Positions 1 through 64,000 of a stretch of DNA of 64,000 nucleotides are shown here, in pieces. The DNA comes from Escherichia coli (GTDB lineage Bacteria > Pseudomonadota > Gammaproteobacteria > Enterobacterales > Enterobacteriaceae). The position numbers and the translations under genes were made by a program. A model generated the notes under the pieces. It was given only the letters and a program-made list of their open reading frames with translations. It was not told the origin of the DNA and ran no database searches. The DNA is taken from assembly GCF_013122565.1 (NCBI RefSeq), contig NZ_CP053258.1; one strand, written 5' to 3'. Every line of letters begins with the position of its first letter. Positions within the stretch are counted from its first letter, which is position 1.

Positions 1-240
1 GCACTTAAATTAAATTTCCACAATAGATAACCGGGAATATATATCTCAAGAGATATTGCATCAATATCAATCAACTCACCACAATAATAATACCTATCAA
101 TATCATGGGGTTAAAATATAAAAATCATCAACCAGGACTAATCTTAACAACGAAGCGGCAAATATTTGCCATGCTGAATGTGCTTTATAAATCTGCGATC
201 CGTAGCAGACACCATAAATACACAGACACGGAGAATCACT

Positions 241-456
241 ATGTTTACTTATTATCAGGCAGAAAATTCAACAGCAGAACCCGCTCTGGTTAATGCCATT
301 GAGCAAGGCCTTCGGGCAGAGCACGGTGTTGTCACTGAAGATGACATTCTCATGGAGCTGACCAAATGGGTGGAAGCTTCTGATAACGACATCCTCAGTG
401 ATATCTACCAGCAAACGATCAATTATGTGGTCAGTGGCCAGCACCCTACGCTTTAA
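241..456 (+). CDS. bdm: Biofilm-dependent modulation protein Bdm (71 aa)
   Basis: ATG at 241 inside track ORF 178..456; translation MFTYYQAENSTAEPALVNAIEQGL... matches Bdm as I recall it; position upstream of sra/maeA as in K-12. Confidence 0.8.
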   Translation: MFTYYQAENSTAEPALVNAIEQGLRAEHGVVTEDDILMELTKWVEASDNDILSDIYQQTINYVVSGQHPTL

Positions 457-557
457 GGTGCTATGCTTGATCGGCAACCTAATTTAGGGGTTTAGCACGT
501 GTTTCTTCGCTACGGCGATGTTGTCCTTAAAACTAGCAACAGGATTGAGGAGTTAAA

Positions 558-695
558 ATGAAATCGAACCGTCAGGCACGTCATATTCTTGGACTGGACC
601 ATAAAATATCTAACCAGCGCAAAATAGTTACCGAAGGTGACAAATCCAGCGTGGTAAATAACCCAACCGGCAGAAAACGCCCCGCTGAAAAGTAA
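558..695 (+). CDS. sra: Stationary-phase ribosome-associated protein Sra / RpsV (45 aa)
   Basis: Not in ORF track (<60 aa). Hand translation [45 protein letters not shown]; GAGGAG Shine-Dalgarno 7 nt upstream; strong terminator follows. Confidence 0.8.
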
Positions 696-725
696 TTCAT
701 AACCATCAGTCCTCAATGACGATTA

Positions 726-760
726 AACACCATTGCCTGCGCAATGGTGTTTTTGTTTTT
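726..760 (+). terminator. Rho-independent terminator after sra
   Basis: Perfect 11-bp stem aacaccattgc / gcaatggtgtt with 4-nt loop, followed by TTTTTGTTTTT. Confidence 0.65.
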
Positions 761-851
761 ATCTGCTTTATACTTGGGGCCGACGCCCTGGCGGTAAAGC
801 AAAGACAATAAAAGCCCCCCAGGGATGGATATTCAAAAAAGAGTGAGTGAC

Positions 852-2549
852 ATGGAACCAAAAACAAAAAAACAGCGTTCGCTTTATATCCCTTACGCTG
901 GCCCTGTACTGCTGGAATTTCCGTTGTTGAATAAAGGCAGTGCCTTCAGCATGGAAGAACGCCGTAACTTCAACCTGCTGGGGTTACTGCCGGAAGTGGT
1001 CGAAACCATCGAAGAACAAGCGGAACGAGCATGGATCCAGTATCAGGGATTCAAAACCGAAATCGACAAGCACATCTACCTACGTAACATCCAGGACACC
1101 AACGAAACCCTCTTCTACCGTCTGGTAAACAATCATCTTGATGAGATGATGCCTGTTATTTATACCCCAACCGTCGGCGCAGCCTGTGAGCGTTTTTCTG
1201 AGATCTACCGCCGTTCACGCGGCGTGTTTATCTCTTATCAGAACCGCCACAATATGGACGATATTCTGCAAAACGTGCCGAACCATAATATTAAAGTGAT
1301 TGTGGTGACTGACGGTGAACGTATTCTGGGGCTTGGTGACCAGGGCATCGGCGGGATGGGCATTCCGATCGGTAAACTGTCGCTCTATACCGCCTGTGGC
1401 GGCATCAGCCCGGCGTATACCCTTCCGGTGGTGCTGGATGTCGGGACGAATAACCAACAGCTGCTTAACGATCCGCTGTATATGGGCTGGCGTAATCCGC
1501 GTATCACTGACGATGAATACTATGAATTCATTGATGAATTTATCCAGGCGGTGAAGCAACGCTGGCCGGACGTGCTGTTGCAGTTTGAAGACTTCGCTCA
1601 AAAAAATGCGATGCCGTTACTTAACCGCTATCGCAATGAAATTTGTTCTTTTAACGATGACATTCAGGGCACTGCGGCGGTAACAGTCGGCACACTGATC
1701 GCAGCAAGCCGCGCGGCAGGTGGTCAGTTAAGCGAGAAAAAAATCGTCTTCCTTGGCGCAGGTTCAGCGGGATGTGGCATTGCCGAAATGATCATCGCCC
1801 AGACCCAGCGCGAAGGATTAAGCGAGGAAGCAGCACGGCAGAAAGTCTTTATGGTCGATCGCTTTGGCCTGCTGACTGACAAGATGCCGAACCTGCTGCC
1901 TTTCCAGACCAAACTGGTGCAGAAGCGCGAAAACCTCAGTGACTGGGATACCGACAGCGATGTGCTGTCACTGCTGGATGTGGTGCGCAATGTAAAACCA
2001 GATATTCTGATTGGCGTCTCAGGACAGACCGGGCTGTTTACGGAAGAGATCATCCGTGAGATGCATAAACACTGTCCGCGTCCGATCGTGATGCCGCTGT
2101 CTAACCCGACGTCACGCGTGGAAGCCACACCGCAGGACATTATCGCCTGGACCGAAGGTAATGCGCTGGTCGCCACGGGCAGTCCGTTTAATCCAGTGGT
2201 ATGGAAAGATAAAATCTACCCTATCGCCCAGTGTAACAACGCCTTTATTTTCCCGGGCATCGGGCTGGGTGTTATTGCTTCCGGCGCGTCACGTATCACC
2301 GATGAGATGCTGATGTCAGCAAGTGAAACGCTTGCTCAGTATTCGCCGCTGGTGCTGAACGGCGAAGGTCTGGTACTACCGGAACTGAAAGATATTCAGA
2401 AAGTCTCCCGCGCAATTGCGTTTGCGGTTGGCAAAATGGCGCAGCAGCAAGGCGTGGCGGTCAAAACGTCTGCTGAAGCTTTGCAACAAGCCATTGACGA
2501 TAATTTCTGGCAAGCCGAATACCGCGACTACCGCCGAACCTCAATCTAA
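852..2549 (+). CDS. maeA: NAD-dependent malic enzyme (565 aa)
   Basis: Track ORF 825..2549; 565-aa form starts at internal ATG ([23 protein letters not shown]...). Malic enzyme family, recognised from sequence. Alternative start 825. Confidence 0.93.
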
Positions 2550-2556
2550 GCCTGTA

Positions 2557-2597
2557 CCCGGTAGTGAAGGCTACCGGGCAATTTTCCTCCTCTTTTT
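2557..2597 (+). terminator. Putative terminator hairpin after maeA
   Basis: Stem cccggtag / ctaccggg, then T-rich caattttcctcctcttttt. Confidence 0.4.
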
Positions 2598-2681
2598 CAG
2601 ATCTCATCCATACTGGGTAGTGGTGATTAAATCTCATTTGCCTCACCTGCTATGCAGAACATCATCCGAAAAGGAGGAACT

Positions 2682-3692
2682 ATGAAGGCTGCAGTTGTTA
2701 CGAAGGATCATCATGTTGACGTTACGGATAAAACACTGCGCTCACTGAAACATGGCGAAGCCCTGCTGAAAATGGAGTGTTGTGGTGTATGTCATACCGA
2801 TCTTCATGTTAAGAATGGCGATTTTGGTGACAAAACCGGCGTAATTCTGGGCCATGAAGGGATTGGTGTGGTGGCAGAAGTGGGTCCAGGTGTCACCTCA
2901 TTAAAACCAGGCGATCGTGCCAGCGTGGCGTGGTTTTACGAAGGATGCGGTCATTGCGAATACTGTAACAGTGGTAACGAAACGCTCTGCCGTTCAGTTA
3001 AAAATGCCGGATACAGCGTTGATGGCGGGATGGCGGAAGAGTGCATAGTGGTCGCCGATTACGCGGTAAAAGTGCCAGATGGCCTGGACTCGGCGGCGGC
3101 CAGCAGCATTACCTGTGCGGGGGTCACCACCTACAAAGCCGTTAAGCTGTCAAAAATTCGTCCAGGGCAGTGGATTGCTATCTACGGTCTTGGCGGTCTG
3201 GGTAACCTCGCCCTGCAATACGCGAAGAATGTCTTTAACGCCAAAGTGATCGCCATTGATGTCAATGATGAGCAGTTAAAACTGGCAACCGAAATGGGCG
3301 CTGATTTAGCGATTAACTCACGCACTGAAGACGCCGCCAAAATTGTGCAGGAGAAAACCGGTGGCGCTCACGCTGCGGTGGTAACAGCAGTAGCTAAAGC
3401 TGCGTTTAACTCGGCAGTTGATGCTGTCCGTGCAGGTGGGCGTGTTGTGGCAGTCGGTCTGCCGCCGGAGTCTATGAGCCTGGATATCCCACGCCTTGTG
3501 CTGGATGGCATTGAAGTGGTCGGTTCTCTGGTCGGCACGCGCCAGGATCTAACCGAAGCCTTCCAGTTTGCCGCCGAAGGCAAAGTGGTGCCGAAAGTCG
3601 CCCTGCGTCCGTTAGCGGACATCAACACCATCTTTACCGAGATGGAAGAAGGCAAAATCCGTGGCCGTATGGTGATTGATTTCCGCCGCTAA
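2682..3692 (+). CDS. adhP: Zn-dependent alcohol dehydrogenase, propanol-preferring (336 aa)
   Basis: Track ORF 2652..3692; start at MKAAVV with AAGGAGGAA SD; GHEGIGVV and CGHCEYC zinc-ADH motifs. Confidence 0.93.
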
Positions 3693-3837
3693 GAGGCCTT
3701 TGCTGCGACTGCCATGTTCGGGTCGCAGCATCGCACACTCTCCAACATGAAATGGCTAAATGGATTATTGTTGCGTAGGAAGGAACAATAATGATAGTGT
3801 TCCCAGAGAAGGAACGCTACTGAGAGTAAAGACACTA

Positions 3838-4122
3838 ATGAAAATGGCCAATCATCCCCGCCCGGGGGACATTATTCAGGAATCACTGGACGAACTTAAT
3901 GTCAGCCTGCGCGAGTTTGCCAGAGCAATGGAAATTGCTCCCTCAACGGCAAGCCGATTGCTGACAGGAAAAGCAGCTTTGACGCCAGAAATGGCAATTA
4001 AACTTTCCGTGGTGATCGGCAGTTCGCCGCAAATGTGGCTGAATCTGCAAAACGCCTGGAGTCTGGCAGAGGCTGAAAAAACGGTGGATGTGTCGCGATT
4101 ACGCCGTCTGGTTACGCAATAA
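3838..4122 (+). CDS. yddM: HigA-family XRE/HTH antitoxin-like regulator (94 aa)
   Basis: Track ORF 3760..4122; 94-aa form starts [56 protein letters not shown] (HTH). No toxin partner visible upstream. Confidence 0.75.
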
Positions 4123-4174
4123 AAAAATGGAACTTTATAAAGCGCCATTTAGAACTGATGACAAACGCAACATT

Positions 4175-4290
4175 GCCTGATGCGCTACGCTTATCAGGCC
4201 TACATGTTCACTGCAATCTATTGTATTTGAAGGGTTTGTAGGCCGGATAAGGCGTTCACGCCGCATCCGGCATGAACAAAGCCTACGTTG
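4175..4290. repeat. REP/BIME-type extragenic palindromic repeat cluster
   Basis: gcctgatgcgctacgcttatcaggcctac and ggccggataaggcgttcacgccgcatccggca, typical E. coli REP units, in the convergent yddM/fdnI gap. Confidence 0.6.
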
Positions 4291-4350
4291 TCTACAATAT
4301 GAAAATGACGCCTTTTACAGCGCCATTTTCAGCTTAAAGTTCAAAAGAGA

Positions 4351-5004
4351 TTATATCCCTTCTTCACTCTCTTTTTTCGCTTCTGCCTTCTCGATTTCAC
4401 GATACCAGCGCGGATGGTGTTTCTTCGCCCAGCGACGGCTCACCTTCCCTTCGATCATCCCTTTAATCGATCCTTTCACCCAGAATGCCATATACATATG
4501 GATCAGGATGGCGTGGATCAGGATGATACCCGCAGCCGCGTGGATCAGCAGGCTGTAGCGAACAACTTGCATCGGGAAGTACTGCGCAAAGTACGGACGC
4601 CAGATAATTACCCCGGTCACCAGCAGCACAAAAATCATACTCATGATTGACCAGAACATCATCTTTTGCCCGGCGTTGTACTTACCAACATCCGCCACTT
4701 TATGCTCATTGCCTTTCAATACTTCGACAATGTTCAACAGCCACGGAATATCTTTCTTATCCGGGATGTTGTGATGCACAAAACGCACAAACATAAACAT
4801 CAGCGCGACGAAAATCGCAATGCCGAAGAACGGGTGCAAAATGCGTCCCATCTGCGGCGTACCGAAGGTTTGCGTCAGCCATTGCAGCGTCGGGAAGAAG
4901 AACGAAATCCCGGACAGCGCCACCAGGAAGAAGCAAATCACCACGGTCCAGTGACAGGCGCGATCAATAAATTTGGTGCGCACAATCATTTTCGACTTAC
5001 TCAT
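4351..5004 (-). CDS. fdnI: Formate dehydrogenase-N gamma subunit, cytochrome b556 (217 aa)
   Basis: Track ORF 4351..5046; 217-aa form starts [19 protein letters not shown]; hydrophobic helices with His ligands; overlaps fdnH stop by 8 nt. Confidence 0.92.
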
Positions 5005-5881
5005 GATGATCCTCCTCGTCATCGTCCACTTCCTTATTCGGGCCAATACCGATGTAGTGGAAAATCAACCCGGCAAAAGTGGCAATAAAGCCAGCCGCTG
5101 CCAGCGGTTTCAACGCGCCTTTCCACAGGCTTACCGAGGTGTCGATCTTCGGATCTTTCGGCAGACCGTGATACAGCTCCGGCTGATCGGCGTGATGCAG
5201 CACGTACATAACGTGCGTACCACCGACCCCTTCCGGGTTGTAGACGCCAGCATGTTCGTAACCACGCGCTTTCAGTTTCGCCACGCGCTGTTCCGCCAGC
5301 TCCAGCATCTCCTTCTTGGTGCCGAAGTGGATAGCCCCGGTCGGACAGGTTTTCACACAAGCCGGTTCCTGGCCGACGCTGACGCGATCGACGCAGAGCG
5401 TGCATTTATATACCCGGTTATCCTCTTTGTTGAGGCGCGGAATATTAAACGGACACCCGGCAATGCAGTAACCACAGCCGATGCAGTTTTCCGACTGGAA
5501 ATCGACAATCCCGTTAGCGTACTGAATGATTGCACCAGCAGATGGGCACGCCTTCAGGCAGCCGGGATCTTCACAGTGCATACAGCCGTCTTTACGGATC
5601 AGCCACTCCAGCTTGCCGTTCTGTTCGGTTTCGCTAAAGCGCATCACCGTCCAGGACTTGGCGCTCAGATCGGCGGGGTTATCGTAAACCCCGACGCAGT
5701 GCCCCACTTCATCACGGATGTCGTTCCACTCCGAACACGCCACCTGACAGGCTTTACAACCGATACAGGTGGAAACGTCGATAAGCTTCGCGACTTCTGC
5801 TTTGTAATCACGCACCTGAGAAGGCGGCGTGATGGAGTTAGTTGCGGACCTTTTGATAATGTCCTGCGTTTCCATAGCCAT
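4997..5881 (-). CDS. fdnH: Formate dehydrogenase-N beta subunit, 4x[4Fe-4S] (294 aa)
   Basis: Track ORF 294 aa; multiple CxxCxxCxxxCP ferredoxin motifs ([45 protein letters not shown]). Confidence 0.93.
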
Positions 5882-5893
5882 CTGTTCGCCCCC

Positions 5894-8800
5894 TTACGCC
5901 TTCTCGATGTTGACTAAGAACGCTTTATATTCCGGCGTTTGCGAGTTTGCATCACCGACATTCGGCGTCAGAGTGTTAGCGATATAACCTTTACGCGCGA
6001 CACCCTCAAAGCCCCAGTGGATCGGAATACCCACCGTTTCAACCTGCTGACCATTTACATTCAGCGGTTTCAGACGGCGCGTTACCACCGCCACCGCGCG
6101 GATAAAGCCACGCTTGCTTGAGACAGTGACACGATCGCCATTATTAATGCCTTTCGCCGCCGCCAGCGTTTCGCTGATTTCCACAAACTGTTCCGGCTGA
6201 GCAATTGCGTTGAGCAACGCGTGCTTGGTCCAGGTGTGGAAGTGCTCGGTCAGACGATAGGTCGTACCCACATACGGGAACTGCTCTTTTTTACCCATCC
6301 GCAGCGCGTCTTGTTCATACAGACGAACGACCGGGTTAGACACCACGTTCGGATGCAGCGGGTTAGTGCCCAGCGGCGTTTCAATCGGCTCGTAGTGTTC
6401 CGGGAACGGACCTTCCGCCATTTTGTTGATGGCAAACAGGCGTCCCATCCCTTCCGGCTGCATGATAAACGGCCCGGTTGGCGTACCCGGTGCGGCATTG
6501 CCGAAGTCCGGAATATCGTTACCCGTCCACTTGCTGCCGTTCCACTGGATCAGCATCCGTTTCGGATCCCACGGTTTACCGTTGATATCCGCCGAAGCAC
6601 GGTTGTAGAGTACGCGACGGTTGAGCGGCCACGCCCAGGCCCATCCCAGCGTATTCCCCAGACCGGACGGGTCGGAGTTATCGCGGTTAGCCATCTGGTT
6701 GCCCTGCTCTGTCCAGCTACCGGTGTAGATCCAGCAAGAAGATGCGGTTGTACCGTCATCACGCAGATGCGCAAAGCTACTCAGCAACTGACCTTTCTTC
6801 GCAATCAGCACGCCATTTGCGTCATAGAGATCTTCCAGCGCATAGCCGTTGTTCTCTTTTGCCACTTCGTCAGATTGCGGTTCGTGCGGCTGCTTGTAGT
6901 TCCAGCTCATCTTCATCAGCGGTTCTACGCCTTTACCACCTTCGGCCTGGTACAGCTCGCGCAGATGATGGTAGATACCCGCCAGAATTTCGCCGTCGTT
7001 ACGCGCTTCGCCCGGCGCGTCCTGACCTTTCCAGTGCCACTGCAACCAGCGACCGGAGTTAGCGATAGAACCATCTTCTTCGGCAAAGCAGGTCGAAGGC
7101 AGACGGAATACTTCAGTCTGAATAGACGCCGGATCGACATCGTTCGACTCGCCGTGGTTCTGCCAGAAGGTAGAGGTTTCAGTCACCAGCGGATCGATAA
7201 CCACCATGTACTTCAGCTTGCTCAGGCAGCTCACCACTTTGTTTTTGTCCGGGAAGGACGCAACCGGGTTAAAGCCCTGGCAGAAATAACCGGTGACTTT
7301 GCCTTCGTCCATCATGTTGAAATACTTGATGACGTCGTAGGTCTGGTCCCACTTCGGCAGCCAGTCATAGCCCCAGTTGTTCTCTTTCTGCGCGGCATCG
7401 CCATAGAAAGATTTCATCAGGCTAACGAAGAACTTCGGATAGTTGCTCCAGTAGTTCACCTGATCAGCCAGCGTCGCTTTCGGCGTGTTCGCTTCCAGAT
7501 ACGACTGCAAATCAACCTGTTTTTCTGACGGCAGCGTCAGATAACCTGGCAGGCTGGTAGAGAGCAGGCCTAAGTCAGTCAGGCCCTGAATGTTGGAGTG
7601 ACCACGCAATGCGTTCACGCCGCCACCGGCCATACCCATGTTACCGAGCAGCAACTGGATCATCGCCATAGTACGGATGTTCTGCGCACCCACGGTGTGC
7701 TGCGTCCAGCCCAGCGCGTACAGGAAGGTGGTTGTGCGATCCGGTGCGCTGGTGGAGGCCAGCACTTCACACACTTTCAGGAAGTCGGCTTTTGGCGTAC
7801 CGCAGATGTTTTCAACGACGTCCGGCGTGTAGCGGGAAACGTGCGCTTTCAGCAGGTTCCACACACAGCGCGGATGAGTCAGTGTTTCATCGCGTTTCGC
7901 ATAGCCGTTTTCATCGAACTGATAGTTCCAGGACGATTTATCGTATTGCCGTTTTTCAGCGTCGTAGCCGCTGAACAGACCGTCTTCGAAAGCAAAATCA
8001 TCACGCACCAGCAGGCTGGCGTTGGTGTAATGCTTAACATATTCGGCGTTGATTTTGTTGTTTTCGATCAGGTAGCGCAAAACGCCAGACAGGAACGTAA
8101 TGTCCGTACCGGAACGAATAGGTGCGTAAATATCCGCCACAGAAGCGGTACGCGTAAAACGGGGATCGACAACGATCAGGGTTGCATCGTTGTTGTTTTT
8201 CGCTTCCATCGCCCAGCGGAAACCGACGGGATGCGCTTCCGCAGCGTTACCGCCCATTACCATTACGACGTTAGCGTTTTTGATATCCACCCAGTGGTTG
8301 GTCATCGCACCGCGACCAAATGTTGGAGCAAGACTTGCTACCGTTGGTCCGTGTCAGACGCGCGCCTGGTTGTCTACCGCCAGCATCCCGAGGGAGCGGG
8401 CAAATTTCTGGGTCAGCATCCCGGTTTCGTTGCTGGCACCGGAGGCACACAGCATACCGGTAGAAAGCCAACGGTTTACCGTTACGCCCTGCTCGTTCTT
8501 TTCAATAAAGTTAGCGTCACGGTCAGCTTTCATCAGCTTCGCAATACGGGTGAATGCTTCTTCCCAGCTAATGCGCTGCCATTTGTCAGAACCTGGCGCA
8601 CGATATTCCGGGTAGCGCAGACGGTTTTCGCTGTTGACGTAATCCAGCAAACCGGCCCCTTTCGGACACAGCGCACCACGGCTTACCGGATGATCCGGGT
8701 CACCTTCAATGTGATAAATCGCTTCTCTGGCGTTTTTCGCGCCATCACCCAGGCTATACATCAATAGCCCGCAACCTACGGAACAGTATGTGCAGGTGTT

Positions 8801-8941
8801 ACGGATCTCTTTAGCGCGTAATAATTTGTAGTTTCGCGCCTGAGCCAGTGCTTGCTTCGGGGCAAAGCCCAATGCCGCTACTGTTGTTCCAGCCATACCG
8901 CCCGCGCAGATTTTAAAAAATTGTCTGCGACTGACGTCCAT
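5894..8941 (-). CDS. fdnG: Formate dehydrogenase-N alpha subunit, selenoprotein (1015 aa with Sec at codon 196)
   Basis: Two track ORFs (8354..8941 and 5894..8305) in the same frame, separated only by TGA at 8354-8356, with no stop in the 16 codons between. Twin-arginine signal MDVSRRQFFK. Molybdopterin oxidoreductase. Confidence 0.92.
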
Positions 8942-8989
8942 TGCTTTCCTCTTTTTTCAGGGGTATTACTGCGCGAGGAAACTAACAGT

Positions 8990-9085
8990 AAAATTCTGAA
9001 TCTTTTTGCGCGAAATCAAAAAGAACACGTGTTTGCCACAAAATAATCCGCCTGCGCAAATTGACCTACCTCAATAGCGGTAGAA
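8990..9085 (-). promoter_or_regulatory. Putative fdnG promoter region with FNR-like and NarL 7-2-7-like sites
   Basis: Top strand TTGCGCGAAATCAA (bottom strand TTGATttcgCGCAA, FNR-like half-site pair) near 9007-9020, and inverted heptamers TACCTCA-at-AGCGGTA near 9067-9082. Matched by eye to consensus; fdnGHI is known to be nitrate/anaerobically induced. Confidence 0.4.
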
Positions 9086-9172
9086 AAACGCACCACTGCC
9101 TGACAGGCCAGTTAAAAAAATGCTATAAAATTCAGCTTAATTTTTAACGGCAAGAGAGACAAAACAGCGAGC

Positions 9173-10054
9173 ATGACACGACAAAAAGCAACGCTCATAG
9201 GGCTAATAGCGATCGTCCTGTGGAGCACGATGGTAGGATTGATTCGCGGTGTCAGTGAGGGGCTCGGCCCGGTCGGCGGTGCAGCTGCTATCTATTCATT
9301 AAGCGGGCTGCTGTTAATCTTCACAGTTGGATTTCCGCGTATTCGGCAAATCCCGAAAGGCTATTTGCTCGCCGGGAGTCTGTTATTCGTCAGCTATGAA
9401 ATCTGTCTGGCGCTTTCATTAGGGTATGCGGCGACCCGTCATCAGGCGATTGAAGTGGGTATGGTGAACTATCTATGGCCCAGCCTGACAATTCTCTTTG
9501 CCATTCTGTTTAATGGTCAGAAAACCAACTGGCTGATTGTACCAGGATTATTATTAGCCCTCGTCGGCGTCTGCTGGGTGCTAGGCGGTGACAATGGGTT
9601 ACATTATGATGAAATCATCAATAATATCACCACCAGTCCATTGAGTTATTTCCTGGCGTTTATTGGTGCGTTTATCTGGGCAGCCTATTGCACAGTAACG
9701 AATAAATACGCACGCGGATTTAATGGAATTACCGTTTTTGTCCTGCTAACGGGAGCAAGTCTGTGGGTTTACTATTTTCTCACGCCACAACCAGAAATGG
9801 TATTTAGCACGCCCGTCATGATTAAACTCATCTCTGCGGCATTTACCTTAGGATTTGCTTATGCTGCATGGAATGTCGGTATATTGCATGGCAACGTCAC
9901 TATTATGGCGGTAGGTTCGTATTTTACGCCCGTACTTTCCTCAGCGCTTGCAGCCGTGCTGCTCAGCGCCCCGCTGTCGTTCTCGTTCTGGCAAGGCGCG
10001 CTAATGGTCTGCGGCGGTTCCCTGCTCTGCTGGCTGGCGACACGTCGTGGTTAA
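9173..10054 (+). CDS. yddG: Aromatic amino acid exporter, DMT superfamily (293 aa)
   Basis: Track ORF 293 aa, polytopic membrane protein; position downstream of fdnG as in K-12. Confidence 0.88.
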   Translation: MTRQKATLIGLIAIVLWSTMVGLIRGVSEGLGPVGGAAAIYSLSGLLLIFTVGFPRIRQIPKGYLLAGSLLFVSYEICLALSLGYAATRHQAIEVGMVNYLWPSLTILFAILFNGQKTNWLIVPGLLLALVGVCWVLGGDNGLHYDEIINNITTSPLSYFLAFIGAFIWAAYCTVTNKYARGFNGITVFVLLTGASLWVYYFLTPQPEMVFSTPVMIKLISAAFTLGFAYAAWNVGILHGNVTIMAVGSYFTPVLSSALAAVLLSAPLSFSFWQGALMVCGGSLLCWLATRRG

Positions 10055-10313
10055 AATAACTGCCGGGTCTACGGCCCGGCAGTTAATCAGATAAATTCCG
10101 ACAATATTAAAAAAATAAACTTCAAATACCAGTAATTCACCTTATATCTCATTTCGACTTCGATCACATATCGATAAATAATATTATTTCATCTATTTTT
10201 CTCATTGTTTTTAATCACCGTTCTATTTTAAAAACAGTATGTCATTTATAAATGACGCCGTTTAAAATTCGTTTAGAAAATACGTTTAACGATAATTAAA
10301 AGGATTCTGTTAA

Positions 10314-11414
10314 ATGAAATTAAAAATAGTTGCGGTGGTTGTAACTGGTTTGTTAGCTGCGAACGTAGCACACGCTGCCGAAGTCTATAACAAGGATGGT
10401 AATAAACTCGACCTTTATGGCAAGGTTACCGCTCTACGTTATTTTACTGATGATAAGCGTGACGATGGTGATAAAACTTATGCCCGTCTCGGCTTTAAAG
10501 GAGAAACGCAAATCAATGATCAAATAGTTGGTTTTGGTCACTGGGAATATGATTTTAAAGGCTATAACGATGAAGCCAACGGCTCGCGCGGCAACAAGAC
10601 CCGTCTGGCCTATGCAGGTTTAAAAATTAGTGATTTTGGCTCTCTGGACTATGGTCGTAACTACGGTGTCGGCTATGACATTGGTTCATGGACCGATATG
10701 TTGCCAGAATTTGGTGGCGATACCTGGAGTCAGAAAGATGTCTTCATGACATACCGTACCACCGGTGTAGCAACCTATCGCAACTACGATTTCTTTGGCT
10801 TAATTGAAGGGCTGAACTTTGCCGCGCAATATCAAGGCAAAAATGAACGTACTGACAACAGTCATCTTTATGGTGCTGACTACACGCGCGCCAACGGTGA
10901 CGGTTTCGGTATCTCCTCAACTTATGTTTATGATGGCTTTGGTATCGGTGCGGTATATACCAAATCTGATCGGACAAATGCGCAGGAAAGAGCCGCTGCT
11001 AATCCTCTCAATGCCTCCGGTAAGAATGCAGAACTGTGGGCTACAGGTATAAAATATGGTGCCAACAACATCTACTTTGCAGCTAATTACGCTGAAACAT
11101 TAAACATGACCACCTATGGCGATGGTTATATCTCGAACAAAGCACAAAGTTTTGAAGTGGTGGCGCAATATCAATTCGACTTCGGCTTGCGCCCATCACT
11201 CGCTTACCTGAAATCGAAAGGCAGAGATCTGGGCCGCTACGGCGACCAGGACATGATTGAGTATATCGACGTTGGTGCGACGTATTTCTTCAACAAAAAT
11301 ATGTCGACCTATGTTGATTATAAAATCAACCTGATTGATGAAAGCGATTTTACCCGTGCCGTAGATATTCGCACCGATAACATCGTCGCTACGGGCATTA
11401 CCTATCAGTTCTAA
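10314..11414 (+). CDS. yddL: General porin, OmpC/OmpF/PhoE family (366 aa), intact
   Basis: Signal peptide [27 protein letters not shown], porin-typical GxxYxF beta-strand periodicity and C-terminal ...GITYQF. Symbol is by position; this locus is a pseudogene in K-12 as I recall. Confidence 0.85.
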
Positions 11415-11426
11415 CATCCTCTCCTG

Positions 11427-11452
11427 ACCAGCCCTTCTCTGGGCTGGTTTTT
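11427..11452 (+). terminator. Rho-independent terminator after porin gene
   Basis: Stem accagccc / gggctggt with loop ttctct, followed by TTTTT. Confidence 0.6.
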
Positions 11453-11583
11453 GATGTAAGTGCTGCTGTATGAATCCTTAAGTAAAAATGAGCAATTTTT
11501 GATATTTCTGAACATTCACCTCAATTAATATTATTCCATACCCTCCGGGGACATCTTACTATAATATTTATTGATGAGTGATT

Positions 11584-21933: not shown

Positions 21934-22610
21934 TTCAGTATCTGAACGTCTTTTTTTACGATATCTACCCGTACATTTGCGCGACGGTGTTTTTCCTCGG
22001 CAGCTGGCTGCGCTACGACTACGGGCAGTACACCTGGCGCGCCTCCTCAAGTCAAATGCTCGATAAACGCGGGATGGTGATATGGTCGAATCTGTTCCAT
22101 ATCGGCATTTTGGGGATCTTCTTCGGGCACCTGTTCGGCATGTTAACGCCGCACTGGATGTACGCGTGGTTTTTGCCAGTGGCAGCGAAACAACTAATGG
22201 CGATGGTGCTCGGCGGTATTTGCGGTGTGTTGACGTTGATTGGCGGCGCAGGACTGCTGTGGCGCAGGCTGACAAATCAGCGCGTGCGTGCCACTTCTAC
22301 TACGCCGGATATCATCATCATGAGCATTTTGCTGATCCAGTGTCTGTTGGGGCTAAGTACCATACCGTTTTCAGCACAGTATCCTGATGGTAGCGAAATG
22401 ATGAAGCTGGTGGGTTGGGCGCAAAGCATTGTCACTTTCCGAGGTGGATCGTCAGAAATGCTTAACGGCGTAGCGTTCGTTTTCCGCCTGCATCTGGTGT
22501 TGGGAATGACCATCTTCCTGCTCTTCCCGTTCACCCGACTGGTGCATGTGTGGAGCGCGCCGTTTGAGTACATTACTCGTCGGTATCAGATTGTGCGCTC
22601 GCGGCGATAA
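21930..22610 (+). CDS. narV: Respiratory nitrate reductase 2 gamma subunit, cytochrome b (226 aa)
   Basis: Track ORF 226 aa; start overlaps narW stop (ATGA); five hydrophobic helices. Confidence 0.9.
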
Positions 22611-22689
22611 TTTTCACCCTGGCCGGATAGCCCTTCGCTCTCCGGCCACTTGCAGGCTATGATAGTTCTCCAGCCACAGGAGAACGTTA

Positions 22690-23583
22690 ATGAAACCGCA
22701 GGTTTACCACGTCGATGCTTTTACCTCTCAACCATTTCGCGGCAATTCTGCCGGTGTTGTTTTCCCCGCCGATAATCTTAGCGAAGCACAAATGCAGCTT
22801 ATCGCCCGCGAATTAGGTCATTCGGAAACCGCTTTTCTGCTGCACAGCGACGACAGCGATGTACGCATCCGCTACTTTACGCCAACGGTTGAGGTGCCGA
22901 TTTGCGGACACGCGACTGTGGCAGCGCACTATGTACGATCGAAAGTGTTAGGTTTGGGGAATTGCACCGTCTGGCAAACATCTCTTGCGGGACGTCATCG
23001 CGTGACTATCGAAAAGCACAACGATGATTATCGTATTTCGCTGGAACAAGGTACGCCGGGCTTTGAGCCACCGCTGGAAGGTGAAACACGTGCGGCGATT
23101 ATCAACGCGCTTCATCTCACTGAGGACGATATTCTGCCAGGCTTGCCAATTCAGGTGGCAACAACAGGACACTCAAAAGTGATGATTCCGCTGAAACCAG
23201 AAGTGGATATCGACGCCCTTTCGCCTGATCTTGCTGCGCTGACCGCTATCAGTAAACAGATTGGCTGCAATGGTTTCTTCCCGTTCCAGATCCGCCCAGG
23301 CAAAAACGAAACCGATGGTCGTATGTTCTCGCCTGCCATTGGTATTGTGGAAGATCCGGTGACCGGTAATGCCAATGGCCCGATGGGCGCATGGTTGGTA
23401 CATCACAACGTATTGCCCCACGATGGCAACGTGTTGCGTGTTAAAGGCCATCAGGGGCGCGCATTGGGGCGTGACGGCGTGATTGAAGTGACGGTGACAA
23501 TTCGTGATAACCAACCGGAAAAAGTCACCATTTCTGGCACAGCGGTGATTTTGTTTCATGCCGAATGGGCAATTGAACTCTGA
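22690..23583 (+). CDS. yddE: PhzF-family isomerase-like protein (297 aa)
   Basis: Track ORF 297 aa; MKPQVYHVDAFTSQPFRGNSAGVVF is the PhzF/DapF-fold N-terminus. Confidence 0.88.
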   Translation: MKPQVYHVDAFTSQPFRGNSAGVVFPADNLSEAQMQLIARELGHSETAFLLHSDDSDVRIRYFTPTVEVPICGHATVAAHYVRSKVLGLGNCTVWQTSLAGRHRVTIEKHNDDYRISLEQGTPGFEPPLEGETRAAIINALHLTEDDILPGLPIQVATTGHSKVMIPLKPEVDIDALSPDLAALTAISKQIGCNGFFPFQIRPGKNETDGRMFSPAIGIVEDPVTGNANGPMGAWLVHHNVLPHDGNVLRVKGHQGRALGRDGVIEVTVTIRDNQPEKVTISGTAVILFHAEWAIEL

Positions 23584-23590
23584 AACCTCT

Positions 23591-23666
23591 GCCTGATGCG
23601 CTTCGCTTATCAGGTCTACAACCGAGCTAATGTATGCCGGATAAGGCGTTTACGCCGCATCCGGCA
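23591..23666. repeat. REP/BIME extragenic palindromic repeats
   Basis: gcctgatgcgcttcgcttatcaggtctac and gccggataaggcgtttacgccgcatccggca between convergent yddE and nhoA. Confidence 0.6.
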
Positions 23667-23678
23667 ACCTGACATAAA

Positions 23679-24524
23679 TTATTTTCCCGCCTCCGGGTGC
23701 GTATCAAACGCCGCCATCACCAGCGCTAACTCATCCACGGTAAAGCCATGTTTCGCATCATCCACCCCCAGACCAAACCGTTCCTGCATCACGGCATATA
23801 ACGACGCCACATCCGGTAGATTTCGCTGCCCCACCGCGTGCCCATTTTCATAATGGGTAAAATGAAAATTGGTCAGCGTTAGCTTGCCACCGTCCGCCAA
23901 ATGGCGGCACATCAGCAAATGATGGCGAAAATGCGACTGTGGCCAGTGCGCCGACCAGAAATTGCCCATCACATAATCGCTTTGTTGCTGCTCGCAGAGA
24001 TCAAAACGGTACATCGACTGCCAGTGCTGATGATGATTAAACTGCAACACCCAATCATCACCCTCCTGCAACAACCGATACTCTCCGTGTGGCGTGGTCT
24101 GCACGAGCTCGGGAACTAACCGAATCGGCGCGGTTAGCGTCTGTCCACCGAAACCGACATCAGCAATCCATTTTTCCCCTTCCAGTTCCACCAACAGCAA
24201 ACGATGGGTGCGCGGCGGTAATGCTGGCGGATTTGATAACACTACGCGCCCTAACAAGCTGCGAACGTTAAACCCCAGCTCGCGTAACACCCGCTCAAAC
24301 ACGCCATTCTGCTCAAAACAGTAACCGCCACGACGGGCTGTCACCAGTTTCTCTTCCAGCGATTGATCATCAAGCTGTATTTCCCTCGGCAGCAAAACGT
24401 CGAGGTTTTCAAACGGAATGGTGCAATTGTGTTTCAGGTGCAATGCACGCAGCGTATCAATATTGACCGCAGCAGCTCCCGACCAGTTAATACGGGCAAA
24501 ATAGTGATTCAGAATGGGCGTCAT
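23679..24524 (-). CDS. nhoA: Arylamine N-acetyltransferase / N-hydroxyarylamine O-acetyltransferase (281 aa)
   Basis: Track ORF 281 aa; NAT family with catalytic Cys in RRGGYCFEQN. Confidence 0.9.
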   Translation of the reverse strand: MTPILNHYFARINWSGAAAVNIDTLRALHLKHNCTIPFENLDVLLPREIQLDDQSLEEKLVTARRGGYCFEQNGVFERVLRELGFNVRSLLGRVVLSNPPALPPRTHRLLLVELEGEKWIADVGFGGQTLTAPIRLVPELVQTTPHGEYRLLQEGDDWVLQFNHHQHWQSMYRFDLCEQQQSDYVMGNFWSAHWPQSHFRHHLLMCRHLADGGKLTLTNFHFTHYENGHAVGQRNLPDVASLYAVMQERFGLGVDDAKHGFTVDELALVMAAFDTHPEAGK

Positions 24525-24698
24525 CAGGCGTTTCCCTTAGTGGTTTTCTCAACTTATAACCTGGAATAGACGACGCACCGGCTATTTTGTGCGATCGCGG
24601 ACATGCATCACGTTCGCAAATCGCCAATCCCGTTAATTTCGTTACTTATTGCGTTACGAGCTACGCTTTTAAAACAACCTTCTTCGCGAGGCGATACC

Positions 24699-25268
24699 AT
24701 GAGCCGATTTATCCCCGTCGAATTACACCATGCCAGCCGTCTGTTAAATCATGGTCCAACTGTCATGATCACCAGTTTCGATGAGCAATCCCAGCGGCGT
24801 AACATTATGGCTGCGGCCTGGTCAATGCCGGTGGAGTTTGAACCGCCACGCGTGGCGATTGTGGTAGATAAATCGACATGGACCAGGGAGTTGATTGAAC
24901 GTAACGGTAAATTTGGCATAGTTATCCCGGGCGTTGCAGCAACTAACTGGACGTGGGCGGTGGGAAGTGTGTCAGGGCGTGATGAAGATAAATTTAATTG
25001 CTATGGCATTCCGGTTGTGAGGGGCCCGGTACTTGGTTTGCCTCTGGTCGAGGAAAAATGTCTGGCGTGGATGGAGTGTCGATTGCTACCTGCGACTTCT
25101 GCGCAAGAAAAATACGACACGCTGTTTAGCGAGGTGGTATCAGCAGCGGCAGACGCACGGGTTTTTGTCGAAGGCCGCTGGCAGTTTGATGATGATAAAC
25201 TCAATACGTTGCATCATTTAGGTGCTGGCACGTTTGTTACCAGCGGCAAGCGAGTCACCGCGGGCTAA
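24699..25268 (+). CDS. yddH: Flavin reductase-like domain protein (189 aa)
   Basis: Track ORF 24603..25268; 189-aa form starts MSRFIPVELHHASRLLNHGPTVMITS; flavin-reductase-like fold. Confidence 0.82.
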   Translation: MSRFIPVELHHASRLLNHGPTVMITSFDEQSQRRNIMAAAWSMPVEFEPPRVAIVVDKSTWTRELIERNGKFGIVIPGVAATNWTWAVGSVSGRDEDKFNCYGIPVVRGPVLGLPLVEEKCLAWMECRLLPATSAQEKYDTLFSEVVSAAADARVFVEGRWQFDDDKLNTLHHLGAGTFVTSGKRVTAG

Positions 25269-25334
25269 AGAATCATATGCAGCAACCAGGTTGCTTAAGC
25301 AATATTTCCATATGAGTTAAAAGCATATTTTATC

Positions 25335-25801
25335 TCACGATTGCATATTTTTAGTGAAGATTACTTTATCCTCACCAACATCATAGTAATTGCGTATTAT
25401 CGCCTCATTGATAAAGCCCTGTTTTGTATAAAATGCGCGGGCGGCACTAAAATCGATATGGCTAGAGGTCTCTACTAAAAGTAGTCTAGCCTGTTTAATT
25501 GTGAGTTTTTTTCTATTTCGTTGATCAGCAGATGTCCCACTCCCTGGCGCTGATGGGAAGGACTGATCCAGAGCAATAATAAATTCCAGACATCATTTGT
25601 CATCACTTCAGGAGCACAATAGGCAATCCCTGCCAGTCCTAAGTGTTCTGCACTAAACCATAAATCGGCAGATTGACCTGAGAAATAATGTGTTAGTGTT
25701 TTTTGTACATGATGAAGGCCATCTTGATCAAATTGTCCACTGGCAAGCAGCATATCCAGTAATGGTTCAACATCTGAAGGTTTGACTGGTCGTATAAACA
25801 T
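25335..25801 (-). pseudogene. GNAT-family N-acetyltransferase interrupted by a frameshift at an A7 homopolymer
   Basis: Track ORF 25475..25801 (108 aa, ends ...HQRQGVGHLLINEIEKNSQLNRLDYF*) is the N-terminal part. The next frame continues from the A7 tract (top-strand T7 at 25506-25512) as KKLTIKQARLLLVETSSHIDFSAARAFYTKQGFINEAIIRNYYDVGEDKVIFTKNMQS* to a stop at 25335, a RimI-like GNAT C-terminus. One extra A would restore a ~157-aa protein. Confidence 0.6.
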
Positions 25802-26094
25802 GGAATTCCTTATCTATTTATGAATGTTTGAAAATTGTTTGCGTGGAACACGGTCAATCTGAAGTCAATATTTTTGAGAAAGAATAGATGGGTATTTATA
25901 TAAACAAAGAAGCCATTTCTTTAAATATTAATTAAAGTATAACATTAACACCGGACTTCATTGCGACAGGACACGACAAAGCAATTTTGCGGTTTTTTCA
26001 GGGTGCATTACAAAAATTGAATCCTTTATGGACTAATGTGAGAAAATTACGAGGCATAACTATTTTGATATAGTGGACAATCAAGCGTCTCGAA

Positions 26095-26847
26095 TTAACA
26101 ATGACTTTCAGATGCTAAACCATGCAATTGGTAGTATGTCGGATATAGGACAACATTAGGAAATCGGACAGAAAATTCAGCATAATAAAATGACAACTTA
26201 TCTCTTTCTCTCACTTTCTGAGAAATTTCACAAAAGTATAAACTGAGCCAATATGCCTTTATATATAAAAAATACTCATGCTTATTTTTATCGGAAAAAG
26301 CCAAAATTGTGTCAAGTCCATCAAAAATATCTTTATCATGATTTATATGTACTCTTGATGAATTTACAATATCTTTTAATTCGCGGTAAATCTTATTAAA
26401 TAGCGCAACCGATTCACTGTTATTGAATCCATAGTTGATAAAAAGACATGATTTAACATCCGATATTAGTAAGTCGTCATAATCTATCTCAATTCCACAC
26501 AATTTCACGATATACTCAGCTATAGTATTACTTTGCAAGGACTCAACAACTGACAGTAAAACAGATGGATGCAATAATATTTCAAGAAGACTTCTGTCGA
26601 TATTTTTATACACGTTTATTGCAAATTCATCACTCGTCCCATCGATGGTGTCAGATATTAAAAAAAATACATACTCGGGGAGTTCATACCACATATTAAT
26701 TTTAATAATATCACGACACGTATCTTCTAACTGTTGTAATCTATTACCTTTATTCATAACAACCTTAATGTTATTATATGGAATCTTTAGCGTAATCTTC
26801 TTAACTCCGAGGAATTTTACTAAACCGTTGTTAGAGAAAATATGCAT
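26095..26847 (-). CDS. Hypothetical protein (250 aa), AT-rich island ORF of unknown function
   Basis: Track ORF; AT-rich, Asn/Ile/Lys/Tyr-rich; own upstream region of ~270 nt containing a 10-bp inverted repeat. No family recognised. Confidence 0.55.
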   Translation of the reverse strand: MHIFSNNGLVKFLGVKKITLKIPYNNIKVVMNKGNRLQQLEDTCRDIIKINMWYELPEYVFFLISDTIDGTSDEFAINVYKNIDRSLLEILLHPSVLLSVVESLQSNTIAEYIVKLCGIEIDYDDLLISDVKSCLFINYGFNNSESVALFNKIYRELKDIVNSSRVHINHDKDIFDGLDTILAFSDKNKHEYFLYIKAYWLSLYFCEISQKVRERDKLSFYYAEFSVRFPNVVLYPTYYQLHGLASESHC

Positions 26848-27115
26848 ATCACTGACAGCGTGTTATTAATTCACTCTGGTGTTATATAACAAAAATATCC
26901 CCTCCTGTTTTCACCTCTTTGTATTCATGATAGTTAAGGGGAGTGCTAACTTAATATAACACCTGTATTTTCTCACTTTTAGCAAAAACACAAGTTTACT
27001 AAAGAACATAACATTACTGGTTAAACTGTAAAAACAATTGATAACGAAGAGCATCATAAGTTAATAATTTGATTGTTTTCAATGCATTATTACAACTGCA
27101 TTCAGAAGTATATTT

Positions 27116-27676
27116 TTACATAAAGTGTTTATTGATGATTTTTACCAGTTCATCTTTTGCAATAAGCTCTATATTTAAATTAACACACTCAACAATCTGA
27201 AGAAATGTGTCACTTAGTATATGTTCATGATCACCTTTCGTATGCATTTTGACAAAAAGGCCAAAAGATGCGCGAACAAAAGATATCTCGGGGTTATCCC
27301 ATGTAAACCATCGTACTCCACCACCTTCATTCATATACTCCCTTATTCTATGCTGTTCATTATTAAAACTTGAAAAATTAACGTTTTTTTCAAAGAAGGC
27401 ATTTTGCGCTAAAGATATTATTTTCCTGGATAATTCATTACAAACACGAGGGTTCGTGTCAAGAATAAATACCATTACATCAAGTGTAAAATGACGTATT
27501 TTATCTATATTTTTCCTTTTCATTGGTCCTAGCAATGAACCGTAAACTTTATCAATACGTTCATCAAGCAATCTTACCATATTTTTTCTTTCTATTTCGA
27601 TGTAATAATCTGGTTGATTATGTATCCCGCTATTATTTTGATGGTTCATTGTTTTAATTTTTTTGCTTTTTTTCAT
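27116..27676 (-). CDS. Hypothetical protein (186 aa), AT-rich island ORF of unknown function
   Basis: Track ORF; GAGG SD 4 nt upstream of ATG; Lys-rich N-terminus MKKSKKIKTMNHQNNSG; no family recognised. Confidence 0.55.
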   Translation of the reverse strand: MKKSKKIKTMNHQNNSGIHNQPDYYIEIERKNMVRLLDERIDKVYGSLLGPMKRKNIDKIRHFTLDVMVFILDTNPRVCNELSRKIISLAQNAFFEKNVNFSSFNNEQHRIREYMNEGGGVRWFTWDNPEISFVRASFGLFVKMHTKGDHEHILSDTFLQIVECVNLNIELIAKDELVKIINKHFM

Positions 27677-27783
27677 TGTTACCTCGTTGTGTCATGATTT
27701 TAGTAGTGGATGAAAAATAACACCGACTCATCAGATTTTAATTAAGTTTTCATGTTGGCTAATTCGTTTGAAGAGTTACTACT

Positions 27784-28206
27784 TTATTCAATCCAGTAAG
27801 CTAGTCGCTCTCCAGAGCTTAGATTTTCCCTTTTGTAATAAAATACTGTATCGAAATTAAGTGAAATGGTTTCTGCTATAACTTTAAACTGTAATATTGA
27901 CTCGGAATAAAACTCGAGAACAATATTAGCATCATTATTATCATTGATTATTTTTAGTTTCATAAAATCATCAAGAGGATCACAAGTCCAGTACGTATCA
28001 CCACTCATGTAAGATGGTGCATTTATTATTATTTCAAAATTATGATAATAAGAAAGATCACTACTGCCAACGATAATTAATCGCCCATTACTATAGAGAT
28101 AAATTTCAAAATCTATCCAACAGTTATTTCTGTAATTACGCCTGATTTCGTCCACTACATTTTGTTGTTTCATTTTGGATACTTGTAAAATATAATTACT
28201 ACGCAT
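27784..28206 (-). CDS. Hypothetical protein (140 aa), AT-rich island ORF; possible immunity-type protein
   Basis: Track ORF; starts 44 nt after the upstream ORF stop; no family recognised. Confidence 0.5.
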   Translation of the reverse strand: MRSNYILQVSKMKQQNVVDEIRRNYRNNCWIDFEIYLYSNGRLIIVGSSDLSYYHNFEIIINAPSYMSGDTYWTCDPLDDFMKLKIINDNNDANIVLEFYSESILQFKVIAETISLNFDTVFYYKRENLSSGERLAYWIE

Positions 28207-28250
28207 TGATAAAGTGATATATGATCTTATATAGGTCGCACCTGTAAAAT

Positions 28251-28583
28251 TTAAAATGTGTTAACTTCCCTTCTTAACAATACAAACCCCTCAAGGCTTA
28301 ATATTTTATTTTTTAACTCATCATGCCTGATCGTATCATTGATATAGAGAAGATAAGTATACTCAGGATAATCGACCTCATCCACTACACCATCCAAAAC
28401 ATCATAATTTTCTTTTAGAAGAAAATGTTCATGGCTTTTGTCTCCGGACAATAAATAGATTCCGCCATAATAAAGGCTTTCTTTCTCTTTAAATGTGATT
28501 TTTATTACATCTTCTAACATCTTCAGCGCATCATAGATTCCTACTCCAGAATATCCATACAAGTCATAATAACTCATTCCCAT
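28251..28583 (-). CDS. Hypothetical protein (110 aa), AT-rich island ORF; possible immunity-type protein
   Basis: Track ORF; AGGTG SD; starts 21 nt after the upstream ORF stop (operon-like coupling); acidic, Tyr-rich. Confidence 0.5.
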   Translation of the reverse strand: MGMSYYDLYGYSGVGIYDALKMLEDVIKITFKEKESLYYGGIYLLSGDKSHEHFLLKENYDVLDGVVDEVDYPEYTYLLYINDTIRHDELKNKILSLEGFVLLRREVNTF

Positions 28584-28604
28584 TTCACCTGTTTGAATTT
28601 GTAT

Positions 28605-28877
28605 TCATTTACCCTCACGGGATTTAGTAATTACATTCAGCAGTGGCTTTAAGTGTGATGTTACAAAACTATCACGCCTTTGCTCAATTATCATTTGGAT
28701 ATACTGTTTTGTATCAGTGTTACCATACTTAGCCATATAGAACATTACTGCGTCCATTATATCTCTTTCATAGTTTTCTATTGCATCAACATAGACATCA
28801 ACCAGAGTATTAACTTCTTTATTTGATGGATGTTCTGAAAGATTACTCTCAAATTGTGAGAATCTGAATCGTACCAT
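28605..28877 (-). CDS. Hypothetical protein (90 aa), first ORF of the AT-rich island next to yncG
   Basis: Track ORF; occupies the slot where K-12 has yncH/rhsE; no family recognised. Confidence 0.45.
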   Translation of the reverse strand: MVRFRFSQFESNLSEHPSNKEVNTLVDVYVDAIENYERDIMDAVMFYMAKYGNTDTKQYIQMIIEQRRDSFVTSHLKPLLNVITKSREGK

Positions 28878-29143
28878 TACGATTCTCTTAGAAATATCAT
28901 TAAATACGCTACCGCCCTACCCTGATAACATGATCTGCACGGCGCTATCATATCGGTATGTTTCTCTATATGCGAAAAGATGTTTTATTTTCAGATTAAA
29001 TCAAATAGATATTTAATATAAAAAACGAAATTTCATCAATCATATAAATAGTTGTACTAACTTCAATTACCATTCATAGCAAACAAATAGACGCCCAGTT
29101 AACTTTGCCGATGATTTATTAACATTAATCTCCGGCATTATTG

Positions 29144-29761
29144 TTAAATAATGGCATTCCTTTTTAGTACTTCTTGTAACTTTGGTATCTGACATACAGC
29201 ATCAGCAATCGCACTGATATTCGTGGCATTATCCTGAAACCATTCATGCCCAGGCCCCCATGTGCGCATAGTGCAAAGATAACAGTCCACCAGCGTTAGT
29301 TGCTCACCAAACGCATAAGGTTCAGCGGTCAATTGTGAATTCAGCCAGATATAAAGCGATTTACGATATTCAATAACATTCTCCTTTAACTGTTCGGGTG
29401 CGTCAGGAGCCCAACGCTCAGGGTAATCGGCGAAAGTGAATGTTGGATAGACATTAGCAACCAGCCAGACCAATAGCCGTTGAAACTGCTGACGTTCGGC
29501 GCGCCCAACCGGTGGCACAAGGTCCGGGCGACGATCGAGAACCATCAATGCAATCGCCGCTGTCTCCGTCATAATCTCGTCATTTTCCAATGCCAGTGTC
29601 GGAACCTGGCACAACGGGTTCAGGGTTTTCAATAACTCGCGTGAAGCTCCCTCGTGGTCAAAACCACTGACATCAACGAACTGATAAGGAATATCAGCCA
29701 GTGTTAGCATCAGCTCACTGATTGTAGAGCCCCATCCGGGTACGCCATACACCTTAATCAT
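29144..29761 (-). CDS. yncG: Glutathione S-transferase homolog (205 aa)
   Basis: Track ORF 205 aa; MIKVYGVPGWGSTISELMLTLADIPYQFVDV is a GST N-terminal thioredoxin-like fold. Confidence 0.88.
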   Translation of the reverse strand: MIKVYGVPGWGSTISELMLTLADIPYQFVDVSGFDHEGASRELLKTLNPLCQVPTLALENDEIMTETAAIALMVLDRRPDLVPPVGRAERQQFQRLLVWLVANVYPTFTFADYPERWAPDAPEQLKENVIEYRKSLYIWLNSQLTAEPYAFGEQLTLVDCYLCTMRTWGPGHEWFQDNATNISAIADAVCQIPKLQEVLKRNAII

Positions 29762-30027
29762 ATGCCCCTCACAATCTTTTAAAGATTAAGTGTAGGACAG
29801 TACACAGGTTAACCAGCAAAAGGATTTGTCATTTTTTCGTCAGTTGTATTAATCCCCTTCAGGATTGTAAGGGGATGTTTTGCATCGTTTATCGATAACG
29901 GGTAGGATGCTGCGCCGATAGTTTTATACCCATAAAGAATAATGGTGATAACTACCATCGCCAGGATGAATAAACATTGTTCATGGCAACTTATATGACT
30001 TTTTCATTAAAGCAATCAGGGAGAGCA

Positions 30028-31527
30028 ATGAGTAAACACGACACCGACACTTCAGATCAACACGCCGCGAAACGCCGCTGGCTTAATGCCCACGAAGAGG
30101 GGTATCACAAAGCGATGGGCAATCGCCAGGTACAGATGATTGCCATTGGCGGCGCGATTGGCACCGGCTTGTTTTTAGGCGCGGGAGCCCGACTGCAAAT
30201 GGCGGGGCCAGCACTGGCACTGGTCTATTTGATCTGCGGCCTGTTTTCATTTTTTATTCTGCGTGCATTGGGTGAGCTGGTGTTACATCGCCCTTCCAGT
30301 GGCAGCTTTGTTTCTTATGCCCGTGAGTTTTTAGGAGAGAAAGCCGCTTATGTTGCTGGCTGGATGTACTTCATCAACTGGGCGATGACGGGGATTGTTG
30401 ATATTACCGCCGTCGCTCTGTATATGCATTACTGGGGGGCGTTTGGCGGCGTGCCGCAGTGGGTCTTTGCGCTCGCTGCGCTGACCATCGTTGGCACCAT
30501 GAATATGATCGGTGTGAAATGGTTTGCGGAGATGGAGTTCTGGTTTGCGCTTATTAAAGTGCTCGCCATTGTGACCTTTTTGGTCGTGGGTACAGTGTTC
30601 CTCGGTAGCGGCCAGCCGCTGGATGGCAACACCACTGGCTTTCATTTAATTACCGATAACGGCGGCTTCTTCCCCCACGGTTTGCTGCCTGCGCTGGTGT
30701 TGATTCAGGGCGTAGTGTTTGCTTTTGCCTCCATTGAAATGGTGGGTACAGCTGCCGGAGAATGTAAAGATCCGCAGACCATGGTGCCTAAAGCGATTAA
30801 CAGTGTGATTTGGCGTATTGGCCTGTTTTACGTCGGCTCCGTGGTGTTGCTGGTTATGTTATTGCCGTGGAGCGCGTATCAGGCGGGGCAAAGTCCTTTC
30901 GTGACGTTTTTCTCTAAACTGGGTGTGCCGTACATCGGCAGCATTATGAACATTGTGGTGCTGACCGCTGCCCTCTCCAGCCTGAACTCAGGTCTGTACT
31001 GCACCGGACGTATTCTGCGCTCGATGGCGATGGGCGGTTCCGCACCGAGTTTTATGGCGAAAATGAGTCGTCAGCATGTGCCGTATGCCGGGATTCTGGC
31101 GACACTGGTTGTGTATGTCGTCGGCGTATTCCTCAACTATCTGGTGCCGTCGCGCGTATTTGAGATTGTGTTGAACTTCGCGTCGCTGGGAATCATCGCT
31201 TCATGGGCGTTTATCATCGTGTGCCAGATGCGCCTGCGTAAAGCGATTAAAGAAGGCAAAGCAGCGGATGTCAGTTTTAAACTGCCTGGCGCGCCCTTCA
31301 CTTCCTGGCTGACATTACTGTTTTTACTGAGTGTCCTGGTGCTGATGGCGTTCGATTACCCGAACGGGACTTATACTATCGCGGCGCTGCCGATTATCGG
31401 TATTCTGCTGGTTATAGGCTGGTTTGGTGTGCGCAAACGTGTTGCTGAAATTCACAGCACTGCGCCAGTCGTCGAGGAAGATGAAGAAAAACAGGAAATT
31501 GAGTTTAAACCTGAAACGGCGAGTTAA
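30028..31527 (+). CDS. ansP: L-asparagine permease, APC family (499 aa)
   Basis: Track ORF 29977..31527; 499-aa form starts MSKHDTDTSDQHAAKRRWLNAHEEGYHKAMGNRQVQMIAIGGAIGTGLF (APC signature). Confidence 0.9.
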   Translation: MSKHDTDTSDQHAAKRRWLNAHEEGYHKAMGNRQVQMIAIGGAIGTGLFLGAGARLQMAGPALALVYLICGLFSFFILRALGELVLHRPSSGSFVSYAREFLGEKAAYVAGWMYFINWAMTGIVDITAVALYMHYWGAFGGVPQWVFALAALTIVGTMNMIGVKWFAEMEFWFALIKVLAIVTFLVVGTVFLGSGQPLDGNTTGFHLITDNGGFFPHGLLPALVLIQGVVFAFASIEMVGTAAGECKDPQTMVPKAINSVIWRIGLFYVGSVVLLVMLLPWSAYQAGQSPFVTFFSKLGVPYIGSIMNIVVLTAALSSLNSGLYCTGRILRSMAMGGSAPSFMAKMSRQHVPYAGILATLVVYVVGVFLNYLVPSRVFEIVLNFASLGIIASWAFIIVCQMRLRKAIKEGKAADVSFKLPGAPFTSWLTLLFLLSVLVLMAFDYPNGTYTIAALPIIGILLVIGWFGVRKRVAEIHSTAPVVEEDEEKQEIEFKPETAS

Positions 31528-31531
31528 TTGC

Positions 31532-31558
31532 AAAATTGCCCGGCTACGTGCCGGGCAA
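31532..31558. terminator. Hairpin/terminator between convergent ansP and yncE
   Basis: aaaattgcccggc-tacg-tgccgggcaa hairpin; the U-run is on the minus-strand reading, so it fits yncE best. Confidence 0.4.
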
Positions 31559-31580
31559 ATTGAAGGTGCTCTTTACTTCA

Positions 31581-31614
31581 TGCCGGATGCGGCAAGCGCC
31601 TTATCCGGCCTACG
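31581..31614. repeat. REP element
   Basis: tgccggatgcggcaagcgccttatccggcctac. Confidence 0.55.
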
Positions 31615-31637
31615 AAAGACAAACTCCCCCATATCTA

Positions 31638-32699
31638 TTACAGCGCAATACGAATCACATCGTCCGGCTGGGTAGCTTCCTGCTGTTTAGTGGATTTTTG
31701 TTTCACACTGACATACAGCGTTTTGCCATCGGCAGACAGCGCCAGGCTGTTCGGATGAGTCGGCGTATCGAACGTTTTCACCACTTTATAGCTTTTCGCG
31801 TCAATCACACTGACTTTACCTGCCTGACGATGCGTCACGTAGGCTTCATTACGCGCGGGGTTAAACAGCACAGCCAGTGATTCCGGTGCCGCAACCTTCG
31901 CCAGAATATTGCCATTACGGGTATCGACCACTAACACTTCTGCCGCTTTAGAATCGGTAATAAATGCACGCTGCCTGGCGGTATCAAGGCTGATGTTGAT
32001 AAAGAAGTGCTCTTTGCCGTCATCCAGCAGCTTTTTACGGCTGAGGATTTTATTGTCGGCGGTGTCGATAGTAATCAATTCGCCGTCAGCGTTAGTGGTG
32101 TAAAGACGTTTGCCTTTGCTATCCAACGCCAGACCGGTACTCATTTTACCGGTGTTCTGGATGGCGGTTTTCAGTTTGATATTCTCGCCATCAACGACCC
32201 AAATCACGCTATCTTTACCAATACCACTGATGTAAACGGTGTTCGTGGCATCGTCAGCTACCAGCTCACGCGGTTGCAGCGGGCGCACCTCTTCCGTGCG
32301 CTTACGCTCATCCAGCACCAGACGACCTTTCACCTCGCCCGTTTTGGCATCTATCGCCGTGACCGCGCTGTTTACGGTATTACCAAACCACAACGTCTGA
32401 GTCGTGTTATTGATGGTGGCACCAAACGGCTTGAGATCGTTATGGATCGCCTGCGTCACTTCCAGAGTGACCGGATCAAGTCGATAAACCACACCACCTT
32501 TATCCAGTTTGCGGCTTTGCGAAGTGGCGAGCCACAGCGCGTTTTCTTGCTGGCTATAAGCCATTTCGTAGGCGCCTTTACCTACCGCTTTACGCAGCAT
32601 TTCTTCTGCGGCCTGCGTACTGAATGATGAAGCAACAAGCAATGAACCTAACAGTAATGAACCACGCAGGCGCGATGAAAACAGATGACGTAAATGCAT
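31638..32699 (-). CDS. yncE: PQQ-like beta-propeller periplasmic protein (353 aa)
   Basis: Track ORF 353 aa; signal peptide; repeated beta-propeller blades (..GKRLYTTNADGELITID.., ..GKTLYVSVKQ..). Confidence 0.88.
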   Translation of the reverse strand: MHLRHLFSSRLRGSLLLGSLLVASSFSTQAAEEMLRKAVGKGAYEMAYSQQENALWLATSQSRKLDKGGVVYRLDPVTLEVTQAIHNDLKPFGATINNTTQTLWFGNTVNSAVTAIDAKTGEVKGRLVLDERKRTEEVRPLQPRELVADDATNTVYISGIGKDSVIWVVDGENIKLKTAIQNTGKMSTGLALDSKGKRLYTTNADGELITIDTADNKILSRKKLLDDGKEHFFINISLDTARQRAFITDSKAAEVLVVDTRNGNILAKVAAPESLAVLFNPARNEAYVTHRQAGKVSVIDAKSYKVVKTFDTPTHPNSLALSADGKTLYVSVKQKSTKQQEATQPDDVIRIAL

Positions 32700-32785
32700 G
32701 ACGACTCCCTTTGATGAACCGATATTTTTGCTGCTTCACAATGCTTCGCTAAGCGTAATCATCGTTACGCTCTTGTTATAAATGG

Positions 32786-32804
32786 GAATGGTAATCATTA
32801 TTTT
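32786..32804. promoter_or_regulatory. Putative Fur box in the yncE/yncD divergent promoter region
   Basis: gaatggtaatcattatttt matches the core Fur consensus AATGATAATCATTATC at about 14 of 16 positions (hand alignment), ~90 nt upstream of yncE and ~140 nt upstream of the TonB-dependent receptor yncD. Confidence 0.45.
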
Positions 32805-32940
32805 CTCAAATGTGGAGCATTTCTTGCCGTTACGACTACAATTTTCTCAATTACTTAACGTATCGTGCCGTTTCGTTTTCCATAAATTTACAATTTTATT
32901 ACCATGACGGCGTTTTCCCATTCTTAACCTGGCTTTTTTC

Positions 32941-35043
32941 ATGAAGATTTTTTCCGTCCGACAGACCGTTTTGCCCGCACTGCTTGTCCTTTCACCCGTT
33001 GTTTTTGCCGCTGATGAACAGACCATGATTGTCAGTGCCGCACCGCAGATGGTTTCCGAGCTGGATACCCCAGCAGCCGTGAGCGTGGTGGATGGCGAGG
33101 AGATGCGCCTGGCAACACCGCGCATTAACTTGTCTGAATCACTGACCAGCGTGCCTGGTTTGCAGGTACAAAACCGGCAGAACTATGCGCAAGATTTACA
33201 GCTGTCGATTCGCGGATTTGGCTCCCGCTCCACTTATGGAATTCGCGGTATTCGCCTGTATGTGGACGGTATTCCCGCTACCATGCCCGACGGACAAGGG
33301 CAGACATCCAATATCGATTTAAGCAGTGTGCAAAATGTGGAAGCGCTGCGTGGTCCCTTCTCTGCCCTGTATGGCAACGCGTCTGGCGGTGTAATGAATG
33401 TCACCACCCAGACCGGACAACAGCCACCAACCATTGAAGCCAGTAGTTACTACGGCAGTTTTGGCAGCTGGCGCTATGGGCTGAAAGCAACGGGCGCAAC
33501 GGGCGACGGCACACAGCCCGGCGATGTCGATTACACCGTCTCAACCACGCGTTTTACGACCCACGGCTATCGTGACCATAGTGGCGCACAGAAAAATTTA
33601 GCCAATGCCAAACTGGGCGTACGCATTGATGAAGCCAGCAAATTAAGCCTGATTTTCAATAGCGTGGATATCAAAGCAGATGACCCAGGTGGATTAACCG
33701 AAGCAGAATGGAAGGCGAATCCGCAACAAGCGCCACGCGCTGAACAGTACGACACGCGAAAAACCATCAAGCAAACTCAGGCTGGGTTGCACTATGAGCG
33801 TAGCCTGAGCGCACAAGATGATATGAGTGTGATGATGTATGCCGGAGAGCGAGAAACGACCCAGTACCAGTCAATCCCGATGGCCCCCCAACTTAATCCG
33901 TCGCATGCGGGCGGCGTGATTACTCTGCAACGCCATTACCAGGGGATAGACAGTCGCTGGACACACCGCGGCGAGCTGGGCGTTCCGGTCACGTTCACTA
34001 CCGGCCTGAACTACGAAAACATGAGTGAAAACCGCAAGGGCTACAATAACTTCCGCCTGAATAGCGGCATGCCGGAGTACGGGCAAAAAGGTGAGTTGCG
34101 TCGCGACGAACGCAATCTGATGTGGAATGTCGATCCCTATTTACAGACGCAGTGGCAGCTGAGCGAAAAACTGTCGCTGGATGCTGGCGTGCGCTACAGC
34201 TCTGTATGGTTTGATTCCAACGATCATTACGTTACTGCGGGTAACGGCGATGACAGCGGTGATGCCAGTTATCACAAATGGCTACCTGCCGGTTCGTTAA
34301 AATATGCAATGACCGATGCCTGGAATATCTATCTGGCAGCCGGGCGTGGTTTTGAAACGCCGACGATTAATGAGCTGTCTTATCGCGCTGACGGGCAAAG
34401 CGGTATGAACTTTGGTTTAAAACCATCCACCAACGATACAATTGAGATCGGCAGTAAAACGCGTATTGGTGATGGGCTGCTTAGTCTCGCATTGTTCCAG
34501 ACCGACACCGATGATGAAATTGTTGTCGATAGCAGTAGCGGTGGGCGTACGACTTACAAAAATGCCGGAAAGACCCGTCGTCAAGGTGCTGAACTGGCAT
34601 GGGATCAACGTTTCGCGGGAGATTTTCGCATAAACGCGACCTGGACCTGGCTTGATGCGACCTATCGCAGCAATGTGTGCAATGAACAGGATTGTAACGG
34701 TAATCGGATGCCAGGGATCGCCCGTAATATGGGCTTTGCGTCGATAGGTTATGTACCGGAAGATGGCTGGTATGCAGGCACGGAGGCGCGTTATATGGGC
34801 GATATTATGGCAGATGATGAAAATACGGCCAAAGCGCCGTCTTATACTCTCGTCGGCTTATTCACCGGGTATAAATACAATTACCACAATTTAACTGTGG
34901 ATTTATTTGGTCGTGTCGATAATTTATTCGATAAAGAATACGTTGGTTCTGTCATTGTCAATGAGTCAAACGGGCGATATTACGAACCTGCGCCCGGGCG
35001 AAATTATGGTGTCGGCATGAATATTGCGTGGCGATTTGAGTAA
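32941..35043 (+). CDS. yncD: TonB-dependent outer-membrane receptor (700 aa)
   Basis: Track ORF 700 aa; signal peptide, plug domain, C-terminal ...NIAWRFE beta-barrel terminus with aromatic last residues. Confidence 0.9.
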   Translation: MKIFSVRQTVLPALLVLSPVVFAADEQTMIVSAAPQMVSELDTPAAVSVVDGEEMRLATPRINLSESLTSVPGLQVQNRQNYAQDLQLSIRGFGSRSTYGIRGIRLYVDGIPATMPDGQGQTSNIDLSSVQNVEALRGPFSALYGNASGGVMNVTTQTGQQPPTIEASSYYGSFGSWRYGLKATGATGDGTQPGDVDYTVSTTRFTTHGYRDHSGAQKNLANAKLGVRIDEASKLSLIFNSVDIKADDPGGLTEAEWKANPQQAPRAEQYDTRKTIKQTQAGLHYERSLSAQDDMSVMMYAGERETTQYQSIPMAPQLNPSHAGGVITLQRHYQGIDSRWTHRGELGVPVTFTTGLNYENMSENRKGYNNFRLNSGMPEYGQKGELRRDERNLMWNVDPYLQTQWQLSEKLSLDAGVRYSSVWFDSNDHYVTAGNGDDSGDASYHKWLPAGSLKYAMTDAWNIYLAAGRGFETPTINELSYRADGQSGMNFGLKPSTNDTIEIGSKTRIGDGLLSLALFQTDTDDEIVVDSSSGGRTTYKNAGKTRRQGAELAWDQRFAGDFRINATWTWLDATYRSNVCNEQDCNGNRMPGIARNMGFASIGYVPEDGWYAGTEARYMGDIMADDENTAKAPSYTLVGLFTGYKYNYHNLTVDLFGRVDNLFDKEYVGSVIVNESNGRYYEPAPGRNYGVGMNIAWRFE

Positions 35044-35078
35044 TTACCTTGATGCCCGGTATTTGCCGGGCATTTACC

Positions 35079-35744
35079 TTAACGATTGTATTGCTGGTAT
35101 AGAATAGCAATATTTTGTTGCATAATTTCAGCAAGACAATGTCTGCATCCCTCTTTGTCTTTTGCTTTTAGCGCGGCGAGTAATAGATGATAGTTTTCTA
35201 TACGCTCCCGTAATTCCGCTGGATTAATCGCTTCATAGAGATAATGTAAACCAGGTCCCATCCTGACCCACAGTTGCTCAATCATCTCACACAGAATGGG
35301 CATATTTGAACGATGATAAATTGCTAAGCGAAATAGCCTGTTCGCATTAATGATTCGTTCCATGTCGCCCTTTTCTTGCGCCTGCTGTAATTTCTCAAGC
35401 AATTCCTGAAGTTCCTCCAGGTCTGGCGGGGTGAGGTTTTCAACAGCCAGAGTAACTGCCATTAATTCCAGTTCGTAGCGGATCCGATTGATTTCGTCTA
35501 ATTGACATTTCCCCACTTCCGGAACTGTAAATGCTTGCGCTGGTGCGACAGAAAGCGCATTCACCGAAACCAGACGTAATAATGCTTCACGCACAGGTGT
35601 AATACTCATACCTAATTGCTCCGCCAGATTTTTAGTAATCAGGCGTGCGCCAGGTTTTAGTGCGCCAATACTAAGCTGATGTTTCAGGTCGTTCTCAACC
35701 TGCAGAGTCAAACTGACATGTTTCATTTTTCCCGTTCCAGGCAT
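35079..35744 (-). CDS. mcbR: GntR-family transcriptional regulator (221 aa)
   Basis: Track ORF 35079..35801; 221-aa form starts MPGTGKMKHVSLTLQVENDLKHQLSIGALKPGARL; GntR HTH plus FCD domain. Confidence 0.82.
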   Translation of the reverse strand: MPGTGKMKHVSLTLQVENDLKHQLSIGALKPGARLITKNLAEQLGMSITPVREALLRLVSVNALSVAPAQAFTVPEVGKCQLDEINRIRYELELMAVTLAVENLTPPDLEELQELLEKLQQAQEKGDMERIINANRLFRLAIYHRSNMPILCEMIEQLWVRMGPGLHYLYEAINPAELRERIENYHLLLAALKAKDKEGCRHCLAEIMQQNIAILYQQYNR

Positions 35745-35941
35745 TTTAATTCCTTCGCGTGTTTTCTGTCCAACCCTGCCTGCATGGCAGAAGGAGTTCA
35801 CCTGGTGTATTAAAGTGAATAATCATAAACCACTCACCTTTGTTGTTATTAGCAGCAGAACAATGACGTGGTTAGTTAATTAAAGCTGAAAATAAGCTTT
35901 TTGCCTGGATTTTTATGGCGGCTTACGCCGCCGTTGAAACT

Positions 35942-36979
35942 TTAATCATCACCCGCCACGCGGATCACCACTTTGCCGAAGTTTTTACCCTTCAGCAGGC
36001 CGATAAACGTCTGTGGCGCATTCTCTAAACCGTCAGTAATTTCTTCGCGGTAGTGGATTTTATCCTCTTTCACCCATTGCCCCATCTCCTTCTGAAACTC
36101 ATGGATGCGGTGACCATAATCCTGAGCAATAATAAACCCTTGCAAGCGAATACGTTTTTTCAGCACCGTAGCCATCAACAAAGGTAATCGATCCGGACCG
36201 GGTGGTAGCTCTGTAGCGTTATAGCTGCTCACTAAGCCGCAGACGGGAATGCGCGCAGATGTATTAAGTAACGGTAGCACCGCATCAAATACCTTACCGC
36301 CCACGTTTTCATAATAGATATCAATACCTTTTGGGCACGCTTTCGCCAGTTGATCGGCAAAATCATCCGCGTGGTGATCAAGACAAACATCGAAGCCCAG
36401 CACCTCGGTAGCATGGCGGCATTTTTCCGCGCCACCGGCAACCCCCACCACCCTGCAACCTTTAAGTTTGCCGATTTGCCCCACCGTTGCTCCCACAGGA
36501 CCTGTCGCCGCCGCAACCACCAGCGTTTCGCCCTCTTTAGGCTGACCGATATCCAGCAGGCCCATATAAGCGGTAAAGCCTGGCATCCCCAGCACACCTA
36601 GCGACCACGATGGATTTTGCGGATGATCGCCAAGTTTCACCAGTTCATCACCATTGGATATGTCATAGTCCTGCCATCCACTGTAGCCCAGCACCCAGTC
36701 GCCAGGCTGATAATCAGGATGATTCGACTCCACGACACGGCTCACCGTACCGCCGACCATCACGCCGCCAATATCAACCGGCGGTGAATAAGATGGCTCA
36801 TCGCTCATACGTCCACGCATATACGGGTCCAGTGACAAATAAACTGTGCGCAGTAACACCTGTCCTTCACCCGGTGTGGCGACATCATCTTCTTCAAGAC
36901 GGAAATTCTCCGGAACCGGCGCGCCATGCGGACGCGAGGCCAGAACCCAACGGCGGTTACGCTGCTTTTGTTGCCCCAT
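35942..36979 (-). CDS. curA: NADPH-dependent curcumin/dihydrocurcumin reductase, MDR family (345 aa)
   Basis: Track ORF 35942..37072; 345-aa form starts MGQQKQRNRRWVLASRPHGAPVPENF; medium-chain reductase Rossmann motif GAATGPVGATVGQ. Confidence 0.88.
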   Translation of the reverse strand: MGQQKQRNRRWVLASRPHGAPVPENFRLEEDDVATPGEGQVLLRTVYLSLDPYMRGRMSDEPSYSPPVDIGGVMVGGTVSRVVESNHPDYQPGDWVLGYSGWQDYDISNGDELVKLGDHPQNPSWSLGVLGMPGFTAYMGLLDIGQPKEGETLVVAAATGPVGATVGQIGKLKGCRVVGVAGGAEKCRHATEVLGFDVCLDHHADDFADQLAKACPKGIDIYYENVGGKVFDAVLPLLNTSARIPVCGLVSSYNATELPPGPDRLPLLMATVLKKRIRLQGFIIAQDYGHRIHEFQKEMGQWVKEDKIHYREEITDGLENAPQTFIGLLKGKNFGKVVIRVAGDD

Positions 36980-37159
36980 AATGCTCTCCTGTGCTTTTGG
37001 CATGAATCCATCAATAGTAGCAGGCTCGCAGGATTGGTTTTGTTTGCAGCCGTCACATCCCCTCTGCAACACGCAATAATTTCATCGAGGAATCCGTTGC
37101 TTCGGGCTGTTTTCGATAGTATTGATAACATCATCATCATTATTTTATCGAGGCCAGAC

Positions 37160-37678
37160 ATGTCCATCCGTTTTGCCCGCAAAGCCGATTGCGCTGCTAT
37201 TGCGGAAATTTTTAACCACGCCGTGTTGTATACGGCGGCTATCTGGAATGACCAAACGGTGGATGCAGATAACCGCATTGCCTGGTTTGAAGCGCGGACC
37301 ATAGCAGGTTATCCGGTGCTGGTAAGTGAAGAAGATGGCGTAGTGACGGGATATGCCTCGTTTGGCGACTGGCGTAGTTTCGATGGTTTTCGCCATACCG
37401 TGGAACATTCGGTTTATGTCCATCCCGATCATCAGGGCAAAGGTCTGGGGCGTAAATTGTTAAGCCGATTGATTGATGAAGCGCGGGATTGCGGGAAGCA
37501 TGTCATGGTCGCCGGGATCGAATCGCAAAACCAGGCCTCGCTGCATCTGCACCAGTCGCTGGGATTTGTCATCACCGCACAAATGCCGCAGGTAGGCACT
37601 AAATTTGGTCGTTGGCTGGATCTGACATTTATGCAGTTGCAACTCGACGAACGCACTGAACCGGACGCGATTGGATGA
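37160..37678 (+). CDS. mnaT: GNAT L-amino acid N-acyltransferase (172 aa)
   Basis: Track ORF 36926..37678 has a long N-extension overlapping curA; real start MSIRFARKADCAAIAEIFNHAV; GNAT motif HQGKGLGRKLL. Confidence 0.85.
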   Translation: MSIRFARKADCAAIAEIFNHAVLYTAAIWNDQTVDADNRIAWFEARTIAGYPVLVSEEDGVVTGYASFGDWRSFDGFRHTVEHSVYVHPDHQGKGLGRKLLSRLIDEARDCGKHVMVAGIESQNQASLHLHQSLGFVITAQMPQVGTKFGRWLDLTFMQLQLDERTEPDAIG

Positions 37679-38124
37679 ATCAGTCGCTCACCCTTGCCTT
37701 TTTGATTGCCGCCGGAATTGGTCTGGTAGTCCAGAACACGCTGATGGTGCGCATCACCCAGACCTCCTCTACCATTCTCATCGCCATGTTGCTGAACTCA
37801 CTGGTGGGGATTGTGCTCTTTGTTTCTATTTTATGGTTTAAACAAGGTATGGCGGGGTTTGGCGAACTGGTGTCCAGCGTGCGCTGGTGGACACTTATAC
37901 CTGGCTTGCTGGGATCGTTTTTTGTCTTCGCCAGTATCAGCGGATATCAGAATGTGGGAGCGGCGACAACTATTGCAGTACTGGTCGCCAGCCAGCTGAT
38001 TGGCGGTCTGGTGCTGGATATCTTCCGCAGTCATGGCGTACCACTACGGGCGTTGTTCGGCCCAATTTGTGGCGCAATTTTACTTGTGGTTGGCGCCTGG
38101 CTGGTGGCCAGACGCTCATTTTAA
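37675..38124 (+). CDS. ydcZ: DMT-like inner membrane protein, DUF606 (149 aa)
   Basis: Track ORF 149 aa; start overlaps mnaT stop; four hydrophobic helices. Confidence 0.82.
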   Translation: MNQSLTLAFLIAAGIGLVVQNTLMVRITQTSSTILIAMLLNSLVGIVLFVSILWFKQGMAGFGELVSSVRWWTLIPGLLGSFFVFASISGYQNVGAATTIAVLVASQLIGGLVLDIFRSHGVPLRALFGPICGAILLVVGAWLVARRSF

Positions 38125-38358
38125 TCACAGGATGGTGCCGCCTTTGGTTAACTGTTCGTGGCGCGCTTCCATATCTTCTTTATGCTTGCGACCGTGATGG
38201 GCGATCGCTGTGCGCAGACGTTGCTGCTGGGTGTAGCGATCTTCCCGACTTAACTCCGCGTCATCGCTCAGGGCGATTAATAATTCGTTCATATGGGCAA
38301 TGACGCTCTCTTCAATCGCGGCATCCACGCGCGCGATGACTTCATCCAGATGCGACAT
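38125..38358 (-). CDS. ydcY: Small protein YdcY (77 aa)
   Basis: Track ORF 77 aa; conserved position. Confidence 0.75.
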   Translation of the reverse strand: MSHLDEVIARVDAAIEESVIAHMNELLIALSDDAELSREDRYTQQQRLRTAIAHHGRKHKEDMEARHEQLTKGGTIL

Positions 38359-38443
38359 ACTTTCTCCTTAGCCACTTGTGAAATTTATCGATTCATCCAA
38401 ATGATATAAGTCTGCGTGGTGCCGTCAAGCCAGTGAGTAAGAT

Positions 38444-38617
38444 TTAAAACAGTGAAAACAACAGCGCCACCGGGAAACTCATCGGCCATGTTGCCCCCAC
38501 CAGAAAGGCGCTTAAGAAACGGATGCGTTTCTTATCGTGAGAAAGAAACCAGGTGATAAGAAATGCGATTGCTGCCATAACCGCATAAAAAACAAGCATG
38601 TGTTGATAGAGAGACAT
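38444..38617 (-). CDS. ortT: Small membrane orphan toxin OrtT / YdcX (57 aa)
   Basis: Track ORF 38444..38692; 57-aa form starts MSLYQHMLVFYAVMAAIAFLITWFLSHDKKRIRFLSAFLVGATWPMSFPVALLFSLF (two TM helices). Confidence 0.7.
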   Translation of the reverse strand: MSLYQHMLVFYAVMAAIAFLITWFLSHDKKRIRFLSAFLVGATWPMSFPVALLFSLF

Positions 38618-38811
38618 GTACGGGCGTCCAGCCAGATGAATAAAACGCGCGCAAATATGCGTCATTTTTTGACATGCATCAAGTTTTTTCACCAGTTTGA
38701 GAAAAAATCATCAAACAGCAACTTGCCCTTATCCATCTTCAGAATGAGTATTATTGCGGATTTTCTTAACCCGTACTATACACATAGGGGCAATGATAAA
38801 AGGTGGCAAAA

Positions 38812-38907
38812 ATGAATGTTTCCAGTAGAACTGTAGTACTGATAAATGTCTTTGCTGCTGTTGGTTTGTTTACTCTTATCTCTATGAGATTTGGCTGGTT
38901 TATTTGA
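38812..38907 (+). CDS. yncL: Small membrane protein YncL (31 aa)
   Basis: Not in track. Hand translation MNVSSRTVVLINVFAAVGLFTLISMRFGWFI*; AAAGGTGG SD 8 nt upstream; single TM helix. Confidence 0.6.
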   Translation: MNVSSRTVVLINVFAAVGLFTLISMRFGWFI

Positions 38908-38928
38908 TGTAGTGATTTTGCACGCAGC

Positions 38929-38965
38929 ACGTACTGTCAGAGAAAACAACTCTCTGACAGTACGT
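38929..38965. terminator. Long perfect hairpin between yncL and patD
   Basis: 15-bp perfect stem acgtactgtcagaga / tctctgacagtacgt with 7-nt loop; no clear U-run on either side. Confidence 0.4.
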
Positions 38966-39003
38966 AAGATCATCTCATACTCTTACGATCTGCAATATTA
39001 TCC

Positions 39004-40428
39004 TTAATGTTTAACCATGACGTGGCGGACGACGGTGTAATCCTCCAGCCCATAAAGTGACATATCCTTGCCGTAACCAGAAAGTTTCTGCCCACCGTGC
39101 GGCATTTCACTTACCAGCATGAAATGGGTATTGACCCAGGTACAACCATATTGCAGCCGTGCGCTGACGCGATGCGCCCTGCCCACATCTTTCGTCCATA
39201 CCGAAGATGCAAGTCCGTACTGGCTGTCATTCGCCCAGTTTACCACCTGTTCTTCGTTGTCGAAGAGCGTAACACTCACTACTGGACCAAATACCTCTTT
39301 TTGCACGATGGCATCGTCCTGTAATGCGCCAGCCAGCAGCGTCGGCGCATAGTAATAGCCATTACCCTTGCGCTTTTCACCGCCAGTGATCACTTTGATG
39401 TGCCCTGTCGCTTTCGCCTCTTCTACCGCTTTGCTAACGCGTTCGAGATGCGCCAGCGAGCTTAAAGGTCCAAGCTCCGTAGACTCGTCATCCGGCGCAC
39501 CAGATTTTAACGTTGCCACTGCAGCACCGAGTTTTTCCACCAGCGTATCGTAAATGCCTTTTTGCGCGTAGATCCGACAAGCCGCAGTACAATCCTGTCC
39601 GGCATTGTAATAGCCAAATGTACGTACACCTTCGACCACTGCTTCAATATCCGCATCATCAAAAACAATCACTGGCGCTTTGCCACCAAGTTCCATATGA
39701 GTTCGCTTAATGGACGGCGCGGTATGGCTGATGATGTGCTCGCCGGTGGCGATAGAGCCCGTCAGCGACGCCATCCGCACTTTGGGATGACCGGTCAGCG
39801 GATCGCCCACCGTTTTGCCTCTGCCAAACAGTACGTTAATCACGCCTGCCGGGAAGATATCTTTCGCCAGCTCTGCCAACTTCAACGCGGTCAGCGGGGT
39901 AATTTCTGATGGTTTAAGCACTACGCAGTTCCCTGCCGCCAGCGCCGGAGCCAATTTCCACGCTGCCATCATCAGCGGATAATTCCACGGTGCGATCGAA
40001 GCCACGACCCCCAATGGATCGCGACGGATCATCGAAGTATGACCTTCAAGATATTCACCTGCCGCCAGACCATTCAGACAGCGCGCCGCACCAGCGAAAA
40101 AGCGAAAAACATCGACAATCGCCGGGATTTCATCATTGAATGCACTATGCAGCGGTTTGCCACAATTACGGGATTCCAGTTCGGCAAAAACCTGACCATT
40201 TTCTTCGATAACATCCGCCAGTTTCAGCAGGCATTCCGCACGCGCTTTCGGCGTGGTTTGCCCCCATTCGGCAAATGCTGCATCTGCCGCGCGCACAGCA
40301 GCATCCACCTGCTCTACGGATGCCTCGGCAATCTCCAGTAAAACGTCCCCCGTTGCCGGATTATAAACAGGCTGTTTTTCCCCTTCGCCGCTAACCAGTT
40401 CTCCGTTAATCAGTAACTTATGTTGCAT
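39004..40428 (-). CDS. patD: Gamma-aminobutyraldehyde dehydrogenase (474 aa)
   Basis: Track ORF 474 aa; aldehyde dehydrogenase family (MELGGKAP, catalytic Cys in GQDCTAACR). Confidence 0.93.
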
Positions 40429-40449
40429 AGCATATTCCTGTATCAGTGG

Positions 40450-41244
40450 TTATTGACCATTGTCGCCTTCGCGGGTTAGCCACCAGGCCCCCAGGATCGG
40501 CAAGGTTGTTACCAACATAACCAGCAGTGCCACCACGTTGGTTACCGGTACATCACGCGGTCGCCCAAGCTGATTGAGCAACCACAACGGTAACGTTCGT
40601 TCATGACCTGCCGTAAAGGTCGTAACGATGATTTCATCGAACGACAAGGCAAACGCCAGCATTCCTCCTGCCAGTAGCGCCGAACTGAGATTCGGCAACA
40701 CTACGTAGCGGAAGGTTTGCCAGCCATTGGCCCCAAGATCCATTGACGCCTCAACCAGATTCCACGAGGTGCGGCGAAAACGGGCGATGACATTGTTAAA
40801 CACCACCACTACGCAAAAAGTCGCATGACCGACCACGATGGTGAAAAATCCCGGCTCCAGATTGATGGTTTTAAAAGCGGTTAATAGCGCCAGACCAGTG
40901 ACAATGCCCGGCAGCGCAATGGGCAGCAGCAGTAACAGCGAAATGGCGTTTTTGCCGAAAAAGTCTCGTCGCCACAGCGCGGCAGCTGCCAGCGTCCCTA
41001 ACACCAGCGCGATTAATGTCGCCAGCGCTGCCACTTTAAGTGACAGTGTCACTGCATCAAGAATATCACTACGCTGTGCTGCCACGCTAAACCAGCGCAG
41101 CGTCAGGCCTTGCGGTGGAAAACTAAACGCCGCATCTTCAGTGTTAAACGCATAGGCGGCGATAATCAGGATGGGAAAATGTAGGAAAACCACGCCGCCC
41201 CAGGCCGCCAGTTTGAGGAAAAACGGTGCGCGTTCAGAGTGCAT
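40450..41244 (-). CDS. ydcV: ABC transporter permease (264 aa)
   Basis: Track ORF 264 aa; polyamine-type ABC permease; overlaps ydcU by 11 nt. Confidence 0.88.
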
Positions 41245-42175
41245 CGAACGCTCCCAGACGTTTCACGAACGCCAGGTACAGTGCGATGAGAATAATCGGC
41301 ACCAGGGTGAATGCCGCCGCCATCGGCATATTGCCAATCGCCCCCTGCTGGGAATAAACCATATTGCCGATAAAATATCCTGGAGGACCAACCAGCTGCG
41401 GGACGATAAAATCGCCCAGTGTGAGTGAGAAGGTAAAGATAGAGCCAGCGGCAATACCCGGGATTGCCAGCGGCAGCACCACATAGCGAAAGGTTTGTCG
41501 TGGACGTGCGCCGAGATCAGCTGACGCCTGCAACAATGACGGAGGCAAACGCTCAAGCGCCGCCTGCACGGGCAGGATCATGAACGGCAGCCAGATATAG
41601 AGAAACACCAGAAAGCGCCCCAGCCCGGAAGTTGACAGAGTATTGCCGCCCACCGCAGGTAATGTAAGGAACGCAGTCAGCAGTGGTTCCAGCCCAAGAT
41701 GTTGTAAAAACCACTGAGCCACGCCATCTTTTGCCAGCAATAACGTCCAGGCATAGGCTTTCACAATGTAGCTCGCCCACATCGGCAACATTACCGCAAT
41801 ATAAAAAAACGCTTTCATTTTCCCGCTGGTATAGCGCGCCATATACCACGCCATTGGAAAAGCCAGAATACCGCTGGCGATAGTGACTGCCACAGCCATA
41901 GTCAGCGTGCGGAGAATGATGTCGTAATTCGCCGGATTAAACAGCGCACGGATATTCTCCAGCGTCAGCTCCGGCGTTACCGACATGGTGAAATCGTCAA
42001 AAGTATAAAATCCCTGCCATAACAGTGTCAGCAGCGAGCCGAAATAGACAATGCCAAACCACATTAGCGGGCCAAGCAGCAGTAAAAACAGCCCCAGCCC
42101 CGGATTACGCCAGAAGAAACCGGACACCTTACCCAGACCTGGACGTGAAGGTGATTGCAATACGTTCATCGCCAT
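41234..42175 (-). CDS. ydcU: ABC transporter permease (313 aa)
   Basis: Track ORF 313 aa; membrane permease. Confidence 0.88.
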
Positions 42176-43189
42176 TCACCTCTCCTCAACCAGCGGCACC
42201 ATCACATCACGCGACCAGGAAACCATCACCTGTTGTCCGGGCGTGAGCGTGGAAGGCAGTTCTTCGCCTGTCATATTGGCCTGACTCACCAGCAGTTTTT
42301 CACCGCCGTTCAGTCTCAGTTCAAAACGGGTCGCCGCGCCCTGATACTGCACCGCCTGGATCGTGCCATTAGCCTGCACTTCGCCGGGGATGTTGAAGCG
42401 GATATGTTCCGGTCGCAGGGCGAAGCTTCCCGTCATGCCACAAAGTTTGTCTGCCATCAGTGCATCAAAAACATTCGATGTCCCGACGAACCCGGCAACA
42501 AACGGCGTGCGCGGGCGCATATAGAGATCGCGCGGGGAATCGACCTGTTCAATGCGTCCATTATTGAAAACCGCCACACGATCGGACATCGATAACGCTT
42601 CGCCCTGATCGTGGGTAACGAAGATAAAAGTGATACCGAGAGACTGTTGCAGCTTTTTCAGTTCCAGCTGCATCTGCTCACGCAATTTGAGATCCAGTGC
42701 GCCGAGCGGTTCATCCAACAGCAATACGCGCGGTTCATTCACCAATGCTCTGGCGATAGCAACCCGCTGGCGCTGACCACCAGAAAGTTGTGACGGTTTG
42801 CGTTGCTGAACAAAACCCAGCGCCACTTTCTCCAGCGCCTCTTGCGCCATTGCGTGCCGCTGCTTTTTATTCACGCCTTTGACCATCAGCCCGTAGCCTA
42901 CGTTGTCAAGAATCGACATATGCGGAAAAAGCGCGTAGTCCTGAAAGACGGTATTCACGTCCCGCTCCCACGGTGGCAGATTGCTGGCGGGTTTACCAAA
43001 GATAGAGATAGCCCCGCTGGAAAGCTGTTCGAAGCCAGCAATCAGGCGTAGGCAGGTGGTTTTGCCGGAGCCGGACGGCCCCAGCATAGAGAAGAACTCA
43101 CCATCTTTTATCGCAATACTGACGCCATCTACTGCGCGCACGTCACCGTACAACCGCGAGACGTTGTCAAACTCCACTGCGTACGTCAT
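42176..43189 (-). CDS. ydcT: ABC transporter ATP-binding protein (337 aa)
   Basis: Track ORF 337 aa; Walker A GPSGSGKTT, ABC signature LSGGQRQR, Walker B LLLDEP. Confidence 0.9.
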   Translation of the reverse strand: MTYAVEFDNVSRLYGDVRAVDGVSIAIKDGEFFSMLGPSGSGKTTCLRLIAGFEQLSSGAISIFGKPASNLPPWERDVNTVFQDYALFPHMSILDNVGYGLMVKGVNKKQRHAMAQEALEKVALGFVQQRKPSQLSGGQRQRVAIARALVNEPRVLLLDEPLGALDLKLREQMQLELKKLQQSLGITFIFVTHDQGEALSMSDRVAVFNNGRIEQVDSPRDLYMRPRTPFVAGFVGTSNVFDALMADKLCGMTGSFALRPEHIRFNIPGEVQANGTIQAVQYQGAATRFELRLNGGEKLLVSQANMTGEELPSTLTPGQQVMVSWSRDVMVPLVEER

Positions 43190-43206
43190 AAAGCACCCCA
43201 GCGAAG

Positions 43207-44352
43207 TTAGCGACCGCCCATAATGGCAATGTAATCCTGCGTCCAGCGACTGTAGGGAACAAACTTGCCCCCTTCTGCTATAGGCGTTTTCCAGAAGGCG
43301 ATTTTATCGAAATAGTTAAAACCGTTTGTTTCACACCCTTTCTCGCCTAATAACGGACTGGCTTTACATCCTTCCGGCACTACCGGTAACGAGCCAAACC
43401 AGGCCGCCACATCGCCCTGCACTTTTGGCGTTAATGACCAGTTCATCCATTTGTAGGCGCAAACCGGATGTTTCGCTTCGCTATGCAGCATGGTGGTATC
43501 AGCCCAACCGGTAACGCCCTCCTTCGGGAAAACGGTAGCAACAGGCTGGCCTTCGGCTTTCAGGGCGTTGGCCTGATAGGGCCATGCACTGGAAGCAACC
43601 ACACCCTCGTTTTTGAAATCGCTCATTTGCACGGTAGTGTCATGCCAGTAGCGATGGATCAAACTATGTTGATCGCGCAGCACTTTCAGCACCGACTGGT
43701 ACTGTTCTTCGGTGAGTTGATACGGATCGCTGATGCCCAACTGCGGCTGAGTGGCTTTAACGAACAACGCAGCGTCCGCAATGTAGATAGGGCCATCATA
43801 AGCCTGGACGCGGCCTTTATTGCTCTTGCCGTCCGGCAGATTCTGCTCAACAAAAACCACTTGCCAGCTATCCGGCGGCGTCGGGAAGGTTTTAGTGTTG
43901 TACATCAGCAGGTTCGGCCCCCATTGGTAAGGTGTGCCGTAAACTTTGCCGCCAACGTTAAACCAGTCGCCTTTAACCACGCGCGGATCGAGCGTTTTCC
44001 AGTTGGGAATCAAGGCGGTATTAATCGGCTGCACGCGTTTGCCCATAATCAAACGCAGCGAGGCATCGCCAGATGCCGTAACCAGATCGTAACCCCCTTT
44101 GGCCATCAGACTGACCATTTCATCGGAAGTCGCCGCAGTTTTCACATTCACCGCGCAACCTGTTTCTTTTTCAAATTGCGTCACCCAGTCGTATTGTTTA
44201 TCGGTTTGTCCGCGTTCGATGTATCCCGGCCAGGCGATAATATCCAGTCGCCCTTCCGGTTTATCTAAATTGGTAGGCGGTTCGGCGGCGTGAGCGGTCA
44301 TTATTGTCATGCTGAGCGCACACAGGCTGCTGCGGGCAAATGTCTTGCTCAT
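43207..44352 (-). CDS. ydcS: Periplasmic substrate-binding protein of the ABC transporter (381 aa)
   Basis: Track ORF 381 aa; signal peptide MSKTFARSSLCALSMTIMTAHA; spermidine/putrescine-binding-like. Confidence 0.88.
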   Translation of the reverse strand: MSKTFARSSLCALSMTIMTAHAAEPPTNLDKPEGRLDIIAWPGYIERGQTDKQYDWVTQFEKETGCAVNVKTAATSDEMVSLMAKGGYDLVTASGDASLRLIMGKRVQPINTALIPNWKTLDPRVVKGDWFNVGGKVYGTPYQWGPNLLMYNTKTFPTPPDSWQVVFVEQNLPDGKSNKGRVQAYDGPIYIADAALFVKATQPQLGISDPYQLTEEQYQSVLKVLRDQHSLIHRYWHDTTVQMSDFKNEGVVASSAWPYQANALKAEGQPVATVFPKEGVTGWADTTMLHSEAKHPVCAYKWMNWSLTPKVQGDVAAWFGSLPVVPEGCKASPLLGEKGCETNGFNYFDKIAFWKTPIAEGGKFVPYSRWTQDYIAIMGGR

Positions 44353-44596
44353 AAGGTCTTACTCCTGTCGTAATTAATTGTTCAGCCGCCGTGCCGTAAA
44401 AATATCTCCTTGTTTAACCATAGACGGCGGCTTGCAGGCACACCTTCGCCCCTGAGAAAATTTAATCAGGTTGTGAGCTACCGCGCATTATGCCGTCTGT
44501 AAGGTTATCTTCTGGAGTATAGTCAAGGAGTTAGGAAATATGACTGCTATTCGAAATTCATATTACCCAATCTAAGAGGAATTAAATTAAACGCTA

Positions 44597-46003
44597 TTAC
44601 AGCCGTTCTTGAATAAGTTTGCCTAATTGTTTTACCGCCTGTTCTTCACGTTCTCCCCACTGCCACGCGGTATTAAAACGAAAAAAACGTGACCAGTTTT
44701 CACCGGTAGAAAACATTTTACCCGGCGCAATACTGATATGATGCGTCAGTGCCGCCAGGCTTAATTCGCCGGCATCTAACGGCTCGGGGAGCTCCAGCCA
44801 GAGAAAATAACCGCTGTCATTATGATGAATTTTCACTTCCGCAGGCAGATAACGCAGCAGTGCCTGCCAGGCACGTTGTTTACGTTCCGCAAGCTGGCGA
44901 CGCAGGCGACGAAGATGGGCGTCGTATCGGCGCGTGGAAAGGTAATCCACCAGCGCAAGCTGCATCGGTGAGCTGGTGGAAAGCGTACTCATCAACTGCA
45001 ATCGTTGAATTTTACGTGCATGTTTTCCGGCGGCGACCCAACCAATACGAAAACCAGGCACCAGACATTTCGAAAACGAAGAGCAATGCAAAACGCCATC
45101 GTGGCGATCCCACGCTTTCGCAGGCAGCGGTTTTTCCCGTCCAAAATAAAGTTCGCTGTAAACGTCATCTTCAATCAGCGTTACGTTGTACTGATTGAGC
45201 AACGCCACCAGTTGTGCTTTTTTTTGTGGCGTTAAGGTAAATCCGAGTGGATTCTGGCTATTAGTCATCAGCCAGCACGCTTTCACCGGATACTCCTGCA
45301 ACGCCAGTTCCAGCGCCTGAAGATCGATCCCTTCTTTAACATCCGTCGCCACCGATAACGCCTTCAGCCGTAGCCGCTCCAGCGCCTGCAACGCGCCGTA
45401 GAAACAAGGATTCTCTACTATCACCCAATCGCCCGGTTCAGTTACCGCTTGCAAACTGAGGTTTAATGCCTCTAACGCCCCGGCAGTAATGACAATTTCA
45501 TCAGGAGAAATGGTGATGCCCTGTAAGGCATAGCGACGGGCAATAGCCTGACGCAGTTCTGCGTTTCCTGGCGGCAAGTTTTCAATCACGCTCATCGCCG
45601 TGGCGGTTTTGCTTACCTGCGCCAGCGAGCGGTTTAGTTGTTGGAGGGGGAAAAGTCGCGGGTCGGGAAAGGCCGAGGCAAACGGAACTACCGACGGATC
45701 GCGACTGGCCTGCAACATATCAAAAATATAGGTGTTGATATCGACTGCTTCATCTCGAGTGACTGGAATGACTGGCGCTTTCGGCATTTTTATTGCCTGT
45801 GGCGCAACGTAATAACCCGACTGCGGTCGCGCGATAATATGTCCCTGACTTTCGAGCAACTGATAGGCATGGCTGACAGTCATAAAGCTCATGCCAGAAA
45901 GCGCCACCTGGTCACGCAACGAAGGCAAACGATCGCCGGATTGCCAGATACCAGACGCAATCTGTTCGCGTAATTGTTCTGCAAGCTGCTGATATTTTTT
46001 CAT
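44597..46003 (-). CDS. ydcR: MocR-family regulator, GntR HTH fused to aminotransferase-like domain (468 aa)
   Basis: Track ORF 468 aa; N-terminal HTH then PLP-fold domain. Confidence 0.88.
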   Translation of the reverse strand: MKKYQQLAEQLREQIASGIWQSGDRLPSLRDQVALSGMSFMTVSHAYQLLESQGHIIARPQSGYYVAPQAIKMPKAPVIPVTRDEAVDINTYIFDMLQASRDPSVVPFASAFPDPRLFPLQQLNRSLAQVSKTATAMSVIENLPPGNAELRQAIARRYALQGITISPDEIVITAGALEALNLSLQAVTEPGDWVIVENPCFYGALQALERLRLKALSVATDVKEGIDLQALELALQEYPVKACWLMTNSQNPLGFTLTPQKKAQLVALLNQYNVTLIEDDVYSELYFGREKPLPAKAWDRHDGVLHCSSFSKCLVPGFRIGWVAAGKHARKIQRLQLMSTLSTSSPMQLALVDYLSTRRYDAHLRRLRRQLAERKQRAWQALLRYLPAEVKIHHNDSGYFLWLELPEPLDAGELSLAALTHHISIAPGKMFSTGENWSRFFRFNTAWQWGEREEQAVKQLGKLIQERL

Positions 46004-46081
46004 TATCGAATCGTAATTATGTGCAGATGATTCGGCAGTCTATATCAGTTGTTAAAAATGACAACTTTTCATTAACTGTTA

Positions 46082-46498
<417 letters not shown>

Positions 46499-46543
46499 AA
46501 TTTCGACTGTCTCTCGCATGTCATTAACCTTTTTAATTGGCGA

Positions 46544-46720
46544 TTAACTCAAACCGAGTTGTTTCTGGATTGCTTTACGCAATGGTTCTTTAATCTCATC
46601 GCAGGGGTGACGCGGCATGACACTGCGCATCCCATGAAACCTGACTTTCAAATGGTTGCTGCCATTCGCTACATCGACGCCCTGAGATTCGAGCCAACGT
46701 CTGAACTCGCTTTGTTTCAC
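46544..46720 (-). CDS. hicA: HicA mRNA interferase toxin (58 aa, GTG start)
   Basis: Not in track. Hand translation from GTG: (M)KQSEFRRWLESQGVDVANGSNHLKVRFHGMRSVMPRHPCDEIKEPLRKAIQKQLGLS*; 24 nt upstream of hicB. Confidence 0.72.
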   Translation of the reverse strand: MKQSEFRRWLESQGVDVANGSNHLKVRFHGMRSVMPRHPCDEIKEPLRKAIQKQLGLS

Positions 46721-46941
46721 ATCGCCTCCCTGCCGCTGAGTATATCAACAAAGTAAACATTAGTGTTTACCTCCGTGTGTAATTTGCTCGAAAATAGCAC
46801 TAAATTGCCGCAACGGCAGAATGCAATGCAAAATCAGGAAGGAAGATTCCAGAATTTCTTTGCGCTAATTTGCAAAACTGAATAATAACCTCAAGAAACG
46901 ATCGGCATCATAGCGGCAAAAGGTAAGAAAAAGGTGGCAGG

Positions 46942-47172
46942 ATGTTTACGAAGGCGTTATCGGTTGTCTTATTAACGTGTGCGCTGTTCTCAGGACAACT
47001 CATGGCAGGGCACAAAGGACATGAATTTGTGTGGGTAAAGAATGTGGATCATCAGCTGCGTCATGAAGCGGACAGCGATGAATTGCGTGCTGTGGCGGAA
47101 GAGTCGGCGGAAGGTTTGCGCGAGCATTTTTACTGGCAAAAATCGCGCAAACCAGAAGCGGGACAACGTTGA
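46942..47172 (+). CDS. yncJ: Secreted small protein YncJ, DUF2554 (76 aa)
   Basis: Track ORF 76 aa; signal peptide MFTKALSVVLLTCALFSGQLMA. Confidence 0.78.
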   Translation: MFTKALSVVLLTCALFSGQLMAGHKGHEFVWVKNVDHQLRHEADSDELRAVAEESAEGLREHFYWQKSRKPEAGQR

Positions 47173-47181
47173 GTCGTTTGA

Positions 47182-47213
47182 TGCCGGATGCGGCGTAACG
47201 CCTTACCCGGCAG
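47182..47213. repeat. REP element
   Basis: tgccggatgcggcgtaacgccttacccggca between convergent yncJ and ydcP. Confidence 0.5.
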
Positions 47214-47263
47214 GCAATATCATGCAGATTCAATAAGTTGTGAGTAACCAGAAAACTGGCGTT

Positions 47264-49225
47264 TTACCCTTTTCGCTTCGGCAATGTTTTCAGCAGCTCA
47301 TCCGGACTTACGGATGCCACTACGCTTCCCGGTAACGGCATTTTCAGTATGTGATTTTTGATTTTGCCAATGACGTGCATCTCGCATGGGCGGCAATCAA
47401 ACTTTAGCGTTAATACTTCATCGCCGTTAACCAGTTGCATTGGCGTCGCCTTCCAGCTTTTGATATTGCCTTTCGCCTGTTTCGGGCACAGATTAAAGGC
47501 AAAGCGCAGACAATGCTTGGTGATCATCACCGGGACTTCGCCCTTCTCTTCATGTGCCTCATACGCCGCGTCAATCAGCTGCACACCATAGCGATGATAA
47601 AATTCACGCGCTTTCTGGTTGTAAACGTTCGCGAGGAAACTCAGATGCGTTTGCGGATAAACCGGCGCAGGATCAGCAACCGGTTTACGGCTGCCGCGCT
47701 GGTAACTGGCAAGACGTGCAGCATCCAGCATGTCGGCGGCTTCGCGGCGGAACTGGTTTAACAGACTGTTTGGTACAAACAGCGCACCCGGCAAATTAAT
47801 TTGCACATCGCGGGCGTAATAGAGGGTTTGACCCAGTTTTGCAAGGCCATCCTTTAGATTGTTCATTGCTTTTTCGGCGTTATTGGCTTCGTCGAACTGC
47901 CCGTCCAGCGTATGCGTGATGCTGACACCCTCTTCACTGGTGAGGGTCAGAATCAGTTGTTCCTGCCAGCCGCCCAGTTCAATGTCTACCGCCACCCGAC
48001 GTTCGCTGGAGGTTTTTGTCAGTGCCTGCTGCCAGTTATGATCAAGATTACGGTTTAGTGGGTGATGCGGGCGAATTTTGTGCAAATCTGCTGGCATTTC
48101 ATTGGGCCAGACGCGGTACTGATTTTCTCCGGTTTTCTCGACCGTATTGGCACGAAAACCGACGACTTCACGTTTAATCAACACGTTCAGGCCATCGCCA
48201 TTTGCCAGTGGCTCGGTAACGGCAACATCGAGATGATCTTTCGCCACTTTCACTACTTCACCTACCGGCAGGCCGATAAATTTCGGCGAATCGAACGCGC
48301 CAATATCGCCTTTACGGGCATTCACAAAATAATCTGTGCTACCACGGTGGAAAGTCTTTTCCGTCGATGGAACAAAGAAATGTTCAGTACGACCTGATGA
48401 AGCGCGCGCCAGATCGCCACGTTCTTCAATAATGGCATCAAGCATCTGGCGATAATGGGCGGTGATATTCTTCACGTAGCTCATATCTTTGTAACGCCCT
48501 TCAATCTTGAAGGAACGTACGCCAGCATCAATCAGCGCGCCGAGGTTGGCAGTCTGATCGTTATCTTTCATCGACAGCAGATGTTTTTCATAGGAAACCA
48601 CCCGCCCCTGATCGTCTTTCAATGTGTATGGCAAACGGCACGCTTGCGAGCAATCGCCACGGTTGGCGCTACGCCCTGTTTGCGCATGAGAAATGTAGCA
48701 CTGACCCGAATAGGCCACGCACAGTGCGCCATGAATAAAGAATTCAATGGTCGCGTCCGTGGCCTGGTGAATCGCGCGGATCTGATCAAGATTCAGCTCT
48801 CGCGCCAGCACAATCTGCGTGAAGCCAACATCAGAGAGGAACTTCGCTTTTTCTACTGTACGAATGTCGCACTGCGTACTGGCGTGCAGTTCAATCGGCG
48901 GAATATCAAGTTCCAGAATCCCCATATCCTGAACAATCAGCGCATCGACGCCGGTCTGGTAGAGGTCGGTAATCAACCGTTGCGCGGGTTCCAGCTCATC
49001 ATCATGCAAAATGGTGTTAAGCGTGACGAAAATTTTTGCACCATAACGATGGGCAAACGGCACCAACTCGGCAATATCTTTCAGGCTATTACTGGCATTA
49101 TGACGGGCACCAAAACCAGGGCCGCCGATATAAACAGCATCGGCACCGTGCAAAATAGCTTCGCGGGCAATGGCGGCATCGCGTGCCGGGCTTAACAGTT
49201 CAAGTCGATGAGAAGATACGGTCAC
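47264..49225 (-). CDS. ydcP: Peptidase U32-family protein, collagenase-like (653 aa)
   Basis: Track ORF 47264..49267 (667 aa, GTG start); 653-aa form from in-frame GTG at 49225 chosen by recalled K-12 length; cysteine-rich U32 core CVAYSGQCYISHAQTGRSANRGDCSQACR. Confidence 0.82.
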   Translation of the reverse strand: MTVSSHRLELLSPARDAAIAREAILHGADAVYIGGPGFGARHNASNSLKDIAELVPFAHRYGAKIFVTLNTILHDDELEPAQRLITDLYQTGVDALIVQDMGILELDIPPIELHASTQCDIRTVEKAKFLSDVGFTQIVLARELNLDQIRAIHQATDATIEFFIHGALCVAYSGQCYISHAQTGRSANRGDCSQACRLPYTLKDDQGRVVSYEKHLLSMKDNDQTANLGALIDAGVRSFKIEGRYKDMSYVKNITAHYRQMLDAIIEERGDLARASSGRTEHFFVPSTEKTFHRGSTDYFVNARKGDIGAFDSPKFIGLPVGEVVKVAKDHLDVAVTEPLANGDGLNVLIKREVVGFRANTVEKTGENQYRVWPNEMPADLHKIRPHHPLNRNLDHNWQQALTKTSSERRVAVDIELGGWQEQLILTLTSEEGVSITHTLDGQFDEANNAEKAMNNLKDGLAKLGQTLYYARDVQINLPGALFVPNSLLNQFRREAADMLDAARLASYQRGSRKPVADPAPVYPQTHLSFLANVYNQKAREFYHRYGVQLIDAAYEAHEEKGEVPVMITKHCLRFAFNLCPKQAKGNIKSWKATPMQLVNGDEVLTLKFDCRPCEMHVIGKIKNHILKMPLPGSVVASVSPDELLKTLPKRKG

Positions 49226-49297
49226 ATTCTTATCCAGTAGCTGAAAAATGGCGGCTATTTTAGCCACAAGCGCGACGTTGCGAAATAGTTTTCCCGC

Positions 49298-49834
49298 TTA
49301 ACTGCGCGGGTAATGGATGAGGGAATGAAAATGTACGGTTTGCTCCCCACCATTACGATAGACATGCGTGACGTCTGCAGCAAATCGAACGCCTTCCCCA
49401 CAATTAAGGCTCTGCCATTCACCATCAACGCACAGATCAAGTTGTCCATCAATGACGACGACATGTTCGATTACCCCCTTCTCATGGGGCGTCGATTCGC
49501 TTATTGCACCGGGTGCCATCTGAATCGAGAAGTGTTCAAAGCAGAGTTGTGGATCATAAGGAAACAGCGAAATGATCACCATCGCCTGCTGTTGTGGATC
49601 ATAAACTGAAGGCGTAGCGGACTGTGGCGGAGAAATAAATGTCGAAAATGGCACGTTCAACCCAGTGGCAATTTTCCATAATGTCGCGACCGTCGGGCTG
49701 GACTCATTACGCTCAATCTGCCCTAACATCGCTTTAGAAACGCCCGTCGCTTCTGCCAGTCGCGAAAGACTCCAGCCGCGCTGCTGGCGTAGTTGTTTAA
49801 GTGTGGTGGATAAAAAGCGAGCGAGATTTTCCAT
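49298..49834 (-). CDS. ydcN: XRE-family HTH regulator with C-terminal cupin domain (178 aa)
   Basis: Track ORF 178 aa; N-terminal HTH LRQQRGWSLSRLAEATGVSKAMLGQIERNESSPTVATLWKIA. Confidence 0.85.
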   Translation of the reverse strand: MENLARFLSTTLKQLRQQRGWSLSRLAEATGVSKAMLGQIERNESSPTVATLWKIATGLNVPFSTFISPPQSATPSVYDPQQQAMVIISLFPYDPQLCFEHFSIQMAPGAISESTPHEKGVIEHVVVIDGQLDLCVDGEWQSLNCGEGVRFAADVTHVYRNGGEQTVHFHSLIHYPRS

Positions 49835-49925
49835 GCGACTCCTCCGGCAAAACGGAAGTTTATCACTTGTGCGTTATAACGGACAAATGCTACGGTGCCT
49901 GTACGCTATAACGCACGAGGTGACT

Positions 49926-51098
49926 ATGCGTCTGTTTTCTGTTCCTCCACCCACGCTACTGGCGGGGTTTCTGGCGGTATTAATTGGCTACGCCAGTTCA
50001 GCGGCAATAATCTGGCAAGCAGCGATTGTCGCCGGAGCCACCACTGCACAAATCTCTGGCTGGATGACGGCGCTGGGGCTGGCAATGGGCGTCAGTACGC
50101 TGACTCTGACATTATGGTATCGCGTACCTGTTCTCACCGCATGGTCAACGCCTGGCGCGGCTTTGTTGGTCACCGGATTGCAGGGACTAACACTTAACGA
50201 AGCCATCGGCGTTTTTATTGTCACCAACGCGTTAATAGTCCTCTGCGGCATAACGGGACTCTTTGCTCGTCTGATGCGCATTATTCCGCACTCGCTTGCG
50301 GCGGCAATGCTTGCCGGGATTTTATTACGCTTTGGTTTACAGGCGTTTGCCAGTCTGGACGGTCAATTTACGTTGTGTGGAAGTATGTTGCTGGTATGGC
50401 TGGCAACCAAGGCCGTTGCGCCGCGCTATGCGGTAATTGCCGCGATGATTATTGGGATCGTGATCGTTATCGCGCAAGGTGACGTTGTCACAACTGATGT
50501 TGTCTTTAAACCCGTTCTCCCCACTTATATTACCCCTGATTTTTCGTTTGCTCACAGCCTGAGCGTTGCACTCCCCCTTTTTCTGGTGACGATGGCATCG
50601 CAAAACGCACCGGGTATCGCAGCAATGAAAGCCGCCGGATATTCAACTCCTGTTTCGCCATTAATTGTATTTACTGGATTGCTGGCACTGTTTTTTTCCC
50701 CTTTCGGCGTTTATTCAGTCGGTATTGCGGCAATCACCGCGGCTATTTGCCAAAGCCCGGAAGCGCATCCGGATAAAGATCAACGTTGGCTGGCAGCTGC
50801 CGTTGCAGGCATTTTCTATTTGCTCGCAGGTCTGTTTGGTAGTGCCATTACCGGGATGATGGCTGCCCTGCCCGTAAGTTGGATCCAGATGCTGGCAGGT
50901 CTGGCGCTGTTGAGTACCATTGGCGGCAGTTTATATCAGGCGCTGCATAATGAGCGTGAGCGCGACGCGGCGGTGGTGGCATTTCTGGTAACGGCAAGTG
51001 GATTGACGCTGGTCGGGATTGGTTCTGCGTTTTGGGGATTAATTGCCGGAGGTGTTTGTTACGTGGTGTTGAATTTAATCGCTGACAGAAACCGATAA
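49926..51098 (+). CDS. ydcO: BenE-family membrane transporter (390 aa)
   Basis: Track ORF 49665..51098 has an implausible N-extension; ATG at 49926 gives MRLFSVPPPTLLAGFLAVLIGY, divergent from ydcN. Confidence 0.82.
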   Translation: MRLFSVPPPTLLAGFLAVLIGYASSAAIIWQAAIVAGATTAQISGWMTALGLAMGVSTLTLTLWYRVPVLTAWSTPGAALLVTGLQGLTLNEAIGVFIVTNALIVLCGITGLFARLMRIIPHSLAAAMLAGILLRFGLQAFASLDGQFTLCGSMLLVWLATKAVAPRYAVIAAMIIGIVIVIAQGDVVTTDVVFKPVLPTYITPDFSFAHSLSVALPLFLVTMASQNAPGIAAMKAAGYSTPVSPLIVFTGLLALFFSPFGVYSVGIAAITAAICQSPEAHPDKDQRWLAAAVAGIFYLLAGLFGSAITGMMAALPVSWIQMLAGLALLSTIGGSLYQALHNERERDAAVVAFLVTASGLTLVGIGSAFWGLIAGGVCYVVLNLIADRNR

Positions 51099-51124
51099 TA
51101 AAAAGCGCCATCTAACGATGGCGC
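51099..51124 (-). terminator. Rho-independent terminator after ydcL
   Basis: Stem gcgccatc / gatggcgc with loop taac, flanked by an A-run on the top strand (U-run for the minus-strand transcript). Confidence 0.55.
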
Positions 51125-51132
51125 GTCTGGAA

Positions 51133-51801
51133 CTACTTTTTGTTAACGTCAAACATGGTGGCATCGGTCGCCATGTCATCAATAACTTGTTTAATATTTT
51201 CGAAAGCCATTGGCGTACTTTCGTTATTCAGGTCTTTACCTTCGCCCTGACGAACGACTTTGATAACCGGTTTATTAGTCGCTGCATCAATCAGCTCACC
51301 TTCAAAATACAAGCGAGTATCCATGGTACGGTGGCCTGTAGCCATTTGCGTCCCCGCAACCACTAATGCAACAGGAACCACTTCATAGAATTGCAGCCCT
51401 TCTTTGCTGGTATCTACACCGGTAATGGCCCCACGGAAAATCAGACTACGCGGCCCCGCGGTGGTAACCAGTGGTTTACGCTGCGCTATCGCTTCTTTCA
51501 TTTCGGTGTTGGTATAGTTCAAAATTTTATCCAGAACTTTCTGCCCTACCTGGGTCGAAGGTTTCGGTACCGGATAATAAGTGATTGGGTTCCAGACGAT
51601 GCTGTCATATTTGCTTTGATCAAAACTCGGGTCTACCCAACGTAAAACCGGTTTACCTGTAGCCGAGGTTGTTTCTTTTAAATCAGAGTAATTGTTTAAA
51701 AAACCAGAATATTTATCTGGCTGGGTGATTTTAGAGGCACAACCAGACAGAGCCAACAAGCCGCATAAAGCTGCAACTTTCGCAAATGATGTGGTACGCA
51801 T
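51133..51801 (-). CDS. ydcL: Lipoprotein YdcL (222 aa)
   Basis: Track ORF 222 aa; lipobox LALSGC in MRTTSFAKVAALCGLLALSGCASK. Confidence 0.85.
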   Translation of the reverse strand: MRTTSFAKVAALCGLLALSGCASKITQPDKYSGFLNNYSDLKETTSATGKPVLRWVDPSFDQSKYDSIVWNPITYYPVPKPSTQVGQKVLDKILNYTNTEMKEAIAQRKPLVTTAGPRSLIFRGAITGVDTSKEGLQFYEVVPVALVVAGTQMATGHRTMDTRLYFEGELIDAATNKPVIKVVRQGEGKDLNNESTPMAFENIKQVIDDMATDATMFDVNKK

Positions 51802-52104
51802 GAATAGTTTCCTGAGATGATTATATTACTTTTTAAGTTATAGCAAAAAGCGCCGCTTCGTGTTGTGGCAAAAAAAGTGTTGGTGAAAATAAAATTTTTT
51901 AGCCCCTTTTCAGACGACATAGTCAATGCCGCAAAAGGGGCTAAGTCAATCATCAGTAGTTAAATTTCAGTAAGTTAAGCTGCTAAAAAACTTCGACTAC
52001 TGTGATTAATTTCACATCCCTTCGATAAAAAATATGCTTACCGAAAAGAAGGACAGTAAACCATCTCAGCGTGGGGAATTTTCACGCGCTTTGTTCTTAC
52101 CGGG

Positions 52105-52698
52105 TCATTTTTTACGTGCCAGCATCGTGGCGAAACGCAGTTTAATACGATTACCGTTGGCGTCGGTGCGGTGCAACTCGCCGACGTCTTCATTGTATTT
52201 CACCATCTCCAAGCCTTCGTAATATCGACGTAATTCTCCCTCTTTGAAGGCAAACGGGAAGCCGACGGTACATGGATAATCAGCGGTATCCATCGCCGCC
52301 ACAATCAGGTTGTAACCGCCAGGTTTAGTGCAACGTTGCATATTGGCAATCAGCCCTGGGATGGTTTTAGCCTCAAGGAACATCAGCACCACAGTCGAAA
52401 GAATAAAATCGTACTGTCCAGCAAATGTGAGGTTATTCAGATCAACGACCCGGGTGTGTAAATTATCCAGATTTTCAATAGATTTAATGCGCTCGACGTT
52501 GGCGATACTCATGGCATTTTTATCCCATGCGTCAACATCATAACCATTGGCTGCCAGGTAAAGACTGTTACGACCATTGCCACAGCCCAGATCCAGCGTT
52601 TTACCCGGTTTAACCACTTTCACCGCTTCCAGTACTTCAGAGTGTGTGCGGGTTAATTCATATTTATCAGTAAAATAGTTTTCGTCACGAATGATCAT
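52105..52698 (-). CDS. tehB: Tellurite resistance SAM-dependent methyltransferase (197 aa)
   Basis: Track ORF 197 aa; SAM motif [15 protein letters not shown]; overlaps tehA stop. Confidence 0.9.

Positions 52699-64000: not shown

Follow-up and report, generated by a model that had tools for sequence, protein, structure and literature searches.

The yddM gene within the 64,000-nucleotide stretch of DNA analysed here (hereafter the window) is most probably an orphan. We read it, with a probability of about 0.85, as the antitoxin half of an ancestral chromosomal type II operon of the HigB-HigA (Rts1/Proteus) type, whose toxin gene higB was lost here. According to this reading, an ancestral higBA operon would have adjoined fdnI before Escherichia and Citrobacter diverged. 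In the lineage of the window, as in K-12, O157:H7 and approximately 75% of sequenced E. coli, higB and part of its leader would have been lost, leaving yddM directly behind the old higBA promoter. YddM dimers would then bind GGAACA-N10-TGTTCC and GTTCC-N7-GGAAC over the -10- and -35-like hexamers and autorepress yddM, as HigA alone does at the hig promoter of Rts1. Lacking a cognate toxin in cis, YddM would persist as a small autoregulated XRE repressor, which may have extra targets or may still neutralise incoming HigB. For annotation, yddM should consequently be viewed as an orphan HigA after higB loss rather than as an uncharacterised regulator of unknown origin; beyond annotation this has little import.

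The presence/absence polymorphism of the toxin was already published in 2020 (PMC7232551), so that this part of our finding is correct but not new. The structure of HigA (2ICT/2ICP depositions) and the mechanism of HigBA have been published as well.

The yddM locus and the toxin it lacks

YddM scores 93.7 bits against the equivalog model antidote_HigA (TIGR02607.1; cut-off 47.7), covering model positions 1-80 of 81, and its residues 14-65 match the Cro/C1-type helix-turn-helix domain HTH_3 (PF01381, E 7.6e-10). The preliminary description of this locus, which had called yddM an XRE-HTH gene of the HigA family, was thus right in this respect, and RefSeq likewise annotates a 'HigA family addiction module antitoxin'. 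Across 94 aa the protein is 100% identical to 'antitoxin HigA' of E. coli CFT073 (PDB 2ICP/2ICT), which gives it the HigA fold. The protein of these two entries has been named 'YddM from E. coli CFT073' (PMC3968373), and its structure is reported to resemble that of P. aeruginosa HigA with an r.m.s.d. of 1.2 Å (PMC6987408).

The spacer between adhP and yddM measures 145 bp; the interval 3693-4122 treated in the preliminary description correctly covers this spacer and the gene. Downstream follow fdnI, fdnH and fdnG on the opposite strand, and the order maeA-adhP-yddM-fdnIHG is the E. coli arrangement, which the RefSeq annotation of K-12 shares. The features of the locus are collected in Table 1. 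The hairpin behind adhP is kept in toxin-less and toxin-bearing alleles. As it has no trailing T-run, it was not called as an intrinsic terminator in a consensus scan. The consensus promoter/terminator scan of 3600-4400 called 0 sites altogether. An Rfam scan of 3500-4500 gave no match in the spacer and only sub-threshold REP-derived matches downstream of yddM.

Table 1. Positions of genes and sequence features around yddM in the window
Feature	Position	Strand	Remarks
adhP	2652/2682-3692	+	upstream neighbour of yddM
Hairpin TGCTGCGAC-N12-GTCGCAGCA	3701-3730	+	inverted repeat directly 3' of the adhP stop; left edge of the variable spacer
Toxin-less (K-12-type) spacer block	3731-3837	+	stands in place of the 5' spacer and higB of toxin-bearing strains
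14-codon ORF	3747-3791	+	nested in 25-codon ORF 3714-3791; lies over promoter/operator
Perfect 9-bp inverted repeat ATTATTGTT / AACAATAAT, 11-nt loop	3764-3792		loop in the opposite orientation in another common allele of E. coli
Putative yddM (ancestrally higBA) promoter	3771-3798	+	-35-like TTGCGT 3771-3776, 16-nt spacer, -10-like GATAGT 3793-3798
Putative YddM/HigA operator palindrome GGAACAATAATGATAGTGTTCC (GGAACA-N10-TGTTCC)	3782-3803		inverted repeat
Second, overlapping palindrome GTTCC-N7-GGAAC	3799-3815		inverted repeat; putative operator half-sites
Last higB codon and stop, CAC TAA (CAC TGA in other alleles)	3833-3838	+	overlaps the yddM ATG
yddM	3838-4122 (stop codon included)	+	94-aa HigA-family antitoxin and XRE-HTH repressor

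That the spacer holds no toxin gene, as stated in the preliminary description, is borne out as well: the 14-codon ORF mentioned there is real, and no toxin-sized + strand ORF stands between adhP and yddM. When the window was searched by tblastn with the cognate 92-aa HigB, no match reached E<=1e-3; within 3651-3900 this search returned only trivial matches of 2-11 residues (E<=1000), the best with E 0.38 against the 250-nt target. The proposal to look for HigB in the region of the 14-codon ORF led to no relic, as this ORF is unrelated to HigB and not conserved. Decay of higB in situ to a pseudogene was rejected on the same grounds, since tblastn with the cognate toxin detects no residual similarity in the spacer. 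When the toxin-less spacer was compared with the toxin-bearing allele by Smith-Waterman alignment against shuffles, only CACTGATGAAA at the yddM start stood out as significant (score 22, shuffle mean 13.8, reached by 2 of 500 shuffles); the left part of the spacer and the part from operator to ATG score no better than shuffles. As far as sequence comparison goes, higB is cleanly absent without a pseudogene, and its last codon and stop are the only recognisable remnant.

The picture is a different one at orthologous loci. Of 5426 complete E. coli genomes, 4081 contain the toxin-less spacer as in the window and 1331 (24.5%) contain toxin DNA, one copy each and chromosomal in 1330, the toxin-bearing alleles sharing 90-100% nucleotide identity. 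Megablast with 3400-4400 of the window against these genomes revealed in some strains an extra CDS between adhP and yddM, which is annotated as 'type II toxin-antitoxin system RelE/ParE family toxin'. Strain A10, for example, carries a toxin CDS of 92 codons (L001 1979-2257), the TGA of which overlaps the yddM ATG by 1 nt. Its product matches HigB-like_toxin (PF05015, E 1.4e-17) and aligns end to end with HigB of Proteus vulgaris Rts1 (4MCT_B). Thus the toxin missing from the window is a close homologue of Rts1 HigB (E 8e-32, equal length), and Rts1-type plasmid copies are 56-58% identical. His54, Asp90, Tyr91 and His92 (our own numbering), which we take to be important for the activity of Rts1 HigB, are conserved in the alignment. 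The antitoxin is shared by both states: WP_000781370.1 is annotated in the toxin-less strains K-12, O157:H7 TR01, E2863 and STEC313 and also in the toxin-bearing strains A10, A3, E20 and Z247.

Beyond E. coli, a scan with YddM over one genome per species delivered 41 loci, on which tblastn with the toxin was performed. A full-length toxin directly upstream of the antitoxin gene, with 2 nt between its end and the antitoxin start, was detected in four Escherichia records, including E. albertii and Escherichia sp. MOD1. The same holds for about a dozen Citrobacter species, in which the two genes adjoin fdnI too, and for Pluralibacter, Enterobacter, Cedecea, Buttiauxella, Erwinia and two Chimaeribacter species as well as in distant deltaproteobacterial and other metagenome-assembled genomes. 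The toxin is adjacent to and upstream of the antitoxin at L001, L005-L007, L009-L013 and L015-L020, and the 1-nt overlap of stop and start is the same in the Escherichia loci examined. Escherichia and Citrobacter account for 16 of the loci; higB directly upstream is full-length in 14 of these and degraded in the other 2. Given the full-length toxin in related species, the toxin-bearing state is most probably ancestral for Escherichia and Citrobacter and the toxin-less state derived.

The preliminary description had left open whether yddM is a solo regulator or the remnant of a decayed toxin-antitoxin pair. An intact higB upstream of an identical yddM in 24.5% of E. coli, and in nearly every related species sampled, speaks for the remnant, and YddM is a solo HigA at present; decay in place, on the other hand, does not fit a toxin that is cleanly absent with only CAC TAA left. 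Comparing the adhP-yddM junction among relatives, as suggested there, did reveal the intact higB, both in 1331 of the 5426 E. coli genomes and in related genera. The expectation that an intact toxin in orthologous loci would refute the idea was mis-aimed, since such a toxin supports the remnant reading.

Toxin loss or decay has also occurred elsewhere. In 16 of 40 rows of a spread sample the toxin comprises 278 bp instead of 279 bp, among them O25b:H4-ST131 strains such as EC958; a 1-nt deletion frameshifts higB in these ST131-type genomes, and RefSeq flags the form found in Z247 (L002 1979-2256) as a pseudogene. The toxin of strain A3 (L049 451-720) carries an in-frame 9-bp deletion. Independent decay next to an intact HigA homologue was found in Citrobacter sp. 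FP75 (truncated), C. portucalensis (frameshift) and two Xenorhabdus species, and in Chimaeribacter californicus tblastn detected no toxin match upstream of the intact HigA homologue (L008, L014, L028, L029 and L031 taken together). The locus is a clean natural case of antitoxin retention after toxin loss, with recurrent independent losses (the ST131-type frameshift; the decays in Citrobacter, Xenorhabdus and Chimaeribacter), and this recurrence makes it useful for asking why orphan antitoxins persist, be it as anti-addiction factors or as domesticated regulators.

A mosaic allele was observed in E. coli O157:H7 TR01 (L004 1120-1250). It joins a left spacer of the toxin-bearing type, a 29-bp hairpin of the K-12 type and the final 47 nt of higB (100% identity). 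Partial toxin matches of this kind are found in only 2 of the 5426 genomes.

Retention of yddM

Between yddM of the window or K-12 and that of E. albertii, 12-13 synonymous and 0 non-synonymous differences were counted. The comparison with the divergent Escherichia SCPM-O-B-8794 gave 18 synonymous and 1 non-synonymous codon differences for the window and 20 and 1 for K-12, and 2 of 285 nt differ between the window and toxin-bearing A10. Because the differences are almost all synonymous, they point to strong purifying selection on yddM. Within toxin-less strains the window and K-12 differ by 3 synonymous and 0 non-synonymous changes, a sample too small to speak for selection after the toxin was lost. 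As the identical protein is paired with an intact HigB in other strains and the operator palindromes described below are conserved, we infer that YddM can neutralise cognate HigB and autorepress its operon.

Which function keeps the gene in place is a further question. YddM might have become a domesticated transcription factor that acts on other targets besides its own promoter, for example stress-response genes, which we consider possible, though on the whole doubtful. As a candidate transcription factor, K-12 YddM was subjected to ChIP-exo, motif analysis and RNA-seq of a knockout, and its target genes are given in Supplementary Figure S9 of that study (PMC6237786), which speaks for DNA binding by YddM in vivo. 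Furthermore, yddM shares alleviating genetic interactions with cspABE and oxyR (PMC9283627), and HigA of P. aeruginosa, which represses mvfR, provides a precedent (PMC6987408). However, the operator palindromes occur only at yddM within the 64-kb window, and no yddM phenotype was found in the literature searched.

Alternatively, YddM could be kept for an anti-addiction or immunity function against HigB acting in trans, delivered by HigBA plasmids or by recombinant DNA from toxin-bearing strains. This appears unlikely. Purifying selection acts on the whole protein, which is 100% identical in toxin-less strains, and HigB homologues are common on enterobacterial plasmids, with 539 plasmid records including Rts1-type IncT. 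However, in 536 of these 539 records the identity of plasmid HigB to the cognate toxin stays below 60%, the relationship between the antitoxins is distant (E 1e-18 for P. vulgaris HigA), and the operators of the P. vulgaris and E. coli systems differ (PMC12266136). No experiment on cross-neutralisation of plasmid HigB by YddM was found in the literature searched.

Comparable situations have been described. Bustamante and Vidal (2020) reported the pair as TA20 (ParE-2/HigA-2) in AIEC NRG857c and UPEC CFT073 and noted an 'antitoxin only' state for K-12 and HS (PMC7232551). The window shares with the HigB(ParE-2)-HigA-2 module of CFT073/NRG857c a 100% identical antitoxin, the chromosomal locus between adhP and fdnI and, but for one base, the operator palindrome; unlike these strains it lacks the 279-bp higB and has a different, shorter 5' spacer. 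The K-12 gene ybaQ, whose partner ParE-1 is missing, resembles yddM in that the toxin was lost, the XRE antitoxin was kept and the state is polymorphic among phylogroups, and a reciprocal orphan higA (ygjM locus) in B2 strains follows a like pattern (PMC7232551). YbaQ is also a structural relative of YddM (2EBY, E 5.6e-9). Nevertheless, ybaQ and ygjM are different loci that encode paralogous proteins, and it is the published pattern by which they are likened to yddM.

Promoter, operator and spacer

A putative promoter, which ancestrally may have served higBA, precedes yddM (Table 1). Its hexamers are weak, too weak to be called by the consensus scan, yet sigma-70 holoenzyme genomic SELEX assigned a promoter peak to the yddM/adhP interval (PMC3946193). 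Escherichia has kept both TTGTTGCG and GATAGT, and so, for the most part, has Citrobacter. Two palindromes overlap the -35- and -10-like hexamers. GGAACA-N10-TGTTCC has one match in 64 kb, where 0.15 would be expected, and this 22-bp palindrome agrees in 21-22 of its 22 positions with toxin-bearing loci of Escherichia and Citrobacter. GTTCC-N7-GGAAC is unique in the window as well (0.04 expected), and GA(A/G)GGAAC is kept across Escherichia and Citrobacter. Thus different alleles and genera have kept TTGTTGCG, the 22-bp palindrome and GAAGGAAC, but not the sequence around them; the best reading of this core is that it represents the former higBA promoter/operator.

The Rts1 module (host inhibition of growth; PDB 4MCT/4MCX/6CHV) offers the closest parallel, as in the toxin-bearing pair of E. 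coli the toxin comes first and the antitoxin second, and Rts1 HigA is homologous to YddM (E 1e-18). The Rts1-type hig promoter TTGCAC-17-TATAGT and TTGCGT-16-GATAGT of the window share the same layout, each being overlapped by two palindromes, which in the window are putative operators. However, the operator half-sites differ, being GGAACA/TGTTCC in the window and GTATTACA/TGTAATAC in Rts1, and the window locus is chromosomal and toxin-less, whereas the Rts1 module is plasmid-borne. In Rts1, HigA alone binds O1 and O2 over the -35 and -10 elements and represses Phig (PMC12266136). In the same way, YddM may repress its own gene through the putative operator at 3782-3815.

Outside this core the spacer has a history of its own. 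Blastn-short between toxin-less and toxin-bearing spacers returns the 22-bp palindrome only. In alignments, the window and the toxin-bearing alleles have in common TTGTTGCG, GGAACAATA(A/G)TGATAGTGTTCC (3782-3803), GA(A/G)GGAAC (3809-3815) and CACT(A/G)ATG at the yddM start, and the rest of 3731-3837 is unalignable. This holds for the A10-type spacer (3731-3837 against L001 1794-1978), though the adhP end and yddM are ~99% identical. Even within the constrained operator core the window is ~21% different from the A10 type, by hand count about the distance between Citrobacter and A10. The toxin-bearing Escherichia alleles in turn, including E. albertii, are nearly identical over spacer and toxin with scattered substitutions only. 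Among A3 and E20 (which carry the most divergent toxin alleles of the sample), E. albertii and the clade strains, no toxin-bearing allele with a K-12-like promoter was found; all possess the A10-type spacer. Since the toxin-less spacer is unalignable outside the core despite near-identical flanks and uniform toxin-bearing alleles, it looks like a replaced block and not like a fresh deletion. Horizontal replacement of intergenic regions is a published phenomenon in E. coli, which the apparent replacement of this spacer resembles.

Origin of the toxin-less spacer by one deletion from the toxin-bearing allele was rejected, as the two are unalignable outside the operator core. No toxin-bearing allele of present-day Escherichia yields the spacer by a simple deletion, which counts against the loss of higB as read here. 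Neither a donor nor a second copy of the spacer was found. Except where the inversion splits the allele, each E. coli genome has it at a single place, and plasmid copies come only from E. coli-derived records, some of which are mislabelled chromosomes. A contig of 214 bp labelled Clostridium sp. CMCC3677 (NZ_JAMQHS010000132.1) is 99% identical to the E. coli toxin-less spacer and yddM start and most likely reflects contamination of that assembly with E. coli DNA.

Another common E. coli allele differs in the loop of the 9-bp inverted repeat, which reads GCGTAGGAAGG in the window and K-12 and is the exact reverse complement, CCTTCCTACGC, in E2863 (L046, about 735-763). This allele was sampled from E2863, O111:H11 and O22:H8 strains; about 1061 genomes fall into the 80-90% identity band that holds it, the sampled rows all at 85.8%. 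Because toxin-bearing and Citrobacter alleles share the K-12 orientation of the loop, the inverted form is, by this comparison, the derived one. The inversion alters the -35-like hexamer and turns the left operator arm from GGAACA into GCAACA. As clues to promoter turnover, the apparent replacement of the spacer and the inverted loop within the putative operator are of modest value. One might go further and regard the spacer as a swapped-in regulatory block, instead of a product of decay, that shares only the YddM operator core, in which the loop flip, by changing the -35-like hexamer and one operator arm, provides two heritable expression states; the orphan antitoxin would then have been re-wired to serve, under regulation of its own, as a repressor or immunity factor. 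We deem this scenario improbable.

The spacer also bears on the converse order of events, namely that yddM has been a solo XRE regulator from the beginning and became part of a pair only when the toxin gene was inserted in some strains. In favour of it, the toxin is absent from most E. coli genomes (4081 of 5426) and the toxin-less spacer cannot be derived from a toxin-bearing allele by simple deletion. However, higB is full-length or degraded at the Escherichia and Citrobacter loci counted above (14 and 2 of 16), and most distant relatives carry it too. The 1-nt overlap is the same in the Escherichia loci examined, the operator is the same in Escherichia and Citrobacter, and toxin alleles at 90-100% nucleotide identity are typical of long vertical residence. 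Moreover, the last codon and stop of the toxin still precede the ATG in the toxin-less allele. A later insertion is thus very improbable compared with loss of higB from an ancestral higBA operon.

That the 14/25-codon ORF (3714/3747-3791) encodes a functional small protein acting with YddM, such as a miniature toxin or a leader peptide, is hardly credible: it is present and identical in K-12, but in the E2863-type allele (about 1060 genomes) its ATG is ATT and the loop inversion has rewritten its 3' half, its sequence is missing from all toxin-bearing alleles and Citrobacter, tblastn with the cognate toxin shows no HigB similarity, and the underlying operator palindromes explain the local conservation better. 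It is evidently a chance ORF, neither a toxin relic nor conserved.

The region downstream of yddM

The spacer between yddM and fdnI (4123-4350) contains REP-type palindromes at 4190-4204/4237-4251 and 4242-4271, flanked by two related palindromic units of 27 nt (4124-4150 and 4303-4329), and gives sub-threshold Rfam matches to naRNA4 and ES036. Within E. coli its length varies by about +/-178 bp, and IS200 insertions are present there in some strains. Further downstream, the fdnG reading frame (5894-8305, - strand) is listed at only 803 aa; the full gene presumably extends upstream through an in-frame TGA, which we take to be the known selenocysteine codon of formate dehydrogenase-N.

Follow-up and report, generated by a model that had tools for sequence, protein, structure and literature searches.

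Selenocysteine Codons and SECIS Elements of Formate Dehydrogenases

In Escherichia coli, the complex of SelB, GTP, and Sec-tRNA(Sec) at the apical loop of the SECIS element delivers selenocysteine (Sec) to UGA in competition with RF2, as stated in PMC8659212, PMC13188914, and PMC4513850. The minimal SECIS has been defined as a 17-nt upper stem-loop, nt 15-31, located 11 nt from the UGA; within it, U17, G23, and U24 are conserved positions, U17 and G23 bind SelB, and mutation of either abolishes read-through (Liu et al. 1998, as cited in the review PMC8659212). According to the same review, Liu et al. 1998 also found that unpaired bases in the lower SECIS region lower read-through by only about 25%. 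For the bSECISearch consensus of the bacterial element (bSECIS), the review PMC13188914 lists a loop of 3-9 nt, an upper stem of 4-16 bp, a G within the first two loop positions, 16-37 nt from the UGA to the loop, and a minimum free energy (MFE) of -7.5 kcal/mol or lower. That review also credits the assignment of the fdnG UGA to Sec to Berg et al. 1991. The Sec196 UGA and the SECIS of fdnG are textbook material, already known and annotated.

The window analysed here is a stretch of 64,000 nucleotides of E. coli DNA, in which the gene of interest lies on the minus strand. In K-12 (DH5alpha), the SECIS of fdnG is base-for-base the same as that of the window, and at least 150 nt around the UGA agree except for two synonymous-looking differences outside the SECIS. 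The operon and the flanking genes of the K-12 locus are also the same, with only strain-level substitutions. The fdoG gene of K-12, encoding formate dehydrogenase-O, likewise carries a UGA at codon 196, and from this codon up to at least +62 its sequence is that of the window. However, fdoG is a paralogue with 74.9% DNA and 77% protein identity overall, and it belongs to another locus (fdoGHI-fdhE/fdhD).

The fdhF gene, encoding formate dehydrogenase-H, is the experimental model and has a SECIS_2-like element, with Sec at residue 140, the homologous position. It shares with the window UGACACGG, the GGU...GC start of the stem, the bulged U17, and the loop bases G23 U24 C25 U26 in the same register, and its coding context ARV-U-HGP matches that of the window. 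In contrast, the apical loop of fdhF is GGUC on a UGCA/UGCA stem, whereas that of the window is GUC on AGCAA/UUGCU, and the lower helices differ. The comparison with the fdhF and fdoG elements, which an earlier note on this DNA had proposed as a check, thus came out in its favour, with an identical element in fdoG and with U17, G23, and U24 in register in fdhF.

Identification of the Gene as fdnG

A mechanical list of open reading frames gives fdnG as two pieces, as the earlier note had warned (Table 1). Translation of 8941..5894 in one frame yielded 1016 codons, and codon 196 is the only stop ahead of the terminal one; this bears out the claim that both pieces share a frame and are parted only by a TGA. 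Read directly from the sequence, this in-frame TGA (8356..8354) closes the 195-codon ORF. Between it and Met213 lie 16 sense codons, the number given earlier and without a stop, which encode the peptide HGPTVASLAPTFGRGA. The RNA of the minus strand reads GCG CGC GUC UGA CAC GGA CCA ACG GUA GCA AGU CUU GCU CCA ACA UUU GGU CGC GGU GCG AUG, and the downstream mRNA sequence quoted in the earlier note is correct. In the 820 codons 3' of the UGA, translation revealed no second stop and no frameshift, and reading through the UGA gives a product of 1015 aa. The translation begins with a twin-arginine (Tat) signal region, for which we assume the 33-residue extent of E. coli FdnG.

Table 1. Coordinates of fdnG, its operon partners, and its SECIS element in the 64,000-nt window.
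Feature	Position	Strand	Size or evidence
fdnG CDS, formate dehydrogenase-N alpha subunit	5894..8941	-	1015 codons and stop; translation, 1kqf_A, TIGR01553, and DNA identity
N-terminal piece in the ORF list	8354..8941	-	195 aa
C-terminal piece in the ORF list	5894..8305	-	803 aa; ATG start at 8305
UGA codon 196, almost certainly decoded as selenocysteine	8354..8356	-	Sequence; opposite X196 of 1kqf_A; equivalent codons in fdoG and fdhF
Predicted Tat (twin-arginine) signal region of FdnG, MDVSRRQFFK...ALA	8843..8941 (approximate extent)	-	RRQFFK motif in the translation
fdnH, beta subunit, operon partner	4997..5881	-	TIGR01582, 482.1 bits against a cut-off of 334.7; E. coli annotation fdnH
fdnI, gamma subunit (cytochrome b), operon partner	4351..5004	-	NF007558, 486.9 bits against a cut-off of 339; E. 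coli annotation fdnI
SECIS as bounded by Rfam SECIS_3 (RF01989), UGA included	8301..8359	-	84.3 bits, gathering threshold 63
Apical hairpin, candidate SelB-binding site	8325..8342 (nt 15-32)	-	MFE and centroid folds; pairing in homologues
Lower helix of the SECIS, register uncertain	8311..8351 (nt 6-13 with 38-46, G44 bulged)	-	ViennaRNA; encloses the apical hairpin

The joined product, in which Cys stood in for the UGA-encoded residue, was aligned with PDB 1kqf_A over residues 1-1015 on both sides (2396.9 bits). This entry, entitled 'formate dehydrogenase, nitrate-inducible, major subunit', is the crystallised alpha subunit of E. coli Fdh-N, and related PDB entries name the protein as selenocysteine-containing. 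The UGA stands opposite the non-standard residue X196, in agreement with the Sec at residue 196 that the earlier note expected from an alignment to FdnG. A genuine stop or frameshift relative to FdnG homologues, the outcome which that note had set against its own reading, was not seen in this alignment. At least four amino-acid differences between the FdnG of the window and 1kqf_A are visible (T130/S, F342/L, A366/E, and A666/S). The equivalog model NCBIfam TIGR01553 (formate dehydrogenase-N subunit alpha) matched in a single stretch with 1622.4 bits against a cut-off of 814.2, covering profile positions 1-1009 of 1009 and FdnG residues 2-1014.

At the DNA level, annotated E. coli fdnG/fdnH and the region 5800-9100 share 99.3% identity, and at least 80% of this query was covered in 5425 of 5426 complete E. 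coli genomes. The neighbourhood in DH5alpha (maeA, adhP, yddM, fdnI, fdnH, fdnG, yddG, yddL, narU) agrees with the ORF layout of the window, as does the gene order further downstream in strain PT62, and synteny places the fdnGHI operon here in the adhP/yddM...yddG/narU-narZ neighbourhood. For FdnI, the Fdh-N-specific gamma model NF007558 ('formate dehydrogenase-N subunit gamma') matched over 1-217 of 217 positions, while the Fdh-O-type model NF007924 scored below its cut-off. With fdoG, identity reaches only 75% at the DNA and 77% at the protein level, and the gene is therefore fdnG and not fdoG. Judged from its sequence, it is an intact fdnG, predicted to encode the catalytic molybdopterin subunit of respiratory formate dehydrogenase-N.

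Structure of the SECIS Element

The Rfam model SECIS_3 matched 8359..8301 on the minus strand over its full length (model 1-59 of 59) with E 1.1e-19 (E = 1.4e-18 over the whole window), beginning 3 nt before the UGA, and it was the sole SECIS match in the 64 kb at gathering thresholds. Membership in SECIS_2, the fdhF-type family, was rejected at 28.8 bits against a gathering threshold of 70, and the element is of the SECIS_3 type. A UGA with a SECIS had been called expected for formate dehydrogenase-N, and both the SECIS_3 match and the identity with K-12 fdnG and fdoG agree with that expectation.

With the U of the UGA numbered 1, the apical hairpin predicted by ViennaRNA consists of GG, the bulged U17 (8340), AGCAA, the loop G23 U24 C25 (8334..8332), UUGCU, and CC. 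Pair probabilities are 0.95-1.0 for the pairs 18:30 to 21:27 and 0.55-0.58 for 15:32, 16:31, and 22:26; if A22:U26 opens, the apical loop becomes AGUCU (5 nt). The earlier note had proposed a SECIS hairpin built on AGCAAG/CUUGCU complementarity. The hairpin is real and the two hexamers (nt 18-23 and 25-30) are indeed reverse complements, but they lie one base apart, so that G23:C25 cannot pair and a 6-bp stem is impossible. The stem therefore comprises the 5 bp of AGCAA/UUGCU closed by a GUC loop, together with GG/CC past the bulged U17.

The hairpin occupies nt 15-32 and carries the bulged U17 and the loop bases G23 and U24 in the canonical register, as in the minimal element. The remaining features also fall within the ranges of the bSECIS consensus, with a loop of 3 nt (GUC) that starts with G, an upper stem of 7 bp, a spacing of 19 nt, and an MFE between -13.8 and -15 kcal/mol.

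The register of the lower helix is less certain. The Rfam register pairs 4-10 with 40-46 and fits sequences of the form GGCCC...GGCCGUG, whereas on the E. coli-type GGACC...GGUCGCG it creates the oppositions A5.C45 and A9.G41. For the present sequence, the one-shifted register with G44 bulged reaches -13.8 kcal/mol versus -7.2 kcal/mol in the Rfam register. Across 64 homologues, pairing of the lower helix is 85.5% versus 85.9% for the two registers, so that neither is ahead. Since unpaired bases in this lower region cost only about 25% of read-through, the ambiguity leaves the conclusion unaffected.

Folding of the 60 nt after the UGA, another check proposed earlier, did produce the hairpin with an MFE of -15 kcal/mol. 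However, its stability is no better than that of shuffled sequences (z = -0.22), as 67 of 200 dinucleotide shuffles folded as well or better. The evidence for the element therefore comes from homology and covariation.

Conservation and Covariation of the Apical Hairpin

Homologues were collected by scanning genome contigs with the pattern GCNCGNGTNTGACAYGGNCCNNNNGTNGC, which gave at least 120 loci from Gamma-, Beta-, and Alphaproteobacteria and a few other phyla. Among the matches listed, 64 distinct FdnG-type 51-mers (window included) formed the alignment set, and 10 fdhF-type sequences were kept separate. The pattern demanded the TGA and fixed columns 1-5, 7, 8, 10, 11, 16, 17, 19, and 20, which are invariant by construction; this set, with 13 of its first 20 positions fixed including the TGA, says nothing on the frequency of Sec versus Cys.

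In the 64 distinct FdnG-type sequences listed, which represent many proteobacterial genera, the apical helix is paired in 99.6% of cells. Pair 18:30 occurs there as GC in 49, AU in nine, and GU in six sequences, and pair 21:27 as AU in 42, CG in 18, and GC in four, with zero unpaired cells for both. Each of these covarying pairs connects two third-codon positions (Val/Ala and Ala/Leu, respectively), so that the RNA pairs change while the amino acids stay constant. The observed covariation score was reached by none of 500 shuffles, and pairing fell to 26-57% in a control in which the partner columns were slid. Selection maintains the apical hairpin as RNA.

U17, G23, and U24 are invariant in the 64 homologues listed, where G23 and U24 were free in the pattern and U17 was fixed by it. 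At third-codon positions that the pattern left free, 13 of 15 vary among the same sequences, and the two invariant ones are G15, which pairs with C32, and U24 in the loop. Downstream, codon positions 1, 2, and 3 have mean entropies of 0.20, 0.08, and 1.05, respectively, a 3-nt periodicity. Variation after the UGA is thus concentrated at third positions, indicating that translation continues beyond the UGA, and the active-site segment HGPTVASLAPTFGRGA is common to the homologues.

Decoding of the UGA Codon and Alternative Explanations

Given these results, we are nearly certain that the TGA at 8356..8354 on the minus strand is the Sec196 codon of an intact fdnG, with a SECIS hairpin directly 3' of it. 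If the TGA were instead a true nonsense mutation, fdnG would be a pseudogene yielding only a 195-aa fragment, which is where a mechanical ORF caller ends the gene and which the unremarkable energy of the hairpin might be thought to favour. However, K-12 fdnG, an annotated intact gene, and fdoG both have this TGA at the identical codon, and the sequence of the crystallised protein shows a non-standard residue 196 and runs on to 1015. Furthermore, the 820 downstream codons lack any further stop or frameshift, homologue variation after the UGA falls mostly at third-codon positions, and a curated SECIS model matches with E 1e-19, so a nonsense mutation is practically out of the question. The presence of an ATG 17 codons past the TGA, which starts the 803-aa ORF, might also suggest two separate genes, one for a 195-aa N-terminal protein and one for an 803-aa protein from the ATG at 8305. 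Such an arrangement has a vanishingly small probability, because the 16 in-frame codons between the ORFs encode the conserved active-site segment HGPTVASLAPTFGRGA shared with homologues, no evident Shine-Dalgarno motif was recognised by eye in GGUCGCGGUGCG ahead of this ATG, and the profile and structure matches cross the junction unbroken.

E. coli shows low-level UGA suppression, and the UGA could in principle be read through without Sec, by near-cognate Trp or Cys insertion or by leaky termination, with the hairpin only slowing the ribosome. Nothing in this analysis favours such read-through, and we consider it highly improbable. The bases recognised by SelB (U17, G23, and U24) are present at canonical spacing, U24 and G15 do not vary although their sites are synonymous, and the orthologue structure has a non-standard residue 196 in a protein that related PDB entries describe as selenocysteine-containing.

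For the preferred reading, decoding of UGA 196 as Sec, the mechanism would follow that of fdhF and fdnG. The mRNA 3' of the UGA is predicted to fold as a bacterial SECIS, whose apical stem-loop (nt 15-32) presents U17 and G23/U24. By analogy, this hairpin would tether the complex of SelB, GTP, and Sec-tRNA(Sec), which could reach the A site once the ribosome meets the UGA. Sec would then be inserted at the UGA, competing with termination by RF2, and the inserted residue would become the Mo ligand of the active site. As the SECIS is identical to the K-12 fdnG element, we infer that SelB binding and selenium-dependent read-through with Sec insertion presumably take place in this strain too. None of selA, selB, selC (tRNA-Sec), and selD was located within the 64-kb window.

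The locus exemplifies the classic recoding of UGA, in a respiratory formate dehydrogenase that uses Sec as a molybdenum ligand, and it leaves the established picture unchanged. Its value is for annotation only. The two pieces, 8354..8941 and 5894..8305, should be merged into a single fdnG CDS in which codon 196 carries a translation exception (UGA = Sec), and fdnG should be called neither a pseudogene nor two genes.

Extended Nucleotide Identity around the Sec Codon

Sequence identity around the Sec codon was also compared in 16 loci picked for their identity to the window over +1..+51, which include both fdnG and fdoG paralogues. They come from at least eight genera, with Photorhabdus, Providencia, Citrobacter, Enterobacter, Escherichia albertii, Superficieibacter, Yersinia, and Klebsiella among the sources. 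In all 16, every base from -3 to +67, or beyond, is the same as in the window, while the hairpin ends near +46. Flanking third-codon identity is 40-62% in the 15 loci of other genera and 82% in Escherichia albertii. In the wider proteobacterial set, the 20 nt past the hairpin vary, with entropies of 1.66 and 1.41 at columns 48 and 51.

Between fdoG and fdnG, the longest shared run is 71 nt, covering exactly codons 195-218 with the UGA and the whole hairpin, and the next longest is 36 nt. Gene conversion was rejected as the sole cause of this 71-nt identity: loci from different genera likewise share the block unchanged, a sign of selection on the sequence. The freeze in Enterobacterales exceeds the SelB hairpin, and the extra ~20 nt might have a further sequence-specific role, although we regard this as unlikely. 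In that event, the ~20-nt tail could time the unwinding of the hairpin at the ribosome entry channel or affect the competition with RF2. The identity of the tail instead probably reflects lineage-level constraint, codon preference, or shared ancestry.

Conservation and structure around the UGA codon

Nucleotide identity around the selenocysteine UGA of fdnG is not confined to the predicted SECIS hairpin. Every base in the span -3 to +67 around the UGA (numbered from its U as 1) is identical in 16 loci from at least eight Enterobacterales genera, which were preselected by requiring identity to the window over +1 to +51 only (L009, L013, L018, L024, L030, L037, L038, L044, L045, L047, L048, L057, L062, L064, L065, and L067). 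This block is common to both paralogues, fdnG and fdoG, and extends about 20 nt past the 3' end of the hairpin. Third-codon identity in the flanks is 0.82 in Escherichia albertii (L030) and 0.40-0.62 in the remaining 15 loci, all of which belong to other genera.

The lower-helix register of the Rfam SECIS_3 consensus misfits the E. coli-type sequence, placing A opposite C and A opposite G. Shifting the register by one nucleotide, so that G44 is bulged, gains 6.6 kcal/mol over the Rfam register for the window sequence; across the homologues, pairing is about 86% in either register.

Upstream of fdnG, we also identified an inverted heptamer pair and a TTGAT-N4-CGCAA motif. The former resembles the NarL 7-2-7 site described for the fdnG promoter, and the latter resembles the FNR site described for the same promoter; both are thus only candidate sites.

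Features in and around fdnG and elsewhere in the window
Feature	Position	Strand	Remark
Identity block	8289-8359	-	
SECIS lower helix	8311-8353	-	
TTGAT-N4-CGCAA	9019..9006	-	
TACCGCT-AT-TGAGGTA	9082..9067	-	
Intact 366-aa ORF	10314-11414	+	At place of yddL in K-12/DH5alpha
Leucine-rich-repeat protein region	about 11578-13300	+	Downstream of porin
sok antitoxin RNA	62034-62185	+	Rfam RF01794, 109.7 bits, gathering-level match
sRNA RydC	62745-62808	+	Rfam RF00505, 92.5 bits, gathering-level match

Relation to other E. coli genomes

The gene order of the window is clearly E. coli-like. Among complete RefSeq E. coli genomes, no near-identical genome was found for any of the three intervals tested, where top identities were only 99.3% over fdnG (5800-9100), 97.8% over 9-33 kb (9000-33000), and 98.5% over 33-58 kb (33001-58000); therefore, judged from these identities, the lineage of the window seems to be absent from that collection.

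At the place of the window's intact ORF, K-12/DH5alpha possesses only the truncated porin pseudogene yddL. The counterpart of this ORF in strain PT62 carries the annotation of an OmpC-type porin. The leucine-rich-repeat region is strain-variable in comparison with the PT62 record (L124, 2578-5936), in which an IS1 transposase interrupts it and is flanked on both sides by leucine-rich-repeat gene fragments. The PT62 match to the window is broken into two pieces, with 24,774 bases in the record versus 24,001 in the query.

Follow-up and report, generated by a model that had tools for sequence, protein, structure and literature searches.

An intact Escherichia coli orthologue of the enterobacterial porin OmpD in the slot beside yddG, probably of low or conditional expression

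The window analysed here, 64,000 nucleotides of Escherichia coli DNA (contig NZ_CP053258.1), carries directly downstream of yddG an uninterrupted porin gene (10314-11414, + strand) which we regard with considerable confidence as an undamaged E. coli copy of ompD, the gene of an enterobacterial porin that in this species appears to be of low abundance or conditionally expressed. A preliminary description of this DNA had called it an extra porin of the OmpC family. The porin does belong to the same superfamily as OmpC, but it is not an additional porin of the OmpC type, being instead the positional orthologue of Salmonella OmpD. The gene is real, and the encoded porin is probably functional.

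The porin gene, its product and its locus

The ORF at 10314-11414 runs from ATG to TAA over 366 aa with zero internal stops, and the earlier claim of an intact porin stands: neither an internal stop nor a frameshift, the findings that had been named as speaking against it, occurs in the ORF, which possesses a signal peptide, a full-length Porin_1 domain and a C-terminal Phe. The Pfam family PF00267 (Porin_1) is matched end to end, with residues 27-366 covering profile positions 1-337 of 337 (E = 3e-133; 444.8 bits, the curated threshold being 23.7). Residues 22-366 align to the solved structures of OmpK36, OmpC, OmpF and PhoE with E-values from 1e-119 to 1e-127, and with those of OmpK36 and OmpC (E about 1e-126) there are no gaps of consequence. 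Homology thus predicts the fold of a 16-stranded beta-barrel with an L3 constriction loop; full-length identity to many solved porins is at least 60%, which makes structure prediction redundant.

The signal peptide (10314-10376, +; 21 codons, 21 aa) ends in AHA, followed by AEVYNK, and alignments show a leader like that of Salmonella and Citrobacter OmpD (MKLKLVAVAVTSLLAAG..), unlike those of OmpC, OmpF and PhoE. It precedes the mature part of the general porin (10377-11414, +; 345 aa and the stop codon), which is covered by Porin_1 over its full length. PEFGGD, the motif of the L3 constriction loop, is encoded at 10704-10721 (+) and corresponds to the invariant columns P131-D136, while the constriction residues K37, R58, R97, R148, D128 and E132 are all invariant in the porin alignment; these are equivalent to the basic-ladder and acidic L3 residues of the OmpF eyelet, K16, R42, R82, R132, D113 and E117. 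The C terminus (...TYQF) provides the aromatic residue for BAM recognition, as the N terminus provides a Sec signal peptide. The latter would direct export of the porin and its subsequent insertion into the outer membrane, where it may form a classical trimeric, non-specific channel of 16 strands per barrel, of the OmpC/OmpF/PhoE superfamily, with small hydrophilic solutes predicted to cross passively through the L3-constricted pore. Twelve nucleotides past the stop codon stands a hairpin resembling an intrinsic terminator (11426-11449, +), with a 9-bp stem including 6 GC pairs followed by a T run (TTTTGATG), implying that the gene is monocistronic. The GC content of the porin gene is 44.5%, against 50% in its Salmonella and Citrobacter orthologues, and that of the window overall is 48.6%.

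Orthology with OmpD is anchored by the conserved upstream neighbour yddG (9173-10054, +), encoding an aromatic amino acid DMT exporter and identified by its score of 472.5 bits on the NCBIfam equivalog YddG, whose cutoff is 194. The order fdnI-fdnH-fdnG(-), yddG(+), porin(+) ... narU narZ is common to the window and to Salmonella, in which the slot holds ompD. It recurs in C. koseri, in E. albertii, whose porin gene is interrupted by IS1, and in a further Escherichia lineage. Between E. coli and Salmonella, the porin gene is about as conserved in nucleotide sequence (71% identity) as its flanks (76% for yddG and 78% for narU/Z), and the corresponding values for E. albertii are 82% for the porin and 85% for yddG. 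Among proteins, identity is 77% to the C. koseri orthologue, 72-74% to Salmonella OmpD, 67% to NmpC/Lc and 59-62% to OmpC, OmpF, PhoE and OmpN. In an analysis of mature-protein columns, OmpC, OmpN, PhoE and OmpF were split from the OmpD/NmpC/Lc-type porins, including the window porin, in 200 of 200 bootstraps, and branching order inside the latter group was poorly supported (65/200).

An alternative identity is implied by the RefSeq/PGAP name (‘ompC: porin OmpC’), under which the gene would be a second copy or an allele of ompC. This label is attached to the porin in more than 1,000 genomes, and the protein does pass the NCBIfam subfamily NF007841 (‘porin OmpC’), yet it clears this broad cutoff of 484 bits only narrowly (494.7 bits), and it fails the equivalog cutoffs for OmpF and PhoE. 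Moreover, it shares only 62% identity with E. coli OmpC but 74-77% with orthologues of OmpD, its leader is of the OmpD rather than the OmpC type, and the true ompC lies elsewhere, adjoining micF and rcsD, while the window porin adjoins yddG. With both position and the unanimous bootstrap separation from OmpC against it, we reject the second-OmpC identity as extremely improbable.

Loss and retention among E. coli

The preliminary description gave the K-12 gene at this position, yddL, as disrupted, and comparison with MC4100 confirms that it is a truncated remnant of the porin gene. MC4100 is collinear with the window up to 10597 and again from 12130, so that K-12-type genomes lack a segment of 1,532 bp (10598-12129) which runs from codon 94 to codon 366 of the porin, across the intergenic region and into the 5' part of the adjoining leucine-rich repeat (LRR) gene, the first of two downstream, and whose junction shows CGGCAA microhomology. 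Alignment of the porin to OmpC, OmpF, PhoE and OmpN, which had also been proposed, gives the identities stated above. The yddL ORF comprises 96 aa, namely 93 porin codons plus KNL. K-12 yddL (b1472), listed as an ‘uncharacterised protein’ or a pseudogene, is the same gene: over the yddG-proximal 1,598 bp, a stretch that takes in the promoter region as well as codons 1-93, it is 98% identical to the window, and it differs in the deletion of codons 94-366. While yddL has been viewed as a possible small beta-barrel protein (PMC9976479), it is a truncated porin. It has also been noted to match the 5' end of z2239, and ‘O-island 62’ has been delimited as a stretch of 1,548 bp lying between yddG and narU (Okeke 2011, PMC3079680); the segment at 10598-12129 corresponds to this island. 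The K-12 remnant of ompD is yddL and not nmpC, which is the sole addition of our analysis to known work; a literature search returned no paper naming both yddL and ompD.

The full gene is kept in about 20.6% of 5,426 complete E. coli genomes, including O157:H7, with the 3' part of the porin present in 1,118 of them. The K-12 deletion junction was found in 3,138 of the 5,426 (57.8%), and a second junction, of B2 type, at which the whole segment is absent, in 1,119 (20.6%). The OmpD porin is ancestral in E. coli and was lost twice by deletion: the K-12/A/B1-type event left yddL as a stub of 93 codons, and that of B2 type removed the porin together with both LRR genes.

A contrasting view treats the locus as a recently acquired genomic island, through which some lineages gained the porin and the LRR genes by horizontal transfer, K-12 being disrupted only later (Okeke 2011). 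The segment is indeed low in GC (44.5% for the porin and 34-35% for the LRR genes, which lie downstream of it at 11578-12843 and 12906-14159 and form part of a tract of roughly 4 kb at 30-45% GC with the porin upstream region at its edge), it is patchily distributed among E. coli, and another Escherichia lineage has the same slot filled by a different porin allele. However, a porin is found beside yddG in Salmonella, C. koseri and E. albertii, its divergence matches that of flanking core genes, and simple deletions with microhomology, not insertions, account for what is seen in K-12 and B2. It is the LRR genes alone that stand where other genera have GFA-smvA-smvR, so that at most this part was inserted. 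For the porin, recent import is consequently largely refuted, and we hold it to be quite unlikely. Ancestry of the slot nevertheless leaves room for exchange of alleles, since in the lineage with the different porin yddG is 95% identical whereas DNA identity of the porin is only 69%, from which we conclude that allelic replacement has occurred at the locus at least once; the descent of the E. coli allele may thus not have been strictly vertical.

Where it is retained, the gene is maintained by purifying selection, as indicated by seven diverse alleles which are all 1,101 nt long, have no indels and show dN/dS of 0.03-0.12, with dS of up to 0.18. It could still be supposed that the gene is a non-functional relic heading towards pseudogenisation and intact in this strain by chance, given its loss from most E. 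coli, the occasional disrupted copies (copies H7, H88 and H90, and the IS1-split E. albertii gene) and the loss, in E. coli, of the major-porin codon bias and sRNA sites considered below. Against such decay stand not only the low dN/dS and absence of indels, but also an intact CDS annotation in 58 of 60 sampled copies (about 97%), often in strains whose adjacent LRR genes are broken, and the preservation of all pore-lining residues. We therefore reject a decaying relic as highly unlikely.

Upstream region and expression

The intergenic region upstream of the porin, holding its promoter and 5' UTR (10055-10313, +; 259 bp), is AT-rich as originally noted, at 28.6% GC against 48.6% for the window, and from about 10160 to the ATG it aligns with the DNA upstream of Salmonella and C. 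koseri ompD. Aligned with the transcription start site (TSS) of Salmonella ompD is G10241, and homology accordingly suggests an A/U-rich 5' UTR of about 73 nt (10241-10313, +), with a Shine-Dalgarno sequence AAGGA at 10300-10304. In Salmonella ompD the 5' UTR is of 69 nt (derived from PMC4911921). An alternative consensus promoter is predicted at 10239-10268 (ATGTCA-18-TAAAAT), although the scan that yielded it gave 8 sites against 5.3 expected and is uninformative on its own. Rfam models searched against 9900-11700 returned nothing relevant, with one chance miRNA match at E = 0.35. A possible CRP-like site (TTCGA-N6-TCACA; 10153-10168, +) has its centre some 80 nt upstream of this homology-derived TSS, its right half-site being perfect and its GATCACA block invariant in the alignment with Salmonella and C. 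koseri. Santiviago is said to have reported, in 2003, that Salmonella ompD is under cAMP-CRP control.

The preliminary description took the AT-richness of this region as a sign of a locus silenced by H-NS. AT-richness is not specific in this respect: DNA upstream of other porin genes has 30-38% GC, and the highly expressed ompC (32.9%), ompF (32.4%) and Salmonella ompD (33.2%) all share the feature. A cryptic porin, kept off in the laboratory by H-NS on its AT-rich promoter until an anti-silencer or environmental cue intervenes, is nonetheless a possibility to which we give some, if minor, weight. The 28.6% GC of the upstream region, at the edge of the AT-rich tract that includes the LRR genes, is compatible with it, as is a background-level codon bias, which is expected of a weakly expressed gene. 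Furthermore, H-NS-bound DNA is refractory to Tn5, and a low insertion index for yddL would fit H-NS occupancy. In K-12, yddL was classed as ‘essential only by TraDIS’, that is, it received few insertions, the link to H-NS not being made in that paper (PMC5821084). Yet the H-NS nucleation motif TCGATAAATT has a 9/10 match in the upstream region (10171-10180), and such matches are not enriched across the window (12 against 7.0 +/- 2.7 expected), and strong purifying selection shows that the gene is used at least sometimes.

The suggestion that the porin may be conditionally expressed finds support on grounds other than AT-richness, namely its background codon bias as compared with Salmonella ompD. 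Using ENC and Fop as proxies for expression, with the classical optimal-codon set, the E. coli porin (Fop 0.58, ENC 51) lies close to the window background (0.55, 48) and near phoE (0.56, 46), whereas values are 0.83 and 40 for Salmonella ompD, 0.87 and 38.5 for the C. koseri orthologue and 0.92 and 29 for ompC. The codon adaptation of a major porin is thus absent from the E. coli gene, unlike Salmonella ompD.

A similar contrast is seen at sRNA target sites, for which pairing energies were computed site by site at published positions, on short fragments. The MicC site of Salmonella ompD is located at codons 23-26 (PMC3333887). Salmonella and C. koseri there carry GAGGTATATAAC, with a predicted 12-bp duplex of -13.5 kcal/mol, while the position homologous to this target (CDS +67..+78) in the window (10380-10391, +) has two mismatches, and the sequence shared by the window and O157, GAAGTCTATAAC, is predicted to pair at only -4.3 kcal/mol. 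For RybB, the predicted duplex is of -13.7 kcal/mol in E. coli against -18.3, an 8-bp seed with two G-U pairs remaining, and for SdsR it is of -15.4 against -30.1 kcal/mol. Unconstrained RNAduplex runs of MicC, RybB and SdsR against the whole leader were dropped, E. coli performing no better than shuffles.

Codon bias, which is a proxy only, and degraded sRNA sites would together fit low or conditional expression, and the E. coli copy may be a low-abundance or conditional accessory porin which is less tightly wired to MicC, RybB and SdsR. A literature search on the locus (z2239, Ec042-1601) found no transcript, protein or channel measurement. We speculate, considering it less likely than not, that in E. 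coli the ancestral OmpD was demoted from a dominant major porin policed by sRNAs, as it is in Salmonella and Citrobacter, to a low-abundance, conditional back-up channel outside the MicC/SdsR regulons, still under selection in lineages of phylogroup D/E/F type, O157:H7, EAEC 042 and several multidrug-resistant clones among them. Were such a demotion real, OmpD would in these strains give antibiotics an overlooked third way in, and would act as a surface antigen and as a receptor for phages or colicins; it would have gone unnoticed because the E. coli ‘OmpD’ is customarily identified with nmpC of the prophage.

Comparison with known porins

An intact E. coli ompD is already annotated and has been described in two papers (Chaudhuri 2010; Okeke 2011), and our results do not amount to a new kind of biology. 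Studies of antibiotic permeability through porins, phage receptors and vaccine antigens in E. coli, however, usually consider only OmpC and OmpF, and at times PhoE, OmpN or NmpC, with K-12 as reference, while about one fifth of sequenced E. coli, O157:H7 and EAEC 042 among them, carry an intact OmpD under selection, which RefSeq labels ‘OmpC’ and in whose place the sRNA literature favours nmpC. Recognising yddL as the remnant of ompD, and ‘O-island 62’ as a deletion in K-12 rather than an island, clears up a recurring confusion in annotation, and OmpD-positive and OmpD-negative lineages of E. coli provide a natural comparison.

The closest well-known system is Salmonella enterica OmpD (NmpC; STM1572), which occupies the same slot (fdnIHG-yddG-porin...narU-narZ), has the same type of signal peptide and identical pore residues, and shares with the window about 85 nt upstream of the ATG along with the Shine-Dalgarno sequence. 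It differs in its major-porin codon bias, the E. coli gene being at background, and, as in C. koseri, in the intact MicC, RybB and SdsR sites that are weakened in E. coli. The surroundings differ as well, with an upstream intergenic region of 524 bp in Salmonella against 259 bp in the window, and with GFA-smvA-smvR downstream, in place of which E. coli has two LRR (EspR-like) genes.

Within E. coli, the counterparts of the window gene are z2239 of EHEC EDL933, reported as the first ORF of O-island 62 (Okeke 2011, PMC3079680), and Ec042-1601 of EAEC 042, described as ‘an apparently functional ompD’ (Chaudhuri 2010, PMC2808357). They lie at the same locus, the O157 allele being intact, with 97.8-98.2% DNA identity, and differences are allelic only (4-8 non-synonymous changes). 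Both downstream LRR genes are intact in the window, while O157 has a split EspR2'; ECs2074 is this neighbouring EspR2' gene, and not the porin.

The porins usually cited in the literature as the E. coli ‘OmpD’ are the prophage-borne NmpC (DLP12) and Lc (phage PA-2). These fall with the window porin in the OmpD/NmpC/Lc clade, at about 67% identity to it, but they are encoded by lambdoid prophages, have another signal peptide (MKKLTVAISAVAAS...) and form a group of their own in 191 of 200 bootstraps; they are paralogues or xenologues, and not the positional orthologue of OmpD. More distant still are E. coli OmpC, OmpF, PhoE and OmpN, which share with OmpD the Porin_1 fold and constriction residues at 59-62% identity, yet constitute a distinct clade (200/200) encoded at other loci.

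The porin gene and its orthology

The porin gene (10314-11414, +) has 366 codons, from ATG to TAA, and is separated by 259 bp from the upstream gene yddG (9173-10054, +; NCBIfam YddG equivalog, 472.5 bits against a cutoff of 194). Frameshifts and stops were looked for and none were found (zero internal stops), so that the intact reading frame claimed in the preliminary description stands, as do the signal peptide (21 residues at the N terminus, ending AHA before AEV) and the C-terminal aromatic residue (within a terminal YQF). The product covers the entire Pfam Porin_1 profile (E = 3e-133), and residues 22-366 align with the complete mature chains of the solved OmpK36, OmpC, OmpF and PhoE structures (E = 1e-119 to 1e-127). 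The alignment contains the L3 motif PEFGGD, and K37, R58, R97, R148, D128 and E132, the six charged eyelet residues of OmpF-type porins, occupy invariant columns. A hairpin and T run (11426-11449) 3' of the stop codon make the gene look monocistronic.

The gene is a real but ordinary feature, already annotated and already described. Its RefSeq/PGAP name, 'ompC: porin OmpC', used in more than 1,000 genomes, arises because the protein narrowly passes the cutoff of the broad NCBIfam OmpC subfamily HMM (494.7 versus 484 bits); it falls below both cutoffs of the NCBIfam OmpF and PhoE equivalog models. Where this name is used, a genome presumably holds two ompC-labelled genes, a pitfall for studies of pangenomes and of porin loss.

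While the observation of the preliminary description is confirmed, its interpretation holds only in part, and the proposal of an 'extra' OmpC-family porin does not. The protein is 62% identical to E. coli OmpC and OmpN, 60% to OmpF, 59% to PhoE, about 67% to prophage NmpC/Lc porins, 72-74% to Salmonella 'porin OmpD' and 77% to a Citrobacter koseri porin, and its signal peptide is of OmpD type. In a neighbour-joining tree of mature-protein columns (200 bootstraps), the split between {OmpC, OmpN, PhoE, OmpF} and all OmpD/NmpC/Lc-type porins, including this one, was recovered in 200/200; the order of branches within the second of these groups has weak support (65/200), and the grouping of the prophage porins has 191/200. 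Together with synteny, these results lead us to reject an OmpC identity. The order fdnI-fdnH-fdnG (-), yddG, porin and, further on, narU-narZ is found in Salmonella, C. koseri and E. albertii, in the last of which the porin is split by IS1. Only the genes downstream of the porin differ, being GFA-smvA-smvR in Salmonella and Citrobacter and leucine-rich-repeat (LRR) genes in E. coli. Moreover, porin DNA identity to the window tracks that of the core-gene flanks, both in Salmonella (porin 71%, yddG 76%, narU-narZ region 78%) and in E. albertii (porin 82%, yddG 85%). We consequently reject an imported extra porin; on synteny and flank-like divergence, the gene is the positional orthologue of ompD in Salmonella and came down from the common ancestor.

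The two LRR ORFs (11578-12843, +, 421 aa; 12906-14159, +, 417 aa) are intact in the window, have the candidate type III effector genes EspR2'/EspR1 as their O157 counterparts, and show weak matches to SlrP/SspH2-type LRR effector models. EspR2' is split in O157, one LRR copy is truncated in several other strains, and in K-12 both genes are fused and frameshifted as yddK/yddJ.

The K-12 locus and O-island 62

Disruption of the K-12 gene at this position (yddL), as stated in the preliminary description, is borne out by alignment with the K-12 derivative MC4100: collinearity with the window breaks off after 10597, returns at 12130-12461 and is restored from 13103. Lost in the first gap (10598-12129, 1,532 bp), which has CGGCAA microhomology at its flanks, are porin codons 94-366, the intergenic DNA and a 5' portion of the first LRR gene. 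What remains is yddL (6260-6535 of the MC4100 locus), an ORF of 96 aa comprising 93 porin codons plus KNL; this agrees with the length given in the literature, where the product is speculated to be a small osmotic-stress beta-barrel protein (PMC9976479). The second gap (12462-13102) sits between two copies of CATTGATTTATC, a 12-nt repeat common to both LRR genes, and fuses them.

In EDL933, 'O-island 62' (1,548 bp, z2239-z2242) was placed between yddG and narU, yddL was noted to resemble the 5' end of z2239, and K-12 was read as carrying an island disrupted by insertion (Okeke et al. 2011, PMC3079680). We reject this reading, since the junctions mark K-12 as a deletion derivative: O-island 62 is a K-12 deletion rather than an insertion in EHEC, and the yddL-yddK-yddJ arrangement arises from two deletions, one at the microhomology and one at the 12-nt repeat. 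Ec042-1601 of EAEC 042 has been described as 'an apparently functional ompD' and paired with the K-12 nmpC pseudogene (Chaudhuri et al. 2010, PMC2808357), and prophage nmpC was treated as the E. coli ompD-like gene by Fröhlich et al. 2012 (PMC3333887). The K-12 remnant of ompD is yddL, not nmpC; our literature search found no paper naming both yddL and ompD. This link, the deletion origin of O-island 62 and the frequencies of three locus states are added here, as is evidence that the gene is under purifying selection although it has lost its sRNA sites and the codon bias of a major porin.

Distribution, selection and variants

Among 5,426 complete E. coli genomes, 1,118 (20.6%; 1,101 at >=80% coverage) are of intact type, defined by presence of the 3' part of the gene (10598-11414), 3,138 (57.8%) carry the K-12 deletion junction, and in 1,119 (20.6%) yddG directly abuts narU, as in the B2 strain UM146, which lacks window 10136-14287. 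These three states together account for 99% of genomes. In an evenly spaced sample of intact-type records, 58/60 were annotated as an intact CDS. Surveyed carriers include O157:H7, O145 and PCN033, and the literature adds EAEC 042, UMN026, IAI39, SMS-3-5, O55:H7 and some Shigella (PMC3079680, PMC2808357).

All seven alleles compared (window, LHM10-1, O157:H7, AST85, PCN033, echidna strain A1 and FDAARGOS_497) share one length, 1,101 nt, with pairwise dS up to 0.18 and dN/dS of 0.03-0.12; the porin is under strong purifying selection. The adjacent LRR genes of these strains, in contrast, are often truncated or broken in two. The porin gene is therefore maintained for a function, and the most plausible one is that generic for the family, passive diffusion of small hydrophilic solutes.

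Several variants were observed elsewhere. In another Escherichia lineage (loci L019/L020, 5001-6116), with yddG 95% identical to that of the window, a very different OmpD-clade porin, P0105 (65% aa, 69% nt identity), occupies the same slot, followed by a GFA gene, as in Salmonella, and a ring-hydroxylating dioxygenase cluster, which suggests allelic replacement. The IS1 in the E. albertii orthologue (locus L018, 6137-8014, CP034213.1) leaves an N-terminal piece of 85 aa and a remainder of 337 aa; downstream come another IS1 and an Rhs/VgrG cluster. Outside E. coli, the nearest protein in the databases (P0001, 85% identity, from a 2.1-kb ENA metagenome contig) joins an OmpC-like signal peptide (MKRKVLAMLVPALLVAGAANA) to an otherwise OmpD-like mature protein, and may be recombinant or chimeric.

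Expression and regulation

The AT-rich upstream region had been taken as typical of H-NS-silenced loci. It is indeed AT-rich (28.6% GC), but this is not specific: the upstream regions of ompC (32.9%), ompF (32.4%), ompN (30.4%), phoE (37.6%) and Salmonella ompD (33.2%) are AT-rich too, and AT-richness therefore singles out no silenced locus. The H-NS nucleation motif TCGATAAATT, reportedly described by Lang et al. in 2007, has a 9/10 match at 10171-10180, yet such matches are not enriched in the window (12 versus 7.0 +/- 2.7 expected). On the other side, the promoter borders a ~4-kb low-GC tract made up mostly of LRR genes, and a paucity of Tn5 insertions is often due to H-NS coating. In K-12, yddL is poor in Tn5 insertions and is listed among 81 genes 'essential only by TraDIS', despite being a dispensable pseudogene stub, which suggests that this stretch resists insertion of Tn5; the study makes no H-NS claim for such genes (PMC5821084). 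H-NS involvement at the porin locus is plausible but unproven and, in our judgement, less likely than not.

Alignment to Salmonella and C. koseri extends over the last ~150 nt before the start codon, a stretch that holds a GATCACA block, an A/U-rich leader and the Shine-Dalgarno sequence. The Salmonella ompD 5' UTR is 69 nt (derived from PMC4911921), and a homologous transcription start would lie near 10241, and its -35 and -10 elements would be weak; a conserved TCACA half-site is centred ~80 nt upstream of it, plausibly a class I CRP position. A consensus-type promoter (ATGTCA-18-TAAAAT, 10239-10268, +) was also observed inside this putative 5' UTR; Salmonella lacks a good equivalent of it, and through it E. 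coli could have an alternative leader that is shorter.

Major-porin codon bias is evident in Salmonella ompD (Fop 0.83, ENC 40), its C. koseri orthologue (0.87, 38.5) and E. coli ompC (0.92, 29) and ompF (0.81, 37), whereas the E. coli ompD orthologue (0.56-0.58, 51-55) is indistinguishable from the median of long ORFs in the window (0.55, 48) and from the phosphate-starvation porin gene phoE (0.56, 46). Such background-level usage speaks against the role of a major porin in E. coli and for weak or conditional expression; neither expression data nor functional data on the gene turned up in our literature search. We suggest only tentatively that E. coli has reduced OmpD to a back-up porin, expressed conditionally and relevant to permeability in O157 and in lineages of phylogroups D/E/F.

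Three sRNA sites, for MicC, RybB and SdsR, have been mapped in the early coding sequence of Salmonella ompD (PMC3333887, PMC4911921). All are preserved in C. koseri and weakened in E. coli: MicC (CDS +67..+78) is predicted to pair at -13.5 kcal/mol in Salmonella and C. koseri versus -4.3 in E. coli, with two mismatches at synonymous positions; the RybB seed at -18.3, -17.4 and -13.7 kcal/mol, respectively, with two G-U pairs in E. coli; and SdsR at -30.1, -25.4 and -15.4 kcal/mol. Given this weakening, the E. coli gene may have partly left the MicC/RybB/SdsR regulon to which its Salmonella counterpart belongs.

Follow-up and report, generated by a model that had tools for sequence, protein, structure and literature searches.

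A probable immunity-only array at the vgrG/rhsE hotspot of Escherichia coli

In the Escherichia coli DNA analysed here, a 64-kb stretch that we call the window, the core genes yddH and yncG are separated by an AT-rich island of five small genes. What are these genes, and how have they come to stand together at a place where other strains carry VgrG and Rhs genes? A preliminary description, made from the letters of the DNA, suggested either an orphan, perhaps degraded, array of immunity genes of the kind found in toxin/immunity cassettes or an uncharacterised accessory module, possibly for defence. As set out below, we find it likely that the island is an orphan array consisting of immunity genes only, directed against polymorphic toxins (Rhs and PAAR-linked) delivered by the T6SS and located at the vgrG/rhsE hotspot. 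This reading is built on homology, gene positions, comparison of loci, the absence of toxin genes from the window and dN/dS values below 1.

Gene content and composition of the island

Five ORFs of 250, 186, 140, 110 and 90 aa, named A to E here, lie on the minus strand between yddH and yncG, exactly where they had been described. The features of the island are as follows.

ORF A: 26095-26847, minus strand; 250 aa as called; putative homologue of an EndoU-toxin immunity gene
ORF B: 27116-27676, minus strand; 186 aa; putative homologue of an immunity gene that follows a deaminase-like Rhs C-terminus
ORF C: 27784-28206, minus strand; 140 aa as called; putative Rhs-Ntox30 immunity homologue
ORF D: 28251-28583, minus strand; 110 aa as called; putative member of a family of about 105 aa found after Rhs/YD toxins
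ORF E: 28605-28877, minus strand; 90 aa; predicted helical hairpin
Junction scar: 27734..27753, minus strand; apparent deletion or recombination point between the E-D-C block and the B-A block
Leader segment: 28899..29143, minus strand; intergenic, adjoining yncG; candidate promoter/leader
GNAT acetyltransferase gene: 25338..25801, minus strand; frameshifted; at the yddH end of the island

In 500 dinucleotide-preserving shuffles, the mean number of such ORFs was 0.26 per shuffle on both strands together, and no shuffle (0/500) had five on one strand; a search of the plus strand from 26000 to 29143 found no ORF of at least 90 aa. Alignment with homologues moved three start codons inward, so that A probably begins at Met31 (26757; about 220 aa), C at Met12 (28173; 129 aa) and D at Met3 (28577; 108 aa). 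The spacers between ORFs measure 21-358 bp, those of E-D, D-C and C-B only 21-107 bp. The contrast in composition with the flanks, which had been judged by eye, was confirmed by computation: the GC content of 26000-29143 is 0.31, whereas the left flank has 0.533 and the right one 0.505, and the contents of Asn, Ile, Lys and Tyr are each about twofold or more those of the flanking core proteins. DNA as AT-rich as this is often silenced by H-NS in E. coli. The island is also strain-specific, as had been proposed, since it occurs whole in only 10 of 5426 complete E. coli genomes, in which the C-D-E block is found 12 times and A together with B 186 times.

No library assigns the five proteins to a family, in line with the initial failure to recognise them. 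A-E had no Pfam hit, NCBIfam gave nothing above noise, the curated immunity families (Imm*, SUKH) were unmatched and PHROGs gave no significant match; among PDB sequences nothing matched A, B or E, nor did a profile of the D family find a match there. The RefSeq label 'aminopeptidase' for A was rejected, as neither Pfam nor NCBIfam supports it. PADLOC returned zero matches for A-D and no significant match for any ORF, and no nuclease, ATPase, methylase or other effector domain was detected in A-E by any library.

These searches bear on two other explanations. If the island were an uncharacterised anti-phage defence or accessory module, its link with toxin loci being coincidental, one would expect rare, AT-rich, strain-specific and unannotated genes such as these, and ORF E does weakly match MAD7 of the methylation-associated defence system (E-value 0.0019, 15 bits in PADLOC; 0.013 in NCBIfam). 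However, the MAD7 matches, at about 15 bits, span only about 55-80 of the 500 residues of that helical protein, PADLOC and the effector-domain searches leave the defence suggestion of the preliminary description unsupported, and for four of the five ORFs, homologues follow toxins in the position of an immunity gene; we regard this explanation as very improbable. That the island is the remnant of a prophage or mobile element with cargo genes is hardly credible. Its low GC content, the label of one relative of D (see below) and the presence of ISAs1, IS1, IS256 and a group II intron at this locus in related strains would suit such an origin, but PHROGs gave no significant hits, the island contains no integrase, transposase or att-like repeats, and it lies between the same flanking core genes in every strain examined. 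Both explanations were rejected on the basis of PADLOC and PHROGs, neither of which gave a significant hit.

No Rhs core, DPxGL junction or toxin domain had been noticed by eye, and tblastn agrees: Rhs, VgrG, PAAR, M35, EndoU and toxin C-termini have no match in the 64-kb window, Rhs or toxin C-terminal remnants were not detected in the island and its spacers at E≤10, and no DPxGL junction stands upstream of the ORFs in the window. Since no toxin C-terminus is present in the window, the likeness to toxin/immunity cassettes that had been pointed out has to be narrowed to an immunity-only array at this locus; matching toxins may be encoded elsewhere in the genome.

Toxin-linked homologues of ORFs A to D

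How can genes be identified on which all libraries are silent? ORFs A-D could be identified because their homologues adjoin toxin C-termini. In other loci, homologues of each of the four lie directly 3′ of a polymorphic toxin C-terminus in the same orientation, 3-17 bp downstream of it or overlapping it, and share 42-72% identity with the island proteins. As reported by Poole et al. (2011, PMC3150448), specific immunity is conferred by genes in the RhsI position, and rhs loci commonly contain orphan modules. The proposal of an immunity array, orphan or degraded, at an Rhs hotspot is supported for A-D; E is unassigned.

EndoU toxin ORFs precede homologues of A in two contexts that are independent of each other. 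Pseudocitrobacter faecalis has the homologue P0017 (63% identity counted from Met31) in a DUF2169-PAAR-like cluster, 17 bp after an EndoU_bacteria (PF14436) ORF. P0021 (52% identity) is found 16 bp downstream of an EndoU fragment of 88 aa, which shares 72% identity with the P0017-linked toxin. Judged by this neighbourhood, A would be a homologue of an immunity gene paired with EndoU toxins. Over its full length, C shares 56% identity (E 8e-53) with WP_000003345 of E. coli A8. [quoted passage not shown] The C-terminus of the A8 Rhs past DPLGL is Pfam Ntox30 (PF15532; E 1.7e-11), and its position makes C a putative homologue of an Rhs-Ntox30 immunity gene.

In Citrobacter portucalensis, a VgrG-DUF2169 locus encodes a 1,481-aa protein, and the B homologue P0025 (60% identity) begins 3 bp downstream of it. 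In E. coli, P0023 (72% identity) begins 3 bp downstream of an orphan C-terminal fragment of Rhs and elsewhere is preceded by an 89-aa remnant of the same toxin. A single conserved toxin domain precedes the B homologues in full-length, orphan and remnant forms. The toxin C-terminus has the motif GKCAEVDA...CVTCNP, the CAE...CxxC pattern of which suggests a deaminase-like toxin; NCBIfam, PADLOC and PDB sequence searches yielded no classification of it. By the same argument from gene order, B may be a homologue of an immunity gene behind a deaminase-like Rhs C-terminus.

Among the homologues of D, P0034 (42% identity) is located 10 bp after a 5,356-aa Rhs/YD protein, and P0030 (56% identity by HMMER search, 55% by tblastn) 14 bp after an orphan fragment that has the same toxin C-terminus and a GDPLGL junction piece upstream. 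Another relative, P0032, stands alone with no toxin nearby. The motif GS...SDFDVAL hints at a nucleotidyltransferase-like partner toxin, for which NCBIfam, PADLOC and PDB sequence searches likewise gave no classification. An exhaustive HMMER search gathered 292 representative clusters at E≤1e-3, and the family, about 105 aa in length, occurs in Proteobacteria, Actinobacteria, Chloroflexi and Bacteroidetes. From its neighbours, D appears to belong to a widespread, unannotated family encoded directly 3′ of Rhs/YD toxins. Its relatives in AFDB50, from several phyla, are all 'uncharacterized'; one AFDB relative carries the label 'Phage protein'. A Foldseek comparison of the AF2 model of D (pLDDT 84.6) with the PDB gave only weak alpha/beta-sandwich likenesses, the best of them (TM 0.43-0.54) being to spermine synthase in its N-terminal domain; we do not read this as homology.

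A-D each belong to a different family of small cytoplasmic proteins. By analogy with RhsI and CdiI, each protein would neutralise the toxin domain that matches it by binding to it in the cytoplasm, so that a cell with no matching toxin gene at the locus would survive attack by toxin-bearing neighbours. In this way, the array probably protects against the toxins of rivals while partly decaying. Because the identities are 42-72% and RhsI proteins are specific to their own toxin (PMC3150448), protection against any extant toxin is uncertain.

The yddH-yncG slot, its junction and related systems

Where, then, are the toxins that should precede these genes? In other E. coli, the slot between yddH and yncG is occupied by effector islands or a remnant of rhsE: PAAR-VgrG-M35 peptidase in 042 and DG351-2, VgrG-Rhs-immunity in 2013C-4282 and yncG-yncH-rhsE'-ydcD-yncI'-ydcC-pptA-yddH in K-12, for which the preliminary description had correctly named pptA, rhsE and ydcD. 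In EDL933, rhsE belongs to a vgrG island (PMC7216683). A is the gene closest to yddH in 042-type and 2013C-4282-type loci and is absent from MFDS1022581.

The island seems to have been put together at 27734..27753. Here ATG-AAA-ACT followed by a stop codon is the remnant of a fourth gene (129 aa), which is still present in MFDS1022581 and E. fergusonii; past this remnant the sequence changes to the 042-type leader of B, with BLAST breakpoints at 27737 and 27740. In other strains, a group II intron and ISAs1 separate the E-D-C-side and B-A-side blocks. The array looks like a deletion product at the vgrG/rhsE hotspot, in which the E-D-C block on the yncG side would have been joined to the B-A block on the yddH side with loss of the intervening DNA, where VgrG/PAAR/Rhs genes, the group II intron and ISAs1 are found in other strains.

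At the yncG end, 28899..29143 (245 bp) is about 89% identical to the yncG-PAAR segment of E. coli 042 and many other genomes, and the shared sequence stops about 19 bp short of the ATG of ORF E. This segment is a candidate promoter/leader of the array, from which the genes may be expressed. Two sigma-70-like matches lie within it on the minus strand (29066-29039 and 28976-28947); the number of promoter-like sites is not above chance (22 versus 22.7 expected from shuffles), and a terminator scan of the island found none. At the yddH end, the GNAT gene is indeed broken: the intact 155-aa GNAT of PT62, used as a tblastn query, aligns as two pieces that lie in different frames and overlap at 25508-25514, near which the frameshift is placed. 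In 042-type strains, only the 3′ end of the GNAT gene is kept.

The island resembles several known systems, each with a difference. Like the orphan rhs-CT/rhsI modules (PMC3150448; K-12 rhsE-ydcD), it consists of small, AT-rich, co-directional genes at the same hotspot, homologues of four of its ORFs occupy the RhsI position, and strains differ in the cassette; however, those modules comprise a toxin fragment and an immunity gene, whereas the island has neither an Rhs C-terminal fragment nor a DPxGL junction. The T6SS VgrG/PAAR islands of 042, 2013C-4282 and EDL933 have the identical yddH-yncG slot and the 245-bp yncG-side segment in common with it, and 042-type islands carry A and B as the window does (2013C-4282 carries A alone), but in the window VgrG, PAAR, the effector and the ISAs1 remnant are missing and E-D-C is there instead. 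Orphan immunity arrays that protect non-producers are found as acquired interbacterial defence (AID) clusters in Bacteroidales and as arrays in Vibrio cholerae. Like A-D, they comprise several immunity genes for different toxin classes with no matching toxins nearby. In contrast to AID-like arrays, which reflect dedicated acquisition, the E. coli array has no recombinase or mobile element, numbers five genes only, offers a protection that is putative and looks like the product of deletion from an effector island. CdiI/RhsI immunity proteins of polymorphic toxin systems act against EndoU, Ntox30 and deaminase toxins, and the partner toxins of A and C are EndoU_bacteria (PF14436) and Ntox30 (PF15532), although A-E match no Pfam or NCBIfam model and no solved structure by sequence, their families being uncurated.

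An orphan immunity array is a known kind of element, and it is the antidote families themselves that are unannotated. The concept being established and the mechanism not new, the gain lies in better annotation and in testable toxin/immunity pairs: four families labelled 'hypothetical' or, wrongly, 'aminopeptidase' are now tied to specific toxin classes, and the locus provides a clean E. coli example of an effector island reduced to its antidotes. Orphan immunity genes decide which cells survive contact-dependent killing in the gut, and cataloguing them therefore helps to predict the outcome of competition between strains.

ORF E and the state of the array

ORF E stands apart from the others. 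No relatives were found in 100,044 species genomes (one genome per species) or, by tblastn, in 72,556 plasmids, and phmmer against every ORF of the compared loci (L001-L023) returned same-locus copies only; no toxin-linked relative places it in the immunity position. Besides MAD7, PADLOC gave a weak match to NsnC (E-value 0.028). The AF2 model, from the single sequence, is a helical hairpin of low confidence (pLDDT 65). E may be an immunity gene or else a small accessory one.

Is the array maintained or decaying? Across A-E, dN/dS ranges from 0.04 to 0.6 and every value is below 1; it is 0.04-0.19 for C and about 0.5 for E, and the values of 0.3-0.6 in A, B, D and E suggest relaxed constraint. 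Related lineages carry lesions: B is frameshifted in PT62 and other strains, A is shortened to 165 aa in some, IS1 has inserted in the locus, and in MFDS1022581 and E. fergusonii E has a frameshift or is shortened. Together with dN/dS of 0.3-0.6, these lesions fit decay and function equally. A tentative extension of the immunity-array reading, which we hold to be possible but doubtful, is that the array is an actively maintained shield against multiple toxins in a lineage stripped of its effector cassette. Its transcription would start from the former PAAR-vgrG leader adjoining yncG, and the cell would resist EndoU, Ntox30, deaminase-like and YD-CT toxins of Enterobacteriaceae competitors all at once; E would be either a small regulator or the fifth of the immunity families, and a wholly new one. 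If so, enterobacteria would have in this island their own counterpart of the acquired interbacterial defence clusters of Bacteroidales, and four or five uncurated immunity families would be defined by it, of which that of D spans several bacterial phyla.

It is likewise unlikely, in our estimate, that the island is silent and non-functional wreckage of a deleted VgrG/Rhs cassette, its ORFs derived from immunity genes, giving no protection and on their way to being lost. The loss of VgrG/PAAR/Rhs genes from the window, the frameshifted GNAT gene, the split B, shortened A or E and IS1 insertion in relatives, the higher dN/dS values of A, B, D and E and the failure to find a convincing promoter or terminator would all be in keeping with such wreckage. 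It is less easily reconciled with five intact ORFs where shuffles average 0.26, with dN/dS below 1 throughout and lowest in C, and with the exact PT62-type E protein, which occurs in 1,171 blocks of the assembly collection and lies at the yddH-yncG locus in 8 of the 8 places listed.

Composition and gene content of the island

The island lies between yddH and yncG, in core flanks that are 98-99% identical to those of Escherichia coli PT62. Both its AT-richness and the Asn-, Ile-, Lys- and Tyr-rich usage of its products, first judged by eye, are borne out by calculation: GC is 0.31 in the island versus 0.533 and 0.505 in the flanks, and each of the four residues is about twofold or more enriched relative to neighbouring core proteins. 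The five co-directional ORFs, named A (nearest yddH) to E (nearest yncG), have exactly the sizes described (90, 110, 140, 186 and 250 aa), all on the minus strand:

25338-25801, minus strand, GNAT acetyltransferase gene, frameshifted
26095-26847, minus strand, ORF A, 250 aa
27116-27676, minus strand, ORF B, 186 aa
27734-27753, minus strand, junction remnant between C and B (ATG-AAA-ACT, then stop)
27784-28206, minus strand, ORF C, 140 aa
28251-28583, minus strand, ORF D, 110 aa
28605-28877, minus strand, ORF E, 90 aa

The plus strand of 26000-29143 has no ORF of at least 90 aa. In 500 dinucleotide-preserving shuffles of this segment, the mean number of such ORFs was 0.26 for both strands together, and five on one strand never occurred (0/500). 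In K-12 the same slot holds yncH, the rhsE pseudogene, ydcD, yncI', ydcC and pptA, in agreement with the preliminary description.

The GNAT gene at the yddH end is indeed broken: PT62 has it intact (155 aa), and comparison with that copy places a frameshift near 25508-25514. The 108-aa ORF (25475-25801) represents the 5′ part of the gene. The 042-type strains retain only the 3′ end of this gene, and 25269-25487 of the window matches them at 95%. Its top NCBIfam match, AAC(6')-Ia, is weak (E 1.8e-4), and it has no visible connection to immunity genes.

As the preliminary description had it, the ORFs fit no family: A-E have no significant match in Pfam, NCBIfam, PADLOC or PHROGs, and searches of PDB sequences with the island proteins found nothing. 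The idea of an anti-phage defence module thus receives no support from PADLOC, and that of prophage or mobile-element cargo none from PHROGs or from tblastn of the window. The reported absence of an Rhs core and of a toxin domain also holds, as tblastn detected no remnant of Rhs, VgrG, PAAR, M35, EndoU or toxin C-termini anywhere in the 64-kb window.

Homologues of A-D next to toxin genes

Four of the five genes, A-D, have homologues directly after toxin C-termini, and for these four the proposal of an orphan immunity array at an Rhs hotspot is supported. ORF C aligns along its full length with a 129-aa protein of E. coli A8 (56% identity, E 8e-53). In A8 this gene has a 4-nt overlap with the end of the gene for a 1,617-aa Rhs protein, in a VgrG-DcrB-like-Rhs locus, and the tail of this Rhs beyond DPLGL matches Pfam Ntox30 (E 1.7e-11). 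ORF A, counted from Met31, is 63% identical to a protein of Pseudocitrobacter faecalis. The gene for that protein belongs to a DUF2169-PAAR-like cluster (three independent assemblies) and is separated by 17 bp from the EndoU_bacteria (PF14436) ORF before it. An assembly labelled Shigella flexneri has a second homologue (52% identity), preceded at a distance of 16 bp by an 88-aa EndoU fragment with 72% identity to the P. faecalis toxin. Since homologues begin at Met31, translation probably starts there as well, 30 codons into the 250-aa ORF. In some RefSeq and UniRef entries ORF A bears the name 'aminopeptidase', which has no support from any Pfam or NCBIfam profile and looks like a propagated misannotation. 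At the P. faecalis locus (L009, 2745-3928) the 135-aa EndoU ORF overlaps a preceding 278-aa ORF in another frame, and the two may represent one PAAR-associated effector that is split by a frameshift or made via programmed frameshifting.

ORF B has homologues in Citrobacter portucalensis (60% identity) and in E. coli (72% identity). The former starts 3 bp downstream of a 1,481-aa protein, within a VgrG-DUF2169 locus; the latter also starts 3 bp downstream of its neighbour, which is either an orphan Rhs C-terminal fragment or a remnant of the same toxin, 89 aa long. The toxin tail common to these partners (loci L012 and L014) carries GKCAEVDA...CVTCNP, which, read by eye, resembles a deaminase-like zinc-binding motif.

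For ORF D, a word-indexed search gave matches in Escherichia only, and an exhaustive HMMER search gave 292 representative clusters, with proteins about 105 aa long. One member (42% identity) is encoded 10 bp after a 5,356-aa DUF6531/YD-shell/RHS-repeat protein; for another (56% identity by HMMER) the gap is 14 bp and the preceding 80-aa ORF corresponds to the very C-terminal end of that toxin, a '...GDPLGL...' junction piece being found immediately before this ORF; a third stands alone with no toxin nearby. An AF2 model of D based on 92 aligned sequences is confident (pLDDT 84.6) and has no convincing neighbour among solved structures, and its AFDB50 relatives, all 'uncharacterized', come from Proteobacteria, Actinobacteria, Chloroflexi and Bacteroidetes. 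D is thereby newly placed in a widespread uncurated family across several phyla. The C-termini of the D-type partner toxins (L018 and L020) show the pattern GS...SDFDVAL...TGPL...FMIF...APSIVIP, which by eye appears nucleotidyltransferase-like. Neither the B-type nor the D-type partner C-terminus has a Pfam, NCBIfam, PADLOC or PDB sequence match, and both may be uncurated toxin families.

ORF E had no relatives outside the yddH-yncG locus in the searches made. Its predicted structure is a helical hairpin of low confidence. Two libraries match it weakly to MAD7, a 500-aa protein of the methylation-associated defence system (PADLOC E 0.0019, NCBIfam E 0.013, about 15 bits); the alignments fall in a helical stretch of MAD7 and probably reflect composition.

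The yddH-yncG slot and the assembly of the array

The usual occupant of the slot is a T6SS effector island, and rhsE of EDL933 has been placed within a vgrG island (PMC7216683). Strains 042 and DG351-2 have the order yncG-PAAR-VgrG-M35 metallopeptidase-273-aa ORF-ISAs1 fragment-B-A-yddH, and 2013C-4282 has yncG-yncH-VgrG-Rhs core protein-132-aa ORF-group II intron-ISAs1-A-yddH. MFDS1022581 has yncG-E-D-C-129-aa ORF-group II intron-ISAs1-IS256 fragment-yddH; E. fergusonii starts with E-D-C in the same way, followed by ISAs1. Among 5426 complete E. coli genomes, 10 have the whole five-gene island, 12 the C-D-E block and 186 A+B.

Judging from the junction sequences at the yncG side and between C and B, the window appears to join a yncG-side E-D-C block to a yddH-side B-A-GNAT block, what lay between them having been deleted. 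The 245 bp adjoining yncG on its downstream side (28899-29143) are common to 042-type strains carrying PAAR-VgrG, and this shared segment stops about 19 bp short of the ATG of E. Between C and B the window retains only ATG-AAA-ACT, the opening codons of the fourth gene (129 aa) of the MFDS1022581/E. fergusonii type, where it comes after C, and beyond the stop the window switches to the 042-type leader of B; the three-codon remnant would thus mark the deletion junction between the two blocks. In the classical orphan rhs-CT/rhsI layout a toxin fragment precedes the immunity gene (PMC3150448), whereas tblastn found no toxin fragment in the spacers of the window, which therefore does not have that layout.

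On the yncG side, K-12 and 2013C-4282 have a different allele of the segment, with yncH. At about 28904-28940 lies a 37-bp core with 97% conservation across thousands of genomes, among them K-12; it could be the yncG terminator or else a promoter element. Compared with MFDS1022581, dS is 0.53 for yncG (29144-29761) and 0.12-0.17 for C, D and E (27784-28877); the island is thus much closer between the two lineages than the neighbouring core gene yncG, which suggests either recent horizontal exchange of the island or recombination in yncG.

Possible function, constraint and decay

The product of an RhsI-position gene is a specific antidote to the Rhs-CT encoded next to it, and rhs loci commonly carry orphan modules (PMC3150448). 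What is new is that four unannotated or misannotated families (A-D) are tied to toxin classes, and that the array is immunity-only and, to judge from its junctions, a deletion product. By analogy with RhsI-position genes, the A-D proteins would act in the cytoplasm, binding incoming toxins of the EndoU, deaminase-like, Ntox30 and YD-CT types and so blocking them, the array being presumed to be expressed, to bind toxins and to protect. Their specificity may have diverged, given 42-72% identity to the toxin-linked homologues. No obvious N-terminal hydrophobic signal sequence was seen by eye in A-E, which fits cytoplasmic nuclease-type toxins as targets.

Alternatively, the island could be the silent wreckage of a deleted effector island, which differs from a working immunity array only in whether the genes still work. 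Such a reading is compatible with much of the evidence; a scan of the island established no promoter, and silencing by H-NS is plausible for DNA as AT-rich as this. We nevertheless consider it rather unlikely. By the Nei-Gojobori method, and from small counts, pairwise dN/dS ranges over 0.04-0.19 for C, 0.22-0.48 for D and 0.23-0.60 for B; it is about 0.5 for E and 0.3-0.5 for the 211-codon core of A (up to 0.74 when all 250 codons are counted), compared with 0.07-0.25 for yncG. The picture is of array genes under constraint, C most clearly, yet lost piecemeal in some lineages. In PT62, the closest complete genome, ORF B is split by a frameshift (L001, 5916-6477), and in related strains (PT62 and the assemblies with loci L026, L027, L029 and L031) B is frameshifted, A is shortened to 165 aa or an IS1 has inserted. 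The copy in the window is among the more intact versions. A shortened E is also present in related strains, and 1,171 blocks of the assembly collection contain the exact PT62-type E protein, the 8 places shown all being at the same locus.

Follow-up and report, generated by a model that had tools for sequence, protein, structure and literature searches.

A probable recent, strain-private loss of an accessory GNAT N-acetyltransferase gene beside yddH in Escherichia coli

In one sequenced chromosome of Escherichia coli, a gene for a GNAT N-acetyltransferase is broken by a frameshift. We interpret this as a genuine, recent and strain-private loss-of-function mutation in an accessory, stand-alone gene, forming part of an ongoing decay of that gene, and put the probability of this interpretation at roughly 80%. 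The frameshifted pseudogene occupies positions 25335–25801 (minus strand; 467 nt, GC 40%) of the 64,000-nt stretch of contig NZ_CP053258.1 that was analysed here and is referred to as the window, while intact orthologues have 468 nt (155 codons plus stop).

That a GNAT gene is split by a frameshift at a run of seven A residues had been claimed by the first-pass annotation, and the reconstruction of the gene confirms this. The translation start signals are intact: the ATG lies at 25801–25799 (minus strand), and a Shine-Dalgarno sequence AAGGA can be read at 25807–25811 (minus strand), 5 nt upstream of it. The first ORF (25475–25801, minus strand; 108 aa), which NCBI annotates as WP_171459402.1 / QJU24278.1, is native in residues 1–98, comprising strands beta1–beta4, the QRQGVG acetyl-CoA loop and the first part of helix alpha3, and ends with 10 out-of-frame residues (...EIEKNSQLNRLDYF) followed by the stop codon TAG at 25477–25475. 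The C-terminal remnant (25335–25505, minus strand; codons 100–155 plus TGA) lies in the -1 frame, which is open from CTC (25505) through ...FYTKQGFINEAIIRNYYDVGEDKVIFTKNMQS to the TGA at 25337–25335, and encodes the end of alpha3, then beta5, alpha4 with the invariant residues R122, F124 and Y125, beta6 and beta7. No ATG, GTG or TTG start was found in this -1-frame remnant, so that it is not translatable as a separate polypeptide. When the two frames are joined, a protein of 155 aa results that shares 98% identity, from end to end, with the intact E. coli protein WP_000470660.1. The gene converges with yddH (24699–25268, plus strand), a conserved core gene for a member of the flavin reductase family. 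A scan of positions 25200–26150 for promoters and terminators gave no candidate beyond shuffle expectation.

The A7 run itself (25506–25512, minus strand; exactly seven A, or T7 on the plus strand) is a derived state. In all 12 complete E. coli genomes with an intact gene, the site reads GAA ATA GAA AAA GAG CTC (E-I-E-K-E-L; GAAAAAGAGCTC), with AAAAAGAG at the position of the run, while the window allele has GAA ATA GAA AAA AAC TC (GAAAAAAACTC). Relative to the intact alleles, the window allele carries a 1-nt deletion together with a G>A transition, and the difference between GAAAAAGAGCTC and GAAAAAAACTC indicates that the mutation gave rise to the run. A model in which an ancestral A8 tract lost one A was rejected, as intact relatives carry A5GAG. 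It had been proposed that one extra A would restore a protein of about 157 aa; the frame would indeed be restored, but the protein has 155 aa and the intact state is A5-G-A-G, not A8. In the comparison of tract length across strains that had been recommended, the tract is interrupted in intact orthologues and A7 is private to the window.

The orthologue in each of the 12 complete genomes is a single ORF of 155 aa, found at the same place and convergent with yddH. Homologues in Salmonella, Enterobacter, Phytobacter, Kluyvera, Citrobacter, Serratia, Yokenella, Aeromonas and beyond have 154–157 aa, a length kept across Enterobacterales (with E-values as low as 1e-83), and since the 155-aa product belongs to a family of conserved length, chance does not account for the split. 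Every other full-length member of the family is likewise a single ORF, which disposes of the possibility, named at the outset, that a two-ORF arrangement is the conserved state. In an alignment of 18 sequences, the residues R106, L107, L108, V110, T112, S113, R122, F124, Y125, G129 and K146 are invariant 3' of the break, and the -1 frame of the window still encodes every one of them, a retention that would fit a recent lesion. Of the explanations offered initially, recent inactivation is therefore the one that is upheld: only one genome has the lesion, the family-invariant residues have been kept, and one-ORF orthologues represent the conserved state. As the indel affects an ORF that relatives keep intact and conserved, and as we judge the allele to be real, the locus is classified as a frameshift pseudogene.

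We propose that the change from GAAAAAGAGCTC to GAAAAAAACTC, through a 1-nt deletion and a G>A transition, took place at codon 99, inside helix alpha3 and immediately after the loop that would bind the pyrophosphate of acetyl-CoA. An AlphaFold model (pLDDT 95.2) with the topology b1-a1-a2-b2-b3-b4-a3-b5-a4-b6-b7 places residue 99 within the helix 88–102, directly after the QRQGVG loop (residues 84–89). The ribosome would then read 10 codons out of frame and terminate. Judged from the GNAT fold, the resulting 108-aa fragment, which would have neither beta5 nor alpha4, beta6 and beta7, is expected to be inactive.

This lesion does not stand alone. Traces of the gene were found in 660 of 5,426 complete E. 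coli genomes, and of these approximately 660 no more than 12 retain it intact. A nonsense allele, K127* (126 aa, with an A4GGAG tract), is present in 4 genomes. A B2-type allele, present in about 416 genomes including those of Nissle 1917, ATCC 25922 and ATCC 11775, combines W72* with an independent 1-nt deletion (A5>A4) in the same purine tract, and is annotated as a hypothetical protein of 71 aa. In about 228 genomes 5' deletions have left only the 3' 188–197 nt, which lie beside ISAs1, VgrG/PAAR/M35-peptidase or Rhs cargo, and in strain ET201 the gene is truncated by IS1. At least five other independent lesions are thus known, and the frameshift in the window is at least the sixth independent loss. 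We suggest that relaxed selection on this gene in E. coli would have led to its repeated loss through different lesions, the window allele being one instance. That a dispensable accessory GNAT gene becomes a pseudogene through a frameshift is an ordinary event of a known kind.

The 9-nt purine tract GAAAAAGAG has been frameshifted twice independently, at 25503–25514 in the window and at the equivalent site in the B2 strain 23AR0151. This suggests that GAAAAAGAG may be a small local hotspot for indels even without a long homopolymer.

The genomic setting is the E. coli chromosome, with the gene order fdn, narZYWV, yddE, nhoA, yddH … yncG, ansP, yncE, pqqU … hokB/sokB and RydC, in which yddH marks the edge of a variable region. 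Three RNA elements of the window were matched at Rfam gathering level, namely the SECIS element at the selenocysteine site of fdnG (8301–8359, minus strand), the sok antitoxin RNA of the hok/sok locus (62034–62185, plus strand) and the small RNA RydC (62745–62808, plus strand), and all of these are expected in this region of E. coli. The nearest complete RefSeq genomes of the species are those of the pigeon and poultry isolates PT62, LP5-1 and MB53, which are merely 98.0% identical over 16 kb (window 18000–34000). Between the GNAT gene and yncG lies an island of 30% GC (25800–29100) with five co-oriented ORFan genes on the minus strand (26095–26847, 27116–27676, 27784–28206, 28254–28577 and 28608–28877, encoding 250, 186, 140, 108 and 90 aa). 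Nothing significant was obtained for any of the five in NCBIfam and PADLOC, or for the 186-, 140- and 108-aa products in Pfam. Other E. coli carry in the same slot T6SS VgrG/PAAR/M35-peptidase, Rhs, SymE and ISAs1 cargo, and because of this one may speculate that the island ORFs are orphan genes of an immunity type. Strains differ in which of these island genes are broken: PT62 (extracted locus 9116–9677) and wlxctx60 have a split 186-aa ORF and an intact GNAT gene, and on the metagenome contig Ga0129312_1006813 (extracted locus 910–2487) both the 250-aa and the 186-aa ORFs are split, again beside an intact GNAT gene. Selection looks to have been relaxed across the entire island.

A homologue in Salmonella enterica (GCA_018535225.1, extracted locus 1–6380; 77% identical) is found inside an island bounded by an integrase; four small hypothetical ORFs of the same orientation immediately precede it, and a DUF3987 protein and AlpA follow. 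A tblastn search of the E. coli island ORFs against the Salmonella island gave no hits, the small ORFs being without similarity. The GNAT gene itself would best be regarded as horizontally acquired and as standing alone where a hypervariable region of the E. coli chromosome borders on yddH.

Membership of the encoded protein in the GNAT superfamily follows from domain profiles (Pfam on the intact orthologue: Acetyltransf_7, 8.8e-10; Acetyltransf_1, 6.8e-8; Acetyltransf_10, 8.2e-6) and from a fold with the Q/R-x-x-G-x-G/A acetyl-CoA loop between beta4 and alpha3; 715 GNAT chains in the PDB were matched at E<=1e-3. The closest match in both sequence and structure is DDE_3044 of Desulfovibrio desulfuricans (PDB 2r7h), which was ranked highest by phmmer (1.4e-14), by the PDB profile search (3e-26) and by Foldseek (TM 0.90, rmsd 1.8 Å), and which matches over the whole length, the N-terminal two-helix region included. 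With an identity of merely 25–30% or so, and being a structural-genomics entry without an established substrate, it transfers no function. Next in the profile search were Naa30, RimI and YsnE, at about 1e-7 to 1e-6. RimI and the N-terminal acetyltransferases Naa30 and Ard1 are the nearest named families (PDB 5isv, 2cnm and 7l1k; E about 1e-7), and have size and GNAT topology in common with the family described here. The top match in NCBIfam was likewise RimI (TIGR01575, E 2.5e-9), but its score of 37.4 bits is below the curated cut-off of 86.4, and NF007025 reached 26.7 bits against a cut-off of 173, so that the protein is not recognised as a RimI equivalog. Unlike RimI, it is encoded by an accessory, low-GC, island-borne gene, and it is not a RimI orthologue because the gene is not in the rimI locus. 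We regard it as a stand-alone, RimI/NAT-like GNAT protein from a monocistronic accessory gene.

Several other explanations have to be considered for this locus. One is an error of sequencing or assembly, in which the gene of the strain is intact and a base of a homopolymer has been dropped from the deposited sequence. In favour of it, homopolymers are classic sites of indel errors in long-read assemblies, and the allele is known from only one genome: records of the truncated protein comprise a single NCBI contig (4.82 Mb) and a single Logan contig, those of the intact protein 603 contigs. We nevertheless consider an error unlikely. The Logan contig (62 kb, from SRR11451224) is an independent k-mer assembly that is 100% identical to the window over 12,163 nt (23639–35801), tract included, although the run may hold the same data as those behind the deposited genome, and a short-read platform is only deduced from the 62-kb k-mer contig; a literature search found no paper on SRR11451224. 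When 16 genes of the surrounding 16 kb were compared with those of strain PT62, 15 aligned end to end without gaps and the GNAT gene alone was split, and this, together with the identity of the Logan assembly across the tract, makes an assembler artefact unlikely. In addition, a deletion accompanied by a G>A substitution is more than a simple homopolymer miscount. The initial suggestion of slipped-strand phase variation, with the run growing and shrinking and so toggling the gene, is less probable still. Indel rates are raised at A7 runs, and the same purine tract carries a frameshift in another lineage, B2; the B2 allele, however, also has a nonsense codon, which points to decay rather than to switching. 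As in the contingency loci of Neisseria, Haemophilus and Campylobacter, a coding mononucleotide run sets the reading frame here, but in contrast to those loci the run is short (7), unconserved, without length polymorphism between strains and derived from an interrupted tract. Since the mutation itself created the run, phase variation loses its main argument. Queries of 71 and 72 nt representing the A7 allele and a hypothetical A8 allele detected neither of them in the 5,426 complete E. coli genomes, a collection that does not include the genome of the window itself. Only 11 matches were obtained, all of them 72 nt long and showing 2 differences to each of the two queries, the result that an A5GAG sequence would give; ten of these are intact genes, and the eleventh is that of ET201, in which the IS1 truncation lies upstream of the tract. 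When JGI/ENA metagenome contigs were scanned with a gapped pattern that allowed any tract length, 3 contigs were found, all with A5GAG. The alleles found are A5GAG (intact genes), A4GGAG (the K127* lineage), A4GAG (B2-type) and A7 (window), and no pair among them represents an ON and an OFF state that differ by run length alone, so that the conserved, length-polymorphic tract with ON and OFF alleles that characterises a contingency locus is not found here. The Logan contig passes straight through the site and is unbranched at the tract, a weak indication regarding tract length within the culture. A second run in the gene, A6 on the gene strand at 25699–25704 (within ...GTACAAAAAACACT...), is invariant across all alleles aligned.

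Recoding is another possibility, in which the full-length enzyme would still be made from a functional allele of low expression, either by -1 ribosomal frameshifting or by transcriptional slippage. An A_AAA_AAC heptamer (25505–25511, minus strand; gene nt 291–297) lies in the zero frame where the two ORFs overlap and has the X_XXY_YYZ form of a slippery site; a -1 slip on it would recover all 155 residues with the exchange E99N, while transcriptional slippage adding one A would give E99K, and position 99 varies between E, V, G and A in the family. A hairpin, GGCTAGACTAC-UUU-GUAGAGACCUCUAGCC (25460–25491, minus strand), is found 3' of the heptamer and is strengthened in the window allele by a private synonymous C>T (-13.4 kcal/mol, z -1.84, compared to -10.3 kcal/mol, z +0.28, in the intact allele). 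Stimulators of frameshifting usually lie 5–9 nt from the slippery site, but here the spacer is 13 nt, and 9 of 200 shuffled sequences fold equally well; for a stimulator the hairpin is poorly spaced, and its energy is not significant against the shuffles. The motif A_AA.A_AA.C, which is used by IS1, shifts frame in E. coli at more than 0.10% when no stimulator is present but is rated as one of low efficiency in this organism (Sharma et al. 2014, PMC4066793). The -1 frameshift site of IS1 insA-insB' is the identical A_AAA_AAC, which the window allele has in the correct phase, so that a -1 slip would fuse its two frames; in IS1, however, the motif is conserved and required, whereas in the window it is an unconserved accident of one genome without a convincing stimulator. 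Trace amounts of full-length protein from the window allele are plausible. Selected recoding is unlikely, because the arrangement is known from one genome alone and nothing therefore suggests selection; many other lineages, moreover, are losing the gene. On balance we hold recoding to be very improbable, about midway between error and phase variation; if true, it would be a natural 'savior' recoding of an indel, yielding a small and possibly useful amount of acetyltransferase with the aid of the hairpin.

Least probable of all, in our view, is that the gene encodes, or once encoded, the toxin of a type II toxin-antitoxin module of the TacT/AtaT/KacT kind that was inactivated after loss of its antitoxin, as an early remark on size had suggested. 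A protein of 155 aa with a GNAT fold is compatible with such a role, and like TacT, AtaT, KacT and ItaT it is a small single-domain GNAT protein on mobile DNA, found in variable contexts. In contrast to those toxins, no antitoxin gene lies next to it, either here or in other genera, and it shows no detectable specific sequence similarity to them. The first-pass annotation had seen no antitoxin ORF upstream, and it was right in this: a gap of 293 nt without a small RHH/DUF1778 ORF precedes the gene, followed by the unrelated 250-aa ORF. Neither was a conserved partner or antitoxin found near the homologues of Salmonella, Phytobacter and Yokenella; the upstream neighbours are wholly different among these genera and E. 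coli, with 270–440 nt of non-coding sequence before the gene, and intact copies persist without a partner gene. Profile and structure searches had been advised as a means to distinguish a RimI-like from a TacT/AtaT-like protein, and they gave a RimI/NAT-like result, with 2r7h, RimI and Naa30 as the nearest structures: TacT, AtaT, KacT and ItaT are absent from the best 60 PDB profile hits (E<=0.57) and from the best 50 Foldseek hits. A TacT/AtaT-type toxin was thus rejected by searches of the PDB with the sequence, a profile and the predicted fold, together with the absence of a conserved upstream partner.

Our preferred interpretation remains a genuine and recent inactivation, and its significance beyond a correct annotation is small. 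The locus deserves the label of a frameshifted GNAT pseudogene rather than that of a 108-aa "GNAT family N-acetyltransferase". It also illustrates that a homopolymer found at a frameshift need not be ancestral, as in this case the run was produced by the mutation, and it provides one further example of the dispensability of this accessory GNAT gene in E. coli.

What the first reader, a model, noticed from the sequence alone, without database searches (positions are those of the whole stretch)
27784..28877. Three small island ORFs are tightly packed like a polycistronic cassette
The 90-aa, 110-aa and 140-aa ORFs lie head-to-tail with 21-nt and 44-nt gaps, and the 110-aa ORF has an AGGTG Shine-Dalgarno in the 21-nt gap. 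A further 107-nt gap precedes the 186-aa ORF, which has a GAGG SD. This is the spacing of an operon of small partner proteins (toxin/antitoxin, toxin-fragment/immunity or small multi-component system), not independent genes.
Basis: seen in the sequence. Interest (0 to 1): 0.55.

Follow-up and report, generated by a model that had tools for sequence, protein, structure and literature searches.

The report
Toxin-less Rhs immunity gene array
The three small genes are not partners of one another: at least two are leftover "antidote" (immunity) genes against two different Rhs toxins that bacteria inject into rivals, sitting without any toxin gene in the E. coli hotspot that holds rhsE or a vgrG toxin module in other strains, which is a known and fairly ordinary kind of arrangement.

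Summary
The ORFs and gaps are real. They lie on the minus strand in a 30-32% GC island between yncG and yddH of an E. coli chromosome. This slot holds rhsE'-ydcD in K-12 and PAAR-VgrG-effector in strain 042.

ORF3 (140 aa; probably 129 aa from Met12) is 47-56% identical to proteins whose start overlaps the stop of full-length Rhs toxins with an Ntox30 tip, in E. coli A8, Pectobacterium and Kosakonia.

ORF2 (110 aa; probably 108 aa from Met3) belongs to a family of 289 clusters. In five independent contexts a member lies 4-14 nt after an Rhs tip of one unnamed toxin family.

ORF1 (90 aa) has relatives only in Escherichia. It evolves almost neutrally and is broken in three diverged copies, so its status is doubtful.

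The 64-kb window holds no cognate toxin and no Rhs core trace. In E. fergusonii the same trio heads a longer toxin-less array that includes CDI_Immunity_Comp and TsiV proteins.

Verdict: an orphan immunity-gene array, partly decaying. It is not a toxin/antitoxin pair or a multi-component system. Co-transcription is plausible but untested. It is a new member of a known kind, of modest interest.

The parts
28605..28877 (-). ORF1, 90 aa. A predicted three-helix protein found only in Escherichia, function unknown. It is doubtful as a functional gene.
   Evidence: No hit in Pfam, NCBIfam, PADLOC, PHROGs or PDB. Only relatives at >=84% identity, all at this same locus. AF2 pLDDT is 65 and the fold search was uninformative. 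dN/dS is 0.40-0.65, not significant. DNA identity to E. fergusonii is 88.6%, below the 91.4% of the adjacent non-coding DNA. Frameshifted in L020 and L021, truncated by a deletion in L014.
28251..28577 (-). ORF2, 108 aa from Met3 (110 aa from 28583). Orphan member of an unnamed immunity family of ~105-108 aa, paired elsewhere with one Rhs C-terminal toxin family.
   Evidence: 289 cluster representatives with end-to-end matches. Members lie 4-14 nt downstream of Rhs tips in L005-7, L008, L009-11, L013 and L025, and those tips are 48-55% identical to each other. The AF2 model has pLDDT 91 and a ferredoxin-like alpha/beta sandwich fold. AGGTG lies 8 nt upstream of Met3. The 21-nt gap is 100% conserved in E. 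fergusonii.
27784..28173 (-). ORF3, 129 aa from Met12 (140 aa from 28206). Orphan member of the immunity family paired with Ntox30-tipped Rhs toxins.
   Evidence: 56% identical over 129 aa to WP_000003345.1 of E. coli A8, whose ATG overlaps the stop of a VgrG/DcrB-linked 1617-aa Rhs. That Rhs tip is Pfam Ntox30, E 1.2e-11. Homologs at 47-53% identity in Pectobacterium polaris and Kosakonia cowanii overlap by 4 nt the stop of Rhs proteins with Ntox30. dN/dS is 0.03 against PT62 and 0.23 against E. fergusonii, P=0.015.
28904..28940 (-). 37-nt conserved element at the yncG-proximal border of the variable island.
   Evidence: The same core occurs upstream of vgrG in A8, of rhsE' in a K-12-type genome and of PAAR in 042, and sequences diverge right after it.
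27740..28899 (-). The 1.15-kb variable module that carries the three ORFs. In other strains this span is replaced by rhsE'-ydcD or by PAAR-VgrG-M35-ISAs1.
   Evidence: Homology break-points against 042 (window 27746 and 28899) and against E. fergusonii (27740). The full module is present in about 12 of 5426 complete E. coli genomes.
25475..27676 (-). Rest of the low-GC island on the same strand: 186-aa ORF (27676..27116), 250-aa ORF (26847..26095) and a truncated GNAT gene (25801..25475).
   Evidence: No family hits. The 186/250 pair is in 237 of 5426 genomes, and in 042 it lies downstream of an ISAs1 remnant. The 186-aa ORF is frameshifted in PT62. The GNAT gene is truncated here compared with 155 aa in PT62.

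Best explanation
The three ORFs form a toxin-less (orphan) immunity-gene array at the yncG-yddH rhs/vgrG hotspot of E. coli.

Shown:
- ORF3 is a homolog of the protein encoded in the immunity position of Ntox30-tipped, T6SS-linked Rhs toxins.
- ORF2 is a homolog of the protein encoded in the immunity position of a second, unnamed Rhs tip family.
- Neither cognate toxin, nor any Rhs core remnant, is in the window.
- The same chromosomal slot carries Rhs or VgrG toxin modules in other strains.
- In E. fergusonii the trio heads a longer array with recognised immunity domains and ISAs1 fragments.

Inferred:
- Each product would act alone, by binding and blocking its own toxin when a neighbouring bacterium injects it. 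They do not act on one another.
- The array arose by accretion of toxin/immunity cassettes followed by loss or displacement of the toxin parts.
- ORF3 is still under constraint and probably functional. ORF2 possibly is. ORF1 is of unknown nature and probably decaying or not a real gene.
- The genes may share a transcript starting in the conserved leader next to yncG. This is untested.
For: Slot identity:
- K-12-type genome: yncG-yncH-rhsE'-ydcD-ISAs1-pptA-yddH.
- Strain 042: yncG-PAAR-VgrG-M35-ISAs1'-186aa-211aa-yddH.

ORF3:
- 56% identical to the A8 protein that overlaps the Rhs stop.
- The Rhs tip is Ntox30 in A8, Pectobacterium and Kosakonia.
- dN/dS is 0.03-0.23.

ORF2:
- Family of 289 clusters.
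- Five independent contexts directly after homologous Rhs tips, including a 5356-aa RHS protein.

Other evidence:
- tblastn finds no trace of either toxin tip or of the Rhs core in the 64 kb.
- The E. fergusonii array contains PF28203 CDI_Immunity_Comp and PF11876 TsiV proteins and has no Rhs or VgrG.
- The island is 30-32% GC against about 52% in the flanks.
- Toxin-less immunity arrays at T6SS effector loci are described in V. cholerae (PMC5361080) and in gut Bacteroidales (PMC12247911).
Against: - No neutralisation or binding was tested.
- ORF1 has no link to any toxin system.
- ORF2's dN/dS (0.38-0.48) is not significantly below 1. ORF2 is frameshifted in L021 and deleted in L014.
- ORF3 lacks a recognisable Shine-Dalgarno sequence now that it is uncoupled from an upstream Rhs gene.
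- The module is in only about 12 of 5426 complete genomes.
- Classic orphan rhs modules keep a core fragment plus tip. Here none is left, so the route of toxin loss is unclear.
- Whether the rest of this genome holds the cognate toxins could not be checked.
Confidence: 0.75

Rival explanations
1. One reading: a polycistronic cassette of partner proteins, either a toxin/antitoxin pair or a small multi-component (for example defence) system, in which neighbouring products act on each other.
For: Tight head-to-tail spacing on one strand, no terminator-like sites, and an AGGTG before ORF2. The 21-nt ORF1-ORF2 gap is 100% conserved in E. fergusonii.
Against: No toxin-antitoxin, defence or phage family matches. 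The relatives of ORF2 and ORF3 are each paired with their own Rhs toxin and never with each other or with an ORF1 relative. ORF1 is frameshifted in L020 while ORF2 and ORF3 stay intact, and ORF2 is lost in L014 and L021 while ORF3 persists in L021.
Confidence: 0.05
2. Dead relics: the descent from immunity genes is correct, but none of the three is expressed or protective today. They are neutral leftovers of a deleted Rhs/VgrG module, silenced as AT-rich foreign DNA.
For: Independent frameshifts and deletions in sister lineages. Rare distribution. Weak or absent Shine-Dalgarno sequences for ORF1 and ORF3. Promoter-like matches only at chance level. The neighbouring GNAT and 186-aa genes are also broken in some strains.
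Against: ORF3 shows clear purifying selection: 7 synonymous to 1 non-synonymous change against PT62, and dN/dS 0.23 with P=0.015 against E. fergusonii. All three ORFs are intact in the window and in the 10 PT62-like complete genomes that hold the whole island.
Confidence: 0.15
3. ORF1 is a novel small toxin, or the remnant of a toxin tip, and ORF2 is its immunity protein. That would make it an orphan toxin-fragment/immunity module, followed by a second immunity gene.
For: ORF1 sits 21 nt upstream of an immunity-family gene, which is the usual place for a toxin tip.
Against: ORF1 shows no similarity to the toxin tips that precede five other family members. Those tips are 48-55% identical to one another, and the one checked directly against ORF1 (L007) gave no alignment. 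ORF1 has no PxxxxDPxGL motif or Rhs core upstream, and the island border lies only about 25 nt before its ATG. It is predicted to be a simple three-helix protein at low confidence.
Confidence: 0.04

Closest known systems
rhsE'-ydcD locus of E. coli K-12 (Rhs element with downstream immunity gene)
   Same: Identical chromosomal slot between yncG and yddH, the same orientation, and the same 37-nt element at the upstream border. AT-rich small ORFs lie downstream, and ISAs1 (H-repeat) remnants are associated in relatives.
   Different: K-12 keeps a truncated Rhs core and tip together with ydcD. The window has no Rhs sequence at all, lacks yncH, and carries three unrelated small ORFs instead.
Orphan immunity gene arrays at T6SS effector loci of Vibrio cholerae (Kirchberger et al. 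2017, PMC5361080)
   Same: Several immunity genes in tandem without their effectors. Each is homologous to the cognate immunity gene of an effector-immunity pair in other strains. They sit at a locus where effector modules are exchanged.
   Different: In V. cholerae the arrays lie 3' of a resident, intact effector-immunity pair inside a T6SS cluster. Here no effector remains at the locus, and protective function is untested.
Orphan rhs-CT/rhsI and cdiA-CT/cdiI modules (Poole et al. 2011, PMC3150448; Koskiniemi et al. 2014, PMC3967940)
   Same: Displaced toxin/immunity cassettes accumulate downstream of Rhs genes in Enterobacteriaceae. The immunity genes are small, AT-rich and tightly spaced.
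   Different: Those orphan modules retain the toxin tip and a piece of the core that allows recombination back into the main gene. Here only the immunity genes remain.
Orphan immunity genes / acquired interbacterial defence clusters of gut Bacteroidales (PMC12247911)
   Same: Immunity genes held without the matching toxin, thought to protect against other strains' T6SS.
   Different: Different phylum, different toxin and immunity families, and those clusters are carried on mobile elements. No integrase or recombinase is seen in the window.

Membership tests
Rhs (polymorphic toxin) immunity proteins: Ntox30-associated family (ORF3) | Homologs are encoded immediately downstream of, or overlapping, the toxin gene's 3' end | tested here: met
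   A 4-nt ATGA overlap with a full-length Rhs in E. coli A8, P. polaris and K. cowanii.
Rhs (polymorphic toxin) immunity proteins: Ntox30-associated family (ORF3) | The immunity family co-varies with one toxin-tip family | tested here: met
   All three upstream Rhs proteins carry Pfam Ntox30.
Rhs (polymorphic toxin) immunity proteins: Ntox30-associated family (ORF3) | Binds and neutralises the cognate toxin | not testable with these tools
   This needs co-expression or a binding assay. Zhang et al. 2012 (PMC3482391) list no immunity family for Ntox30.
Rhs immunity proteins: unnamed ~107-aa family (ORF2) | Homologs are encoded immediately downstream of the toxin gene's 3' end | tested here: met
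   Gaps of 4-14 nt after Rhs tips in L005-7, L008, L009-11, L013 and L025. One distant member (L024) is not so placed, and L012 is uninformative.
Rhs immunity proteins: unnamed ~107-aa family (ORF2) | The immunity family co-varies with one toxin-tip family | tested here: met
   The upstream tips are 48-55% identical to each other, E 1e-40 to 5e-54.
Rhs immunity proteins: unnamed ~107-aa family (ORF2) | Binds and neutralises the cognate toxin | not testable with these tools
Orphan immunity gene array | The cognate toxins are absent from the locus | tested here: met
   No tblastn hit better than E = 4 for Ntox30 or for the second tip family, and only a chance-level hit (E = 0.027) for the Rhs core end, in the 64-kb window. 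The rest of the genome could not be examined.
Orphan immunity gene array | Lies at a locus where toxin/effector modules reside in other strains | tested here: met
   rhsE' in the K-12 type and PAAR-VgrG-M35 in 042 occupy the same slot.
Orphan immunity gene array | All members are homologs of cognate immunity genes | tested here: inconclusive
   Met for ORF2 and ORF3. ORF1 has no detectable relative outside this island.
Orphan rhs-CT/rhsI module (Poole 2011 type) | Retains a toxin tip, usually with a fragment of the Rhs core (PxxxxDPxGL) | tested here: not met
   No tip or core remnant is present. ORF1 is unrelated to the cognate tip.
Type II toxin-antitoxin module | A toxin of a known superfamily with an adjacent antitoxin, and the pairing conserved across genomes | tested here: not met
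   No Pfam, NCBIfam or PADLOC match. The pairing is not conserved outside the island.

The most novel reading that the evidence does not exclude
A minority E. coli/E. fergusonii lineage that lost the Rhs/VgrG weapon at this hotspot keeps, and expresses from the conserved leader, a small defensive operon of immunity genes. This operon protects it against Ntox30-type and nucleotidyltransferase-like Rhs toxins fired by other Enterobacterales. ORF1 would be a third, entirely new immunity protein or a regulator. The locus would then be an enterobacterial counterpart of acquired interbacterial defence clusters, and it would give the first assigned immunity partner for Ntox30.
Probability: 0.25. Interest if true: 0.45.

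Novelty: new member of a known kind. Interest (0 to 1): 0.3.

Why it matters
It turns three "hypothetical proteins" into testable assignments.

- ORF3's family is the likely immunity partner of Ntox30. Ntox30 is a predicted RNase toxin for which the founding survey listed no immunity family (PMC3482391), and a 2023 review still calls it uncharacterised (PMC9990079).
- ORF2's family, 289 clusters with no Pfam or NCBIfam model, is paired with an equally unnamed Rhs tip family.
- The locus is another example of bacteria retaining antidotes after losing the weapon. This bears on how E. coli strains resist each other's type VI attacks.

It does not reveal a new kind of system.

Tried and rejected
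Searches that gave nothing useful:
- Pfam, NCBIfam, PADLOC and PHROGs on all island proteins gave nothing above noise.
- PDB sequence searches for ORF1, for the ORF2 family profile and for the unnamed toxin tip gave nothing.
- The ORF1 model is of low confidence and its fold hits were meaningless.
- tblastn of ORF1 against plasmids gave nothing.
- Rfam on the island gave only chance hits.

Ideas tested and dropped:
- ORF1 is not a diverged yncH.
- An apparent second copy of the trio in L006/L007 (80, 106 and 138 aa) was rejected. The 80-aa ORF is a broken Rhs toxin tip and the 138-aa ORF is unrelated.
- Promoter-like matches are at chance level, so no promoter can be assigned.

Not run: I did not scan genome or metagenome collections for ORF1. 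Those scans need exact shared peptide stretches, and the indexed protein search had already found only near-identical copies.

Full report
**Observation**

The three ORFs are on the minus strand: 90 aa at 28877..28605, 110 aa at 28583..28251 and 140 aa at 28206..27784. The gaps are 21 and 44 nt, with a further 107 nt before a 186-aa ORF (27676..27116). They lie in a patch of 30-32% GC between flanks of about 52% GC.

All six island ORFs of at least 90 aa are on the same strand. That never happened in 1000 Markov shuffles of the island. A lone ORF of at least 90 aa appeared in 28% of shuffles.

The product is therefore probably 108 aa. Relatives of the 140-aa ORF are 127-129 aa and align from Met12. 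Its real start is probably 28173 and the real gap 77 nt. GAGG lies 5 nt before the 186-aa ORF.

**Where it lies**

The window is E. coli: ansP is up to 99.4% identical to E. coli genomes. The island sits between yddH and yncG.

- In a K-12-type genome this slot reads yncG-yncH-rhsE' (truncated Rhs)-ydcD-ISAs1 remnants-pptA-yddH.
- In strain 042 it reads yncG-PAAR-VgrG-M35 peptidase-hypothetical-ISAs1 remnant-186 aa-211 aa-yddH.

The slot is therefore a hotspot for Rhs/VgrG toxin modules.

Homology break-points show that the trio is a separate 1.15-kb module, window ~27740-28899. It is present in about 12 of 5426 complete genomes. The 186/250-aa pair downstream is in 237 genomes.

A 37-nt core (28904-28940) lies at the module's upstream edge. 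The same core is found about 0.3 kb upstream of vgrG at a different locus in strain A8, upstream of rhsE' in K-12, and upstream of PAAR in 042. Sequences diverge right after it.

**ORF3 (140 aa, probably 129 aa)**

About 121 E. coli genomes hold a 69.5%-identical DNA copy. In strain A8 that copy encodes a 129-aa protein that is 56% identical over its whole length. Its ATG overlaps the stop (ATGA) of a 1617-aa Rhs protein, which is preceded by a DcrB-like gene and vgrG. The tip of that Rhs protein matches Pfam Ntox30 with E = 1.2e-11.

More distant relatives (47-53% identity) in Pectobacterium polaris and Kosakonia cowanii also overlap by 4 nt the stop of Rhs proteins carrying Ntox30.

Zhang et al. 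2012 describe Ntox30 as an all-beta, RHS-linked, predicted metal-independent RNase, and list no immunity family for it (PMC3482391). A 2023 review still calls it uncharacterised (PMC9990079).

ORF3 is under purifying selection. Against PT62 there are 7 synonymous and 1 non-synonymous differences (dN/dS 0.03). Against E. fergusonii dN/dS is 0.23 (P=0.015).

**ORF2 (110 aa, probably 108 aa)**

The word-indexed search found only Escherichia copies. The exhaustive HMMER search found 289 cluster representatives, nearly all 105-110 aa and matching end to end (alignment A1).

Genomic contexts of the sampled members:

| Locus | Member | What precedes it |
|---|---|---|
| L009-11 | 42% identical to ORF2 | 5356-aa RHS-repeat protein, 9 nt upstream |
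| L005-7 | 56% identical | YVPSPLTWGDPLGL motif (end of an Rhs core) plus a tip broken by one stop |
| L013 | not stated | same tip family |
| L008 | not stated | same tip family |
| L025 | not stated | same tip family, with PLMYVDPLGL |
| L024 | 30% identical | not so placed |
| L012 | not stated | uninformative |

The tips are 48-55% identical to one another, E 1e-40 to 5e-54. They have no Pfam, NCBIfam or PDB sequence match.

Selection on ORF2 is not resolved: dN/dS is 0.38-0.48 on few substitutions.

**ORF1 (90 aa)**

- Only relatives at 84% identity or more were found, all at this locus in E. coli or E. fergusonii.
- There is no family, structure or plasmid hit.
- The predicted three-helix model has pLDDT 65 and gave no useful fold hits.
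- It is not yncH, and it gave no alignment to the one ORF2-family toxin tip compared directly (L007).
- Against E. fergusonii its DNA identity (88.6%) is below that of the adjacent non-coding DNA (91.4%). dN/dS is 0.40-0.65, not significant.
- It is frameshifted in L020 and L021 and cut by a deletion in L014.

Whether it is a functional gene is open.

**The array in relatives**

In E. fergusonii (L020) the same trio is followed, on the same strand, by 129-, 159-, 118- and 160-aa ORFs, a 113-aa protein with PF28203 CDI_Immunity_Comp, a 329-aa protein with PF11876 TsiV, and ISAs1 fragments. There is no Rhs or VgrG gene.

In L014 a deletion fuses ORF1 to the tail of ORF2, and ORF3 is frameshifted. 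In L021 ORF2 is frameshifted. The members are therefore lost one by one, not as a unit.

The whole 64-kb window has no tblastn trace of Ntox30, of the second tip family, or of an Rhs core.

**Expression signals**

There are no terminator-like sites in 25.2-29.9 kb (0 found against 2.4 expected). Promoter-like matches are at chance level, 22 against 22.4 expected. Rfam finds nothing. A single transcript is possible but cannot be shown here.

**Interpretation**

The best-supported reading is an orphan immunity-gene array at the rhsE/vgrG hotspot.

- ORF3 and ORF2 are homologs of immunity proteins for two different Rhs toxins. That is shown by homology plus conserved gene position and toxin co-variation.
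- Each would act alone by blocking its own injected toxin. That is inferred from what is established for Rhs and CDI immunity proteins (PMC3150448).
- Their adjacency comes from cassette accretion and toxin loss, as proposed for V. cholerae arrays (PMC5361080), not from partnership.

The main uncertainties are whether the genes are expressed and protective now, what ORF1 is, and how the toxin parts were removed so cleanly.

**Novelty**

This is a new member of a known kind. There are two by-products of some use:
- a candidate immunity family for Ntox30;
- a large unnamed immunity family together with its unnamed cognate Rhs tip family.

Noticed in passing
window 28904-28940 (minus strand); also L003 19986-20022, L004 9001-9037, L002 ~19263-19300: A 37-nt core, GTGCAGATCATGTTATCAGGGTAGGGCGGTAGCGTAT, is shared by otherwise unrelated DNA upstream of vgrG (A8, cus locus), rhsE' (K-12 type) and PAAR (042). 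Matches covering it, or part of it, were found in most of the 4173 of 5426 E. coli genomes with any hit. The variable island begins right after it. It could be a promoter or leader element, or a recombination border. Its function is unknown.
   Followed up: partly
L009 ~7590-7991; L013 1-564; L025 2-517; L007 3-461; L008 1-163: An unnamed Rhs C-terminal toxin family of about 130 aa follows PxxxxDPLGL. Its motifs are QGSAVTG, DFD(I/V), GTRTGPL..ARD, FMI and APSI(V/I)LP. It has no Pfam, NCBIfam or PDB sequence match. The G-S...DxD pattern looks to me like a minimal nucleotidyltransferase signature, but I did not test this.
   Followed up: partly
window 25475-25801 (minus): The GNAT acetyltransferase gene at the yddH end of the island is truncated here, 108 aa against 155 aa in strain PT62. 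A 1-base indel separates the two copies.
   Followed up: partly
window 26095-27676 (minus); L002 12462-14017: The 186-aa and 250-aa ORFs have no family match. They occur in 237 of 5426 E. coli genomes. In strain 042 they lie just downstream of an ISAs1 remnant that ends a PAAR-VgrG-M35 module. The 186-aa ORF is frameshifted in PT62. They may be further orphan immunity genes, but I did not examine this.
   Followed up: partly
window 28878-29143: yncH, which follows yncG in K-12, is absent from the window. There is no tblastn hit, and the yncG-to-island spacer is only 266 nt.
   Followed up: yes
L020 9454-16810 (E. fergusonii AP027926.1): A long toxin-less array of small same-strand ORFs interspersed with ISAs1 fragments. 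It includes CDI_Immunity_Comp (PF28203) and TsiV (PF11876) proteins and ends in a disrupted nhoA. It looks like a graveyard or library of immunity genes.
   Followed up: partly
L015 8447-8602 and L016 2224-2379 (Pectobacterium polaris): A 51-aa SymE_toxin (PF08845) ORF lies on the opposite strand just downstream of the Ntox30 immunity gene.
   Followed up: no
window 10314-14159: A second low-GC patch (34-40% GC) encodes a porin and two leucine-rich-repeat proteins between yddG and narU. This looks like the ordinary yddL/yddK region.
   Followed up: partly

Follow-up and report, generated by a model that had tools for sequence, protein, structure and literature searches.

The closest described system is the Fur box of yncE in Escherichia coli K-12, and the sequence considered here is the same element, an already documented Fur operator of yncE; only the host strain, three yncD-proximal substitutions, and the yncD allele differ. 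Bar 2022 states that a Fur box had been identified in the yncE promoter by work cited there. Direct binding of Fur to yncE is reported in Beauchene 2015 and, independently, by Banerjee 2020, and yncE is a member of both Fur iModulons.

A second close relative is the Fur-bound operator of the yddA-yddB-pqqL operon, which is nearly identical to the yncE box (AATGGGAATGGTTATCATTA versus AATGGGAATGGTAATCATTA, with the shared form AATGGGAATGGT(A/T)ATCATTA) and, like it, consists of two overlapping registers 6 bp apart. The yddA operon and yncE have both been proposed as RyhB-enhanced "predicted iron uptake" loci. The yddA operator fronts an operon that includes the TonB-dependent receptor gene yddB, whereas at yncE, the receptor gene, yncD, lies on the opposite strand and is mostly uncontrolled by the box.

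The enterobactin cluster offers a different comparison. The pairs fepA-fes, fepD-entS, and fepB-entC are likewise divergent, and their short intergenic regions hold Fur boxes that score highly. In these pairs, both units are Fur regulated; as a rule, each promoter has its own peak or box, or else the spacer is very short: the fepD-entS spacer is 110 bp, and fepA-fes and fepB-entC have at least two peaks each. In contrast, the yncE-yncD pair has one operator, near yncE and at least 139 bp from yncD, and yncD responds in only two of nine strains. Finally, cirA resembles yncE in that Fur represses and RyhB activates it, with relief from Fur contributing more than RyhB in both cases. For cirA, both the site where RyhB pairs and the way it activates are established, whereas for yncE, a site (32730-47) is only proposed.

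Here, we describe this operator in a 64-kb stretch of E. coli DNA, which we call the window and along which all positions are counted unless stated otherwise. We conclude that the yncE promoter almost certainly has its primary Fur operator in this sequence and that yncD, now called pqqU, is at most a weak, conditional bystander.

Position of the box and strength of the Fur match

The box lies in a 241-bp gap between yncE and yncD, which are divergently oriented. A sequence-only reading of this DNA had placed a Fur-box-like sequence between the gene for a periplasmic beta-propeller protein and that for a TonB-dependent receptor, and the open reading frames and Pfam domains of the two flanking genes bear this out (Table 1). 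In essentially every complete E. coli genome, RefSeq names the pair yncE and pqqU (formerly yncD). The box is 85 to 103 bp from the ATG of yncE versus 139 to 157 bp from the start codon of yncD. The yncE coding sequence is 98.2% identical to that of K-12, with 4.2% of third codon positions changed, and the yncD coding sequence is 96.5% identical (3.5% diverged), with 8.4% of third codon positions changed. Divergence from K-12 is uneven across the 3.5-kb locus (31638-35043), to which no complete E. coli genome is more than 97.7% identical. At the 3' end of yncD, positions 35012-35028 (plus strand) match exactly the intragenic sigma-54 binding motif TCGGCATGAATATTGCG, which points toward the genes downstream of yncD; a sigma-54 chromatin immunoprecipitation (ChIP) study reported this motif at the same place in K-12, as site IS18.

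The letters at 32786-32804 are gaatggtaatcattatttt, exactly as the sequence-only reading gave them, but the best Fur register begins 2 bp to the left, at 32784-32802 (GGGAATGGTAATCATTATT). This register matches the classical Fur box GATAATGATAATCATTATC at 15 of 19 positions. No other place on the two strands of the window matches as well; the next-best matches, at three unrelated places, reach 14 of 19. Read as a 7-1-7 inverted repeat, the core matches TGATAATnATTATCA at 12 of 14 positions by our own count. For comparison, the ChIP-exo motif reported by Gao et al. for Fur is TGAnAATnATTcTCA (PMC10164565).

Table 1. Features of the yncE-yncD locus, in window coordinates
Feature	Position	Strand	Remarks
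yncE coding sequence	31638..32699	minus	353 aa; Pfam YNCE beta-propeller; periplasmic, 7-bladed; the regulated gene
Conserved leader block GAAGCAUUGUGAAGCAGC	32730..32747	minus	directly 3' of the stem; complementary to RyhB core …UGCUCACAUUGCUUCC…
GAAGCAUUGUG	32737-32747		part of the RyhB-complementary leader block
yncD promoter candidate TTCACA-16-AATCAT	32735-32762	plus	9/12, sole 9/12 match in the region; would read through the box; hypothetical
Stem-loop AGCGUAA-CGAUGA-UUACGCU	32752..32771	minus	+9 to +28 of yncE mRNA; 7-bp stem, 6-nt loop
Weak yncD promoter candidate TTGTTA-17-CATTAT	32773..32801	plus	8/12; -10 inside the Fur box; hypothetical
Extended hexamer array ATAAAT GGGAAT GGTAAT CATTAT T	32778..32802	none	two overlapping 19-bp registers, 6 bp apart
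yncE transcription start (putative)	32779	minus	from the 80-nt 5' UTR of the Wang et al. 2015 construct
Core 19-bp Fur box GGGAATGGTAATCATTATT	32784..32802	none	consensus match, PWM, ChIP-exo, conservation
yncE -10 candidate TACCAT	32788..32793	minus	putative; -14 to -9, inside the Fur box; kept as TAYYAT in all genera
7-1-7 inverted-repeat core TGGTAAT-C-ATTATTT	32789..32803	none	centre C32796; read from the sequence
TAATCATTA	32792-32800		part of the Fur box
yncE -35 candidate TCCACA	32811..32816	minus	in conserved block CTCCAC(A/T)TT, 32809-32818
Proximal yncD promoter candidate TTTCCA-17-TACCAT	32877..32905	plus	putative; -35 at 32877-32882, -10 at 32900-32905; conserved
yncD (pqqU) coding sequence	32941..35043	plus	700 aa; TonB-dependent receptor (plug and barrel domains); imports PQQ; transcribed away from yncE

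The match was scored with a consensus-seeded position weight matrix (PWM) trained on 15 K-12 promoters of classic Fur-regulated operons, with yncE left out (fepA-fes, fepD-entS, fepB-entC, fhuA, fiu, fhuE, tonB, cirA, exbB, feoA, fecI, fecA, fhuF, sufA, and yddA). The box at 32784-32802 scores 15.6 bits and ranks first in the 64-kb window, close to the median of the known sites under leave-one-out scoring (median, 15.7 bits; minimum, 7.7 bits). An overlapping register at 32778, offset by 6 bp, scores 14.3 bits and ranks second. Of the 15 known K-12 Fur promoters, 6 contain register pairs with this offset. The matrix is also specific: in 122 kb of real K-12 DNA, 22 of 23 positions with an equal or higher score lay within known Fur promoters or at their edges. 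The box thus does not show the low score against background that the sequence-only reading had named as a refuting outcome.

Across the window as a whole, the PWM score alone is not decisive because about 0.4 single matches of this score are expected by chance per random 64 kb, and 30 to 40% or so of random windows would contain one. At the composition of this intergenic region (37% GC), the chance expectation is 0.0055 per 241 bp. The two-register signature is rarer, with an expectation of about 0.02 per 64 kb and 0.0003 per 241 bp.

The only other cluster of overlapping Fur-like registers in the window, at 14483-14513, lies between a leucine-rich-repeat protein gene and narU. It proceeds in 6-bp steps: 14483 scores 12.9 bits, 14489 matches the consensus at 14/19 positions, and 14495 scores 11.9 bits. 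For MG1655, the ChIP-exo peak list has no Fur entry there.

Fur occupancy, conservation, and the yncE promoter

Occupancy and expression were measured in other E. coli strains, whose operator is identical, rather than in the strain of the window. Relative to K-12, the 164 bp of intergenic DNA nearest yncE, which include the box, are unchanged. The three substitutions that do separate the region from K-12 (32864, 32875, and 32897) are all yncD proximal, around the putative proximal yncD promoter; the same three substitutions are found in strain EC042. The intergenic region is present at an identity of at least 95% in 5,411 of 5,426 complete E. coli genomes.

Gao et al. reported an intergenic Fur ChIP-exo peak in eight of nine strains, only when iron was replete (Gao et al. 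2023, PMC10164565), and the earlier data by Seo et al. also contain the MG1655 intergenic peak. Placed by RefSeq gene coordinates, the W3110 peak (1524928-1524940 in that genome) is 81 to 93 bp upstream of the yncE ATG, corresponding to window positions 32780-32792, and the EC042 peak (1648906-1648918) is 79 to 91 bp upstream, corresponding to 32778-32790. Both peaks thus fall on the left half of the box. Moreover, yncE was derepressed in every strain where the peak was seen: in the fur mutants of eight strains, it rose by a log2 fold change of 3.1 to 8.1, i.e., 9- to 280-fold (Gao et al. 2023, PMC10164565). For yncE, published ChIP-exo and fur-mutant data of the kind the sequence-only reading had named as a check therefore agree with it, with Fur on the box and strong derepression in its absence.

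The box is also conserved. The best PWM match within 130 bp upstream of yncE reaches at least 12 bits in 69 of 78 orthologous loci (median, 14.9 bits), and across Enterobacteriaceae, the box is kept about 80 bp upstream of yncE. Its end is 72 to 88 bp from the yncE ATG in nearly all loci, the exceptions being a few loci without the leader hairpin described below. When 35 intergenic regions from about 20 genera are aligned, a near-invariant CTCCAC(A/T)TT is followed by a variable spacer and then by a near-invariant A(A/T)TAATGATTAYYATTCBCAT; the invariant core of the orthologous boxes is TAATGATTA.

These data bear on the alternative that the box is an AT-rich sequence that looks like the Fur consensus by chance and regulates nothing. 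The low GC content of the region and the expected frequency of single matches per random 64 kb speak for such a resemblance. They are opposed by the two-register signature, ChIP-exo occupancy in eight strains, derepression of yncE in fur mutants, and near-invariance over about 20 genera at a fixed distance from yncE. We consider the occupancy and conservation data to rule this alternative out, leaving it a negligible probability.

How Fur acts on yncE can be read from the arrangement of the promoter. In the construct of Wang et al. 2015, the "entire 5' UTR" of yncE runs from -80 to +24, counted from the start codon, and the start at 32779 that we infer from this construct puts the 19-mer at -23 to -5 and the extended array at -23 to +2. 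The only minus-strand promoter candidate that fits the -80 start is TCCACA-17-TACCAT, in which both hexamers are weak, the -10 and -35 candidates each matching at 4/6 positions, and the start is 9 nt past the -10 element, at the long end of the usual range. The block that holds the -35 candidate is near-invariant yet a poor -35 element, and it is more conserved than a weak -35 element needs to be; another factor may act at CTCCAC(A/T)TT, upstream of the Fur box.

The mechanism is most likely classical promoter occlusion by Fe2+-Fur, a reading that depends on the putative -10, -35, and start assignments. When iron is plentiful, Fe2+-Fur dimers would bind the hexamer array, span the -10 element and the start site, and exclude RNA polymerase, so that yncE is silent. 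When iron is scarce, Fur would leave, allowing very high transcription of yncE.

Relation of the operator to yncD (pqqU)

The sequence-only reading went further and proposed iron-responsive coregulation of the divergent pair through a shared box. One half of this proposal stands, in that a genuine Fur box controls yncE, but coregulation of yncD is not generally supported. YncD is PqqU, a high-affinity importer of pyrroloquinoline quinone (PQQ) with no role in iron acquisition. Specialists report that yncD is neither Fur regulated nor iron induced, and its Pseudomonas aeruginosa orthologue is iron insensitive. The literature therefore gives yncD neither the iron substrate nor the induction by iron limitation of an iron-regulated TonB-dependent receptor. 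A search for literature on PmrA control of yncD or for Reg-Seq results on yncD found nothing usable.

Expression in fur mutants is divided. yncE was up in all eight strains, whereas yncD was unchanged in MG1655 and W (log2 fold changes of 0.12 and -0.10, respectively) and is absent from the Fur regulon of seven of the nine strains, these two and five others (Gao et al. 2023, PMC10164565). It belongs to the Fur regulon only in W3110 (log2 fold change, 2.95) and EC042 (2.02), where it rose roughly 4- to 8-fold; in W3110, it went from about 4 to 5 to 32 expression units in the fur mutant (P = 3e-51), and in both strains, Gao et al. assigned the intergenic peak to both genes (PMC10164565). The intergenic DNA of MG1655 and W3110 is identical, which excludes a cis difference there as the cause of the strain-specific response. 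Therefore, the difference between these two strains reflects strain background or culture state.

One reading of the response in W3110 and EC042 is that the box is a shared, bidirectional operator that also represses yncD, through a distal promoter that overlaps the box or reads through it, which would make both genes iron regulated in the manner of fepA-fes or fepB-entC. The assignment of a single peak to both genes agrees with this, as do the plus-strand promoter-like sites that overlap the box or lie upstream of it. Of these, TTGTTA-17-CATTAT is a possible minor, Fur-sensitive yncD promoter. A weak plus-strand promoter in the box stays alive as an idea because Georg et al. list yncD/yncE as a head-to-head pair with possibly overlapping untranslated regions, an overlap that might also explain copurification with RyhB. 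Against a shared operator stand the unchanged yncD levels in the MG1655 and W mutants, the different responses of strains with identical DNA, and the specialists' denial of Fur or iron control for a gene whose substrate is PQQ. Promoter position is also unfavorable. The sole conserved yncD promoter candidate, the proximal one, is about 75 to 120 bp from the box, or about 110 to 130 bp by a second estimate, in a region where the alignment shows the blocks GTTTTC, TTTACA, and TA(A/C)CAT, whereas the two distal candidates are not conserved as promoters beyond Escherichia and Citrobacter.

Evolution argues against a shared operator too, since the box is not kept together with both genes. Nine Citrobacter loci, for which the full 2.5-kb upstream flank is available, have lost yncD (L010, L011, L014-L016, L020, L022, L025, and L078): they contain no YncD-like sequence, and the box persists 77 to 84 bp from yncE. 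In these loci, homology to yncD-containing relatives stops 116 to 140 bp upstream of yncE, just upstream of CTCCAC(A/T)TT, and what is retained is the candidate -35 element, the box, and the leader. In one of them (L010), the neighbor of yncE is an unrelated 470-aa open reading frame in a segment of 33.5% GC that was probably acquired horizontally. Taken with the expression data, the persistence of the box without yncD makes a shared bidirectional operator unlikely.

Another reading accepts the yncD response in the two strains as real but denies that the box is its promoter operator; the response would instead come from Fur that, at very high activity, spreads out of the primary site or occupies a weak secondary site over the proximal yncD promoter, or indirectly from the deletion of fur. 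Low yncD levels are confined to cases of the tightest yncE repression: taking the columns of the expression table as wild type and then mutant, an order deduced from the sign of the fold change, wild-type yncE is at about 18 units in W3110, 0.4% of its derepressed level, whereas in MG1655 (about 300 units) and W (about 94 units), yncD is already at its fur-mutant level. This pattern fits a low-affinity or threshold effect. A weak Fur-like site (6.2 bits, 32885-32903) overlaps the proximal yncD promoter candidate, but it scores far below the known sites. An extra MG1655 ChIP-exo peak within yncD, considered next, would also agree with this reading. The data cannot tell an indirect effect from a direct one, and we regard this second reading, like the first, as improbable.

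The extra MG1655 peak was, like the intergenic one, seen under iron-replete conditions only and lies at about 33049-33086, some 108 to 145 bp inside the yncD coding sequence (Gao et al., PMC10164565). It is absent from the Seo et al. data, and the PWM gives no match of at least 6 bits within about 33049-33086. From P37 onward, the transcription unit columns in the MG1655 peak sheet of Gao et al. are displaced by one row against the peak columns.

By position, by evolution, and by function and expression, the box belongs to yncE. That it is shared with yncD is weakly supported, and a weak effect on yncD through the box is at best conditionally true. In most non-Escherichia genera, the yncD-proximal region carries additional conserved blocks, ACGAACCAAATGGAACATG … CATGTTAA, with ACATGT palindromes (e.g., L029, L031, and L035), which are missing from Escherichia. 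These blocks may be a regulator site for pqqU.

The yncE leader, RyhB, and the significance of the operator

Downstream of the box, the yncE leader contains a conserved stem-loop. In 37 Enterobacteriaceae sequences, 92.7% of the stem cells are paired, with compensatory changes in seven of seven pairs; the score was reached by 0 of 500 shuffles, and slid controls were at most 51% paired. The stem has 33 G-U cells versus 6 A-C cells, which places the hairpin on the yncE-sense strand and rules out a plus-strand terminator. An upstream open reading frame starting at the ATG in the hairpin loop was also rejected, as this ATG is present in only 27 of 37 sequences and length, frame, and stop are not conserved. 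A scan of 32600-33000 against Rfam at an E value of ≤1 matched no family, and hence no described RNA corresponds to the hairpin. Nor did the fold of the whole leader indicate a stable structure that sequesters the ribosome-binding site (z = -0.38). The hairpin may be an mRNA-stabilizing element or a leader element related to small RNAs or Hfq.

Activation of yncE by RyhB is validated, and in RIL-seq data, yncE is a major partner of RyhB. Directly 3' of the stem, the conserved block GAAGCAUUGUGAAGCAGC could pair with the RyhB core with an energy of -22 kcal/mol, a value matched by 18 of 1,000 shuffles and 39 of 800 natural segments, which is modest for one sequence. In nearly all genera, the best duplex with the RyhB core uses this block and the same region of RyhB. 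With full-length RyhB, the duplex with the yncE leader (duplexfold) was not significant, as 58 of 500 shuffles were as good and the duplexes were unrealistically long, and published CopraRNA energies for RyhB-yncE are weak, at about -5 kcal/mol. We tentatively propose the block as the RyhB pairing site in the yncE leader, on the basis of complementarity and its recurrence across genera.

A natural deletion variant bears on the same region. In Pseudescherichia vulneris and relatives (L032, L038, and L040), the leader has neither the hairpin nor the RyhB-complementary block, and the Fur box is only about 39 to 43 bp from the yncE ATG. This variant is useful for testing the function of the yncE leader.

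Because Fur represses both yncE and ryhB and RyhB activates yncE, the three form a coherent feed-forward loop. In this loop, RyhB, relieved from Fur when iron is scarce, would further boost yncE through the 80-nt leader.

A more far-reaching possibility combines these observations. The yncE operator could also be a conditional brake on pqqU, acting through a minor distal promoter or by Fur spreading to 32885-32903, while the leader hairpin and the GAAGCNAUGU block make up an undescribed RyhB-responsive element that completes the Fur/RyhB feed-forward loop. We put this forward as a tentative idea that is probably incorrect. If true, PQQ scavenging would be coupled to iron status under strongly iron-replete conditions and only in certain backgrounds, as seen in W3110 and EC042.

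The value of the preferred reading, in which the box is the Fur operator of yncE, is mainly correct annotation of a textbook-type Fur operator. Among E. coli genes of unknown function, yncE is one of those under the strongest Fur control. A residual puzzle is that yncD responds to the deletion of fur in two of nine strains, with identical DNA in a responder and a nonresponder. The conserved leader hairpin provides a handle on how RyhB activates yncE. Moreover, linking the operator to yncE rather than to yncD helps to avoid misannotating the receptor, which imports PQQ, as an iron transporter.

What the first reader, a model, noticed from the sequence alone, without database searches (positions are those of the whole stretch)
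38929..38965. Unusually long perfect hairpin between yncL and patD
A 15-bp perfect stem with 7-nt loop and no adjacent U-run on either strand, so not a canonical intrinsic terminator. It may be an RNA-stability element, an RNase processing site or a protein-binding palindrome serving the convergent yncL and patD transcripts.
Basis: seen in the sequence. Interest (0 to 1): 0.25.

Follow-up and report, generated by a model that had tools for sequence, protein, structure and literature searches.

The report
Protective 3' hairpin of yncL mRNA
The palindrome is real, but it is an ordinary kind of element: the stem-loop that caps the 3' end of the short stress-induced yncL mRNA in E. coli, a transcript that appears to be terminated further downstream by Rho and trimmed back to this hairpin.

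Summary
Positions 38929-38965 form a perfect 15-bp stem with a 7-nt loop and no U-run on either strand. It is the longest perfect hairpin in the window, which is E. coli. It is single-copy per genome and absent from phages and true plasmids, so it is not a REP variant.

The hairpin belongs to yncL, not patD. An orthologous stem-loop sits about 20-35 nt after the yncL stop in Escherichia species, Citrobacter and other enterobacterial contigs, whatever gene lies downstream. Ten of 16 stem pairs show compensatory changes, while the loop varies freely (4-9 nt).

Published Term-seq data for K-12 (Adams et al. 2021) list a very abundant 3' end on the yncL strand in all three growth conditions. I map it to window position 38967, 2 nt past the stem. 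The same study reports a bicyclomycin-sensitive Rho termination region about 286 nt downstream (Rho score 16.6). The 50 nt after the stem are C-rich and G-poor in all 15 sequences examined.

This matches the class described by Dar and Sorek (2018): a protective stem-loop at the steady-state 3' end of a Rho-terminated transcript. Exonuclease trimming is inferred, and a role for patD is untested.

It is a new member of a known kind, of low interest.

The parts
38812..38907 (+). yncL coding sequence (31 aa, MNVSSRTVVLINVFAAVGLFTLISMRFGWFI), the gene whose 3' untranslated region carries the hairpin
   Evidence: ORF list. RefSeq annotates it as 'stress response membrane protein YncL'. Pfam family PF28073 is recorded on orthologues.
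38908..38928 (+). 21-nt spacer between the yncL stop codon and the stem; conserved across Escherichia (TGTAGTGATTTTGCACGCAGC)
   Evidence: Alignments A1 and A2.
38929..38943 (+). 5' arm of the hairpin (ACGTACTGTCAGAGA)
   Evidence: Covariation with the 3' arm.
38944..38950 (+). Loop (AAACAAC); hypervariable in sequence and length (4-9 nt) among strains and species
38951..38965 (+). 3' arm of the hairpin (TCTCTGACAGTACGT)
38967..38967 (+). Position equivalent to the dominant steady-state RNA 3' end mapped in K-12 MG1655 (coordinate 1517039, minus strand): ...CUCUGACAGUACGCAA-3'
   Evidence: Term-seq table of Adams et al. 2021, PMC7815308, Supplementary file 1. Read counts are 75,265 in LB OD 0.4 and 536,300 in LB OD 2.0, and the end is also listed in M63. 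I transferred the coordinate to the window using two neighbouring table entries and a K-12 locus with no indels relative to the window.
38966..39015 (+). C-rich, G-poor, pyrimidine-rich tract directly after the stem (C 11, G 4 in 50 nt). It is a candidate Rho-utilisation region. It contains the blocks GATCWTCTCAYACTC and ATTATCCTTAAT, which are also conserved in Citrobacter.
   Evidence: Composition in 15 sequences (C 10-19 against G 3-8). Block conservation. The rut function is inferred.
39253..39253 (+). Position equivalent to the peak of the published Rho termination region (MG1655 1516753, minus strand), antisense inside patD and about 286 nt past the hairpin
   Evidence: Adams et al. 2021, Supplementary file 2: Rho score 16.6, p = 5e-21. 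Reads upstream/downstream were 220/9 without bicyclomycin and 106/72 with it. Coordinate transfer. The score uses 800-nt windows, so the position is approximate.
39004..40428 (-). patD (aminobutyraldehyde dehydrogenase), the convergent neighbour. Its stop codon lies 38 nt from the hairpin, and in this arrangement it has no terminator hairpin of its own.
   Evidence: Comparison with patD terminators in other genera and in islet-carrying E. coli.
38996..39013 (.). Junction sequence (ATTATCCTTAATGTTTAA) at which about 22% of E. coli genomes carry an extra 1.3 kb, comprising a CatB-related O-acetyltransferase gene and a patD-proximal hairpin with a T-run
   Evidence: The BLAST alignment breaks at query positions 297-314. 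Annotation and sequence of L002. Terminator comparison.

Best explanation
The hairpin is the 3'-terminal stem-loop of the short, RpoS-dependent yncL mRNA.

The stem is not followed by a U-tract, so RNA polymerase is not released there. Transcription continues into the C-rich, G-poor sequence just downstream and into the antisense strand of patD, where Rho terminates it. 3'-to-5' exonucleases then trim the RNA back until the stable stem blocks them. This leaves an abundant transcript that ends 2-3 nt past the stem.

Shown directly:
- The stem exists.
- The stem is conserved by compensatory substitution and stays with yncL across genera.
- In K-12 a dominant RNA 3' end maps to the stem base.
- A bicyclomycin-sensitive termination region lies downstream.

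Inferred:
- That the K-12 data apply to this strain's more perfect allele.
- That the downstream tract is the rut site.
- That exonuclease trimming, rather than termination at the stem, creates the observed end.
For: Anatomy:
- The stem is perfect over 15 bp, stable, and has no U-run.

Association with yncL:
- An orthologous hairpin lies about 20-35 nt after the yncL stop in E. coli, other Escherichia lineages, E. whittamii, E. albertii, Citrobacter and further enterobacterial metagenome contigs.
- This holds although the downstream gene differs: patD, an AraC-family regulator, an HTH_31 protein, a SulP transporter or IS1.

Structural selection:
- Ten of 16 pairs carry changes on both sides.
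- 84% of cells are paired, against at most 49% when partners are slid.
- The covariation score is 0.295 against 0.150, and no shuffle of 500 reached it (a smaller set).
- The loop is free to vary.

Experimental 3' end:
- Term-seq gives a 3' end at MG1655 1517039 (minus strand) in all three conditions, with very high counts that are about 7-fold higher in stationary phase.
- This corresponds to window position 38967.
- yncL is RpoS-dependent according to PMC5437024 and PMC5493296.

Rho involvement:
- A Rho termination region with score 16.6 lies about 286 nt downstream on the same strand.

Downstream composition:
- C exceeds G in the 50 nt after the stem in all 15 sequences examined.

Match to a described class:
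- Dar and Sorek 2018 describe Rho-dependent transcripts with precise 3' ends immediately downstream of stable stem-loops that lack U-rich tails, followed by C-over-G enrichment.
Against: - The Term-seq and bicyclomycin data come from K-12, whose allele has a 13-bp stem and 9-nt loop, not from this strain.
- The Rho score uses 800-nt windows and is a region-level call. The read-through cannot be assigned uniquely to the yncL promoter.
- The C-over-G bias after the stem is mild. For a 78-nt window it falls at the 76th percentile of this window's background.
- No exonuclease-mutant data were available to me.
- Compensatory changes in a long DNA palindrome can also arise from template-switch (quasipalindrome) mutation without selection on RNA. 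This is from my own knowledge and was not tested.
- In all Escherichia alleles the opposite-strand RNA folds at least as well as the yncL-sense RNA. Four independent mismatches are A.C on the yncL strand and G.U on the other. This does not favour the yncL strand as the only selected one. However, other lineages show G.U on the yncL strand, so the asymmetry is not significant.
Confidence: 0.75

Rival explanations
1. Bidirectional element. The same palindrome also caps the patD mRNA on the opposite strand and limits mutual antisense read-through between the two convergent genes.
For: - The opposite-strand hairpin is as stable or more stable in every Escherichia allele: -27.3 against -25.0 kcal/mol here, and up to 5 kcal/mol better in E. 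albertii.
- In this arrangement patD has no hairpin of its own. Other genera and islet-carrying E. coli have a patD-proximal AGTGGCTG...CAGCCACT hairpin with a T-run.
- ExcludonFinder lists patD-yncL among convergent overlapping pairs.
Against: - No patD 3' end is listed in the K-12 Term-seq tables in any of three conditions. All three 'patD' entries are the yncL-strand end. patD may simply be poorly expressed in those conditions.
- The hairpin is conserved in Citrobacter and E. albertii, where patD is not the neighbour. patD therefore cannot be what maintains it there.
Confidence: 0.3
2. Non-canonical Rho-independent terminator. The very stable hairpin alone releases RNA polymerase without a U-tract.
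For: - The 3' end is sharp and extremely abundant.
- In one metagenomic lineage (L129, L198) the homologous hairpin is followed by a run of 5-6 T, like a canonical terminator.
Against: - There is no U-run on either strand.
- The 3' end lies only 2-3 nt past the stem. Established knowledge of intrinsic termination places the end about 7-9 nt past the stem, within a U-tract.
- Bicyclomycin raises downstream coverage from 4% to 68% of upstream coverage.
Confidence: 0.12
3. RNase III or other endonuclease processing site that acts on the stem, or on the duplex formed by the overlapping convergent transcripts.
For: - The gene pair is flagged as an excludon candidate.
- yncL mRNA abundance changes in RNase E/RNase III mutants according to Stead et al. 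2011. The direction of change was not available to me.
Against: - The mapped 3' end lies outside the stem, not within it.
- At 13-16 bp the stem is shorter than typical RNase III substrates (own knowledge).
- The hairpin persists where the convergent partner differs.
Confidence: 0.07
4. DNA-level element: a protein-binding dyad operator, a cruciform, or the remnant of a mobile element such as REP, a MITE, or a recombination site linked to the nearby 1.3-kb indel.
For: - The dyad is perfect.
- The inner core CAGAGAG/CTCTCTG is conserved in sequence across genera.
- The region just downstream is a hotspot for insertions and gene replacement.
Against: - It is single-copy per genome. The 'two places' reported per genome are the palindrome hitting both strands.
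- There is no phage match, and the six 'plasmid' hits are non-mobilizable E. coli records that appear to be chromosomes or chromosomal fragments (three are 4.8-4.9 Mb long).
- Ten of 16 positions covary.
- The spacer varies from 4 to 9 nt, which does not fit a fixed-geometry dimer site.
- It lies at the 3' ends of genes.
- The indel junction is about 40 nt from the stem, not at it.
Confidence: 0.04

Closest known systems
[quoted passage not shown]
   Same: A stable stem-loop with no U-rich tail and no upstream A-tract. The RNA 3' end lies immediately downstream of the stem. C-over-G enrichment follows, and read-through downstream is sensitive to bicyclomycin.
   Different: The stem is longer and more perfect than a typical terminator-like hairpin. 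It sits in a 96-nt gap shared with a convergent gene. Protection from PNPase or RNase II was not tested for this site.
Canonical and bidirectional intrinsic terminators between convergent genes (bidirectional class: Ju et al. 2019, cited from my own knowledge and from the text of PMC7815308)
   Same: A palindromic hairpin between convergent genes that folds on both strands.
   Different: It lacks the U-tract and A-tract that make such hairpins terminate in either direction. The 3' end lies 2-3 nt past the stem, not within a U-run. Rho-dependent read-through is detected.
REP/BIME palindromes acting as mRNA 3' stabilisers (own knowledge: Newbury et al. 1987)
   Same: An intergenic palindrome without a U-tract that can block 3' exonucleases.
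   Different: It is single-copy and locus-specific, has no REP consensus, and covaries as an orthologous element with yncL.
Salmonella STnc1110, the yncL-encoding 'coding sRNA' (PMC5437024)
   Same: The same gene, expressed as a short, discrete, RpoS-dependent transcript.
   Different: I could not retrieve the Salmonella 3' region, so whether it ends in the orthologous hairpin is not shown here. No Rfam family matched the window region.

Membership tests
Protective 3' stem-loop of a Rho-terminated transcript (Dar and Sorek class) | The steady-state RNA 3' end lies immediately downstream of an energetically stable stem-loop | tested here: met
   The K-12 Term-seq end at 1517039 (minus strand) corresponds to window 38967, 2-3 nt past the stem. 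Hairpin energy is -21.6 kcal/mol for the K-12 allele and -25.0 for the window allele.
Protective 3' stem-loop of a Rho-terminated transcript (Dar and Sorek class) | No U-rich tract after the stem and no A-tract before it | tested here: met
   The tail is AAGATCATCTC and the preceding sequence is GCACGCAGC. The terminator scan does not call the site.
Protective 3' stem-loop of a Rho-terminated transcript (Dar and Sorek class) | Transcription past the stem depends on Rho (read-through when Rho is inhibited) | tested here: met
   A published Rho termination region lies about 286 nt downstream on the same strand, with score 16.6 and p = 5e-21. This is a region-level call in K-12, not in this strain.
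Protective 3' stem-loop of a Rho-terminated transcript (Dar and Sorek class) | C-over-G (rut-like) composition just downstream | tested here: met
   C 11 against G 4 in the 50 nt after the stem, and C exceeds G in all 15 sequences. The bias is mild against the window's background.
Protective 3' stem-loop of a Rho-terminated transcript (Dar and Sorek class) | The stem blocks PNPase/RNase II, so 3'-extended or destabilised RNA appears in mutants | not testable with these tools
   This needs 3'-end mapping in pnp/rnb mutants or stem mutagenesis.
Intrinsic (Rho-independent) terminator | A U-tract directly after the stem | tested here: not met
   Neither strand has a T-run.
Intrinsic (Rho-independent) terminator | The RNA 3' end lies within the U-tract, about 7-9 nt after the stem | tested here: not met
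   The end is 2-3 nt after the stem.
REP/BIME repeated extragenic palindrome | Many dispersed copies per genome | tested here: not met
   There is one locus per genome in 5411 of 5426 E. coli genomes. The median of 2 'places' is the palindrome matching both strands. No other copy occurs in the window.
RNase III-processed excludon duplex | Overlapping convergent transcription | tested here: met
   patD-yncL is listed among convergent excludon candidates by ExcludonFinder. Rho-region read-through runs antisense to patD.
RNase III-processed excludon duplex | RNA ends are generated by cleavage within the double-stranded region | tested here: not met
   The dominant 3' end is outside the stem, at its base. 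No rnc-mutant end mapping was available.
Dimeric protein-binding operator | Fixed spacing between half-sites, with half-site sequence rather than complementarity conserved | tested here: not met
   The spacer is 4-9 nt and unconserved, and 10 of 16 positions change on both sides in ways that preserve pairing.

The most novel reading that the evidence does not exclude
Most E. coli lost patD's ancestral intrinsic terminator in a deletion of about 1.3 kb between CTTAAT(A/G)TTTA repeats. That terminator is still present in the roughly 22% of strains that carry the CatB-like islet, and in other genera. The yncL hairpin, which folds even better on the opposite strand, has since been co-opted as the 3' cap of patD mRNA as well. 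On this reading one U-less palindrome defines both convergent 3' ends and sets the boundary of a yncL/patD excludon.
Probability: 0.25. Interest if true: 0.35.

Novelty: new member of a known kind. Interest (0 to 1): 0.15.

Why it matters
It explains how a 31-codon stress gene produces a very abundant, discrete transcript without a canonical terminator. It also provides a clean, covariation-supported example of the protective stem-loop class at Rho-dependent 3' ends. The published Term-seq table labels this end 'antisense to patD', so the link to yncL is easy to miss. Beyond annotation and a possible case study in terminator loss and sharing between convergent genes, it opens no major question.

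Tried and rejected
- **Rfam scan** of 37000-41000 at E up to 10 found only a chance sucA-motif hit inside patD.
- **Consensus terminator and promoter scan** found nothing at the hairpin. A weak promoter-like match at 38954-38981 is within chance expectation.
- **REP or mobile-element idea** rejected: the element is single-copy, has no phage hits, and the 'plasmid' hits appear to be chromosomal records.
- **LexA-box resemblance** (CTGT...ACAG) rejected by eye. The spacing is 19 nt, not 8.
- **Integron attC idea**, prompted by the CatB-like neighbour, rejected by eye. The loop does not fit RYYYAAC, and the indel junction is about 40 nt from the stem.
I used exact-sequence cluster look-ups and encoding-contig look-ups instead.
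- **Supplementary tables** of Dar and Sorek 2018, Stead et al. 2011 and the '3'-UTR valves' Term-seq paper are not held as text.
- **The Salmonella (STnc1110) 3' region** could not be retrieved.
- **Strand-of-selection test** from G.U against A.C mismatches was inconclusive: 4 events favour the patD strand in Escherichia and about 3 favour the yncL strand elsewhere.

Full report
**Observation.** Window positions 38929-38943 and 38951-38965 are perfectly complementary over 15 nt, around the 7-nt loop AAACAAC. As RNA the hairpin folds at -25.0 kcal/mol on the + strand. On the - strand it folds at -27.3 kcal/mol, because two G.U pairs extend the stem to 17 bp. The z-score is about -7, and none of 200 shuffles fold as well. 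It is the longest perfect hairpin in the 64-kb window, and 60 Markov resamplings never exceeded 12 bp. Neither strand has a T-run after the stem, and the terminator scan does not call the site. The window is E. coli. The flanking ORFs are annotated in near-identical RefSeq genomes as yncL (+, 38812-38907) and patD (-, 39004-40428).

**Copy number and alleles.** A 66-nt query around the hairpin finds one locus in 5411 of 5426 complete E. coli genomes. The reported median of two 'places' per genome arises because the palindrome also aligns to itself on the other strand, as a local BLAST against the window shows. There is no phage match. The six 'plasmid' hits are non-mobilizable E. coli records that appear to be chromosomes or chromosomal fragments; three of them are 4.8-4.9 Mb long. 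The element is therefore not a REP variant or a mobile repeat.

The perfect 15-bp form is a minority allele. K-12, O157 and most genomes have a 13-bp stem (CGTACTGTCAGAG/CTCTGACAGTACG) with the 9-nt loop AAATCAGTG and an outer A.C mismatch. Intermediate 14- and 15-bp alleles exist. No complete genome has the window's exact loop. Within E. coli the 13 core pairs are invariant and the differences cluster in the loop.

**The hairpin belongs to yncL.** I fetched patD loci from 80 genomes. I also fetched yncL loci through exact-sequence look-ups and a metagenome DNA-pattern scan.

In other genera patD is followed by its own GC-rich hairpin with a T-run. By contrast, a hairpin orthologous to the one studied here lies about 20-35 nt after the yncL stop in several Escherichia lineages, E. 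whittamii, E. albertii, Citrobacter species and further enterobacterial contigs. This holds whatever lies downstream: patD at various distances, an AraC-family regulator with an MFS transporter, an HTH_31 protein with an acetyltransferase, a SulP transporter, or IS1. Superficieibacter has a different, GC-rich hairpin at the same place.

**Covariation.** On a 22-sequence alignment:
- 10 of 16 stem pairs show changes on both sides that keep pairing. Examples are T-A to C-G, G-C to A-T or C-G, and T-A to G-C.
- 84% of cells are paired, against at most 49% when partners are slid.
- The covariation score is 0.295 against 0.150 for shuffles, and no shuffle of 500 reached it (a smaller set).
- Loop length ranges from 4 to 9 nt with no conservation.

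This is the signature of a selected stem-loop and does not fit a fixed-geometry protein operator. One caveat, from my own knowledge, is that long DNA palindromes can acquire symmetric changes by template-switch mutation.

**Experimental evidence from the literature.** The Term-seq tables of Adams et al. 2021 (PMC7815308, Supplementary file 1) list a dominant 3' end at MG1655 1517039 on the minus strand, which is the yncL strand. It appears in all three growth conditions, with 75,265 reads in LB OD 0.4 and 536,300 in LB OD 2.0. The table classes it 'antisense to patD', probably because it lies more than 50 nt past the yncL stop.

The printed sequence column is 61 nt long. I used two neighbouring entries and a K-12 locus that has no indels relative to the window. 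These show that the 3' end is base 51 of that string...CUCUGACAGUACGCAA. This equals window position 38967, 2 nt past the window's stem and 3 nt past the K-12 stem.

Supplementary file 2 of the same paper lists a Rho termination region on the same strand at 1516753. This is about window 39253, roughly 286 nt downstream and antisense inside patD. Its Rho score is 16.6 with p = 5e-21. Downstream coverage rises from 9/220 of upstream coverage without bicyclomycin to 72/106 with it.

yncL is RpoS-dependent. In Salmonella it was first annotated as the sRNA STnc1110 (PMC5437024). An RpoS SELEX peak lies between yncL and ortT (PMC5493296). This fits the stationary-phase increase in read count.

**Mechanism.** The anatomy is a stable stem, no U-tail, and a 3' end at the stem base, followed by 50 nt with C exceeding G. 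Here the counts are C 11 and G 4, and across the 15 sequences examined they are C 10-19 and G 3-8. A bicyclomycin-sensitive region lies downstream.

This matches the class defined by Dar and Sorek 2018 (PMC6061677): Rho-dependent transcripts whose steady-state 3' ends lie immediately after protective stem-loops lacking U-rich tails, with rut sites just downstream. I therefore conclude, with a confidence of about 0.75, that the hairpin is the protective 3' cap of the yncL mRNA. On this model Rho terminates downstream and exonucleases trim the RNA back to the stem.

The trimming step and the rut assignment are inferred. The C-over-G bias is mild against this window's background. The experimental data come from the K-12 allele, not from this strain.

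**Rivals.**
- *Hairpin-only termination* is disfavoured. There is no U-tract, the end lies only 2-3 nt past the stem, and bicyclomycin causes read-through. In one metagenomic lineage, however, the homologous hairpin does carry a T-run.
- *An RNase III/excludon site* is compatible with patD-yncL being listed as a convergent excludon candidate. It is also compatible with altered yncL RNA in RNase mutants. But the mapped end lies outside the stem.
- *A DNA-level or protein-binding role* is disfavoured by the covariation and the variable spacer.
- *A bidirectional role for patD* remains open. The opposite-strand hairpin is at least as stable in all Escherichia alleles, and patD has no terminator of its own in this arrangement. 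However, no patD 3' end is listed in the K-12 tables, and the hairpin is maintained where patD is not adjacent.

**Side finding that bears on patD.** About 22% of E. coli genomes carry an extra 1.3 kb between the hairpin region and patD. The junction lies within ATTATCCTTAATGTTTAA (38996-39013). The extra DNA encodes a low-GC CatB-related O-acetyltransferase. Next to patD it carries the hairpin TAGTGGCTGT...ACGGCCACTA followed by TCGTTTT, which resembles the patD terminators of other genera. This suggests that the window-type arrangement arose by deletion between CTTAAT(A/G)TTTA repeats and removed patD's own terminator.

**Verdict.** The feature is real, conserved and functional-looking, but of a known kind. 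It is a locus-specific member of the protective 3' stem-loop class, and it has not been individually described in the papers I could search. Interest is low (0.15).

Noticed in passing
window 38996-39013; L002 3300-4625: About 22% of complete E. coli genomes (roughly 1,180 of 5,415) carry a low-GC insertion of about 1.3 kb between the yncL hairpin region and patD. It encodes a CatB-related O-acetyltransferase. It also retains a patD-proximal hairpin with a T-run resembling the patD terminators of other genera. The window-type arrangement therefore looks like a deletion between CTTAAT(A/G)TTTA repeats.
   Followed up: partly
window 38944-38952 (loop and inner stem): Differences among E. coli strains cluster in the loop and include a three-base replacement (CAACTC against CAGTGC), while the 13 core pairs and most flanking bases are invariant. 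This may be a template-switch (quasipalindrome) mutation signature.
   Followed up: no
L001 2248-2945; L089/L090 1734-2431: IS1 sits next to this locus in two independent cases. In the K-12-like strain LAM_HS an IS1A replaces yncL. In E. albertii an IS1 lies about 80 nt past the hairpin, and patD is elsewhere with its own terminator.
   Followed up: no
L100-L110, L012-L014 (Citrobacter), downstream of yncL: The gene downstream of the yncL hairpin differs among Citrobacter strains: AraC regulator with MFS transporter, HTH_31 with GNAT, SulP transporter, or patD at 600-700 nt. The ortT-yncL pair and the motif ATTATCCTTA after the hairpin stay constant. This looks like a recombination hotspot just past that motif.
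   Followed up: partly
L129, L194, L214, L198 (metagenome contigs), 3' of yncL: In an unidentified enterobacterial lineage the homologous hairpin (GTTGGCGGGGAGG...CCTCTCCGCCGAC) has an outer extension followed by a run of 5-6 T, so it looks like a canonical intrinsic terminator. The U-tract may have been lost or gained along the Escherichia/Citrobacter branch.
   Followed up: no
window 725-752 and 12850-12879: These are the next-longest perfect hairpins in the window. 725-752 (AAACACCATTGCCTGCGCAATGGTGTTT, 12 bp) has the A-tract/T-tract form of a bidirectional intrinsic terminator. The same sequence appears as a very strong Term-seq end (MG1655 1555765) in the Adams et al. table. 12850-12879 (13 bp, AT-rich) was not examined.
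   Followed up: no
L008 490-866 (E. coli ATCC 25922): patD is annotated as a frameshifted pseudogene in this ATCC 25922 assembly.
   Followed up: no
window 38444-38692 and 38812-38907: yncL is always paired divergently with the orphan toxin gene ortT in Escherichia, Citrobacter and Superficieibacter. An RpoS SELEX peak is reported in their shared promoter region (PMC5493296).
   Followed up: no
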